Assembly: GCF_036321535.1 (NCBI RefSeq)
Contig: NC_087436.1
Span: 69,132,001-69,196,000 of the forward strand
From: Camelus dromedarius
Lineage: Eukaryota
Length of the DNA: 64,000 bases
Reading direction: 5' to 3'
Positions 1 to 64,000 of the stretch are shown piece after piece (position 1 is the first letter of the stretch; each line of letters begins with the position of its first letter). The notes under the pieces were generated by a model, which saw only the letters and a list, made by a program, of their open reading frames with translations, was not told where the DNA came from and ran no database searches. Both the position numbers and the translations under genes were made by a program.

Positions 1-2694
1 ATTAGCTCAAGGTCAGACTTCTTTAATAACTGACTAGTTATGTGATATTTGTTATTGATGTCCAAAGGTAAGAGTTTCTCAGTTTAAATTGTATATGTAC
101 GCACTCACAGGTGCATATAAATATGTACACACAATTATATACACATACACACACACACATATTTACATACTGTAGCTGCCAATGTATGGTAAGTCCTTAG
201 GGTTAGATTGACTTATACTTTAGTTAGGGCTTTATAAAGCATGGAGTATATATTTGATATTCCAGTATATTTGTTTTACCCATAATAGAAGTAAGACAAA
301 AGATTTTAAATGCTCTCCTTAGACTTCACTTGTACGCTTTTTGGAAGACCTAAATTTGTATGGGGTGGGAAATCCAAGTCTCTGCACTTCATATAGAGGA
401 ATGACAGTTTTGAATGACAAAAAGTAACTGAAAGACTGGTCTAACGTAAAGCACAACAGAAGGGGAGGTTCCAGGAAATCTTGCTCCATTGCCAAACCCC
501 ACTGAAACTGTATTAAGTGAATTAAAATTAAAAGTATAATGTACTTTGGTGCCTTGTGTTGGAAAACAAAATGCATTGTATATTTAACTGCCCAGTGTTT
601 TTGTTTTTTTTTTTTCCTTTAAATATTTCAGGTCTTAGTCTGATGCTGGATCCTGGAATAAATTGTACTTTGTGTCTCCTGACACTGAAGCTTCCAGGGT
701 CAAGAAAATGAACTGTGTCTCAGATAAAGGTTAATTTTCTACGCTGATAATCCCTGGAGTTAAATAAGGTTTGTGGCCTTTCTGGGCCAAGAATTTCAAC
801 AGTAAGATGTAATTCTGGTATAGTAAAGAGAGCACTGAATTTGGAATCAGAGCTGTGAGATTTTAGTCAAGTTATTTTAATTCTTTGGGCTTCATTTTGG
901 AATACTTGTTCCATACATAACCTTCTAAAGGTTAAACTGCTTTGAAAGCTAGTTAGGTTTTAAAGTTCCCATGTTTATCTTGTCCAGACCAAAATCTCCC
1001 AATCAAGCAAAAAGACACGCCCTGTTAATTCTAACACAGTTTTGAAAAGGTTCTAAAAACAGTGACTTATTTCCTTGTTTTGCTTCCTATACGTGTGAAT
1101 CTGTACCTTTATCCTAAAATTCAGTTTGCTAATTATAGTTTGTGACAATAACTAAGATTGTGTTCCTTTGCACCAGTAATGATGATCAAGTCCATAGAAG
1201 CACATCATATATTGTGAAAGCGAAATATTCACAGATGATTGCATTTCCATAGAGGAGTCAAGCTAGCAGCAGTCTGCTTTGTTTTGTTTTTAATTAAGGC
1301 AGCATTTGGAAGTCAGAAAATTCCAAATTAAAATCTGAATTTGGGAATCCTCTTGAAAATTTGTAAGATCTGACATCATGGTGCTTACATTCTGTCAAGG
1401 CAGTTAATCTACTGGAGTTAAGTAGGCTTGTCTCTTTTAGCGTTCCTACTCTTTTACAAAGTATTGTATATATACTAAAACTGTAGTTTGGTGTCCCTGT
1501 GCCTCAGTGTCTTGAACCTTAAGTTTATTTGCATTTATTTAATATCAGTGTTGTTTAAGAGTTGTAGGTTTATATGCATTCTAGGGTCAGGCAGATAAAG
1601 TACTCATTTAATACAGTATGTAAATTTTGAGTATTAGGTTATAAGGAATAAAAGAGTAAACATGGTCTGTGTTCAGGCAGTATTAGTAAATACTTTGATT
1701 TATGGGGCATAAACCCAGATTGTCTCATGCACAACCTTGACATAAGTTACCTTCACGGTGTCTTAGCAGGAGACTGTCAGGACTGCTCCAGCTCATTTCT
1801 AGATGAGAGTCTGGGCCACTAATGATGAAACTGTCTTTTTTAGAAAATATAGGGTCTGGATTTTTATATTAAATCCCTGGAGTTTTCAAAAACAAAGCAT
1901 CCAAGAACTAGATTCATCTACAGGTTGTTAGTATATAATTTTGTATGGATTTGAATTTTAGCTTTAAGTGGAAATGCTGTTTATTTTGTTTCATTTGAGT
2001 TAATTTGCACTGATGTAAAAAAACTCATTTGTCGTGGTGTCTAAAATACAATTTTTAGGGTTTTAAAATGCTTTTTTAAAAAGACTATGTAGTTCTTTAT
2101 ATAGACTTCTCAAAAAATATGAAGTGCTTTAACTCAGAAATAACTGCTTTTGAGTCATTTTTATACTATATAAATTGTGTTCATAGAATTCTTCTTAACT
2201 GGTGTTTGCTAACCTTTGTTCATTTTATTACCAGTATTCTTAAGGTGCTGCTGTCAAACAACTGTGAAGTATTTAAATATATCTACATCATTATACAGAA
2301 TAATAATGTTACATTTCAGGGTAACGAAAATGATTTAAAACATTAAAGTAGCTTAAAGTCACTGTAGAGAACCAATGGGTGTTACTTTAATTATTAGAGA
2401 TAATTATTTCTTTCCGAAAAGGTTATGCCAGTTATGTTTAGTCTTTAATAATAGTAGCTTTGAGACTACCAAAATAATCTTCCCTTTCTTTATAACTAAT
2501 TGATTTGAAATTGAAAAAGTGAATTAAAATATATACAGAGTGTACTTTTTCTAGCCAATGAAAGAAGTGGAAGCAGCTTTTTAGCTTTATAACGCAATAC
2601 TATGAGCTCTTTTTAAACCAAATTTTGATGTTTAAAAACACTCCATACATTTATTATTAAAATCATTAAGGTTAAACCAAAACTAAGCAGACGG

Positions 2695-3175
2695 TGGTAG
2701 TTTTGAAAATGTCTGCCAAGTTATTTGACTTTTCTCCCAATAATAGGTGAAGTCCATCCATGGCTCCTCTCTTTGAACCTTAGTAGACTTTTGTGATTGT
2801 CTCTGAATAAAATACTATGGCAGTGTTGTTGAGCTTCTGCCTGGCCCTTTCTTTTTTGAACTGTACATCTTTAGAGCCCTAAACCATGTAAGAGGTCAGC
2901 CTACCCTGAAGCTGCCTTGGTGGAGAGGCAAGTGACCCTGGAAAGGAATGCCCTTGGAGCCCCAGGTTTTTTGAGTCTTCCCAGCCAAGGCTCCAGCCAG
3001 ACTTGTGAATAAGCAAGCCTTCAGATGATTCTAGCTGGCCCTCACTGCAGCCACATGAGAGACCCTAGTTAAGCCTCAGAACCATAAGCAGTAATAATAA
3101 CTCATTGTATTGTTTTAGGTCATCGTCAAGTTTTGGAGTAACATATAAGATTTACATCAATAGATAATCAGAACA
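2695..3175 (+). mobile_element. MaLR (MLT1-like) solo LTR
   Basis: Motifs cagccacatgagagacccta and 3' end ttgttttag...ttttggagt...aatagataatcagaaca resemble MLT1 consensus (recall). Confidence 0.65.
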
Positions 3176-3564
3176 TTTATATATTTGTCTTACTAAGAGG
3201 ATTTTGTTTTATGTTCTGGACCAGTTTTTGTGTGTCATATACCCTAGTCATTAGCAAGGTTTGTGGCAGACAGCGTTCATTAGAATCTGATAGTGACTGG
3301 AAAGGCTTATCAGAGGATTTAGAAAACTACCTCCTTTCCCCCCTTCCCCAAACACTGATCTTTTTGTTTTAAATGCCTTTTCCCAGAGGTGAAGAAACTG
3401 AAGCTCAGACTGAGACTTTCCCAAGGATACCTGGCTCTTAAATGATGAGCTGGATTTTCTTACTTACAAATACAAACGTCTTTCTCCTGTGTATTATATT
3501 TCGGCAAATGCATGAGTGGTTTCAGTGGTGGAGGAAAGTAACTTAAAGTATGATATTTTATATC

Positions 3565-3742
3565 ACAGGTTGGCAAATTGTAGATAATATTTTAGGCTTT
3601 GTGGGCCACATAAGGTCTTTGTAATATATTTTTTTGTTCTTTTTTTAAAAATACAACCTTAAAAATGCTGAAACCATTCTTATCTTGTCAGTCAAAAATA
3701 GGCCATGGGCTGGATTTGTCCTGCAGGTCTTAGCTTGCCAGT
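3565..3742. mobile_element. MER58-like hAT DNA transposon
   Basis: Ends ggttggcaa...ttgccagt form imperfect inverted repeats; internal attttaggctttgtgggcca and gggctggatttg. Confidence 0.7.
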
Positions 3743-5739
3743 GTTGAGATAAAACTACAGTTAGGTTATTGATGTCATGGACTGTAATATGGATAAAAAT
3801 GTGTAGACCATTAAGTGAGGATGCTATTGTTCATCTTAAAGTAAATTTAAGATGCTATGATATTAATACAGAGCTTTCTGGTGCACTAATTTGAAATTAC
3901 TAGTGTACTAACTTGAAATTAATCAAGATTTTTCAGTGATACTCTGCAGTTTGGTTGTTCTCTTATACTTTGTTTAAAGGTGCTTTTAATGTTCCTCATC
4001 TAATTCAACCCTGAGTTTACAAAGCCTGAACTGTAGACAAGTGAATTTGCTCAACTCGAACTTCTGAGCTTGTATTTCTTTATCCGCAAAGTATTAGATC
4101 TAAAACATACTTTATGTATGTCATGTATGACGTGTGAGAGTGATAAAATGTTAGAAAACTAAGAATTGGTTAATATTTTAAAAATTTGTAGATGCTTTCT
4201 AAAACTGCAGCCAGTCTTTGAATTTGATACAATTATTTGTTAAAGCTTTTTAAGACAATAATACCCTTTTTGTAGGGAAATCATGATTTAGACATGCCTG
4301 AAATTTAAATGGAGTTAATTAACCTGCACAGTTCTTTCATTCTATAATAGATTTAGCACATATTAAAGTGTATAATTTCATGTGAATGTTCAAGCTTTTG
4401 GGTGGATATTTCTAATTAAGAACTAGTGATTTCATGAAAAGATTTTTATAGCACTATTTACTTAGTTGCCTGTTTTCCTGTGATAGTTTTAGTATTTTTC
4501 TTTTGGTTCTACAAATACATTTGATTTTTCAAAATCTGTTGGGCCCCCTTTTTACTGGCTAGAAAGCTTTGACCCAAGAATCATTAAGTATTTGAAAAAC
4601 TTGGATTTTTAAAAATCAAATTACATGTTTTTGAATTTTTATTTACAATCTATCCTTTAAAAATTGTTTGCTACCATTCAGATCTTGAGGGAATTTCTTC
4701 CATAAAAACATGAACGCAGAGGATGAGAGAAGCCTTTTTGTTTGACATATCTTGATTTTCAGTAACATTTAAAAAAATAAATGAACACAAATGAAAACAG
4801 TCCGTATAGTATACGTTCATTTTAGAAAAATAGTGTAGATAAGCGTTCTTAACCACCCAAAGATACCAGTTACTATGCTATTCCAGGCATGTGTAATTTT
4901 CACGTGTTCTTCTTAAACAGCAACTGTGACTATAAGTACAGAGGAATATGTGCATTGTTACCTTTTCTGTATCCGTGTAATCTTGCTTTCCTCCTTATCA
5001 ATGCCTACATTAACTTTTTTAGTTCTCTTCAGTCACTGATTTCTATCCCTCTTTGGAGAAATTTGAATCCCCTGTAACCTGTTTATAGACCTCAGGTTAA
5101 CAGCCCTTGCTGTACTTTGAGTGGGCTTTGCCTTTTGGCTGAAGTCATAAATATAATTGTCCTATCTCAACAATTTTTATAATTTTATAACCCTCTTTGC
5201 ATCACCTTAAATTTGCAGAGGTTTTTTTTTATACCGAAATATTTAGTGTTCAAAGCATTTACCATTAGCTTTAGTGCCTTATTTTTTTAAAAAAATCAGT
5301 TTAAAGTAGTAAATAAATATTTGCATGTATTTCTAAGACTTATTTTGTCCTGTTGGATGAGGGTGGGGATGGGGATAGGGTGATAAAACTTGAATTCTAA
5401 GTTTTCATGATTATTGAATATCAGTTGTTGTCAGTAGTTCCCTTGTCTGAACAAGTTGCATTTAATATAGTCCATACCAGCAGCCTCAAATGTTTTTGGT
5501 TGTGTAGCACATCAGTAATTTTCTTTTAACTTGCTTTGACATTATTTCAGACAAACAGGATAGCTATAAGATTAGTACAAAGAATTCTTTTGCTTTTCAA
5601 CCACATTCCACAAATGTTAACATTTTACCACATTTATCTTTCTCTCTAACTCATTCTCTTTCGCTTTTTCTATTTCTCTCTCTCTTTCTCTGTATATATG
5701 TGTGGATGTATGCATGCAGACACATTTTTTTTCCTGAAT

Positions 5740-6245
5740 GCTTTTGTCGGTTGCAGGCATGATGCTTCTTTGCCCCCAAATCCTTAAATGTTTCCTAAAA
5801 AGTAGGATTCTCTTTTACTTAACTATATAGTACTATCAAAATTAGAAAATTAACATTGATAACTTGTAATCTACAGACCTTATTTAGATTTTACTAGTTT
5901 TTCCAGTTAATGTCTTAGATCATATACAGTAAGTATTCAGTTATTGTATCTTTTAGTCTTCTTTAATCTGAAGTATTTCCTTAGTGTTTGTATTTCATGT
6001 CATTGATATTTTTGGATGCCCCTTAATTTGGGTTTGTTTAATATTTGTTTCCTCATGTGTAGGTTCAGATTTTGCGTATTTCATAGGAATCTATTACAGA
6101 ATTGTTCTATTCATAGTGCATCATACCAGAGGGTCCAGGATGTTGATTTGACCACTACTGGTGATATGAACTTTCATTAGTTGGTTAAGCTGGAGTCTGC
6201 CAAGTTTCTCCACTGTAAATTGGTAATCAATAAGTATTTTGCTGG
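5740..6245 (-). mobile_element. Old L1 (L1MC-like) 3' fragment
   Basis: Degenerate L1MC 3' UTR motifs (ttggttaag...tctgccaagtttctccactgtaaa); related to 43070-43410. Confidence 0.55.
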
Positions 6246-6634
6246 AGGTACACAATCTTTGATAAATGTATGTTTATTTAAAAGTTATACTATGCACATG
6301 TATTTTTATGCTAGTTTATTGTGCATATTTTAAAACAGCTATAAAAGTTAGAAATTAAAGGGTGAGATACACATACAGAAGTTCTTACATTTTCTTTTTT
6401 GTACCCCAGTATATCTTTTTGTATCCTATGGGGTATATACTCCTCCTGGCTTTGTGAATCAGAGCTCTATCACATCCTTTATTTTGTATGGTTTTACAGG
6501 AATTATTCTTGTGTCTTGAAATAAAAGCTCCTTGATGGTTATGTCCTTATACTTCTTTAGCCTCAACATAGTAAGTACTCAGAAATAAATGTTTAATGAT
6601 AATGATTTTTCCCTATTTTTAATTTTGTTTTCAG

Positions 6635-6736
6635 ATGGAGAACTTAATGTTCTAGATGATATTTTGACTGAAGTACCAGAACAGGATGATGAACTGTATA
6701 ATCCAGAGAGTGAACAAGATAAAAATGAGAAAAAGG
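6635..6736 (+). CDS. YTHDC1: YTHDC1 exon 2 (102 bp)
   Basis: tttcag|ATGGAG...AAAAGG|gtatga; encodes (D)[33 protein letters not shown]. Confidence 0.96.
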
Positions 6737-7096
6737 GTATGAAGGATTTCTATTATTTTTTTTAAAATGCCAGTATAAATAGAGATTTAATTTCTTAAGA
6801 AAGAGTCTTCACTTTTGCACTTGTTCCTTAAGACTCTTAACACCAAAAGCACAATCATAACAAGCAGTGGGACCCAATTCCACATGAATAAGAGTAATAT
6901 GTTTTTTTCAAACATTTGCATGGGGTTTATTCCAGTATTTGAAAGCTGTTTTTCTTTATGATTAACTTTGGAGTAAACGTATTTGAGAAGACATGAAAGA
7001 GAAGAGGCTTTTTTCTCTCTGATATATTTACCTGTTAATCTTGGGTGAAATAAATCAAATACTCAGACTCTTTTTTTTTTTCTTTGTATTTTTAAG

Positions 7097-7425
7097 GATC
7101 AAAAAGAAAAAGTGATCGAATGGAATCCTCTGACACAAAGAGACAGAAGCCTTCTGTTCATTCAAGACAATTAATTTCTAAGCCCCTGAGCTCATCAGTT
7201 AGCAATAACAAAAGAATGGTTAGTACAAAGGGAAAGTCGGTTACAGAGTATAAAAATGAAGAATATCAAAGAGCTGAAAGAAACAAGCGTCTGGAAGCTG
7301 ATCGGAAGATTCGTTTGTCAAGCAGTGCCTCTAGAGAACCTTATAAGAGTCAACCTGAAAAAACTTGTCTGCGGAAAAGGGATCCTGAAAGGAGGATCAA
7401 ATCCCCTACGCCAGATGGTTCTGAG
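7097..7425 (+). CDS. YTHDC1: YTHDC1 exon 3 (329 bp)
   Basis: tttaag|GATCA...TCTGAG|gtagta; [18 protein letters not shown]...SPTPDGSE; overlaps ORF 7120..7497. Confidence 0.96.
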
Positions 7426-7544
7426 GTAGTAAATATTATTGCAAATATAAAACAGAAAGCAATTCTTTTTGAGGCTAGAACTATTTATTCACTCTGACCT
7501 TGTCTGTTACATGACTCCTGATTCCCTTTTTCTTTAAACATCAG

Positions 7545-7980
7545 AGAATTGGGCTTGAAGTGGATAGACGTGCAAGCAGATCCAGCCAGTCTTCTAAGGA
7601 AGAGGTGAACTCTGAAGAATATGGCTCCGACCATGAGACTGGCAGCAGTGGTTCTTCTGATGAGCAAGGCAACAACACTGAGAATGAGGAGGAAGGGGTG
7701 GAAGATGTGGAGGAAGATGAAGAGGTAGAAGAAGATGCAGAGGAAGATGAAGAGGTGGATGAAGATGGAGAGGAAGAGGAGGAAGAAGAAGAGGAGGAGG
7801 AGGAGGAAGAGGAGGAAGAGGAAGAAGAGGAAGAGGAAGAAGAGTATGAACAGGATGAGAGAGACCAGAAGGAAGAGGGAAATGATTATGACACTCGAAG
7901 TGAGGCTAGTGACTCTGATTCTGAATCTGTTTCCTTCACGGATGGATCTGTCAGATCTGGTTCAGGCACAGATGGATCAG
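7545..7980 (+). CDS. YTHDC1: YTHDC1 exon 4 (436 bp), Glu-rich
   Basis: catcag|AGAATT...GGATCAG|gtacta; [11 protein letters not shown]...poly-E...GSGTDGS; overlaps ORF 7560..8000. Confidence 0.96.
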
Positions 7981-10900
7981 GTACTAGTTTTTATCTGTAA
8001 AGTTTTGTCTTTTTTTTTTTTTTAATTGACATGATTAGCTTTATTCTTAAACCTGTTTAAGTTAAATTATAAAATTTTTGAGGTGCTGGGGGATGTTAAT
8101 AAGACTGGGATGTTAATAAGACTGCCTAGTGATTTTTTGGTATAGCATGCTTTTATGTATTATACATGCATTTGAGTAAGATTTACATATCTTAGTAAAG
8201 GTATTTCCTGGCTACAAATTGATTAATTGTAAATGTACACTAGTCTGTTTCTCTATAAGGAGATGTATGTGAGGTTTTAATGTTATAAATTCTTAGATTT
8301 CTGTACTAAACAACAGCTTATTTAAACACTACAGTACTTGAAGTATATTCACGTGGAACCTGTCTGCTAGATATTTACAGTATTTTCACGTTAAGTGCTT
8401 CTACATTTCTATCATGTGGCAACAAATCAAAACAACTTAACTTTCTTTTTCTTTTGGGAGCACAACAGACTTTTCTTTCAGTTCTATACCTGTGGGTTGA
8501 CTGACTGGGGCAGGATTACCAAAAGGCTGGGTATAAAGGTACAAGATGGAAAATAAGAGTAAAATTCTTGTGAAGAGATGGGGTAAGAGCCATCTTGAGT
8601 AATTCCTTCAGTACTACATGCCCTCCCACTGTATCTGACCCTTGGGACTTGAATGTAGAAGTGGGAGGTAGTGGCAGTCACTAGCCTGAGGGGACCCTCT
8701 TTTGGGGGAAAGTTCAGAGGGTAGAGCAAGGAGAGATCAGGGTACTTAAAGACCCCTGGCCACTATGTGATGATGACACTCTCATGGCTGTCTTATGTGA
8801 AGATACAGCTAGGTCTGCTTTATAGGCAAGATGTACTAAACATTAGAAAAATCCTATTTAGATATATATGATAGTTACAATTTTATTATTATAGAATGTT
8901 GTTATCTTAGTAATACATTGTTAGTAAATCATATTCTTGATAATAGTGTAAATGATAGAGCAAATGGCCAAGTATTTTCTAATTGGCAGCTGAAGTGCTT
9001 CCACCCTTGTACTCAGTAGAGTTCTAGGTTTGGGAGTTTAGATGGGTTTTTGAAGGAGGTTAGAGTTAAACTGAATGGATGAGTAGTTGCATTTGATATT
9101 TAAAAAAAAAACTTGTGGAAAACTTTTATTTTACTCTGATTCTGTCATACTTTTTGCAAACTGATGGGATATACATTTTATAATTTATGATAATGGAGAG
9201 AGAACAAAAATTGCATTGGCAATATGAATGAATGTTCATTTATGTGGAGAATGTGAAACACCTGTAAGAGTTTATTTTAGGAGTCTTCTTTTTGATGTCC
9301 ACGTTAGGAACAATATTTCTTAGAATTTATGTATCTTGTTTTAAGTCAAATAAGGTAGAATTATATGAATAGGACCTGAAATAATCTGTATTTTTAATAA
9401 GTTCCTAGATGCTGATATTTCACAAGGTACTGATTAATACTTTATATATCTGTGGATAAAATATTTCAGATTGAATGATAGGCAATAGTTTTACAAAACC
9501 TTGATACTAAAACTGTTAGATTTGTTGTTTTAAAAGACATACCTAGAAGTCTTACTTTCCTTATTAAAGGGAAATATATGGCTTTTCCTTTGAAGAGCTC
9601 TTATGTGGAACATGTTTTAGAGACTGTATTCAGTATGCAGGACATTTTAATTTTTATCGTGGAGTAGTTTCTCTTTATAATAATGTGCGAAAGAAAAATG
9701 GGGTGGATTTGGAATGCTTTGATTAGGAAATGTCCATTTTTAAATACAAGGGATCACAGTTTAGTTTCTTTGTCATGAATTTCCTACATTCTAGTTTATT
9801 CTACCTTATTTTTTCTCAGAATTTCAGTACCGTCCTTACAAAAGTGATTTAGTAAAGGTTGTTAAAAGTTTGTTAGGTGACTTTCATTGTTTTTTTGACC
9901 TGAGAATAATTGTTGGGAGAGGGAAGAGCAGTGATTTATACAAAAAAAGTTATATAAAAAAGATGAAAAAATCCTTGGAGATTTTTTCATGATAATGCTG
10001 TATTTAACATTATATAAAAATAGTTGGGCAAGATCTTAACTTCTGCTTCTATCATTTTTCCTGTTCGATCTTAGTGAGACATCCTTTTAGTACTTAGAAA
10101 CATAACATATTATTTTTAAATAGCAACAAGAAATGTATTATCCTTTGTGATCAATTTATAAAGTTCATATTCCTAAATATTCATAGAGGAAAAATAAAAA
10201 AATGCTAGAATTTTTGGAAGAAATAATTAAAAATTTTTAAAAGTTTTATTTTTCTCATTTCTTTCATGTACATGTTATATTCATTGATTGAATGAATTCA
10301 GTTCCTACTGTATGCCAGGCGCTATGTAGGAATGTGTAGTCAGTGAACAAAACAGACATGGATGAGAAAGAAATTTGGGATTTGACAAAACCTGTTTCTC
10401 ATCTGTTTGGGTGAAGTTCTCAGTCATTTTATACTAAAAAGCTTCAGTGTATTCTCTTGAAGTCTTATAGTTTGCCCTGAGGGAAAAGATTTTAAAACTT
10501 GAAAGTCAGGTATCATTATTCAAAGCCAACAAGCCTGAAAATAAATGGTTTTCCCTACAGCTAGTTATTTGAATATTGTTATGTCCCCAAGGTTGCTAGC
10601 TTTAAATGGGCTTGGCTTTACAATTGTGCCGATATGTGTTGCTTAGCCCTTCTTTTCTGCCCTAAGTTAGGAAAATCAGTATTATTTACAAGCTTTTAAT
10701 ACTGTGTATTTGGAGAAGCAATTAATAATACATTACAAAGGGAAGGATACTTAAACTAAAATAAAAGGAACTTATCTCCTTGGAGTTTTCCATCTTTAAA
10801 CTAGTTTAGACATAGGATCCCCCTAGAATAGTAGTAAAATTTTTTTGTTTTCTCTTAATAAGACTAGAGCTCGTGGCTTGTACTTTCAAGTTAGAAACTA

Positions 10901-11836
10901 GATTCTGTCACCTAAGAACTGTGGAATTGATTATTCTTTTTCAACATTCACTTATTTTTATAAAAATAAGTATATGCATTTTCTCTTATCATATTCCTCC
11001 TTCTAGCTGAAAAGTAAAGGTGCTTATAGTGGTATAATTAAAATACCAATAAACAGAGACAGGAGAGCCTAATTCCTGTTTAGGCCCTTGTTTATGTGCT
11101 TATAAAATTCCAAATTAAGCCTGAAATGGTTCTTATGTGATGGGTAATGCAAACTTTTTCTATTTACTGAAGATTCCCAGCTTTTTTTAAGATATCTATA
11201 GACTATCATTGATTTTAGAGATAAATTTTAAACTGAATTTGAAAACAAACAATAATTGAGAAAGGAAGTGGTTAAGAAGAATGGAATTGAAGGTACAAAA
11301 ACAGTGACAACCAGAAGGGAATTACTAGTTTACTGTAGTGTAATTTTTTTCTTTTTTTAAACAGTTGAAAGGCTTGGGTTCTGGGGTTTATCAGACATCT
11401 AAGGGAGAATCACAGTTGGAATTGTGATGAAGAATGATAGAATACATCTTAAAAAGAGGACTTAAAACAGTGGTACCTGGTGCATAGAAGGGAGCACAGT
11501 AAATTTAATTAAAAGAAAAGTTGCGTTTGCTTTGCAGAATTTTTTTCCCCTTTTGAAAAACTTTATTCAAGACCACCTTTAGGTATAGGACAAGTACTTA
11601 ATTATGGCCATGCGTTTTTGTTTGATTAAAATTGGAGGGAGAAATAACAAAATGTCCTTAGTTTTTGAACAGTGTCTTCTGATTGGAAAACCTGAAAAAA
11701 TTTAAGTGTGAGAGATTAGTAATGACTAATACTTAGGGCTTATGCAAAATCCAGACACATAATAAAAACATTCTTATTGGATTACCTGTACCTGTATTGT
11801 AATGTTTTAAAAAATCTTGTTTGAATTCATTTTTAG

Positions 11837-11926
11837 ATGAGAAAAAGAAGGAAAGGAAGAGAGCTAGAGGCATATCTCCTATTGTTTTTGATAGGAGTGG
11901 AAGCTCTGCATCGGAGTCATATGCAG
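11837..11926 (+). CDS. YTHDC1: YTHDC1 exon 5 (90 bp)
   Basis: ttttag|ATGAG...TATGCAG|gtattc; [29 protein letters not shown]. Confidence 0.95.
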
Positions 11927-12387
11927 GTATTCTCAGTTTACTTTTACTTGTGACCATATCTGACCAATTCTGATGTAATCTGCTGTAAAAAGTGTGTGGA
12001 GGCTGTAGTTTAGTGTGAACTTGTTGATGTTCATTAGTATTGATTTCTGGCATGTTCAGTGTAATAATTCTAGAGGAAACTAAGCTTTTTCTTATTATTT
12101 TAATCCTGTTCTGTTATTGCTTAAGTGGAATTTCACTTTTTTTTTTCTTGGAAGATGATGATTCAGTGACTAGTTTTCTGAGTGAGAAACTGTTCAAATA
12201 TTTTTTTAAAAATCCAAACAACCCAAAAAGCAAAACACTCGTACACATTGAGAAGTATTTGTGTGTGTGGGTGCGCCAGAAAGAATAATTTGTCTTGAAT
12301 GAGAACTTTATGTGACAAGACTTAGAAATTTTGTCTTATTTCTATATTAAAGCTCAATCTGAACAAATGTACTTTGGCTAAATACAG

Positions 12388-12441
12388 GTTCAGAAAAGAA
12401 GCATGAGAAATTATCATCTTCCGTTCGTGCTGTCCGAAAAG
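12388..12441 (+). CDS. YTHDC1: YTHDC1 exon 6 (54 bp, frame-neutral cassette)
   Basis: atacag|GTTCAG...CGAAAAG|gtatca; (G)SEKKHEKLSSSVRAVRK; poor polypyrimidine tract. Confidence 0.93.
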
Positions 12442-13015
12442 GTATCATTTAAATTTGAAATTGTTTTCATTGCATGCTGCGTAAAGTCATTATTTTGCCT
12501 TATTGGTTCTCCATTAATAGTTGGTTTTAATGTAGTAATGTTCTGATATATTACATTAAGGGAAGAAAAATTAACGATGTAGTCTTACATAGAACTCCAT
12601 GTTCACTTCTTACTGCTTATCTTTTAGAATAATAGCAAACATTTTAGGATATCGTTAACAGTTTTTGGACACAGTGATGGTATATATATTTTTAATAGCA
12701 TAGTGGTCTGTTAGCAGTTTTTAAATGATTAATCTGATAAAAGAAATCTATAAAATTTATAGCCATTTTTGTATTTAAATTTGAATCTGATATATCAGAG
12801 CATCACTATATTAGGTTTACTTTCATGCAAAATGCTAATGTGTCCTCTTAGCTTTGCTTTATTATGTGTTGTGGCTTAGCTTTCTAGGTTGAATGGGTGA
12901 TTATGAATTTTGAAAGTTCAGCTGGGTTGTAGAGGGATAATTTCAGTTAGTACAGTTTACATCCCTCTGTTTGATAATGGCCTCTGGTTAATCAATTTGG
13001 ATTTCTTTTTTTCAG

Positions 13016-13110
13016 ATCAAACCAGTAAACTCAAATATGTCCTACAGGATGCAAGATTTTTCCTCATAAAGAGTAACAACCATGAGAATGTGTCCCTTGC
13101 CAAAGCTAAG
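13016..13110 (+). CDS. YTHDC1: YTHDC1 exon 7 (95 bp), start of YTH domain
   Basis: ttcag|ATCAA...GCTAAG|gtatta; [31 protein letters not shown]. Confidence 0.96.
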
Positions 13111-14428
13111 GTATTAGCATCAGTTCTGTTGAAACTATCCTAATCTTGAAATTTTTAAATGTGAGCTGGATTTGAGTGTCACTTGAGTGCATGAGATACT
13201 GTAATTTTTGTGAAAGCTTTAAAGATCCATAGCCCAGTTGCCATAATCCATAGCCCAGTCTGCTTTTGGAGGCAACATAGTAGTAATTTAAGTTTTTAAA
13301 TCTTTTAAAAGTTTAGGAGTAAATGTATTCAGTATTTGAAGAATGGATATAATTATACATTGTACTGCAAAAGATGTGTTTCTTTCAATTTTTGAGTTTT
13401 TGTATTCGGTTGCTAATTTATTATACTAATACTTTTTAAAGTTTCTTTAGTTAGCCAGTTTTTGTTTTATATTGATGCTGTTCTATGCCTTGAGATTTTT
13501 CTTGAAAAAAAATCATTCTTTAACAGAGAGTTTCTTTTACTTTTAAAAGTAAGGTCACTATTTTTTGTTTAATAGTTTCTAATGACTCTGAGAAAGTTAA
13601 AACTAAAGTTAAATATTTTTTAACCATATTTTTGTCACTTAATAATCCTATATTTCTAACTTAAGTTGAGGATTACCCATTAAATTTTACAGATGGAAGG
13701 AATAATACATCAGATAACTCTCTAGTGGAAGTTTATTCTGTTCTTTAACTAGTAGATTTAGGCAGAAGTAATTAATCACTTAGTGTGAATGAGATCTAGT
13801 TTGTATCAATGGGCTAAACTGAATTAGAGCTTCTGGCTTCTTTTACCATTCTATCTCTTAATCTTTAATGAACAAAGAATTGAATGCTCTGGAAATTAAT
13901 AATTATGTTCCAACTCTACATAAAACACAGGCCTCTTCAAACTATTGATACGTGAAAATTTGAACTTAAATAGGAAAAAAGAAATGCTAGTAACTTGACA
14001 GAAATCCTTCACTTATGGATTTACTAATATAATGATAATTATTTCGTTAGGCATAGTTTTTTAAGAAGAAAAATGTACACATTGTGATTCACCTTCAAAC
14101 AACATGCTTTTACCACAGTAAATGGTTCTGATATTAAAATAATTGTAGGTGATTGTTTTTATTACATGAAATTCTACGCCATATGATTTGCTCACCCCCC
14201 TGCCCAGTGTGGTTTACTAGTTGTTTTAGTGATTTGGTTAAGGTTGGTAATTTTCTCCATATTTTTTCTGAGTTTTTAATAGGTTATTCCATTATTTTGA
14301 CAGCTGGTAATTCATTATAATTTACTTAAATTTAATGTACCACAGTATTGGTAGCTTTGATCTTCTGCAAATATAATTGGAAACGTAAATGATCTGCACT
14401 GATTTCGGTCTGTGATGTTTGCATATAG

Positions 14429-14537
14429 GGTGTGTGGTCTACACTGCCGGTAAATGAGAAGAAATTAAATCTTGCATTCAGATCTGCAAGGAGTGTTATC
14501 TTAATATTTTCTGTGAGAGAGAGTGGAAAATTTCAAG
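14429..14537 (+). CDS. YTHDC1: YTHDC1 exon 8 (109 bp), YTH domain
   Basis: atatag|GGTGTG...TTTCAAG|gtaaga; [36 protein letters not shown], includes the cage Trp equivalent to human W377. Confidence 0.96.
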
Positions 14538-14617
14538 GTAAGAATAAAAATAAGTTGGATTTTAAAAACATTAATTATATTTGCATCTATATATTATGTT
14601 GTGATTTATTCCCTTAG

Positions 14618-14735
14618 GCTTTGCAAGACTTTCTTCAGAGTCACATCATGGAGGATCTCCTATACATTGGGTGCTTCCAGCAGGAATGAGTGCTAAAATG
14701 CTGGGAGGTGTGTTCAAAATTGACTGGATTTGCAG
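14618..14735 (+). CDS. YTHDC1: YTHDC1 exon 9 (118 bp), YTH domain
   Basis: ccttag|GCTTT...TGCAG|gtaagt; [38 protein letters not shown], includes W428 and L439 equivalents. Confidence 0.96.
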
Positions 14736-15354
14736 GTAAGTTATACATTTCAGTGTGTAAAGTTGTCCTTGTTTTGAATGGACTGCTAGTTGAGAATAAT
14801 GTTAAAACTTCACAGTTACATGTTTTAACTTACTATTCTGATTATTCTCTCTTTTTGTTTGGTCTCATTCCTAGGGTGATTGGGACCTGTAAAATTTATT
14901 TAACAATCTAAAAAATAACATTAATATGCTTTGCTTGTCTTGTTCACCACCTTTATAATCTATATAGGATGCAAAGGGCAAAGGTTTATGTAGTCAAGAG
15001 TTTTATGTATTTAAGTTGTCCTCAGCATTAGTAATTCAGCAGTAAATTTGTTACGACAATTGCTTAGAATGTTATTTGGCATATATATATATATATGTTC
15101 AGTGATTTAACATATCGTATTACTGTGGAGTGGGAAAACAATCACTCTTTGATTTGGCTAATAACATTTTGGAGGTGACTAATTTAGTTGTGAACAAGTA
15201 GTGTTTTTAAAGGAAGTTAAATCATGTTAGCTGGCATTGTTATCTTTTGAAACTGGAGTATTTGATTTAAATGTTTGTTAGAAAAATAGACTTATTTCAA
15301 ACACCGAGTTATTTGCCACTGTTTTTTTGTCCTTAACTGATTGATTGTACGTTG

Positions 15355-15461
15355 TTTTATTTTTTATTTTTTTAATAGATACTAATAGAGATTCTGGGGA
15401 TTGAACCCAGGATCTTGTGCATGCTAAACATGTACTCTGTCACTGAGCTACACCCTCCCCC
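15355..15461 (-). mobile_element. tRNA-derived SINE, camelid vic-1-like
   Basis: Minus strand reads GGGGGAGGGTGTAGCTCAGTGACAGAGTACATGTTTAGCATGCACAAGATCCTGGGTTCAATCCCCAG (Pol III A and B boxes) then an A-rich tail. Confidence 0.8.
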
Positions 15462-15474
15462 TGTATTATCGTTT

Positions 15475-15850
15475 AAAAAAAAATGATTAAAGAAGTCAAT
15501 TTAGGTGATACAAACAAACTTGACACTTCAGGAAATGGACAGTCTCTTTTGGAGAACTGCAAAATAGGGCAGATGGCAGAAAGCTTTTCTAGGATCAATA
15601 GTAAAGAAAACAAGGAAGAGACGAATAACGAAACATCTGATTGGATGGAGCCACATAGTCAATCATGTTTGGAATGAGAAAGCCCAGAGTTGGCTTGGCA
15701 TTTGGGAATTGGCTGACTGGATATACTGCATTTCTGATTAAGTGGAGTGTTTGTTTATAGGGACATGAAAATTTTACAAGTTTCAGTTTGCTGATGTGAC
15801 ACCTGGGATAGGATTGGCTCCATCTTGGGTCTAGAAAGTTATTTCAACAA
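15475..15850. mobile_element. Probable ERV1-type solo LTR remnant next to, possibly interrupted by, the SINE
   Basis: ctgattgg (reverse CCAAT), ttcagtttgct and an end ccatcttggg...tttcaaca resemble MER4-group LTRs. Confidence 0.4.
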
Positions 15851-18800
15851 CAGAAAAAGCTAATTATTTAAGTGAACTTTGTATGACATACACAAATCTA
15901 TTACCTGTAAAATTAATTTTAGTCAAATAAGAATTACCTGAAAGGGACCATATGGGTTTTTTTCTGTGTCATAAATTGGCTTACATGGATTTTTATGAGG
16001 ATGGAGGAATTGGGTAAAAGGGAAAAATGCTATTCATATTCAGGAAGGTAGACTAGCACAAAGAAGAGCCAAGGAATCAGAAACCATGGTGTGGGAGATC
16101 GGGGGTGGGAGTGGGGTATGTGGGTGGGATAAGGAGACACCTTTTTAATGAACTGTATAGTAAGGAGAAGAACAAAAGACAAAGATGAATGGTAATGTGG
16201 ACCAGCCTAAGGAGTTAAACCTTTACTGTGGGACAGTGAGGAACTAAGAAAATACATGGGCAGTGATACAGTGGTATTAGGTTGATAATTAACCAAAAAG
16301 CTTATGCCATAAGTGTATCACCATTATTCGTCCCATCATTACTTTCTATAGGGGAAAAATAGAAGCAGTCTGAATTCTCCCGTATAGGAAATTGGTTAAG
16401 TAAATTATGGTTTGTCACTTAAATGTAATATGCAAAAATAATTGTCCATGTAATAAACGGAAAGATAAAATAGATGAAAGAATACATAATTGTAATGTTG
16501 GAATGCATTGTTAGGGTGGTGAGACAATAGATGATATCCCCATACTCCATTGTACCCAGGGTTTATAAATACAAAATTATAGTTCTTTAGAAATTAGTTA
16601 TAATTCAATTAAAATTAGATCATAATCAAAATTATAAAATTTAAAAATCTGATGGCAGTTTATAGGGAAGACAAGGTGCCAATTATTTCTTAGCAGAGAT
16701 AGACACTTTTACTGATTGACTGATTGATTGGCTGGATAACTATAAATACCAAAATAGAGGTTAAGTCTATAGTTTTATGACTAGAAGCATTGTGTCACTA
16801 ATAAATATTTGGAGATGATGTTTTCTTAGTAATAGAAAAATAATTACCAATTTTAGATCACTGGTTGCAAATTTTATTTTGAATGTTACTTGTTTTATTA
16901 ACCTTCATTTTTTAACTATTGGTAAGGAAATTTGTTTCTTAATTTTAGAAGATAAGTTTAATTTATTCACAGATTATTGTCTTCATGTTCTTCATTGACT
17001 TACTGGCTATTATACTAACTCATTAGATATATATATATATAGCAACAGAAGAGGTACAAACCTAAATAGTCCATTCTACTAACATTTTGTTCAAGATTTT
17101 GGGTAGTGACTTTTTTTTTTTAAACTGTTTTCAAGTAAGTTTTAGGTTTAGCTGGAAAGAATATTCTTAAATTTAAAAAGCTTTAATATTATTTTTGTTC
17201 AAGAGTAATTTTACAGTACTTAAGAGTTCTGAGGGGGCATGTGATACTTACTACTTTGATATTGCCTTGGGTAAATCACTTGAACTCTCAAGTTCTCTGT
17301 ATGAATTAGAATTGCATTTGACTCGGAGTTAAAAGGATTAAACTTCAATAAATATAAACCCTAAGATCTTTGCTATCAGTAATACTGCTATTAGTATTTT
17401 TTCTTTTCAGATATGATAGTTATTAGACTTTCATTTAAGCACCTTGTGGATTTAATAATAACTAGCCTTAAGTTTTTAGGTGTGGTCCCTGGATCACTTG
17501 CATCAGTAGTATCTGATTGTTAAAATGCAGACTCCTGAGACCCACCTGAAACCTGTAGGCACACTGAAGTTTAAGACCAGATGGTACGTGGTAGCAGATA
17601 GGAGGGGAGGCATAAAAAGTGACTTGTCACTGGGAGTTAGATCAAAATAAGGCTGTAATCTATAAAATGTCATTCGACTAGAATTAAATCTGCTGACTAT
17701 TACTATATTTTATACTCACCCTTTTCATGGCCATTCCAAATAACCCATTTCTCTTCTTTCAGGATTTCTCTTTTATTTTGACTTTAATGACCAAATCACT
17801 ATCCAGTACACAGAGCCTCTGTACAGTTTCATGTTCTTTTGTTAAATTTGCCCCATTTACTAAGCTTGCTAAGTTAAAGAATTACTCCCATGTTATCTAA
17901 AGTACTCACAGTAAAGATAGTCATCTGTAGGCTTCTTCATTACATGTCTGCTCAAAAGCTAACTGTTAGGATGCCTGTTCTCTAATTGTAATCACAGATG
18001 TGCAATTTCTCTTATTCTTAATCTGAGCCCTGTTTTGCCTAAGACCTCATAGTTCTCTGTGATATTCTGGCTGGGATTAACTAATTTGTCAAAACAGTAG
18101 GCAGATATCTATAGAATCTCGTTAGAACCAGTGCCACCAAAGACTCTTAACCCCAGGTGACTCAGCCGGCTTGACATATGCCTTTATTTTGGACCTAGGG
18201 TATTCTATTGCTAATATTTAAATAACAGTGATAACTCTGTGCAATAATAATTTGTAACCTTCCTGCACTTTGGTTAGTTGTAGATTATGTATTCCTTTCC
18301 TAAAACTGTTTTTTAACTGGCAGTTTAGAAGAAAAATCTAAGAAAGTATTAAACGAAATACAAAGTTTTAAACTATAGATCTGCCTCTAGATATTCTAGG
18401 CTTTGGTATGGACTTGCTCTAGCTTAATGATAGTCTCTTTCTCCCAACCTCCCTGAAAAGGGGGCAGGGCAGGGAATGTTTGTGTGTGTATATGTATATT
18501 TTATGTATGTATATATGCTTTTTTAATTTATTTTAATTCTTATTTTTTTGTTGACATGTAGTCAATTTACAGCATTAATTTCAGGTGTACAGCAAAGTGA
18601 TTGTTATATATATACATACCTATGTGTATATATATTCTTGAACTACTCTTGATGTGTGAGGTAAGATATGTGTTAGATGAAGAATCCAAGCCTTGTAGTA
18701 GTACCTAGTGGGCATTTCCATCACTCACGGCCCACTTCTTCCATATCTTCACATCACCACTACAGATCATGCCCCCTTGTTAACATTAATTTTAGATGTA

Positions 18801-20257
18801 CTTCTCTTTTCCTATAAATGTCAAAATGTTTCTGAGGTTTAAAACAGTGGTATAAAATTTGAGCATGTAATACTCATCTTGAAGAAAATTCATGTAAGGT
18901 TAGAATAAATGGTTATATAGCATTTGTTTACTGGACCAGGTTACCTGCTTGTATTTTGTCTTCTCTGTTACGTCTTTGCTCAAGTCCTTTTCATTGCTTC
19001 AAATGTAACCCTGCCTTAACCTCCCTACATATGGCTTTTCCTGAATCTCTTTTTCTTTCAGATTTATCCCATATGCCACCTTTTCCAGGATGCAATTTCT
19101 GGGTTTTTTTTTCTTTCCAAAATAAATATGAACATCCACATTAAAAACAAAATTCTATACTCTATGCTACTCATTCATTTACAAAATAGTTGTGTGTGCT
19201 TGTTTATTCTTTGATAAAAGCTGTGGAAGAAAAGTTAGGAATGCAGGCTCTTCTTTATCTTATTCATCTTTGTATGTCCTTTGAAAAATTTCATTTGTAT
19301 TATAGTTATAATAAATAGTTCTTTAAAGCATTTACTTAATTTGACAATGCTTGTTTTATGCACAATTAGATGATATCTTACTGAACGTTGTTAATTTCTG
19401 ATTGTTTTTTGACAACTAACAAGTACTTATTACAATGTCATATTTGTGTTCAGTATTATGCTAGGTTGATAAAGAACTATAAAAATACAGGATACTTTTT
19501 TTAACTTGGAGAGACCATTTTCCCCTATTGCTCAGAGAGCTTAGAGCTAGGGTTTTTTTGTTTTTTGTTGTTTTTTTTTTTAAGGTAAATAGGTATAGTG
19601 CTATAGTATAAGTGGAGGACATAATTAATACATGCAAATATATGTATTTATAACTATAAACATTTGTATTGTCAAGAGCCATTCCATGTGTGGTGGGGAG
19701 TATTGTGTTATCAAAAGGGGAGGATGCTTGAATCTGGGAAAGCAGTCCTGAACTAAGAATAGGGAACACTTATTTTCATTTGGTGTTAACTGCCTGGTTT
19801 AAGGGTTATCTCTTTGTTGATCAGTTATTAAAAAAATACAGTTTCTTTTAGTACAGAGAAGCAAGAAATACGCTAAACATTTGATATTTCATTTCAAACT
19901 ACTAAAAACAAGTATGAAGACAATAGTGATATCCTGGTTTATAAGATGAAGAAACTCAGGTTCGGAGAAGTTGAAAGAGAGTTGGGATTTAAACCCCAAA
20001 CTGTCTTGGTTTCCAAGCTCATGTTCTTAAGCATATTATTTAGATCTGTTTTGTTCCATTTGTTTTTTTTAAACACTGGAGAGAATGTGGAAAGAATGCA
20101 TCTCTGAAGGTGGTTCCCTTTCTGGGAAATAAGTTCTACCAGTCTTAAATTTTAGTCACATTTAAATTGTGATTAACATAGGAATTCACTGTGAAAGTAC
20201 TGTAAGGCCTTTAAAGGATTCTGCAAAAGAATATAATTGATAACACTGTATTTTTAG

Positions 20258-20342
20258 GCGTGAACTACCCTTCACTAAGTCGGCTCATCTCACTAACCCT
20301 TGGAATGAACATAAGCCAGTAAAGATTGGACGCGATGGACAG
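20258..20342 (+). CDS. YTHDC1: YTHDC1 exon 10 (85 bp)
   Basis: ttttag|GCGTG...GGACAG|gtttgt; [28 protein letters not shown]. Confidence 0.96.
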
Positions 20343-21324
20343 GTTTGTTGTTTTAGTTGATTCTTTAAAAAAAACACATATTTAATCAACCCTTTTAGAG
20401 ATCTTTATTGAGGGACATTTAAAAACCATTTTTGAAAGAACTTGGGAAAGATTAAGGGAAGATACTCTTATTTGGAGTTTGTGATCACTGTGATTATGAC
20501 TGATTAATAAAACTTCCATTAATATTGAAAGATAGGTAGCTTTATGTGATACTTTAATTAATACAATTGAAGGAAATTTTTTTTTGAAGAAAATTGACAT
20601 TATTTCAAATGGTTTTTCATTATATTTATTACGGTTTTAATAGATTCTGCATTTTGTATAATACATTTCAGAAATGCCATTTAACATCTTTGCTGAAGTT
20701 TTCTGAATAGAAGGAAGCTTTATGAAAAGATGATAAGTATATGTACTCAGATTTTCGAGTCTACAAATGAAATTAAAATAAATCCAGACCTGTGACCCTT
20801 ATGTTTCTACATATATTTTTGAACCAGGTTTTCATTGCTTATAAATGAAATGTTGGTAATTGAAAATAAAACTTAATTTTAAAAAGCCCATAGGTTAGTC
20901 TGCCTTTGTAGTTAATGTATTTCAGTGCATTTAGCTCTTCGTAATTACGAAAGTTGTTGACACACACCAACGTAAATGTTTTTCCCCCACTGTTAAGATG
21001 GATGACTTTGTCCTGATTCTTAAGTATTCTGCACAAAGAAATACTCCTTTGTTGCAGAGGGTGATTGTCACAGAGTTTTTTGTATAGTTAACTTTGGAGA
21101 TTTTACACTTTTAGTTTTTTACCTTTATATAAATACATGAAACACTTTTGAAAGGCTTTTTAAAACCTTTCACGGAAGTTTATCGGAATCTCATACAATC
21201 ATCAACCTCAGGAAGGAAGCCTTCAAGTCAGTCTGTTTTTCTTGTACATGAGGAAAATACAGCAAGTCTATTGAAAGTGTCTCCTCTTTTTTTCATCTTG
21301 TAAATTACTACTTTCCTATTTTAG

Positions 21325-21491
21325 GAAATTGAACTTGAATGTGGAACCCAGCTTTGTCTTCTATTTCCCCCTGATGAAAGTATTGACTTGTATCAGGTCA
21401 TTCATAAAATGCGTCACAAGAGAAGAATGCATTCTCAGCCCCGATCAAGAGGACGTCCATCCCGTCGAGAACCAGTCCGGGATGTGGGAAG
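21325..21491 (+). CDS. YTHDC1: YTHDC1 exon 11 (167 bp)
   Basis: ttttag|GAAATT...GGGAAG|gttaga; [55 protein letters not shown]. Confidence 0.96.
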
Positions 21492-23974
21492 GTTAGAAAC
21501 GTTCTTTGGACTGATAATAGGCACATGTGTCAGAATAACATGATGGAGGAATTTGATTCGTCAAAAGTTTGTCCTGCGGTAAAGAAGAAAGAGAAAATCC
21601 TCAAATCAAGCTGCATGGACTAGTTTGTGGCTTCATTGAGGATTTCACATGGTCTCACCTTGGTCTCAGTCATTTTTCAAGAGGAAAATGGGGATCTTTC
21701 CTAATGCAGAAAAAATTATTTGCTAAAGCATGATAACCAGTTTAGATGATAATCTCATTATACGATGTATACCACTGAAATGAGGTAGGCCTTTTTTGCT
21801 AAGAACAGGCTAGGAAGGAGGAAGAGGAGAAAGTCTTTATTTGCAAAAATTGTAATATTTTGTAAAAAGCCTTTTCTTTCAGGTGTGTCTCTGGATAACC
21901 TTATCAGATATGGGACTTTTATAAAGGATCACTAATATTTTTTCAGAAGATGCCGCCTCGTTTAGAGGATAAAATATTTTAAATTATTTTGATGTTCAAG
22001 AGGAGCATTATTGGGACTATTTCAGATTTTACCACCGTGATGTGTTAACCCCATTGTCAAATATTGTCTAACATGTACCCAGTGAATTCACACATCTTGC
22101 TGAGCTTCTGAAAACCATAGGTTCTTTCCAAAGGGGATCAAGTGGCCCTGGGAGACCCGGCAACAAACCAAAAAGAAGGGCTGTTGCTGTGTCTGTTTAC
22201 AACTTTTCCAGATGCTGGCAGTACCTGTGGACTTAAAAGTGTTTTTAGAGGATCGCCATGGTTATTGATCACTACTTTATGAACTAAACAGCATTTTCCA
22301 GGAAAAGGGGGTTTAACTTGTTACAGAATTGGAGAAGTTTTTGCAAAGGACTGATTTAAGCCCTTCTACCCAACACCTTCCCCTGTATAGATTTGCATAC
22401 AGCTAAATCTAAAATACTCTGCTAAAGACTGTTGGATGTATGGTTGATGATGGGATGAAACCTTTGGTTAAGTTTCCTTTTGATGGAAACATCCTGTGGT
22501 AGGTACAGATAATCCAACAAGCGTCCCTATTTCTTTGAGCTTAAGAAGGACACTGTCAATTAGGTAGGAGGAACCTGGCAGAGCCCCCTTATTTTTGGCC
22601 TAGAAGGACTGAACACCAAGATGTCTCTTGAAGTTTTAAGCTAAGAGAGTTCCAGTGCAATACAGTACATACAAGTGAAGTTTACCTCAGTTTTGCAATG
22701 GACTGTAAACCATACTTATTACACCACTACACCTTCTCTCAAGCCTGCCAGGGCCTCCATATTTGTATGTGGCTTACAGCTTAAAGTCAGTAGTTGGACT
22801 ACTTTATGAACTGTTACTATCATGTTTTATTCCGGTCGTAAATGCACTTCCCAAACTACAAGAAAGCGGTATGTTTATTTTTTAAACCAGTTTTTATTTT
22901 CTTAGTCTTATTTATTGTAGATGCAACTGTTTTTATTCTGTTGGGGGGCTTGGGTTTATTGCAACTTAGCAGTTTGAATTTGTGTTGCAAAAGTTAATGA
23001 AAGCAGTTGATACTCAGAGAAATAACTGGAAAACTAGTGATGTCAGGTTATTACAGAGTTTTTGATATTAAGGGTAGAAAGATATTTATTACCTTAAAAA
23101 CTTGGATTTTTGTTTCTTTTGTGTAGCTCTTTATTAAAAGCTAAGTAAAATGAGGTGTATTTAATGATGTATTTACGTTAACCATTAAGATTTATGGCAG
23201 ATAGTGAAGAGCAGCCCTCTGCAGAGAGTAAAGTTTGAACTTGTTGTATAAACTCTGTTAAACTCTGGCCCATTACTTGCCAGTATTATTTTTTAAGGCA
23301 TTGTCTCTGGAAATAAAATTCCCTTAATTCTTAAATGTTATTAACTTTAGAAATTAGTTTTTTGAAGTATTAAGATTTTCAAAACTTACCTGTAAAGTCA
23401 CTTTTAATAAGTGTCAAATTTTCTGTATGATCATGTGAAAAGTATAATTTTGTGCAAAGTAGAAGAAAAATATTAAAGAAGTCCTAATTCTTCAGACTTA
23501 GCCTAACATGACACTAATAAGTTTAAATATATAGATTTTGTAGTTAGTTATTGTGTAATGATGAGAGAGTTTTTCTCCCTCTCTTTTTACTTGAATGGAG
23601 ACTCTGAGAAAGTGTTTTGATTGCTAAACTGGATATTAACATTAGTTTGAGGGCAGCTCATTTACTTTTGTTTTGATTACTAAAATATGATTTACATATT
23701 TTGAGCAGATTACTCTTTGCAAGCGTCTCATCACAGCATGAGGATTACAGAGAATATCTTGTTTCCAGCAATACATCTAAGGATTGGTATATAGTAATTA
23801 ATTTGAGGAATTAAAATTTAGAAATTTTAAGATATTTGCTCACCAGAAATTAGGGTGTTATTTTAAAGGAAGTAATAAGCTATTCTTTGTACTTATTTTT
23901 GTCAGAAACTCTTGCTTGCTGTTTGTTCTCCCAGCAGTTTTTGGTTTAATTTCTAATGTGTCTAATTTGTGTAG

Positions 23975-24057
23975 GCGTCGACCAGAAGATTATGATATTC
24001 ATAACAGCAGAAAGAAACCAAGGATTGACTATGCCCCTGAGTTTCATCAGAGACCAG
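23975..24057 (+). CDS. YTHDC1: YTHDC1 exon 12 (83 bp)
   Basis: gtgtag|GCGTCG...AGACCAG|gttaat; [27 protein letters not shown]. Confidence 0.95.
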
Positions 24058-25314
24058 GTTAATATTTTATAATCCTGATGACTTGAAATTATTAAAAACA
24101 ATAACAGCAACAACAACACAAAAACTTCTGTCATGGGCCTATAGTTTTTAAAAGTGAGAAAACTTAGGATGTGACTACTTAAACCTTAGGAATTTATTAA
24201 TAGTTCTTAATAATTCTTCCTCTACTTTAAATTTGTTTAATCTATTCCAGTGTGACTCATTATCATAGTCTGTTAATTACCTGAAATTGCCAGTTTATAA
24301 TTATTGCACAAATGGAAACTGCGTATGTATTTTAAGATTAAATGTAGTTAGGGAAAGCAATGATCTTAACACTGTTAGGCTTTTTATTCTCTGGTACTTA
24401 GTATTTCATGTGGTATATAGCTTTAATTAGAAACTGAAATTTTTTTTTTAAATACAAGTATCTGACTTCCATGTTTATAGAGAGGAGTAGGAAGTACTTG
24501 GTTTGTAATCTAAAAGCAGCTTCTCAGTCTTTCCCTTACTAGAATCATAAAAGGCAAACTGTATTATTTAAAATTGTCAGTGATCCAATTATAAAAATTC
24601 AGCAGTTTGGAAATTGGTGTTCGTGAGCACTACAGCACTATTCCATCACAAGTGGCTTGATAAGCCTCATTCTTCTCTAAAATGGAATATTCCAGAGAGT
24701 AAAATTAATTTTACTCCCATAACTTGGCCACTCAGATTTTTTTACATTTTAATTTCCTGAGTCCTTATTAGAAGGAGATATGGGAGGGGGCGAATATTTC
24801 TCTTATCACCATGGTTCTTTCATTTAAAGTGTATATATCTTCATTTTTGCAACTTTTGTAATTTTGCTTTTCTTCCCTTAAGTTTGCATTTTTTAAAACT
24901 ATCTATGATTGATTCAGAAAGGCTTCTGTATACTCAAGGTGGAAGGTAAACATTTGTTTTAAGAAAGTCCTATTACAGTGTCCTCAAGATAATTCCTCTT
25001 CCCTTACCTTTATTATGGTGCAGCATGAAGAAATTTCTGTCTAGCAAGAATTGGGGTGTGGATTTAGAAGATCCATATGAAAACCTCTCTAGCAGTTTAT
25101 AATTCTGTGATATCAGTAAGTTACTTAGTTACTTCCTAAATTATCATGTAATCTGAGAAGAAAATCTGAAAATGGAATGATATGTAATAGCATCATTTAA
25201 TAGCATCACTATATTTCATGGGAGGAATTGAAATGAGTGGTAAGGAAGGTTTAATTATAATGCCATAATAAAAAGTATAAATTTGATATACTAAAATGCT
25301 TGATGTTTGAACAG

Positions 25315-25351
25315 GGTATTTAAAGGATCCACGATACCAGGAAGTAGACAG
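25315..25351 (+). CDS. YTHDC1: YTHDC1 exon 13 (37 bp)
   Basis: gaacag|GGTAT...GACAG|gtaggt; (G)YLKDPRYQEVD. Confidence 0.94.
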
Positions 25352-25447
25352 GTAGGTTGGGTTCACTCTTGCTTAGTTTTGAATTACATTCTTGGAACTA
25401 GTTTATGAATTACCTGAATTTAGTTTCACAAATCTTATTCCCAACAG

Positions 25448-25487
25448 ACGATTTTCAGGAGTTCGCCGAGATGTGTTTTTAAATGGG
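25448..25487 (+). CDS. YTHDC1: YTHDC1 exon 14 (40 bp; 64 bp from alternative acceptor at 25424)
   Basis: caacag|ACGAT...AATGGG|gtaagc; [13 protein letters not shown]. Confidence 0.94.
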
Positions 25488-25594
25488 GTAAGCATTTCAT
25501 TTTTTATATTTAATGTATGTAAAATCAGGATCTGATTTATTTTGTAGTTCTGGGTTTTTTATTTACTTATTGACATTATCATCTTTCATTTTAG

Positions 25595-25657
25595 TCCTAC
25601 AATGATTATGTGAGGGAATTTCATAACATGGGACCACCACCACCTTGGCAAGGAATG
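25595..25657 (+). CDS. YTHDC1: YTHDC1 exon 15 (63 bp)
   Basis: ttttag|TCCTAC...GGAATG|gtttgt; [21 protein letters not shown]. Confidence 0.95.
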
Positions 25658-26617
25658 GTTTGTATTCTATTTTTGCAAGTTATTTTACTTCGTTTGCAGT
25701 TTGATTATTACAGTTACCCATTAAGAGACTTAAAATACGTATCTTTGAGGACAAATAACTGCATGCTGTTTTTAAAACTCAAGACTCATGAATGATTTGA
25801 TTTGTATTAATAGTACAGGCTTAACTGACAAGTCTTATGATTTATTATTGTAGTGGTAGGTAGTGCAAACTTTAGGTTCAAACACCTTCTCTTCACAAAT
25901 CTGACCTGGACAAGTTTCATAATACTTTTTTTTTTTCCTTAGTTTTCCTTACCTGTAAAACTCAGTGAGCATCTATTTATTCTTTGGCTCATCAAACTTA
26001 ATGTTTAGTATCCACTCTTTGCAAGGCACTGTGCTTTCTCTGGGTATGCATTGGTGAATAAATTGGACGTTATGCCTATCCTTGTATGTCTTAAAATTTA
26101 ATGGAATAATGTCAGCCTCATAGGAAGCTTAATTTGCAAAATACATGTAAAATTTATAGCCTAGTGCCTGACTCTAATATTCAGTAAATTTTCTGTTTAA
26201 GATAAGGTTAATTAAACCTTGTTTCTAAACTTTTTTTCCTTTATTTAAGAAAACTGGATATGCTTTTTAGAGTATATTTTGAGATACTGAGGATAGCTGA
26301 AGCATCAATTCCTCAGAAATAAAAAACTTGGAAGTAGTTCTTACTGTTTCTTTCTTTTTAAACTTTTTTTTATTTTAAGTGCTGCCTTTAATGTGACCTT
26401 TACATCTGACTTTTGTTTCACTTAAGGTATTGTATACAGATAGATGAATTATTAATTTCTTTCCTTTAGATTCTATGAAATTAAAATAAACAAAGTATTT
26501 ATTATGTTGACGCTAACTAGGGGGAGAAGCACCTTTGATTTGTTCTTACTCATTTTATAATGGCATTTAAAAGTTTATTAGCTCCTGGATTTTTTTTTTT
26601 TTAAATAGATTTGTGTA

Positions 26618-26830
26618 CAATGGTTAGGATGACTGATTCCAGAGCCAGAGTGCTTAATGCTGTGTCTAACTTCCACTCCTTTAATAGCAATGTGATCTTA
26701 AGCAAATTACTTGACCATTTTGGTGCCTCAGTTTCCCCTTTTGTAAACTATGATTATGTAATAGTACCTATCTGGTAGGGTTGCTGTGAGAATTAAATGA
26801 GATGTGTGAAGTGCTTAGGATAGTGCCTGG
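26618..26830 (+). mobile_element. MIR SINE
   Basis: MIR core gtgatcttaagcaaattactt...gtgcctcagtttccc...gggttgctgtgagaattaaatgaga. Confidence 0.8.
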
Positions 26831-27121
26831 TTCATAGTAATCAATGTGTAGTAACGGCTTGCTATGTCTATTAGAATTTAAATAATATGTTAAAAAGTAT
26901 AAGCATGTTAAATCTTACAAGATATGTATCCAATTGGATAGTTTATTGCACATGTGTTTTCAATAAGCAAATACAATATTGTGAACAATCCTAATACCAT
27001 CAAAGTGGAAGGCTAGTACAGATTAAATTGTTTGGGATGGGTGGTTTGGATAGGGGAATTCTAAAAATGGTTTGTTTACAAGGGTGTTTGGTAGATGCTC
27101 ATGGAAGTTTTCTTTTTTTAG

Positions 27122-27256
27122 ACTCCTTATCCTGGGATGGAACAACCTCCACACCATCCTTACTATCAGCACCATGCTCCACCTCCTCAAGCTCATCCCC
27201 CTTACTCAGGACATCACCCAGTACCACATGAAGCCAGATACAGAGATAAACGAGTA
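27122..27256 (+). CDS. YTHDC1: YTHDC1 exon 16 (135 bp), Pro/His-rich
   Basis: ttttag|ACTCCT...CGAGTA|gtaagt; [45 protein letters not shown]. Confidence 0.95.
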
Positions 27257-29304
27257 GTAAGTGCATAAGAAGGCAGAGATGTGAGGGATCTACTTATAAT
27301 TCTGTAGAAAATTTAAATGTGGGGTATACCAGGGCACGTTGAGTGGTGGAATGTTTCATATTCTTACTGCTTACTGCAGACTTTGAAGCAGTTCACGGTT
27401 TGTTTTTACTAAAAGTGACTAATCCCATTTAACTAGACTATATTTCTTTCACTGATCAAGCATGAACTACTTAGGTTGAGGCAACTCCTACATACAACTT
27501 TCAGGTAATGTCCTAGTGATATAGCAAACTAGGTAGTGTCCTAAAGATACCATAAACTAGGATGTTTTCTTTTTGTGCTTGGATCTTTAAATACAACTCT
27601 GTAATTAATATTACAGATAGGTATTTCTAAGCTCTATATATTCTGGCTGACTCAATTTTCGTACGATAGATGGTATATATTTAGTTAATAGATAAACTCT
27701 AATCTCATTTAGTCATTTATTTCTGGTTCTACCATATTTTGTTAAAGCTAGTAATCAAATGAATTATTTCACCTCTCTGTCTCTTGATTCTTATGATGAT
27801 ACAGCAAATGACAAACAGATAAGAAGCAATGCAGCAGAAAAGTAATTGTCTCTTAATAAATTTTGGTTCCAATAGTTGATATGAAAGCTTTTTTTCAGTA
27901 ACTTCAAAGTAGGATGAATGAAAGACAGTCTCCAGTTTGAGATTTCTGGGTCTTCAACATAGTAGTTGGGTCGAGTTTGTTTCTTAAATGTTATGCACGC
28001 ACACGCGCACACACACTCTCTGACTCTGTGCTGGGCCACATAAACTCCTTTTATCTTCCCAGATGGTGAAGGGCTTGCATATTTGAGAGGGCCCGTCAGA
28101 GCAGTAGTTTCCTAGCCTGTCATTGAGATACTTTGGTCTGTCATTTATTTCGTTATCCTTATACAGATATTAATCCTTCAAAATAAAGTCATACTAGAAC
28201 TTTCAATATTCAGTAAAACAGTCTGTGAATATTAATGACTAATAGACTTTAGTGGGGTTTTTTTTTTTTCAGTCACAGAAAAAGAAATATACAGCCTGTG
28301 TATGATGAAATCTTAGTTAACTAGATTACTGGGTTGTGTTTAAAAAAAATCCCTTTTGTGAATGATCATATTATTTTCACAATAGGAAGTTTTCCTGAGA
28401 TTCTTTTACAAAATATACTCGTCTTTTTTAACAAGTTCTGTTTCGTGCACATTTATGTGCTTGCTTTTTGGTTAGTATTTATGTTCCATGCTCACGTAAT
28501 ATTTACTTATTTATTATATATGAAAGGTAATGTGGAATTGTTGAACCTTATATCCTGTATATTCCAGCTGACTTTTGAAGAGACCAAGTTCAGTAAGTAG
28601 AGTTGAGCTGCGAACTAAGAGTAGAAAGCCCAGAGGAGGTGTCAGACTTAGAAGTAGCCGCATGGCACCTTTGCACCTCAGTTGCTTAACCTTACCCTTC
28701 GCTGTCCTCCTCTACCTTTTGTGGATTATTAGCTCTGTGTGGAGTAGACTCCACAATCTTACTGCAGTACGTATTTTCTCAAAATTCTATGAAATGCCTG
28801 AACTGTTTGTTATTAACAGTGATTTAGTTTGAGAGAAAATCCAGAATGGAAAAATTCCTAATTTCACCTTAAGAGGGCAGAGTTGGCTTAGTTTTAGTTT
28901 GTAGAATCAAAGGAGGAAAAACAGGGTTCACCATGTTGCAGAAAAACATTGATGACATTTAATGTAATTGGCAACATGTATTCATGTCTTGATCATGTGG
29001 TTGATGGTCCCCACTAGGTGATTATTTTGGCCTAAATCTTATTAAAGGGATTGGATGGAGAAATTAAATAGAAAACTAACTACATGAAGTAATTTTTAAC
29101 GAGATTTGAATAATCCTCTGCTGTAGGTGTCTAATGAGTAAGACATCAAAATCCTTTTTCTAAACAGCGTCAGAATTACATTCTGTGAATTAATGCATAA
29201 GTATATTTCTCTAGATTCTTTCTCTCTACCAGACAATTATAATAAAGGGACTCATAAATTCCATTTGATTTTGACATACCATACCCATTTCTTACCTTTT
29301 TTAG

Positions 29305-29529
29305 CATGATTATGATATGAGGGTGGATGATTTCCTTCGTCGAACACAAGCTGTTGTCAGTGGTCGGAGAAGTAGACCCCGTGAAAGAGATCGGGAGCGA
29401 GAACGTGACCGTCCTAGAGATAACAGAAGAGACAGAGAGCGAGATAGAGGACGTGATAGAGAAAGAGAAAGAGAGCGATTATGTGATCGGGACAGAGACC
29501 GAGGGGAGAGAGGTCGTTATAGAAGATAA
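29305..29529 (+). CDS. YTHDC1: YTHDC1 exon 17 coding part
   Basis: ttttag|[37 protein letters not shown]...RGRYRR, then TAA; ORF 29317..29529. Confidence 0.97.
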
Positions 29530-30275
29530 TGCGCTTTTGGAAGCACTGATTGTTTAAAGATAAAAAATCTTGTATTTTTCTTTTTGTGTGTGTTTACAAG
29601 TAGTAAATTTATTTTCAGCTGTCTGCTTAAAGTTCATTGTGTAGAAGGATTTATTATGACCCTCTTTGTTCCAAGCATGCAGTATAATAAGAACTGGAAA
29701 AACTCAAATCCTCCAAAAATGCACAGCTGACAATTTGAGTTGACACTTACTGGGGCAGAATGGAACAGTCCAAGAATGTAGATATTGATTCATTCTCCGT
29801 AATGTTTATCTACTTATAGTGTGTTCATCCTAGAGTTATTTTTGTTTGTTTTCTTCCTTTTGGATCTTACTGATGACTGCCATGATATTTTGCTTTGATG
29901 TGTTTCTAAATGTAGTTGCACACGGTTCAGTAAAAATAATGCTGCTATCAGGTATGCAAATATTGAAGTATGATGGTTTGACTGTATGGCAGTGTTGTAG
30001 CAGCCTCTTGGTTTCTCCCTTTCCTTTTTTTTTTAATCTTAAAAAAGGTCACTTTTTATTTTTCTTCCATCTTCAATGATGAGAGCAATATTAAGAAGAC
30101 ATTGCTATCTAATTTTTAATCTTTTTAAATAAATTCCCATGTTCAGTAGCATGGTTGATGCCATCGCTTTAGCCTTCCCCTCCACACTGTACACATCGGC
30201 CTGGAATGTTCACAACTTGTGTGTGCGGCAGCGGAAGATAATTCCCGTATTCTACATTGCTACTGTTTTGTATAA

Positions 30276-30325
30276 AATAAATTGGTAAAGATTGACACTT
30301 ACCCGTTGTGTTTCTTTCTTGTCTG
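30276..30325 (+). terminator. YTHDC1 distal poly(A) signal with downstream GU/U-rich element
   Basis: AATAAA 30276-30281 followed about 25 nt later by gttgtgtttctttcttgt; a second AATAAA lies at 30128-30133. Confidence 0.75.
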
Positions 30326-30469
30326 GAAGCAAGTTTGTTTTCTTATGTATTAGTGGGCATCAAAGAATGCTTTGTGTTTAGGGATTGTAGGGGCCCCATT
30401 TGCCTTTTTTTTTTTTTTTTTTTTTGCATATTTTAGCAATTAACCTAGGTCATTTAACTTTCTTTTTTT

Positions 30470-30937
30470 ATGTATATTTTTATTGAAGTATAATCAGTCT
30501 ACAGTGTTGTGTCAATTTCTGGTATACAGCACAATACTTCAGTCATATAGGAACATACATATGTTTGTTTTTATATTCCTTTTCACCATAAGTTACTACA
30601 GGTTATTAAATATATTTCCCTGTGCTATACAGTATAAACTTGTTTATCTATTTTATATATATTAGTTAGTATCTGCAAATCTGAACTCCTACTTTATCCC
30701 TTCCCCCTGGTAACCATAGTTTGTTTTCTGTGTGAGTCTGTTTCTGTTTTGTAAGTAAGTTTGTCTTTGTTTTTCTTTTTTTTAGATTCCACGTGTAAGT
30801 GATACATGGATTTTTCTTTCTCTTTCTGGCTTGCTTCACTTAGAATGACAATCTCCAGGTTCATCTGTGTTGCTGCAAATGGCATTATTTTATTATTTTT
30901 TATGGCTGAGTAGTATTCCATTATATAAATATACCAC
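30470..30937 (-). mobile_element. L1 3' end fragment
   Basis: T-rich tail at left; ORF 30694..30921 MEYYSAIKNNKIMPFAATQMNLEIVILSE matches the L1 ORF2 C-terminus. Confidence 0.9.
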
Positions 30938-31839
30938 AGGTTCTTTAATTAACTTTCTAATACAAGAACTAATGGTACACAATGGAGTTAATTTCCTATG
31001 TTGGTTAAGTGTTCTTCACCTGATAAAATTTTTGGTTCTACTCTGGGCACAGAATTGCTTTCTTCTTTCAGGTTTTCTGTTTTCATCTTTGATAAGTTAG
31101 CTACCTTAGATATTTTCTATTTTACTTAAAATTTAAACCACATAGTTATTTTAAGTTCATCATTCCCTGTCAGTAATAACAAGCTATATAAAACACAGTT
31201 TATGAAAAATATTTTTGTGTTTTATTTTGAGTTACACTTGTAATTTTGGCTTTTATTATGTTGAATATTTAAACATTTGGGATATCTGAATATTTGACCA
31301 CATTTTTTGTTTTCATGCATTGTCATATTTATAATTGTGTCCTGAACTAATCAGAATCACAGTTTGGTATTTACTCTATTTATTAGTCTCGAACATAAGA
31401 ACTTCACTGTGGAAGGATATTTAAAACTATCAGTTTACTGCTTCCATATTCTCACTGGCACTTAGAATATTTTTCCATGCACTTGTAATTAGTGGTTTTA
31501 TTTACCTATTTCAAAAATAAAGCCTAAGGGTTTATTTTAAATCTATCAGTGTAGGGAGAGACGAAAGAATATTTAACTATGTGTTAAGAAAACTGGGTTC
31601 TAGTTTCAGTATTTGCCTTCATTTAAACTAAACCAGCTGGTAATGCAATGCAGGTCATTTCACTGATACTTTGTTTTCATTAGTTTTACACATTAATATC
31701 TAAGGTTTTCTTTTCAAGTTCTTAAACTGAAAAATTTCTAAAATGTAGAGGAATCACTAAAAATGTTACTTTATGAGGTGACCAGTTATACAAGACCGGT
31801 GGGTAAATGACCAGTAGTCATTTTCCTGAAATTATAACA

Positions 31840-32030
31840 GTAATAATAAAATACAAGTTATATTGAGCGCTTAGCATTTAAAGGCACTTAGTGGCTTTCG
31901 TGTACTGACTTATTTCACCTTCATATGACATCCAACTCCCTATTTTTAAGATGGAGAGAGAGGCCCAAAGAAGCTAATAACTTGTCCAAGATTGTGAAGT
32001 TGATAATTGGTGGAGCCAAGGTTCAACCCG
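31840..32030 (-). mobile_element. MIR SINE
   Basis: tattgagcgctta...cctattttt aagatggag...taacttgtccaagatt...ggagccaaggttcaaccc. Confidence 0.7.
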
Positions 32031-32759
32031 TGTTTTTATCCAATTTGGTGTTTTTTGAAGAAGTCACCTCATCTCTTGGAAAAGTAGAGTATTAATAAAT
32101 ATTTTTAAATGATGATGCTGGGTTCTACTAAGAATATTAAATGTATTTCCTTCAGGTTTCTATTTCCTATTTCTGATTTCCTATTTAAGTACCAGATACA
32201 ATCCTATATGCTTAATGTTAGCTGATTTAGTCATCAAAATAATTGGTTTCTCCCCCTCCTGATCTTTTTTTTTCTGGTTTTAAAAATTATTTACTAAATC
32301 TGAGGGCTTCTCAGCACATTTCCTGCACGTGCCCTTCAGATATTCAGTCTGTAAATTCATAGCTGAGAGAACAGCTACAGAGATACTAAGAAAGACCTAC
32401 TCTGCTAAGGCTCCATTGGGTTTACCCTTCTAAAAGAGGTAACTGCCAGGTCAAGATGAAACCGCAGGTCGTTTATGCATTGATTTCCAATTGGGTTTTA
32501 AGAACCATACCATTTTGGTGTCCTGATTTTCCAAAACAAATTACTAGTTTTAGGTGACTAGTGACATAATCAGTCAGGAGCCCAAGCAAGATGAAGGAAT
32601 ACAGCATACATACCAAACATTAAAGACTCATTTTCCCCACATTCAGAAAAAATACTGATTTTTAAAAGTTTTTTAAAAGCAAGCCTATACAAAATAAAGT
32701 TCCCTTACTATTTTGTATATAAGTATATATATATTTTTTACAATATCAGGAACTTTTTC

Positions 32760-33480
32760 ATTTTTAAAAATTGAGGTATGGTTTATTTACAATGTTTCAG
32801 GTGTACAGCAAAGTGATTCAGTTCTATATATAGGTAAATCTATTCTTTTTCAGACTCTTTTCTTGCAAAGATTACTACAAGATACTGAATACAGTCCCCT
32901 GTGCTATAGAGTAGGCCCTTGTTGGTTATCTATATTATATGTGTTAGTTCCAAACTCCTAATTTATTCATCCCTCAAATTTCCCCTTTGGTAACCATAAG
33001 TTTGTTTTCTATGTCTGTGATACTATTTATGTTTTGTAAATAAGTTCATTTGTATCATTTTTTTAGATTCACATATAAGTGTTATGATACTTGTCTGTCA
33101 CTGACTCAGTGTCATAATCTCTAGGGCCATCCATGTTTCTGCAAATGGCGTTATTTCATTCCTTTGTATAACTGAGTAATACTCCGTTGAATATATCACA
33201 TCTTTATCCAGTCATCTGTCGATGGATATTTAGGTTGTTTCCATGTCTTGGCTATTGTAAATAGTGCTGTTACGAACATTAGAGTGCATATATCTATTGA
33301 TACTACAGTTTTCTTTGGATATATGCCCAGGAGTAGGATTGCTGGATCCTATGGTAACTCTTAGTTTTAGTTTTTTAAAGAAACTTCATACTATTCTCCC
33401 TAGTGACTGCACCAATTTACATTCCCACCAACAGTGTAGGAGGGTTCCCTTTTCTCCATGCCTTTTCCAGCATTTATCTT
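32760..33480 (-). mobile_element. L1 3' fragment (ORF2 end and 3' UTR)
   Basis: Minus-strand [23 protein letters not shown] is the L1 ORF2 Cys-rich motif. Confidence 0.9.
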
Positions 33481-36199
33481 CAAAGTAACTGGTTTCTCTC
33501 CTCCTGATTTTTTTGGATGAAAAAAACTGACAGGACCACGGTGTAAAAGATTGCATGATATTTTTTTTTCTCCTATGCAGAGGAGTCAAAATAATAGAAA
33601 TGTAAAATGGAAATCCTGATTAGCTATTTGAAGATATTTATGGCAGCTTTCCTTGCTGTGAAAAGCATAGTTTCTTTCATGTATTCCACAATATTGATTC
33701 TAAAAACCTATACATCACCAACATGTTCAAGTCAAAAACAAAATTCAATTATTCAGAGTTTATAGAAATTCAGTCAGGATTTTATTGGCTAGAGTAAAAC
33801 TTCAAGGGAGTGAAACAATGTCACTTCTCTTTTGGCTTTGCTTTCCCCTATGATCATAGATTTTATTCTCAGGCTTAGTCTTAAAATTATCATCCTAAGG
33901 CATTGAAACATGGAATAAGAAGGAAGTGTAAGTTGCCAGCATTTGACTGACTATGCTGGAGTTCCCGACTCCAAGGTCAGGATGACTGACACACATGGAT
34001 GATTTTATCCCAATTTTTAAAATTTGGTTTGATTTGGATAGAAAACATCCCAAGTGTAATTTGTTATATGTATTAAAAATTAGGCACCTGTGACACTATT
34101 TATCCAAACTTTTAGACTTCAAGTTCCTTGTAGTAGGAATTGGAATCTTAGAGCTTAAACAATTTAGAGCATTCCATCCTCTGTAATACGGGTCATTTAT
34201 TTTTTTCCCCTCCTTTTCATGCTTTTAAGTCTTTGTGGTTCCCTTTCAGTTTCTTCTCTATGTCCTAAACCTGTCTGTGGCATCTGAAAGACAATTCAAT
34301 CCTACAAATGATATTCAGGTTATGAAAGGTCAGGAAACTTCCGGATCTTGGCTTCCACTGAAGTCACTCAAAGGAACTTTGTTTTTAAAATGTGTGGCAA
34401 AAGACAGGGCAGGGGGCTGCAGTTAGCCTCACAGAATTTCCAAGGGACTCTGATTCTGGAATATGAGCTCAGATTTTCTTTTTTTTCCCTTAGGTTGGAA
34501 ATATTAAATCAACAAAATATTAACAACTGGCTAATAGACTACAAAAATTCCGTCTACCCGCTTCATTTGTAGTGGTTTTCAGAAGTGTATGCGAATTTTG
34601 GTACAAAATTAAGGAACTTAAGTGGTTTTTATGGGAACATCCTATTTAAAGTATTTTACTGGAGAAATGTGTTTTTCCTCTGTGTAACTTCTGAGAGTTT
34701 TTAACTGAAATCTATGATGACAGAATAATATTGGGATTGATTTTAACCTCGTAATACTCAATTTGGGGTGTGTGTGTGTGTGTGTGTTTTCAAAGCTATT
34801 TAGATGCACATAAAATTTTACTGAATGTAAACTTCCTTTTTGGGATTTTGGATTTAAAGTTAAATCCCCATTTGCATCATTTCTTATTTCAAAATCACAA
34901 ACCCATATTCTGTTTTGTAGAAAAACTCATGCAAGAACTTGGGCTCTTCTCATACTTTGTAAACAGACATCTTTAGAAACATACATTACCTATTCTGTAG
35001 CAGCTGTATTTCAACACCACAGTGAGGTCATACAGCTAGAGTGATGATTTGAGAACAGATGCACTGACTTCATTTTATTAATAAAGTCTAAATAATAGTT
35101 ACTGTGAATGTTAACTGGTTTCCTATGTAGCCTCCATCCTTTTTATACATTCTAACAGTTCTTCAGTTATCACTCAAGTATCCCCACCCTACCAGAACCC
35201 ATGCAATTCAGGAATAGTTGGCCCCATCCTTGGAGAATGGACTTGACCGTCCTGCGTTATCCCATTTCCTTAGGAACTCCTAGTCACATAGGGCCTGGCA
35301 TTCCTTTTGCCATGGCTTGGCTTAGAACTGGGCAGTTTACTATCCTTAGGCCAGTGAGATGTCATGGGAGTTTTTCCGAGAATTTCTGGGAAAGATTTGC
35401 CTGCTCTTAGGACAGTCACTGGAGTAGATACTTTTTTTTTTTTTTCACATCAGGGGACTAAATTATGCGAAAGCAAAGCCTGGAACTGTTACAACTATTT
35501 TGCCAGCTTCAGGGAACTGCTAGTTTAAGGATAGATCCAACAAACAGCAGGATAACCCATTCTGTCTTGCATCATAGAATAGGGTAGAACTTTATGTAAT
35601 CTTTGAGGAACTTTTCTACTTCACTGGGCCTTGAACCAAAGATGCCATAAATACAGTTGACGATTTACAGAAACAGAAAAATCATTGGGAAAGGGTCATA
35701 GATCTGAGTAAAGTAGTGGATGAGTGAGTGCAGGATCAATAGGAACAAACAGATCTTGATAAAACAAAGTACACTTCAGCTATTGAAGTGACACAGGGAT
35801 ATGTTTTGCACTTGAACTCATCAGACACAAGTGTTGATGTGGGGGAATGGTACTCAGGGCACACTGAGTTTGCACAGTAAAATTCTGGGGAAGGGCGAAA
35901 AGAGGAAGGAGGAGAGCTTTAATGATGTCATGTTTACTCTTCACATCATCTCTTTCTGATAGATGCTTCAGACTTTATTGTTAGGATGCGACAAGGTCAG
36001 GCTTTGAGCCACGTTGTTTTTACTGCAATAGCGCACAATCTGAGAGGAGGAAGGGAAAGCTTATTTGTCCTGTGTTTGGGAATGTGTTTCCTGGTGCAAT
36101 CTGGCAAAATAGTCTAGATGTGATATTGATTAGGAACGAAGGGAAAAAAATCAAAATATTTTTAAAAGCATTCAAAATTAAAAATTTATATTGATTTGT

Positions 36200-38516
36200 T
36201 TTTTAATTGAAATATGACAATATTAGCTTCAGGTGTCCAACATGATTTGGTATTTGTGTTGTGAAATCATCACCACAGTCAGTCTAGTTATCACCCATCA
36301 CTGTACGTAGTTTTACTTTCTTTTCTTGTGATGAGGACTTTGAAGATTGACTCCCCTAACAACTTTCAGATAGTCAGTGTGGTATTAGCTGTAGTCACCA
36401 TGCTGTGTATTGTATCTCCATGACTTGTTTCTTTTGTAACTGAACGTTTGTACTTTTTACCCCCTTCACCCACTTCACACACCCCCACCACCCATATTGC
36501 CCACCCCCACCACCTGCCATCTTTGGTAACCACCAACCTATTTTCTGTATTTTTGAGCTTTATTAAAGTTTTACTTTAAATTTTTTTCTTCTGGACTCTA
36601 CATATAAGTTATATCGTACAGTGTTTTGTCTTTCTCTGTCTGACTTAATTTCACTTGAGTGTAATGCCATCAAGGTCCGTCCATGTTACAAATAGCAATA
36701 TTTCATTCATTCTTATGGCTGAACAATACTCCACTGTGTATATATACACATTTTCTTTATTCACTTATGTCTGTACCTTGGCTGTTGTAAATTTGCAGTG
36801 AACATGGAGGTGGATATATCTTCCTGAATCAATGTTCTCATTTTCTTTGGGTAAATACCCAGAAGTGAAATTGCTGGAATGTATGGTAATTCTATTCTTA
36901 AATGTTTTTTAGAAACTGCCATATTGTTTTCTGTAGTGGCTGCACTGATTTATAGTCTCACCAACAGTGCAGGAGGGCTCCCTTTTCTCTACATCCTCAC
37001 CAAAACTTGTTATTTCTTGTCTTTCTAATAATAGCCATTCTAACAGGTGTGAGGTGATATCTCATTGTTTGATCTGCATTTCTCCGATGATTAGTGATGA
37101 TGAGAAGTTTTCATATACCTGTTGGCCATCTGTATGCTTTCACTGGAAAATGGCTATTCAGATCTGTCATTTTTTAATTAGTTTTTTTTGTGTGGCTATT
37201 TTATGAGTTTTTTAAAAAAATATATTTTGGGTGCTAACACCTTATCAGATATGATTTGCAAATATTTCCTCCAATTCTGTAGGTTGCTTTTCAATTTTGT
37301 TGATAATTTCCTTTGTTGAGCAGAGGTTTTTTAGTTTCATGTACAGGCACACCTCAGAGATACTGCAGGTTCAGTTCCAGACCACTGCAATAAAATTATC
37401 AATAAAACTAGTCACACAAATTTTTTGGTTTCCCAGTGCATGTAAGTTATGTTTATACTATATTATAATTTATTAAGTATGCAATGGCAATATGTTTAAA
37501 CAACAATGTATGTACCTTAGTTTAAAAATACTTTATTGCTAAAAAATGCTGATCATCATCTGACAAAGCAAGATTTCCACAAACTTTCAATTTGTAAAAC
37601 ATGCAGTATCTGTGAAAGGCAGTAAAATGAAGTGCAATAAAACAAGGTTGCTTGTAGTCTCACTTGTTTATTTGCTTTTATTGCCTTTGCTTTTGGAATC
37701 ATCCAAAACACCATTGCCATTCTAATGTCAAGGATCTTACCATCTGTGTTTTTTTTTTTTTTCTTTTCTAGTAGTTTTATTGTTTCAACTCTTTAATCCA
37801 TTTTGAGTTAACTTTTGTGTGTGGTGTAAGACATCCAGTTTCATTCTTTTGCATGTGGGCTTCTAGTTTTCCCAGCATCACTTATTGAAGAGATTGCCCT
37901 AATCCCATGGTGTATTCTTTGCTCTTTTGTTGTAAATTAGTTGACCATATATGTGTGGGTTTATTTCTGGGCTCTCTATTCTGTTCCATTGATTTATGTG
38001 TCTGGATGCCAATACCTACTGTTTTGATTACTATAGATTTGTAGTATAGTTTGAAATCAGGGTATGTGATGCCTCCAGCTTTGTCCTTTTTTCTTAAGAT
38101 TGCTTTGGCTATTTGGTGGTCTTTTGTGATTCCATACAAACATTAGGATTTTTTTGTTCCATTTCTGGGAAAAATGCCTTTGGGATTTTGGTAGGGACTG
38201 TAAATCTGTAGTTCACTTTGGTTAGTATGGACATTTTAACAGTAATAGTTCTTCCAATCCATGATCATGGAATATCTTCCTATTCATTTGTGTCTTCTTC
38301 AGTTTCTTTCATCAGTGTCTCTTACTGTTCAGAGTATAGATCTTTCACCTTGGTTAAATTTATTGCTAGGTATTTTCTTTTCAATGCAATTATAAATGGA
38401 TTGTTTTCTTAATTTTCCTTTCTGATAGTTTGTTATTAGTGTATTAAAACACAGCAGATTTTTGTATATGAATTTTATATCCTACACTTTTCCTGAATTT
38501 GTTTGTTAGTTCTAAC
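36200..38516 (-). mobile_element. L1 (3' UTR and ORF2 3' part), interrupted by a Tigger MITE
   Basis: ORF 37882..38139 [31 protein letters not shown] is L1 ORF2; L1 3' UTR at 36200-36700. Confidence 0.9.
37344..37654. mobile_element. Tigger1-derived MITE (Tc1/mariner-pogo)
   Basis: TA|CAGGCACACCTC ... AAGGTTGCTTG|TA: imperfect TIRs with TA target duplication. Confidence 0.85.
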
Positions 38517-41039
38517 GGTTCCCTGAGAGCATCTCCACAGGCCGCTAGAGGTGTGCCAGACCAGAAGCCTGCCCCTCAGGCCAAAGCTCCTGGACAAACA
38601 AACAGGTCTATTTTTAAGAAAGACTGAGGGCATGTTTCTGTCTACTGTCTTTGCAGTGCCCTGGGGGTGGTAGTCTGCCAAGAACTGTCTCTTCAATTGT
38701 TACAGTGCCATGGGACCCAGGAGCACAACCCCCCCACCAGCCTTCAGAGACCAGCAGTTGAGGGGTGTACCCTGGGCAGCAGCCACAAAAATCAGGACAC
38801 CAGCAGAGGGAGAGCATGAAGATGGCACCTGCCAAGAAGAGAGAAGGAAGAAAGAAAGATGCGAAAACGGCACCTGACAGCCTCTGTCCCTGGAGATTAT
38901 TCCAGGAAGCATGGGTAGCATATTATCAGTTTGATGTTTATTCCAGGCTTTTTTCTATGTTTGTATATAATCATTTGCATGCATTGTAAAATATCTTAGG
39001 AAATATTCTGCGGATAGTTTTTTTCCACTTAAAAATGTATCATGAACATACTTCAGAGTTAAAGAGTACTGACTTCCTTTTTTTTCTGTTTTGATGGCTC
39101 CAGCTTTTCTAACGTATGGATGTACCCAAATATCTTTATCCATTCACCTATTCTTAGACAATTAGAGAACTCCTCAATATCTTAGACAATTAGATAACTG
39201 TGCTATATCGAGTATTTTCACACATACATCTTAACACGCTGTTTTTTATAAGATAGGGAGGTATCTTGAAATGATATTGTTCAGTCATCTTACATTTTGA
39301 TAGTTATTGTCAAATTCTTCTCCAAATAGTTGTACAATTTACTTAAACAGTCTATGAGATTTGTCCATTTACTATGCACCCTTATCAGCACTGGGAACTA
39401 TAGAGCCCTTAAATCCCTGCAGTCTGACAGGAGAAAAACACTATTTCTTTTTAAAATTGATTTGCTTTTCCTTAATTATTTATAAATTTGAGCATCTTTT
39501 CATAAATTCATTGAACATTTCTATTCCTTTCCCTAGAAATTGCCTTCTCCTATTCTCTGCTTATGAGTTTACCTTTTTATATATGAATATTAATGTGACA
39601 TGTGTTATCAGTATTCTCAGCTAACGATGTCTTTTTATTTTGTTTATGGGATCTTCCTCCACATAAAAGTTTAAATCTTTCATGTAGTTAAACATACAAA
39701 TTATTTATGGATTCTTGGTTTTACACTGTTTTCATTCCAAGTTTCACAAGAACACAAAAAAAGTGTTCTTCCATGTAGTTTTAAAATTTTGAAGTTTTTA
39801 ATATTTAAATCTTCAATTCAATCTGCAGTTTGTTTTTGTGAGACTATCGCATGGGGGTCTCATTGTACAGTTGTCCCAACATGGTTTATAATTGAGAAAT
39901 CATGAGTAATTTTCAAAGCTCCCAATATTAGGCACTGAGTTTCTACATACACCTGGGTCTGCTTTGAACTCTAGACTGTTCATTGATCTACTTATCTGCA
40001 TCTGCTTACACCAGGGCCACAGTGTTTTCATAACTATGGTCCTCTCTAGTGTGTATTGTTGACTTTCAATTTTTTTCTTATCTTTGTGCATTTAATATTC
40101 CATAATAACACTAACATTTTGTGCCTTTTAAAAATATTTTCAGGATTTTGAATAAATGCATTGAGATCATGCAACTACTTGGAGAGAATAATTTAACTAT
40201 TGAGGTTACCCATCTAGGTACACAGTAGTTCTTTCCTTTTTTTTTTCATATTCTTAAGTAAATCTTTATATTTTTCTTCCAATGTGTATTGTACATTTCT
40301 CGTTAAGATTATTTTTATTTATTTTATGTTTTCCGTTCCTATTGTAAATTCTACAATATTTTATGTTTGATTTTTTTTCCTGACACTTAGGAAATCTATT
40401 GATTTTTAATATTAATCTTGTTCTTGGCCATCTTACAGAACTTACAATAACCTATGATAATTTTCCAGTTGTTACGTTTGATTTTTCTCAACAGACACCA
40501 TATTACCTACAAATAATGTCAAATTCTCCTTCTGTGTTCCAATTTTATTATTTTAACATATTTTTCTTATTGAATTGGCCAGGACTTCTAGTACAATACT
40601 GCATGGTTAAAGATTGACAACTAAATATTCTTGTCCAGTTCTTGACTTTCATGATAATGATACTTCATTTGAGAAGGAAAACAAAACTTAGCAAAAATCT
40701 AAGAATTCTTATATGTGGTTAAACAGATCAAACACTATATATGGCCTTATATTATAAAAGAAATATCTCCTCACCGTTAGCCTACTTAACCATTTCAGTT
40801 TTTGTTTCTTCTAGTGGTTATCACATCTCCAGATAATATCCTTACATAGCTGTTTATAGATTTATCAGGTTTATAAAATGCATTTTTATAATTAATTTAT
40901 CTAACCCTTGTAAAATTTTTTGCCTCTTTCCAAATCAGCCACATTTTTAGTCTCAATTCCTCCACTGAAGAACTGTGACCACTATCTGTGTCTTTACAGA
41001 AAGCTAGCTTCACTTGTCTCTTCATCCTCCTCTACTACA

Positions 41040-42480
41040 AATTCTTTATTTCTCTCTCGCTGGGCCAGCAGTTCAGGTGTTCTGTATTGCTAGTCTGATC
41101 AGATGACATGAGCCTTTATCCGCAAACTGCCCTACCCTTCTTGGGTCATGCTTGTTGCAGGTGCGCTCTTAGAGTTCTCATTTGGCACTGAGTTCCACCC
41201 CTCTAAATTGTAGGTACCCCTCTGCATCTTGGATCTCAGATAAATTCCTTCCTTCCCTATCATGTAACTATGATCCTAGCTCCTGACTGTGATCAGGGTC
41301 ACTTGTCCCCACTGATAGTAACTATTTTCCTTGCCCACTGTCCCACTGATGGGAGGAGTCTAAAATGACCATGTGATATTCATAGCTTTAAGTTCAGTGG
41401 TAGCCTTACTGTGACCCATGAAAGAAATGTCTTCACTATCCTACCTCCAGAAGCAGAACCCAGAAGAGTCTGGGTATTGAGGATTTGCAGGCTTGTTCCC
41501 CTACCTCAGGTCTCAGGAGTCCCATTCTCTTTCTATCTAGGCCCTGACTTTGGTCTAGGAAGCTGTTGAGGTTGAGTCTCCTTTGTAGCTCTTTTATCTT
41601 TGCAATTAAATTTTAAGCCTGGTTTTCTGCTGCTACAGAAGAAGAGAATCTCTAAACACTGCCAGGGAGAACTTCTGAATTTCACAGTGTACTTTGATTT
41701 GATATTTGTTCAAACTGAGCTTGTCATTTACTTTTTACAGAACTTCTAAAACTGTGACATTTAAAAAAAATCACTATAAACTATGTAATTAGCATTGTCC
41801 CTATACTTTCTGTAAGTCAATACTTTACCTTCCCCGTGTACCTCACCCAAATTCCTTGTTCCTATCTTGTGTGAATCTTATAAATTGTGATTCGAGTGAA
41901 TGCTAAGAGCTATCACCATCACACATGCCATCAGTAGTGAGATTGTTATTGCCAGGATTGCCAGTGAATTATCCAATTTCCAAGTTTCATCCTGCAGTGT
42001 GCTTTTTAGAGCCAGTTCTGGTACAAACTGTCTCAGTCTATTCCCCTCAGAAAATAGAGCCTGAGATAAGGATCAGAATGTAATAGCTTAGTGAGAGAAT
42101 CCTGGGGTACAGGAGGTAGGGACAGGGAAGGGTGAAACAGGAGGGGAGGAAAGGTAGTACAAGCATATTGCCAAGCTCATCATCACTGTGAGCAACTGGA
42201 ACCTAATCCCGCTGGGACCCAGTAAGAAGCCACGTGGCATGTACTCACAGGTGACTACCTGGAGGATGGGGGAGGGCTCCTATTGAACATACTGCTAGAC
42301 TATGCATATGTGAGTGTTAATGAGCTCCATCAGCAGTTCTATGCAGTGATGTCAAAGAAGCCCTACTGTAGGAAGAGAGAGATCTGGGCTACCAAATTAT
42401 AACCGTGCAGAAGCCCCTTTGCACAGCGAAAACTAGTGAAAAAAGTGGGATAAAAATGTATGACATAGGGATAAGAGATG
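41040..42480 (-). mobile_element. Ancient ERVL/MaLR-class remnant: LTR about 42029-42480 with internal fragments to its left
   Basis: tgtctcagtc...cagaaaatagagcctgagataagga resembles LTR16/33-type ends; adjacent minus-strand tgtaccagaactgg resembles an ERVL PBS. Confidence 0.5.
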
Positions 42481-42621
42481 TGAAATATATAAGAGCCCCC
42501 CCTTTTTCTCTTGTTTCTTTGTAGTATATGGATGAAATATTTTTGACTATTTATGCTACTAAATAAGGTTAACTTTTTATTTTTTAAAATTCTCCTTTGT
42601 TTATCAGTCTATGTATTCTGG

Positions 42622-42648
42622 TTGTGTGTGTGTGTGTGTGTGTGTGCG
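42622..42648. repeat. (TG)n microsatellite
   Basis: About 12 TG units seen directly. Confidence 0.9.
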
Positions 42649-43039
42649 TGGTTATTTATCTTGGCCTTACTCTGCCATTTTATCAGCTATCCCTAAATGT
42701 TGGCTGATCTTTGGTTGTCCATATTTAAGAAAGAGGCAATAGATCGAAGAGATTGCTGGGATCTCTTTGTACCTGTGAAGGATTTGTTAACTGTCTGGCT
42801 TTGACTTTTATGCTGAGTGTGTATTACTAAGCATTACCTAAGGGACCCATAAATTTTAGGATGAGAAAGGCTTTACTTTGATGTGTTACCTTGATTTTAG
42901 TTGCTTTATTTCACCCTGGCCAGTTTATTTCAATTTCTTTAGAAAAGGACGCTAATTTGGGGTAGAGGGGGATTGAGGGTAGGAAGGGTATAGGAATCAC
43001 AGTATAATGCCCTAGCTTCTGGTTTTCCTATTGTCTCAC

Positions 43040-43410
43040 TAATTTTTTTTTTTTTTTTTTTTTTTTTTTTGCACCAGGATCCAATCCAGGATCATATGTT
43101 GCATTTAGTTGTCATGTCTCCTTAGTCTCTTTTAATTGGGGATAATCCCTTGGCCTTTTTTTTTTAATCCTTCTTAATTTTGACAATTTTGATGAATTAT
43201 TGGCTAGTTATTTTAGAGGATGATCCTCAGTTTAGGTTTACTTGATATTTACTCATGATTCAATTCAAATTATGCGTTTTTGGCAATAATGGTGCAGAAG
43301 TGTGATCTCATTTTCAGGAGATACATGATGTTAATGTATCTCAATGGTGATGTTACCTTTGATCACTTGATTAAGGTGATGTCTACAGTTTACTGTGAAG
43401 TTACGATTTT
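43040..43410 (-). mobile_element. Poly-T tract plus old L1MC-like fragment
   Basis: T run 43043-43070 then caggatccaatccaggatca...ttgcatttagttgtcatgtctccttagtctc. Confidence 0.65.
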
Positions 43411-43660
43411 TTAATTTAAAAATGAAATAACTAATACAAATGGCCTAAAATTGTTTATATATATATTTATATATATATATGTTACACATACAGATATATA
43501 AAATTTCTAATACTAAATGAAAATTTATGCAATATTATTAATATCAAACAAGTAGAAGAAAAGATGGAAAGTATGAAATGTGTTAAACATTTCTATGGTT
43601 AGAAGTAATTTACTAAGAATCAACACATAAGAAAAATTGTGAAATTTTTATGTACCCTCA

Positions 43661-44198
43661 TGTAAGCAGGAAACTGCTCTCAGCAAGAAACCCCTTTTGC
43701 CTTCTCACTTTACCAAAGCTACATTGTAACTAACTTTTAAATCAGGCAACCTCATGCTCTACTCACCTCCAGCCCAAGCACATTTTTCAAACCTTTTGAT
43801 CAAATAATACTTGCCCAACCTGTTGGTTCTTTTAATAGATCAAAGAAATAGAAATGAAGAATAAGTAATTAACAGATATCTAGATCTCTTTCCTAGCTTC
43901 CCCTTGACTATGTGAACAAAGTAGCATCAAAAGAAAGATAATAGTCAGCAAGCCTGCATGCAGTAGGAGATGGCTATGAGTTTGATCCCCTTTCTCAGTG
44001 ATTAATTGAGATTGCTTCTCCTTTTCCCTTTAAAACTTCCATGGCTGAGCAGAATCTTCAGAGTTGTTTTGGGGGATATGTAAGTCTGCCTTCTCCCCAG
44101 ATTTCTGGCATTCTTTAAAAGTAACTTTCCTTTCTACCAACAATTGCCTCTTGGTATTGATTTTCAAATGGCAAACAGCTGGATGGGAGTTTGGGAAC
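43661..44198 (+). mobile_element. ERV1-type solo LTR
   Basis: Starts TGTAAG; ccctttaaaa TATA-like box; U5-like tctgccttctcccca...tttcctttctaccaac. Confidence 0.55.
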
Positions 44199-45449
44199 CT
44201 TCAGAAACTGATAGATCAAGCAAACAAAAATTAGTATGAAAGTTGATTTTTTTTGGCAACAAAAGTAACAAGATTTATCTTTTGAATCCTGCAGCTCCAA
44301 ATAGAGTGTATGCATTCTTTTCAGGAGCACACAGATGTAACATTTTATAAAAATTGACCTTAGGCAAGGTCACAAATGAAATCTCAGCAAATTCTCAGTA
44401 TTTATATAAGACATCTCTGACTATAGTGCAATAAAATTTCTAAAAATAATTAAAAAGGAATGCCCCATCCTCGAAATACACACTTAAGAGTTCCATTCAG
44501 TGTAGTGGACTGAGCTGATTATAAACGACTCAACCCTCCCCACTTCTGCTTCAGTCGCATGTACATCTTGAAGAAAAGACAACATAGGACAACATACACA
44601 GCCAAATATGCTAACAATTTATGGATATCCTCTTTTGGTTTCATAAGAGGAAATTGCATGAATAAATGATTGTAGGAGATATACAACAGTAGTTTGGAAA
44701 GGAATTAAAAAAGATAAAGACATTATCAAATAAGGATCAAAATTTACTCTGTCTACAGAATGCAGTGACTATAGGCTAAAAAAATTATATGGAAATGGTC
44801 ATCCCCTAGACCCCAGCAGAGGCAATCAAGAAACCATTCTGAAGGGATGCTTTTACAATACAAGACATGTGGAATATTTGAAGAAATCAACACCCATTGA
44901 AGATTAATTCATGAAAACCACATGAGGAAATAACCAACCATACAAAACAGGGTGATTAGCACCCACGGTTTTTAGATAGAAAAAAAAATCAGGATGAGCT
45001 TTTTAAAGTAAGCACATTTAACATGTTCAGAGATGAAGCAGTTAATAAGCATGGGTATGGGTGGGATGGTTGAATATAAAAAGAACCATTTAGAAATTCT
45101 AGAAATCAGAAATACACTCATTGATTATACGAAATAAAATGGGACTGAATGGAAGATCAAAAGAATGAACAAGACCAGCTATAGAGAGAATTAGCGCATT
45201 TGCTTTCTTGACTGAACCTCAGCTGATAGAGCCCCCTAGACCTAAAGGCTCTAGGAATTTTCAGTCAACTGATTAGAATGTGTGTTATTTGCTAACACCT
45301 TACATCAGAAGCCCCCTGATTATCTGCTGTGCTTCTAAAGCTCTCGTTTCTAATTGTTTTCCTGGCCTTATTTCCCCATCCTGTGCTACTCTGCAGTATT
45401 TGTGATCTGATTCAGTGTGTTTGCCTCAGTTTTTATTTCCTTCAATCCT

Positions 45450-45936
45450 TGTCATGGGATCCAGTGGGCCAGTGAGAAGACAGTAAAAGAATTTACCAGA
45501 GATGAAGGAGGAGAGTAGTAAAGAAGTTTATTTGGTACGCTGCCACAGACAGCAGTGGGCCAGACAGACGAGAGGTGCCTGTGTGTGCCCTGATGGTGAA
45601 AGCTTAGGGTCCTTTATGGGGAGGGGTTGGTGAACACAATGGGTTGGGGGCTGTGTAATCAGCTCATGCACAAGTTTCTGATTGGTTGTAGATGAAGTGA
45701 GGAAGTTAGGGTCCATGAAGGGGCAGTGGGATTTATGACTCTGAAAAGGATATGTGGGTCAAAACAAACCAGCCCGAGCTATTGTGAGAGTAGCCCATTT
45801 CCTAAGGCTATTAATGCTGCTGGGCAAACACAAGTCAGGAAAGAATGTACTTTAACTTTTGAGGGATTGCAGGCGGACACCTGGGAGCCCAGGAATGGGG
45901 ATTGTTGGACTTTGAAGGGTGCCAGTTGGCCTCACA
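45450..45936 (-). repeat. 3' LTR
   Basis: Direct repeat of 54023-54509; preceded in viral sense by PPT-like AGGGGGAC (45937-45944). Confidence 0.95.
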
Positions 45937-46189
45937 GTCCCCCTAATAGATTGGCAGTGACAAATCTTTGGAAGAGGGGTGATGGTCTCTTCTTCTGTGG
46001 CTACTTCCTGCTGAACAAGGGCATCACGCTGTCCCTGCCTATCATGCCAGTCTGTCCAGGGCGCGCGGTGGTCCTGGCGTCCCAAAGAAATCCGACTGCC
46101 TAAAGGACGGCCAGGAAGGAGACTCCGGTGGCGTCTGAGGGCTGCATCATCATAGCACTGGCACGGATCATGGCATCTTCAGCAGAGTG

Positions 46190-47877
46190 AGTGTATCTGC
46201 CTCTAATCTCGTGAAACTTGGATCTCAAAAAAAGAGACAATCATTTTTGTAAGAAAGGGATACAAGACAAAAATACATATACCAAGATAAACAGCCAGTC
46301 CTAGTAAAAGTATGGAGAGGAGTAATTTTAAAATGCCTAGAAATAAGGACCTTATTCCGTCAGGGATCCAGGAAAAGACACTGGAAAACCAGTCAATGAC
46401 CTGTTTGGTGAGTACTGTAAGCACTGGCATCCCCTTAAGTGTTTATGTGAGTTTGTAACTGGGTGAGGAGAGTAGAAACTTTACCTAACTCGTCAGGGAT
46501 GTAAGTACAGCACTCAGTATGTATTACTTAGCATGTGCAAGTCTTACATGCAGTTTCGTAAGACTCTCCTCATTCGGATCATCTCTGTATTGAATAAAAA
46601 TGTAATTTCCTTGGCATCACTTAGTGCTTTTTGTGTAAATTTTTCTAGAGCTTCTAGACGAAGGGTTACATCCTCTAACCCAGCTGAGGGATATATAGAG
46701 TTTAGTAAGTGATTGTAGCATTGGAAAACTGACCTGGTCCGCTGAGCACGTAACAGGGGAGGTTGGCTGTTTTTGCACTCTGGAGTGAGGCCCATATATG
46801 TACCTGAGCCCAGGGGAAACCGAATGTGCACTGGCCAATCCACACGTTTAGCAGCCAAGGCCAGAGATTGGACTCATACATCCATTTAGTTCCATTGAGG
46901 GCCAGGGAATCTGGAATTTGTGGATCCAGTTAGTTCCAAACCAATCAGACTACTTGAGATATACAGTCGCTCCACATGGTCTGAGGATGTCCATCTAACA
47001 TGACTAGTGAAATTTGGCCAAGTATCATGGGAATGATTTCTTTGTTCCCAACATAAGGGAGTGGGTGCAGCTGAGCCAACCATATTCGGGAGTAAGCCAG
47101 AAAGTGCCATCCCGTATTTGGGAGTACCTGTCGTTTCTTCTCTCTAGGCGTGGTGGAAGTTTCCAAGACCAGTCTCCCTGACGTTTTAACTAGGTCATCG
47201 CTCATTCCTGCTGAGAATAGGTCTCATAAACGGAAACAAAAAATTATGCCCTGGGTTTGATTATGTAAAATTAATTTTCCACATGAGAGGGTTCCATTCA
47301 CTAACGTCTGGATCATTTAAAATACTGTCAATCTCTCTGAGCCCCTGTATGAGCTTTGCAAGTTGGATCCAATAGGACCCCTGCAAAAGGGAAACCCACG
47401 AAGGGAGCCCCAAAAATCTGGAGACTGGCAGTTGGCCACAGATCCGGAAATTGGAGTAAACACTTTAGCATAGGAAAAAGCCCATCCCCAAAAGCTGTTT
47501 CCTATAACAGTAAGGGGTGAAGTAAGAAGGAAAATCAGAACAACTGGGTGTCATATTTAATATTCTAAGTAAAGATTAATTTCATCAGGTGTAAAATCAG
47601 AAGTCACCTTGAAGATATAGATCAGGAATTAAATCTGTAAACTGTTTCAGAAAAAGAAAGAAGACCTTAAACGGGAATTTCAGTTAATGTTGAAAGAATA
47701 ATGTCATAAAATAGGGCAGGTCGAGAACTTAGTACCAGTCAGCACAAGGATGGGAAGTGCAGGGATTAGCAAGGCTTGGAGCAACAGAAAGTAAGAAGTA
47801 TAATAAGACAAAATGCTACCAGGAATAGCTAAGGAAACAAGGGCCACTGATGGGGTTAGCCAGCAGGTGGCGCCCAT
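46190..47877 (-). pseudogene. env: env remnant
   Basis: Furin-like RAQRTR; LEALEKFTQKALSD; decayed ISD region MRRVLRNCM*D; C*VIHTECCTYIPD (CX6CC); hydrophobic TM in ORF 46203..46430; many stops. Confidence 0.85.
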
Positions 47878-47880
47878 GAG

Positions 47881-50800
47881 TTAGGAATTGGGATTCAGAG
47901 CACCAGGTTTTCTCCTGAACAACAGGCAGAGATCCTCCACAGGTTCGCAGCTGTCGGCGGTTTTTGCTGGAGACGCCTCAGCCACTTCTAACGGCAACGG
48001 GGCGGCAACCTCCATGCGGGGCAGCTGGACCCAAGAAGCAAACCCGTTGAACCTGACTGCCGTAGGGCTGGTTAAAAGCACCTGATGCGGTCCGGCCCAA
48101 GCCAGCTGAAGTGGCTGTTTATCCTGAGGGAGAATTTTAAAGTAAACCCAACCCCAGGGTGGGGGAATTTTGGCTGTGAGTTTCCCTGAAAGTTGGGGAT
48201 CAGGCTTTGGACTAAATTTATCACAATATTCATGAAGAGACTTAACATTCTGGCCTGAAGTTATTGGGCGAGAGAATGATTTCCAGAATCTATTAGTAAA
48301 TGCGTCTGGAGAAACGGCCGGCCGGAAAGGAGCTCCAAACGCTTAAATGTGTCTGGCTTGGGAGCCGTCCGCGCGGAGTGAGGCGGCGGGAAGAAGAGCC
48401 GGCAAGATGGCGGAGTTTCCTCCGCGGGCGTTTCCTTACAAGGCTCTCAAGGGTCTGGTGGGCCTTTCCACGCAGCCTGAGGCCTGGGGTAAGTCATGTT
48501 CAGTCTGAAGGGTTTCTGGCACTCTTTGTGTCATCTATGAAGCAAAGCTGAGGCCCATATCCGATTGTAGCAAAGGAGGCAAACCAAAACGAGGGACGTA
48601 TGTTCTGTCAAAGCACTATTTCCCTCTGAGGCCCTTCAGTTTGAGTAGATAAGGCCTCAGTCCATCCAGTAAACGTGTCAACAAATACCGAGAGATATTT
48701 TAAGCCCTTACAAGGAGGCATGTTGGTGAAACCTATCTGCCAGTCCTCTCCGGGTAAAGTTCCTTATCTCTGAAGGGGGTGTAATGAAGGAGGCGGCTTC
48801 AAAGGGCGCCCTCGGCATCTGTCCGACAGCGAGGAAGGCGGGCTCGAGGGATGTTACGTATTGTCCGGGAAATCACTTTTCCTACAGAAGTGAGTGGTAT
48901 TGAGGCCTGTAAGGCTTTGGCCCCAAGGTGTGTGATTTGGCGAAGGTTGTGTAACAGCTTCCATTGTAAGGCCCCTGGAAGCAACAGTTTACCCTGTTTT
49001 TAAACCATCCTTCTGGGGTAAAGACGAAGCCTGTCCCTGTTGCCTTTTGGATTTCTTCCTCGGTGTGATGTGGAGTGAGAGGTGTAAAGGCTGGACGAGG
49101 GCTGCCTGTGTGGGGAGTTTTGCTGCTTCCCTAGCCTGTTTATCTGCCCTATTTCCTTGGGGGATTTCGCCGTGTCCCTTTTGGTGTGCTTGACAATGAA
49201 TTATTGCCACTCGTCGGGGGAGCACGACGGCTTCTTGTAAAGCCACGATTTCTGGGGTGTGTTTTATTGGAGTATTTTGTGCTGTGAGGAGACCTCGTTC
49301 TCGCCAGATGGCAGCATGGGCATGAACAACATGAAAAGCATAGGACGAGTCTGTGTAAAGATTTAGTCTCCTATCAGCTCCAAGTTGTAAAGCTCTGAAT
49401 TCTGCCTTTGGAGCTGAGGTGGAGCCCCATGGAAGCGGCCCCGATTCTGTAACCTCTGTGAGCCTTACTGCTGTGTAGCCTGACAGCCTTACTCCATTTA
49501 AAATAAAACTACTGCTGTCAGTAAACCGTGTGTCATCTGGATCGTCAATGGGTGTATCTGGAAGGTCCTGCTTGGCTGGGCAAGTTACTTCTAGCATTTA
49601 GAGACAGGAATGTTCCAAAAAGGAGTTAGAGTTGGGGTTAGGAAGTAGGGGAGCAGGGTCTAATGTTGCGTTCGGGGGTTTCTAAAAATAGAGTTTGGTA
49701 TTTAGTCATTTGGCTGTCTGAAATACAGTGAAATGCTTGGGGGTTTTGGATGTCTAAAACTTGGTGGGGGTATAAATGGTCATCCCCTGTTCCAAGGTTA
49801 ATTTAGATGCTGCTTCTACCTATAAAGCTGTAGATGCCAATGCCCTGAGGCAAAGGTGCCATCCTTGAGAGAAGGATCCAGATTTTTGGATAAATAGGCT
49901 ACTGGGTGCTGAGTGGGTCCCAAGGCTTGGATAAGGACCCCCAAGGTGACACCTTACTTTTCACATATGAATAAGAAGAAAACCTTTTGTAAGTTTGTCA
50001 GGGCCAGGGCTGAGGCCGTTGAAAAAGCTTCTTTAAGAGTTGTCAAGGCCCGGTTCATTTCTGGGGTACATTCTGAGGGCTCATTTTCTGGTCCTCGTAA
50101 GGCCTCATAAAGGGATTTAGTTATGAGGTCAAATTGGGGTATCTAAGTTCCGCAAAACCCTGGCACGCCCAAGAAAGAACACAGCTGTTGCTTGGTTGTG
50201 GATAACTCCCATATCTAAGATTGTCTCCTCTGAGTTGGCAGACTTTTGGTTACTGCGGTTAATATGAGTTTGAGGAATTATACTTCCTGTGCAGTTATTT
50301 GGGCCTTAGAGGGAGAAACTTTATATCCATTGGAGGCCAATTTTTGTAACACCATGATAAGGTTAGAATTTGAGGATTCCTTCTCAGGGCTGTGTATCAG
50401 CAAGTCATCTATGTATTGAAACAAGGCACTGCCTGCAGAGAATTATAAAGTGGAAAGATCCAAGCAAGTGAGGGCTATCCTTAAGTCCCTTGGGCAGAAC
50501 TATCCAGGTTAGTTGTTGGGGATCTTGGGTTTCCAGATTATGCATTTGAAGGCACAGAAATTAAGAGTCAAGGTGAACAAGGGTACAGAAAAAGATGTCT
50601 TTAAGATCCAACACTGTGTACCAGGAGGTCTCAGCTGGAATTTGTCCCCAAAGAGTGTAGGGGTTTGGCACAATGGGATGGACAGGAATTACAGCCTCAT
50701 TGATAGCCCTAAGATCTTGAACCATTCTAAATGCTCCATCTGGCTTTTTAACCGCTAGAATGGGGGTGTTACACGGAGAGTTGCAGGGGCTTAATAGACC

Positions 50801-51050
50801 AGCTGTTAAGAATTTTGTTGTTAGAAATTGCAAGCCCCTATGGGCTTCTAATTTTAGAAGATCCTGAAGCTTTCTAGGAAAGGAAATAAGATCTTTTAAT
50901 TGGACTTTTACAGGTTTTGCAAAAAGAGCTCTCCATGGAGTAGCTATGTCCCAGCCTTCTGGAGCACTTGTAAATAAACAGCAGGAGGGAGAGCCTGGAG
51001 AGCCTGTGAAGCCTGCTGTAGAGGAATGAGTGAGGCCAGTAGAGGGCAAA
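47881..51050 (-). pseudogene. pol: pol remnant (RT, RNase H, integrase)
   Basis: SPCNTPILAVKKPDGAFRMVQDLRAIN and VLDLKD; QYIDDLL near 50401-50418; RNase H LNLYTDSSYAF...IIHCQAHQKG; integrase PGEDWQ...FVDTFTGW and WAGPHQVLLTSPTAV; frameshifts and stops. Confidence 0.93.
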
Positions 51051-51385
51051 CATGCTCTGGCAAGTGGCCCTTTGCTTGGAGCTTAGTCATAATATCTCTG
51101 CCTAACAAGGGAGTGGGACATTGAGAAAGAACAAGGAAAGCATGTGTAAAAACAATTTTCCTAGTGTACAGACTAATGGTGCAATAAAGTGGCTTGTTTA
51201 TGGTTGGTTGTCTATACTGGTGAGGAGGCTTGAGTACTAAAAGATTGGACCAGAGAAATTAAGGCAGAGTGCGTGGCTCCTGTGTCAGCTAAAAATTCAG
51301 CCTTACCACCTGCCACATCCAAGATCACCCAGGGCTCTGCCATTGAGGTAGAAAGCATGGGAGCCTGCACAGCCTCTGGGGCCCT
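51050..51385 (-). pseudogene. pro: pro remnant (aspartic protease)
   Basis: EPWVILDVAGGKAEFLADTGATHSAL and PLLGRDIMTKL; in frame directly after the gag TGA at 51386-51388 (readthrough type). Confidence 0.9.
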
Positions 51386-53103
51386 TCAGTCAAGGATAGA
51401 ATTGTAATCATCGCCGTCTTCGTAGGGCTCTTCATGATTGAGGAGCAGGGTCAAGGGCATCTGCTGGCCAGCCACAGGCTTAAGCCGTGGCGAGGGGGTC
51501 TGGAGTGAGGATGGCCCTCTCCCACGAGGGAGAGAGGGACAGTCCCGTCTCCAGTGTCCCTTCTTCTTGCAGATGGGGCGTGGCCCTGCAGAGACCTCCG
51601 GTCTTGGCTGATATGTCCTGGTTGTTGGCACTGGGACCAAACAGGAGAGGGCCCAAGAGACGTAGGCTCTTTCTTGGGGGCCGGTGTCCCGTAGGGCCTC
51701 GGCTGAGTTGAACCTGGCAGGGAGTGGGCAATAGTGGCTGCCATGTATTTAGCCTGCTGCTTGTCTCTTTCTTTGTCCTTTTTGCCTGTTCAGCCCACGA
51801 TATTTCCTCCCAGTTGTTGAAAACCTTAAAGACTGTCTAGTAGGACAGGAAAAGGAGTTTGTGGTCCCTGTTCAAGCCACTGAAGTTTATGTATAATGTC
51901 GGGTGTGACTTGGCTAATGAAATGGACTGCAAGAATGGAAGGTCCTCTGTGTTTTCTGGGTCAAGATTTGTATATTTTGTCATTGCCTCTGCCAACTAGG
52001 AATGAAAAAGGGCTGGATTTTCATCTGGTCCCTAGGTAATTTCCCTCAGTCTGGTATAATTAACAGGCTTAAAAGTGACCTTCTTCATCCTTTCTATTAA
52101 ACAAATAATCATGTGATTATGGTATTCCCTCCTGGTGTTCCTCTCTTGATAAGACCACTGGGGATCTGAGTCAGGGACTGCTTCCTTCCCAGACCTAGAT
52201 GAACCTCTAGATCTAGGATTTTGGGTGGCGTGAGCATGGACCTTGTCAGCCCAGCTCTGAGCCGAGGACCAAATGTGAGTTTTTTCTTCATGTGTAACAG
52301 GTGGTGAAAATAACAAATATGTCCTGCCAGGTCAGATCAAAGGCTGTGGTGAGGGCCTGAAATTCCTGTATGAAGTGAGAAGGGTTCTGGCTAAAAGAGC
52401 CTAATTTGTATTTGTGGGAGACTTGGCAGAGGGAAAGGGACGTGGACCTGAATCGTGCCCACTTTGCCATTAGCAACCTCAAGAAAGGGTAACAGATTCC
52501 CTTGCTTTGAGGCTTCTGGAATAGTAGTCTTAACTGGGGATGCTGGTCCTGTTGTGTCAAAAATAACACCTGCTCTAGTATGTGGTGGGGAGAAGGGATT
52601 CTAATAGCAAGGAGGGATCGGGGAGGAGAAATAAGAATCTGAAGAAGTCCCTGAGTTAGAGGCCATTGGATGCAATGAAGGGTACAGAGAAGGGAACTGA
52701 TTATTGTTAGGAACCTGGGAAAGTAAAGGGTCATCTAGAATATCTGGTTGCTGTTAGATGCTGGTGAGCCAGAGGGTGGCGATGCCTCTAAGTATTGGGA
52801 AAGAGACATGCAGCAATTTTTACAGAGATCTGAATCTTGGGAGATGGCCATAAAGGCATGAACATAGGGGACCTAAGACTGTTTGTTCAACTTGTGACAG
52901 AAGAGATCAAACTGATAGATGGTGTTATAGTTTAGAGTCCTATGAAGGGGCCAAGTCTCCTGATCTGGGAGTTGGTACTATGGCCAGGTGGTAGAGAGAA
53001 AGACAAGACATCTTTTCTTTAATGTCTGGGGATCAAACTTATGGCAGTTCTTTAAAATGCAGCCCAAAGGTGAGTCCTGGGGGATTGAGAAGACCTGCCC
53101 TAT
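51386..53103 (-). pseudogene. gag: gag remnant
   Basis: Start mutated to ATA, then GQVFSIPQDSPLGCILKN; capsid LGSFSQNPSHFIQEFQALTTAFDLTWQD; knuckle ICKKKGHWRRDC; disrupted. Confidence 0.9.
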
Positions 53104-54001
53104 AGTGATTAGAGGAGGAGAAAAGAAAACACCCACAAAGGGACTGTCAAACCCGTAATCTGGGGCATCACATCAGAAAAGAGAAGCCTGTAGCACTAGG
53201 GGCCTACGGAAATGTTAGAAACAGAAGAAAGGACAGGGAGACTCACCAAATTGAGGCTTCTGTCTGGCACATGATGGTCAAAGACAGGAGGCTTAGCCAA
53301 TCTGCAGGTATGATCCACAAAAAGCGGAGAGAAGACAGAGGTGCACCAAATGGGTCAGGCCCGAGAACTAAGAAGTGTTTCGATAGCCAAGGCCAGAACA
53401 AGGGAAAGGTGGAGGGAAGGGAGTAAGAAGAGAGGGAAGATGAAGTGGGTATTGGGCCAGATGGTGTGCTGCCTATGAGGGGGCTCCAAGTGCTGTGACA
53501 CACTGAGTCATCCCCACCTTGTATGGGTCTGGGGCCAACCAGGAGACAGGGTCCTGGGTGTCTCAAGGCACTGGATGACTAGTCCTTATGTGTGCCTTCT
53601 CCAATGAGAGAGTCCTTTCTGACCCAGGGATGGAGTATGGAGTGAGATTTGCATTCGCCTTGGGGGCTAAACATCCAGTCCCATTTGTTAGACTGCATTT
53701 CAGGGCTTGCTGAGAGTAGCCCAGCCAGAGCCCACCAGTCACTGGTGAGACTTTGGGGAAGTCCCGAACTCTAGGAAAAGGCAGGAGAGTAAGAGAGAGA
53801 ACAAAGCAGAGAGAGAGAGGGAAGGAGTATCCCTGCCTAGAGAACAAAGCCTGCAGGGAAGCCTTTCCTGACAATGGGACGTCCTAAATGTTCTCCAACC
53901 CTCCGCACTCCCAAGGGAGTCTGGCGCAGAGAAATGCCTAGGAGCTTCTGATCAATCCAGGGAGAGCCCCAGTAGGAAGAAGGGAGAAGAGAGATATCCC
54001 G

Positions 54002-54019
54002 TCTCTGTACAGGCCACCA
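54002..54019 (-). promoter_or_regulatory. Primer binding site, tRNA-Ile(AAU)-type
   Basis: TGGTGGCCTGTACAGAGA, 3 nt after the 5' LTR; 15/18 match to TGGTGGCCCGTACGGGGA (recalled tRNA-Ile 3' complement), two mismatches at CpGs. Confidence 0.8.
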
Positions 54020-54022
54020 AAA

Positions 54023-54509
54023 TGTTGTGGAATCCGGTGGGACAGTGAGCAGGTGGTGTAAGAATTTACAAGAGACAAAGGAGGAGAATAGTAAAGGAGT
54101 TTATTTGGTACGCTGCCACAGACAGCAGTGGGCCAGACAGACGAGAGGTGCCTGTGTGTGCCCTGATGGTGAAAGCTTAGGGTCCTTTATGGGGAGGGGT
54201 TGGTGAACACAATGGGTTGGGGGCTGTGTAATCAGCTCATGCACAAGTTTCTGATTGGTTGTAGATGAAGTGAGGAAGTTAGGGTCCATGAAGGGGCAGT
54301 GGGATTTATGACTCTGAAAAGGATATGTGGGTCAAAACAAACCAGCCCGAGCTATTGTGAGAGTAGCCCATTTCCTAAGGCTATTAATGCTGCTAGGCAA
54401 ACACAAGTCAGGAAAGAATGTACTTTAACTTTTGAGGGATTGCAGGCGGACACCTGGGAGCCTAGGAATGGGGGTTGTTGGAAGTTGAAGGGTGCCAATT
54501 GGCCTCACA
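54023..54509 (-). repeat. 5' LTR
   Basis: Minus strand carries CCAAT box (AACCAATCAG 54251-54260), TATA-like CATAAA (about 54186-54191) and AATAAA (54100-54105). Confidence 0.95.
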
Positions 54510-55009
54510 GTCCTGACTCCTGCAGTCTGCATGTCCTCATGATTGATCAACCTGACCTCGAATTTCTGATTAACTTCTACCAGTTTATTTGACTTCATGG
54601 ATATTATTTCTTTGCCAGTCACTCTCAGCCACTGTCATCCATGGCTCTGGAATTCTAGATTTTTTTATAAATGACAAATTGACTTTTTGTAATTTCTCTA
54701 AACCAAAGAAGAGTCAGTAGAAAAATTCCACAATGGAAAAGGAGTGCAGTACATGAAAAAAAAAAAAAAAAGAACCTGGAATGGACAAAAAAACAGAAAC
54801 AGACATATAAAAAGGTGACCATTCATATTCATAATTAGAGATTTGCCAGTTAAATCAATGAAATACTTTATTTCCATATATTTTGGATTATTAGATTTAA
54901 TATTCACCATGGACCAGGCACCAAATAACTGGCACTCTAGTGCTGCTTTGATGGATGTCTGAACAGACTGGTTGGTGATGGGTGCAGAGATAAAAGCTAC
55001 ACGTGGGCC

Positions 55010-55950
55010 TGTTGGAGAGGAAAACTTTTTCCTTCTCTCCTTGGTTCATTGGCTGACTTAATACTTAAATTGCCATAAAACAAATTAACAAGGGAAAAGT
55101 TAGTTTTGTACTTATGAGATCCTGTAAAAATATGAGATTCAAAGAAGTGACCAAAGCATGCAGCTTTTATACCTTTTAGACAAAGAAGCAATACATTTGT
55201 GAAGAGTTGACAAGATAAAGGGGTTTGGGCTTGAGGTACTGTCTGGTCAGGACACTCAAGGTGACTTTTCTCTTGCTCTCTGTACATTCCCTGCTCAAGC
55301 AGCGCCTGTTTCACCTATACCCTACTCACCTGACTGACCTGCCTACATACTTGCGCCAGACCCCAGCTAATGATTGGTCTAACTCAAGCCACCCTGATAG
55401 CTTATGAAAGAGGTGATGAGGGGTGTGCCCCTCTGTTGATTTTCCTGGTAACCAGTGAGCGAACCTTTGTAACTGGTAACCTTCTCCTGCCCCCCTGAGC
55501 AAAGACTGTGTCCGTGTCCTGCTCTCTGTCTGCTGCACACAGTAGGGTGTCACTCCAGGACCTTGCTTCCAACATGTTAAGATCCCCCTATCCATTGAGC
55601 CATTGATATCTCTGTCGCCAACTGCGAGCTCTTTCTTCAGTCTTGAGGTTGGGCAAATACAGGCCTTGCAGGCCTGCATAGTGCAGCCCAACAGATTGCA
55701 AATTCATGAAGTAACAAAGTTTGTTTATACAGCCTTCTCAGCCCAGAGTTCCCTCTCTCTCTGTTGATAAGGATGGCTTCTACTCTCCTGGTATAGGGAG
55801 GGCAGCTGCACATGGGAGTTTGATATCTTGCTTTTAGGGCAATAATGGAGGCTCAGAATATCCTTGCACCAGCTGTTTGTTAAGTAACTTTAATAAAAAG
55901 TCATATGTCAAAGTGGCATATTTTGGAGTGGCACATTATATACGCCTTCA
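55010..55950 (-). mobile_element. MER34-like ERV1 solo LTR split by another LTR
   Basis: Minus strand begins TGAAGG...GCCACTCCAAAATATGCCACTTTG; two parts 55010-55239 and 55694-55950. Confidence 0.65.
55240..55693 (+). mobile_element. ERV1-type solo LTR nested in the MER34-like LTR
   Basis: TG...CA bounded GC-richer block ending ccttgcaggcctgcatagtgcagcccaaca. Confidence 0.6.
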
Positions 55951-56307
55951 GGAGTAACAGAATGGATGACCCTAACCAAGACTGAGCTAGCTATTACGTA
56001 AGGCAAGAGTCCAGCCTGCTAGTATGTCTATTCCATTATACATTTGGAGATCAGAAAAGTGGCCAACAGCGGGGCTGCCGACCCAGAGGAGCCTACTCTT
56101 AAGTTCCCCTTTGTCAGCTCTATCTGTCTCCACTTTCACAAACTTCATTTTAAAAGAAAGCCATGCCTCTTATTCACCTGAATTTTACCATGATGCAGTA
56201 AGGATGCAAAAACGTAAGGGATGCTAACAAATGAGACATTTGAAATATTGTCTGCTTTACCAGTTTTCAGTTTATTGTGTCTCAGCTCCAAATTCGGCTT
56301 TGCGATA

Positions 56308-56385
56308 CAGACATATCTTGTTTCACCGTGCTTTGCTTTATTGCGCTTTACAGGTATTGTGTTTTTTGACAAATTGAGGGTTTGT
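56308..56385. mobile_element. Tigger1 terminal fragment
   Basis: TA|CAGACATATCTTGTTTCACCGTGCTTTGCTTTATTGCGCTT is the reverse-complement counterpart of the right end of 37344-37654. Confidence 0.7.
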
Positions 56386-56804
56386 ATGTAGTTAGCTACT
56401 TCACTTCTGTGAATTTGTTGTTCGTATCCTTCATTCATTTTCACGTTGGACTTGTTTATTTTCATTGGAGATTTGTAGTAGTTCTCACTGTACAATGACT
56501 ACCAATCCTTTTTTAGTTACATATGTTGCAGGATAGATTAGAGAAAAATGATTTAAGACTATATGCATGATTTAACAATATTATCTATATGGCACCATAT
56601 TAGTTCTATTTTTCTTTAAAAATGTGTCAGTTTTGTACAGGGTTTGTATGGAAACTTCTGTGGTAAATTTTTCCTGTAATTGCCCAAGCATCCATAGTTT
56701 AATTTGTTTTAAAATAAATTATGTCTCAGGCTGGAGAATATTTGTCATATGATTTCAGTGTTTTTTTTCTTTAACTTTATTTGTGTATTTATTTTACAAT
56801 AGAT

Positions 56805-57735
56805 TTTTAAAATTGAAGTACAGTTGATGTACAATGTTATGTTACAGGTATACAATATAGTGGTTCACAACTTTTAAAAGTTGTATTCTAGTTATTATAA
56901 AATATTGGCTATATTCCCCATGTTGTACAATACATCCTTATAGCTTATTTTATACCTGATAGTTTGTACCTCTTAATCCTTCACCTCTATCTTTTCCCAC
57001 CCCCTACCCTCTCCCCACTGGTAACCACTAGTTCCTTCTCTACATCTGTGAGTCTGTTTCTTTTCTGTTATATTCACTAGTTTGTTGTATTTTTTTAGAT
57101 TCCACATGTATGTGGTATCTTACAGTATTTGTTTTTCTCTGTCTGACTTATTTCACTTAGTATAATGCCCTCCAAGTTCATCCATGCTGGACACCAGAAG
57201 CTAATACAACTTTTTAAATCAACTGTACTTCAATTAAAAAAGCAAACAACCCATTTAAAATATGGGCAGAAGAATTGAACAGACATTTTTCCAAAAGAGG
57301 AAATGCAGATGGCCAACAGGAGCATGAAACATCACCAGTATCAGGGAAATGCAAATCAAAATCACAGTGAGACACCATCTTACATCTGTCAGAATGGCCA
57401 CCGTCAAAAAGCACACAAATAACAAATATTGGCAAGGATGTGGAGAAAAGAGAATCCCTGTCCACTGTGGGTGGGAATGTAAAGCGGTGCAGCCACCATG
57501 GAAAACAATATAGAGGTTTCTCAAAAACCCAAAACAGAACCACCATATGGCCCAGCAATTCCACTCCTGGGCATAGACCTGAGAAAAATGAAAACATTAA
57601 TTCAAAAAGATGCATACTCCTCACTATAAACAGCAGTATTTTTTATAATTGCCAAGACATGGAAGCATCCTAAGTGCACATCAATAGATGAATGGATAAA
57701 GAAGATGTAGCATATATACACAATGGAATACAATT
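56805..57735 (-). mobile_element. 5'-inverted L1 insertion
   Basis: L1 3' UTR on - strand 56805-57187; L1 ORF2 end on + strand 57241-57735. Confidence 0.85.
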
Positions 57736-59044
57736 TATTGAGTGGTGGTTTTGACCAATAAGACAAGTATGCATTTCATCTCCTGGACCACTTTGATATA
57801 AAGTCCTTTCAGGACACGCAGTTTTCAAGAGTGCCTTCAGATTGCTTTCATTTGATTTACCAGTTTTCCATAAAATGTATGTAATTTCTGTATCCTGCTC
57901 ATTGTTCCTGATTATGTCAGTCATGGTGGGCCTAGGTTTAAAGAAAATGATGTCTGTATTATTTTTTTGTCATGATGACATATTGAATGTTTATGGGAGG
58001 GATGGGGCAATAGGCTAATGAGGAAAGAGGCAAAAGATTGACACACGATCTAAAATGTGGTACCATAGAATAAAAGCCATTATTTCAGTGTGTGTTCAAT
58101 GAACACATTAAATTTCATACCATATCTGCAAGTAGGTAAGTGATGCTGTGTCTTGTTTTGTAAGAATATATACAGATATAGATATAGATAGCACATATAG
58201 ATATATTCAGGTATATTTGGAGAGAATGAAAATTCAGTAAGTCCCTTTAGAGTACAAGTTAAATATTTTCTTACAGTAGAAAACTTAAATCTTATTACCA
58301 GAGGCTGAGTGAATATGGGAGTAAAAGAGATCAGGTGAATATTTTTAAAGTTAAGGAGAAAAAGAAAACTCAGTCATATATCAAGGCTTTTCACAAATAG
58401 CTCAGTTTTATAATAGGAAGCAGGTAGCAGTTGCTGTATTCCTAATTCCACAGACATTTTACTGGGACATGACTTAACCTGCATAAATGTAAATGACTTG
58501 CCATGGCTTTAGGTAAGAAGTGATTCTGAGGCTGGATGCACAGTAAAAACCAAGAAGTGTTAGTGGTCTCGCAAATGAAATGGAAGGGTGAATCTTTTTC
58601 ACAATTCCAATTATTGAACACTTCTGTAGTAAGATAAAAGTATAAAATTCTACAATAAAATAAAGTTAAAATTTTCAGAATATCCTCAAATATAATATGG
58701 AAAATATAGACTTTGTATTTTATTGTGTATATGCACACCCTGTGAAACACAGTTAAACTCAATTTCTTTTTAGTAAAATTTTGAATTAAAATGATAAATT
58801 TCAATATATACCCTTATAGTTTTATTTTTTTTTAATATCTCATTAGCTTTTCTCTTGGCATGACGTATTTCTAACTCTTAAGCAGGAAGAAAATCCCTTG
58901 AAAGCAAATTTTGATCTTTGATGCTAAATTGTGAAAAGTCCTTTTGTCACAGGAGGACAGGAACCTCATCATAACTCCTTCTTGCTGGAATCAACTGAAA
59001 CAGATCCATGTATGGGGTGTTCCTGCTTCAGGCCTCAGATAAAG

Positions 59045-59324
59045 CTACTCCCTTTTTTCCTTCTTTCCTGGTATAGGAAATTTCTTGCAGCAAAACAGAC
59101 AACATTTTGTGATGACAAAGAGAGCAACTGCCACACAGACCAGCAGGAACCCAGTCACATCCAGAGAGTGGTACTGGCACCAGGTGAGGTCGTGAGCGGC
59201 TGGCCGCAGGTGCTTGGCTCCTTTGTGGCGCATGACAAACTCGATCCAGAAGACTGCTCGGTCCAGGGGCTTTATAGGTTGATCGTGTTGAATGGTTGAT
59301 AACCTCATAGCATTCTGTTTGTAG
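59045..59324 (-). CDS. UGT2B-type UDP-glucuronosyltransferase, last exon (280 bp coding)
   Basis: cttcag|[47 protein letters not shown]...TM helix...KKEKRE then TAG (dilysine ER signal); paralog not assignable. Confidence 0.96.
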
Positions 59325-61296
59325 CTGAAGGAAAAGCAAATAGACATCAATTTTTACAATAAACTAAGAAAGATACATATGTGGAATCTTCATGCATATG
59401 GTAAAAATGAGTGCCACATCAAGTGGAAGAAAAATAGATTATTTTTCTCAGAGATGATTATAGAGATCTTAGCTTATGTGCTAGAATTTGTTGAATGCAT
59501 AGAATTTCAAGCTATGGAGAAAAGAGAGAAAATAGGATAGGACAGGTATTTGTAGCCAAAAGAATGGAATGAATTAGGTCCTGATGTGAAAAAAAAAAAG
59601 AACAATAGAAAAGATGTACATGATTTGACTGTTCAAAGTTTGTACTGTCTAGTAAGGAATTGTTAATAGACCTGTTGGACAAGTTTTAAAATACTATCAT
59701 AATGCAGAGATAGGAGGAAAATCCATATTGAGATTCAGAGACATGTCCAGCTGGGGCTGGTGAGCAGTTGGTATTGAGCATTAACTGGTATTTATCTTCT
59801 ATTAGTGAAGTGGTGGTTAAAAGTTGGAAGTGATTGCCTTGTTTTGAATCTGACTCTGACATTTGCCTTGATGCCTGCTTTATTATTCTTCTTTCCTCAG
59901 TTTTTCACTGATAAATAGGATGGATAGGAATGGTATCTGATCTGATTATTTGGAGGAATAATATATCGATTCTTAAGTATTCCTGGCATACAGTAGACTC
60001 TTAGTAAACGTTTGCTAGTATTGGTGGTGTTTTTCTTGTGAGTGATTTTAGAATCTGGCGAGTGCTCAACATTTCACTTTCTGGCATTGCAGTTGCATTT
60101 GTTTCTAGTGTTGGAATGACTATGGACTAACAGACAAGGAGGAAGGGAGGAATAAAGAGATATGGCTCACAAACTCTAAATCACAAAGTGCAGTAGCATG
60201 GCACTGAAACAATAACAAGGAGGTAAAATCTCTTTGTGTTCTGTATAAAGCACAGGAGGAGCCTTGGGTTTTTCAGAGGAGACACTTATGTGACATTTTT
60301 GTAATGCAATAGGGAAACACTACTATGAAGAAGGTACTTAATATATGCAAAGGACTTAATACAATGTGTAGCATATAGCAAACATTCTGTATCTAGCAGC
60401 TAATAAATTATCTTCATTTTTGATACCAGCTTTACATTATTAAAAATCGAAAGTGGTATAAGTATTCCACAGGGTTGCAATTTTACATTAAACAGTTACT
60501 ACAAATTTTGGCTGTATTCCCATTGTTGCTCATAACATATTTGAGCGCATATTGCATCCAAAGTTTGTATCTCCTAGTCCACCACCCTTATGTTTCCCCT
60601 CCCACTTCACTGGTGTTGTGTAGCTTTTTTTCTGCATCTGAAAGTCTGCTAATATTTTGATCTCATCCCTGATAAAAGGAAACAACTAAATCTTTCTAAT
60701 TTACCCAATAATGACTACTTAGATACTACTTATGAATGTAGGTATATTCTTAGTTTTTTTGGTTTTACTTGTTTTTGTCTATTTATAAGACATATGTTGG
60801 TATATTTCTGTTTCAAAGAGATAATATTTGGTTTCCAAATCATTTGAGGATTTTTATGAATTTTGATATTATTATTAATATTATCATAACTATTGTATGT
60901 ATTTTCTCCCTTTTGTTTCATAATGACTTTATAAAGAAAACATTTTGAGAATGTGTTGGTAATAATAGCAATGGGAGAATAATGCAAAGGGAGAAAATAT
61001 TTACATATAAATCCTCTTAATCCTTATGTTACCATTTCAGTGACTCTTTTCATTCTAATGATTAGCTCTTTCAAAATTTCTCCATTTTCCTTAAACCTCT
61101 GAAGAAGCTATCCACTAAAACCACTGAAACAAACTTTATGTGACACTCCCAGTAGGCTATTGTAGACTATTCAAAGCCCTGTGCAACTCTTACTCTTCAT
61201 TGTGTTTATGAGAAGATACATTGCTACCTCCCTGGCCTCCCTATGAGAACTTCTCTAGACAGAGTATGTAGTAGAAAAATATACATGTATACTCAC

Positions 61297-61516
61297 GAAG
61301 GATTATTAATGACTTGGTTCAATGCATTGAGCAAATCTGTTGTTGACATTTTACTGAAGTCCAGCCTGACAGCTGCCCCCTTGACTGTCATGCGAGCGAT
61401 GTTATCGGGTTGGTCAGCAAACAAAGGAATGCCCACCATAGGGATCCCGTGGTAGATGGCCTCATAAATGCCGTTGGTTCCACCATGAGTTATAAAAGCT
61501 TTGGTTTTTGGATGAC
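61297..61516 (-). CDS. UGT2B-type exon 5 (220 bp)
   Basis: cctag|GTCATCC...CCTTC|gtgagt; [42 protein letters not shown] (UGT signature). Confidence 0.96.
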
Positions 61517-62611
61517 CTAGGATTGAGTGAATTTCAGTAAAATGATTAATTAATGTTAGAAATCAAATGAGAACTGGCCATTACAAGGCAGTGAAAGAAG
61601 CAGTGTCCTTTCGATAACAGATGATTATACACATGAAACTGCATTTCAACTGCTTTCAGAACTCAGATCAGGAAGCCACTCAGTCTGCTGGAGAGGGAAG
61701 TGAAGCCTTCATGAAAGGAGTGCTGTGTGAGTTGAATTCACAAATGTACTCCAGATTGTCAGGTGAACAAATGGAAAGAACATTCTGGGTAAAAGAAACC
61801 ACATGAGCAATTAAGGGTGAGAATATGTCAAAAATATAGTCTCTTAAGGAAATAGACATTTAGTCTGATAGGAAGGGTGTCAAGGCAACAGGAAAGATAA
61901 CGGTCGTGACACTGAGACCAGAGGAAGGAAAAGCTGCATTTTATCATGAAATGTGTTACGGCTTCATGAAAACAATTCTGAAGTATTTTCCTATAGAACA
62001 TGGGGAGTCACTGGTAATAAAAAGGAGCTGCTGTATTTCAGGGGCATTTAAAATACCCATAAGATGGGAAAAGAGAGATGTATGGAGAGAATTTAGAGGC
62101 AAAGCGATAATCCAGGATGTTCTTGATAATTTTACTTAGAGAAATAATTACAACCAATATAAAGATTCTGTCCATAATAGATGTGACTCTTTAATAAAAA
62201 GCCACCTGTTACACAGAGAACAAATTTACTGATACCTGGGGTAAAGGGGGGTGGAAAGGGATAAGTAAAGAATTGGAAATTTGCACCTCTTGGAGAGTGA
62301 TCTAAATGTTGGCCATCTTGATTGTGTTGGAGGTTTTATTGGTGTATACCTCTATCAAAATTCATCAAATTGTACATCCGAAAAACATGTAGTTTACTGT
62401 ACAGGAGTCGTACCATAATAAGGGTGTTAAAAAAAAGCCGACCTTTATATTTTATTTGTTTTCCCCTAGGACAGGAAAGAACAATGAAGATTCAGAGTGT
62501 TCCTTTTGCATGCTTGAGTAATAAGTGCTGAGTAAGTTGGTTTCTTGTCCCAGTGCTCTCACTCCCTCAGCTGTTACTCTTGTTTCCAGCATTTGTTCTC
62601 CCAGGTCTCAC

Positions 62612-62699
62612 CAAGAAGGTCGTTCTGGGGGATCCACTTATACAGCCGAGTATTGGGTCCTAAGGTATCTGGTTTCTTGCCGTTGAATCTCCAAAGAAC
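62612..62699 (-). CDS. UGT2B-type exon 4 (88 bp)
   Basis: aacag|GTTCTT...CTTCTTG|gtgaga; [29 protein letters not shown]. Confidence 0.96.
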
Positions 62700-64000
62700 C
62701 TGTTAGGGTGAAGTAGATAGCTTATTCATGAGTTGAACTTCAAAGTTATAGCACGTTAGAATTCTAAAGAGATGAAAAGACATCCAGTTAAATGCCTTCC
62801 ATACGACAGGTCAGGAAATGAGGACAGCAGATCCTAAGTAGGGATGACTAGTAATGCACTGACATCAATAGGAATACCCACATTCTGTGTACTTATTTTT
62901 ATGTTCAATCAGGTATGGAATGAATCATGACATTTCACACATGATGTTATTGACAAACTTCTCAATGACAAATTCAAGTATTTGGGAAATTGTTAGGTAT
63001 TCTTGATTCTAGTGAATTAAAACAGTGGCAAATTAGTAATAATCTTCACATTTGTTTTGATTTATTTTATATACTAGCACTCATTTTCAATTTTGGTATC
63101 CACTGGTTTATTTCTTTTTCACTCATAAAATGGAGTTTACTTGTATCCAGTCATTAATATAACTTTTTTTTATCAGTTTTATATCTTTTGATTTAGTAAA
63201 AGGAAAATGCCTACAGTTAGTCACTTAAGAGAAATATTTCTGCTTATTTATAATTTATTAATGATAAGATAATTAATGCTGCTTAGGAGGTACAACTTCT
63301 TTTAGATTACAAATTGTTAAGCGCCTCTTCCAAAAAAAAAGACAATTATTGTTTTTTGATGTAAATCCAGATTATTGCCACTATTAGTAGCTCTGAAAAT
63401 TTTTAAGTTTAGAAAAGAGGAGCATGTTGGTAATTTACAAGTAACAATAAGGCTGTTGAAAAAGCTCCAAAATAGGGATACTAAAATTTATTCAACTGAC
63501 CCCGAACACTTCAACAGTGAAGCACAATGCATTGACAGCAGTGGTTAATGTGGTTTTTATACTCAATACCAAAATAAGATACCTATTTTGGACTTCCTAG
63601 CAATTCTCATAAGCTGGATTATAATTTAACTGGTGTTTCATTTCTGTTTGCTATGTGAATGAAATGACTAAGTTCTCAACAAAAAATTAGCATAGGTGTT
63701 TGTGAGAAGACCACAATATCGGATAGTAAAAAGTAGTTCGTAAATAACAAAAGATCCCAGGTGTATTTTATTTACTAGAGAATAAGTTACTATATAATAT
63801 GGAGAAGGAGGCAGCAGAATCTTTTCCATGCCAGTCTTCCTTATGTTTGACTCTTGCCCTTCTCCCTCCTCAGTCAGGAAGAGTAACCTGATAGGCTGGA
63901 AGCAGAGTTCATTAAGGTCCACACTTTATAATGCATAGGATCCACCTTAAGGGCAGGACCCCATCTCCATCCTTTCTCTTTCATCTTCCTGCTTTAGGCT

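Follow-up and report, generated by a model that had tools for sequence, protein, structure and literature searches.

The locus and the provirus within it

We have analyzed a window of 64,000 nucleotides from the genome of Camelus dromedarius, this being the whole stretch of DNA under study. A provirus lies on the minus strand between a gene on the left and the last exons of a UGT2B-type gene on the right, with the order LTR-gag-pol-env-LTR (Table 1). We take the left-hand gene to be YTHDC1 from its YTH domain and from its exon peptides; it is on the plus strand facing the UGT2B cluster, presumably an inversion of the arrangement in human. YTHDC1 has a CpG island of its own, 2.5-3.5 kb beyond the left edge of the window.

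On the evidence of its sequence the provirus is a class I ERV, with paired LTRs, a target duplication, RNase H and an MLV-type integrase tail. Its primer-binding site resembles the tRNA-Ile type and may place the provirus in the ERV-I-like group. Upstream of the C-terminal piece the integrase contains frameshifts and stops. A small CpG cluster (46050-46140, 10 in 200 nt) sits close to the 3′ LTR, where env ends. At the opposite end a leader segment (53527-53643) is 80-85% conserved across many ERV copies, and its core of 32-35 nt is exactly common to three of them; this segment is possibly a structured or functional element.

Table 1. Features of the provirus and its surroundings, in positions of the window.
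Feature	Position	Strand	Remarks
YTHDC1 coding exons	6589..29526	+	context gene
Target-site duplication, 5 bp	left 45445..45449, right 54510-54514	.	4/5 letters alike
3′ LTR	45450..45936	-	minus-strand AATAAA at 45527
env region, broken, approximate limits	46200..47877	-	longest ATG-started ORF 86 codons
GT-AG intron, 904 nt	46224..47127	-	joint 47128^46223 in X1 and X2
Integrase C-terminal piece	47881..48342	-	Pfam MLVIN_C, E 1.5e-6 (28.2 bits, just below the cut-off of 29.2)
CpG island, likely bidirectional promoter	47915..48490	.	576 bp, GC 0.55, obs/exp 0.70
Peak of CpG and weak-to-strong substitution	48301..48495	.	weak-to-strong vs reverse 30:6
ETS/GABP core CCGGAA	48322..48327	+	lacking in two nearest copies
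E2F-like motif GGCGGGAA	48385..48392	+	altered at 48388 in X2 and X7 RNA contigs
YY1-type motif AAGATGGCGG	48404..48413	+	overlaps ATG 48407; lacking in two nearest copies
Splice donor GGG/GTAAGT	48486..48494 (48488/48489)	+	fork point of X2 contigs
RNase H piece of pol	48989..49597	-	Pfam PF00075, E 2e-15
gag region, broken, approximate limits	51300..53250	-	ORF pieces and homology to C21 copy
Primer-binding site	54002..54019	-	
5′ LTR	54023..54509	-	paired with 3′ LTR
Last exons of UGT2B-type gene	59075..62700	-	converge on provirus

The two LTRs are 96% identical, with 22 differences in 488 columns. Taken at face value this would indicate a young insertion, a reading ruled out by the clustering of the differences, of which 16 fall in the first 75 nt (21% different) and none across a run of 297 nt, and by four family LTRs that are 80-85% alike to both proviral LTRs. 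The insertion is therefore probably older than the LTR identity implies. The identical 297-nt run is likely to reflect gene conversion between the LTRs, and such a homogenized tract would make LTR dating misleading here, with 96% identity understating the age. At 5-10% neutral divergence, and with the CpG turnover found outside the island, the survival of methylated CpGs would be ~8-29%, a rough figure. At 54100-54105, the position of the minus-strand poly(A) hexamer, one LTR allele has another letter in the X1 and X7 RNA contigs described below.

A CpG island within the integrase

A first-pass annotation of this DNA placed a CpG-rich promoter candidate at 48301..48495, inside a dead integrase. 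Our count confirms 17 CpGs in 48301-48480 (GC 0.63, obs/exp 0.99), and reading frames and Pfam agree that the minus strand here is decayed integrase. The segment is also internal and non-LTR, as had been stated. At the provirus-wide obs/exp 5.5 CpGs would be expected in the peak (P = 6e-5), and when the 140 internal CpGs were placed uniformly none of 5000 trials gave 17 in any 180 nt. The YTHDC1 island reaches 26 per 180 nt. The density of ~6 CpG per kb that had been given for gag holds in 52000-53200 (5.8/kb), but rises to 11.5/kb in 51300-53300.

CpG islands are defined leniently as at least 200 bp with GC ≥50% and obs/exp ≥0.6, or strictly as at least 500 bp with GC ≥55% and obs/exp ≥0.65. 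While the peak is real, the CpG-rich feature is wider than first drawn: 47915-48490 is an island by the strict definition, with limits that were optimized to pass, and the domain 47930-49550 (GC 0.51, obs/exp 0.60) is one by the lenient definition. The island ends at the splice donor, and the 48301-48480 peak is its top. It lies 2.4 kb from the nearest LTR, which is not where an LTR promoter would be located.

The CpG density is specific to this locus, as had been anticipated. The homologous 180 nt holds 0-5 CpG in 11 of 29 related loci (anchor score ≥35) and 0-3 in 14 weaker alignments, and the remaining four were unaligned. No internal paralog exceeds 75% identity over long stretches (best 63-75%; the counts are lower bounds). 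The nearest copies, C21 and C31, are 63-74% alike by segment and were used as two outgroups, with substitutions counted at columns where they agree over the span 47853-50348. C31 is a poor CpG control, since it has GC-rich surroundings and a large CpG island ~1 kb away (L047-L048). The C21 copy (L045 6001-7250) has an insertion of ~600 nt within its integrase, and its own cluster of 14 CpGs in 250 nt at the neighboring integrase end; a second internal island is possible there. A metagenome match (L053) was discarded, being 21 nt shared by chance with a gene of a bacterium.

GC-biased gene conversion raises the rate of weak-to-strong substitution and lowers the reverse rate. In the peak the two classes stand at 30:6, compared with 149:156 in the rest of the span (p = 7e-5), and alignment with MAFFT gives the same skew (32:9 in the peak, 182:194 elsewhere, p = 4e-4). 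The skew is present outside CpG context (19:6 in the peak, 123:135 elsewhere, p = 0.01) and at codon positions 1 and 2 (13:0 in the peak, 41:39 elsewhere, p = 5e-4). Ten of the 17 peak CpGs are new with respect to C21 and C31, facing neither CG nor TG/CA, four face TG/CA and three are shared. The skew and the new CpGs together indicate that the island has been largely gained, and it looks to have been built in place rather than retained, in a manner that GC-biased gene conversion would fit. In the available portion of PMC11161765, GC-biased gene conversion at hypomethylated promoter-like hotspots is described as building GC-rich islands.

Part of the GC content may predate the insertion, arising in replicating virus, because the rate of weak-to-strong change is greatest at third codon positions (17/25 versus 30/120, p = 8e-5). 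That excess would also fit a GC- and CpG-rich element which was carried by the infecting virus and then kept, whether it was a promoter within the virus or a stretch of integrase acquired by recombination. So would the neighboring cluster at 47860-48100, where five of the 13 CpGs are common to the C21 copy, and the lack of a close internal paralog with which to date the change. Yet a working integrase would be expected to resist change at positions 1 and 2 of its catalytic core, precisely where we count 13:0, and C21 and C31 share no more than 2-3 of the 6 letters of the ETS motif and 5-6 of the 10 letters of the YY1 motif. We consider import by the virus quite improbable, and favor gain after insertion.

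The annotation had further supposed that the segment escaped germline methylation. This survives at best by half, since most of the CpGs are new when set against C21 and C31. Escape should also have reduced CpG turnover, and no such reduction is found. Comparing the window with the RNA contigs of run X2, we tallied 34 of the listed differences, all of them beyond the LTR and flank. Of the listed differences, those of CpG type occur at 2/18 in the peak, as frequent as the 6/80 outside, and at 5/66 in the wider domain. If these regions were unmethylated the expected numbers would be ~0.09 for the peak and 0.6 for the wider domain (P = 0.004 and 4e-4). The CpG is present in the RNA allele at nine of 11 CpG-type differences, whose direction is not polarizable, and one difference breaks the E2F-like motif in the expressed allele. 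Germline protection seems incomplete, because island CpGs still differ between the reference and the RNA donor. The long-term CpG excess speaks for protection, and most likely that protection is partial or has recently weakened.

Motifs, reading frames and RNA

The motifs that had been listed for the plus strand are all present: the CCGGAA core, GGCGGGAA, AAGATGGCGG, the ATG and the GGG/GTAAGT donor. CpG-island promoters typically have a YY1 site over an ATG just downstream of the transcription start; a literature search produced no paper directly on this trait. When the 195-nt peak was shuffled 5000 times by dinucleotides, and with motifs picked after the sequence was seen, the ETS core occurred in 1094, the E2F-like motif in 153, the GGTRAGT donor in 129, a loose YY1 motif in 22 and the exact YY1 10-mer in five. 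Thus the YY1-type 10-mer is the only motif rare in shuffles, and the ETS core is common. The GTAAGT hexamer of the donor is also present in the C21 copy, and immediately before the donor there is a gap of 11-15 nt with respect to both nearest copies.

From ATG 48407 the frame is open for 27 codons up to the donor, and stops after 33 codons if unspliced; there is a further in-frame ATG at 48347. Other open frames are short, with at most 62 codons on the spliced minus-strand form and 83 on the unspliced plus-strand form. The antisense peptide has no match among proteins of 71-2000 aa, which is a weak test, and a protein search with the integrase tail gave no match. Both RNAs are probably non-coding.

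Words from 48250-48700 occur in 14 RNA or likely-RNA runs from four studies, at fractions of 0.24-0.67. Four of the 24 listed runs (X1, X2, X7 and X21) were placed on 45950-55000. The contig runs X1, X2 and X7 differ from the window at ~0.5% of sites and share alleles, from which the RNA donor is likely a close relative; no reads of the raw-read run X21 were placed on this interval. Contigs give no start, strand or level, their depth is an unreliable gauge, and some of the pattern could be produced by 3′ bias.

On the minus strand, two of the four runs contain a spliced RNA in the sense of the provirus, which continues into the 3′ LTR and whose strand is given by the CT..AC joint. The splice lies inside the broken env; it is abundant, uses a strong pyrimidine-rich acceptor and is seen in two studies. 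The earlier reading had overlooked this RNA, as it had YTHDC1 upstream on the plus strand.

In X2 a contig covering 47128-48489 has a depth of 44.8, and the next one (48460-52185) has 13.3. The intron contig has a depth of 10 and the spliced joint 62. The contigs fork after base 48489, exactly at the GGG/GT donor, in this one run of the four. A plus-strand GT at 48488/9 predicts such a fork if the next exon begins with G. The extra depth in the fork bin is that of a 30-nt stub (× 21.6), and a depth of ~22 leaves at the donor. There are 11 GTRAGT hexamers in 8 kb, from which we estimate a chance match of fork to donor at ~0.2%. No shared 20-nt match at the fork was found among 54 other loci compared.

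Other origins of the fork were considered. A minus-strand env-type acceptor was rejected, since no GT-AG and no GC-AG pair fits and there is no fitting donor in the next 20 kb. Minus-strand AT-AC introns, a rare class, provide 87 geometric candidates and could still account for the fork. Both LTRs carry a minus-strand 5′ site that is minor-spliceosome-like (54321-54328), and this misfits the fork.

No joint leaving 48488 is among those listed, and no acceptor was found within 45950-55000. A candidate acceptor at 53543, the only one of 156 geometric candidates to coincide with a contig start, was dropped. An exact match of 32-35 nt covers 53540-53571 in three ERV copies (L055-L057), so that the contig break there is explained by shared sequence and is no longer evidence for an acceptor. 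The spliced transcript that had been proposed from 48488 has therefore gained a fork at the predicted base, but neither a start site nor an acceptor; no start was found in the contig runs. Its supposed course towards the UGT2B 3′ end gains no support from the RNA placed on 45950-55000.

X7 has a break at 48469/48538 and a flat depth of ~7. Four of its six loose ends carry a 5′-library template-switch oligo on the plus strand (48538, 50644, 52359 and 52710), all downstream of the donor and none within the peak. A single oligo-A end is found at 47813, on the upstream side. The identity of the oligo is confirmed in the accessible part of 10.1101/2023.04.17.536840. Four RNA loose ends have no match in the window. 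X1 has no contig over 47983-48542 despite containing 0.67 of the sampled words of 48250-48700, and this hole is likely a filtered contig.

We infer a plus-strand RNA from the X2 fork and the X7 marks. Both RNAs seem to start within 47128-48489, because the depth is 10 left of 47128 and 13 right of the donor, compared with 62 at the minus-strand joint and ~22 leaving at the donor. This suggests a bidirectional promoter in that interval.

The same contigs could arise with no promoter at all. The plus-strand RNA would then be read-through from YTHDC1, which ends ~15 kb upstream on the same strand, or 3′ LTR antisense RNA, in either case meeting a cryptic donor; the minus-strand RNA would come from the 5′ LTR with 3′-biased coverage, and the GC peak would be the scar of an old recombination hotspot. 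Plus-strand marks in X7 on either side of the peak (upstream at 47813) with no start peak, CpGs that still turn over, and an X1 hole that might reflect the filtering of a contig which continued into conserved exons are all compatible with this. The X2 depths are harder to reconcile with it. Left of 47128 the depth of 10 is less than the ~22 + 13 at the donor, and no join splits 47128-48489, so that an internal exon would have to be at least 1.36 kb. For a minus-strand RNA from the 5′ LTR, the depth right of the donor is 13 and drops away into a gap at 52186-52378, whereas the minus-strand splice reaches 62. We regard the absence of a promoter as unlikely, and continue with a promoter inside the island.

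A stably unmethylated germline island driving a gene for a small protein, or an antisense gene that regulates UGT2B, would account for the donor fork, the good Kozak context and a plus strand that points to the UGT2B 3′ end at 59075. It is at odds with CpG turnover that is not lowered, with a peptide lacking a protein match (weak as that test is) and with the failure to find an acceptor once the 53543 candidate was dropped. We think it very improbable.

A proposed origin and its relation to known systems

We lean slightly towards an internal island, GC-converted within the integrase of an old minus-strand provirus, that serves as a promoter in both directions, for a pair of RNAs which are probably non-coding. 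GC-biased substitution after insertion would have produced the 576-bp island in the broken integrase. New sites, predicted to be of ETS and YY1 type, could recruit Pol II in both directions. The open and partly unmethylated site may have drawn recombination and GC-biased gene conversion, adding CpGs in a self-reinforcing manner. The plus-strand RNA would start in the island and exit at the 48488 donor, which may be the antisense reading of an integrase motif improved by the short deletion just before it. The minus-strand RNA would also start in the island, be spliced 47128^46223 and end in the 3′ LTR. The fuller version, in which an integrase-born CpG-island bidirectional promoter is opened by ETS and YY1, enriched by GC-biased gene conversion and active in reproductive tissue, where it would drive two divergent spliced RNAs between YTHDC1 and the UGT2B cluster, is tentative, and we rather doubt that every part of it holds.

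How new CpG islands originate is not settled, and the search for ERV promoters is almost always directed at LTRs. In the present case the island is in pol, its nearest relatives are without it and changes in each direction can be counted, whereby gain by conversion is separable from escape from decay. The related proviruses would represent the state before, so that the birth of the island is open to testing at each base. The internal part of an ERV is seldom considered as a source of promoters, and the candidate described here advises caution in passing it over. In open-access text we found no literature dealing with this locus, or with the rise of a CpG island inside an ERV integrase; the accessible text of PMC9604959 concerns another locus and provides no promoter precedent.

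As a class I (gamma-like) ERV the provirus is typical in its LTR-gag-pol-env-LTR order, MLV-type integrase tail and 5-bp target duplication, but it differs in that nothing in this genome matches its internal part closely (best 63-75%). The closest parallel to an ERV-derived transcript from a CpG island instead of an LTR is human HEMO (ERVMER34-1), which, in the portion of PMC8978518 available, is transcribed from a CpG island near env and not from the 5′ LTR. HEMO has lost its 5′ LTR, env is intact and the island is called 'cellular' in that portion, whereas the present provirus retains its two LTRs, has a broken env and contains an island traceable to integrase sequence.

ERV sequence that drives sense and antisense RNA is known from LTR and bidirectional ERV promoters, and the retroviral antisense promoters described in the accessible part of PMC10186651 lie in the 3′ LTR. 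LTR-derived promoters sit in U3, while our candidate is in pol. GABP drives two-way promoters, according to the part of PMC2077898 at hand, and GABP/YY1 bidirectional CpG-island promoters share with this locus a CpG island, a CCGGAA core and, probably, RNA from both strands. Unlike them, the island here is small and lineage-restricted, with no coding gene found on either side. The local weak-to-strong excess, including non-CpG sites, resembles that of GC-biased gene conversion at PRDM9-independent hypomethylated hotspots; those are known genome-wide at conserved promoters and not, in what is available of PMC11161765, as the birth of an island in a provirus. ERV-derived promoters are already known, and it is the internal, non-LTR position that would be new here.
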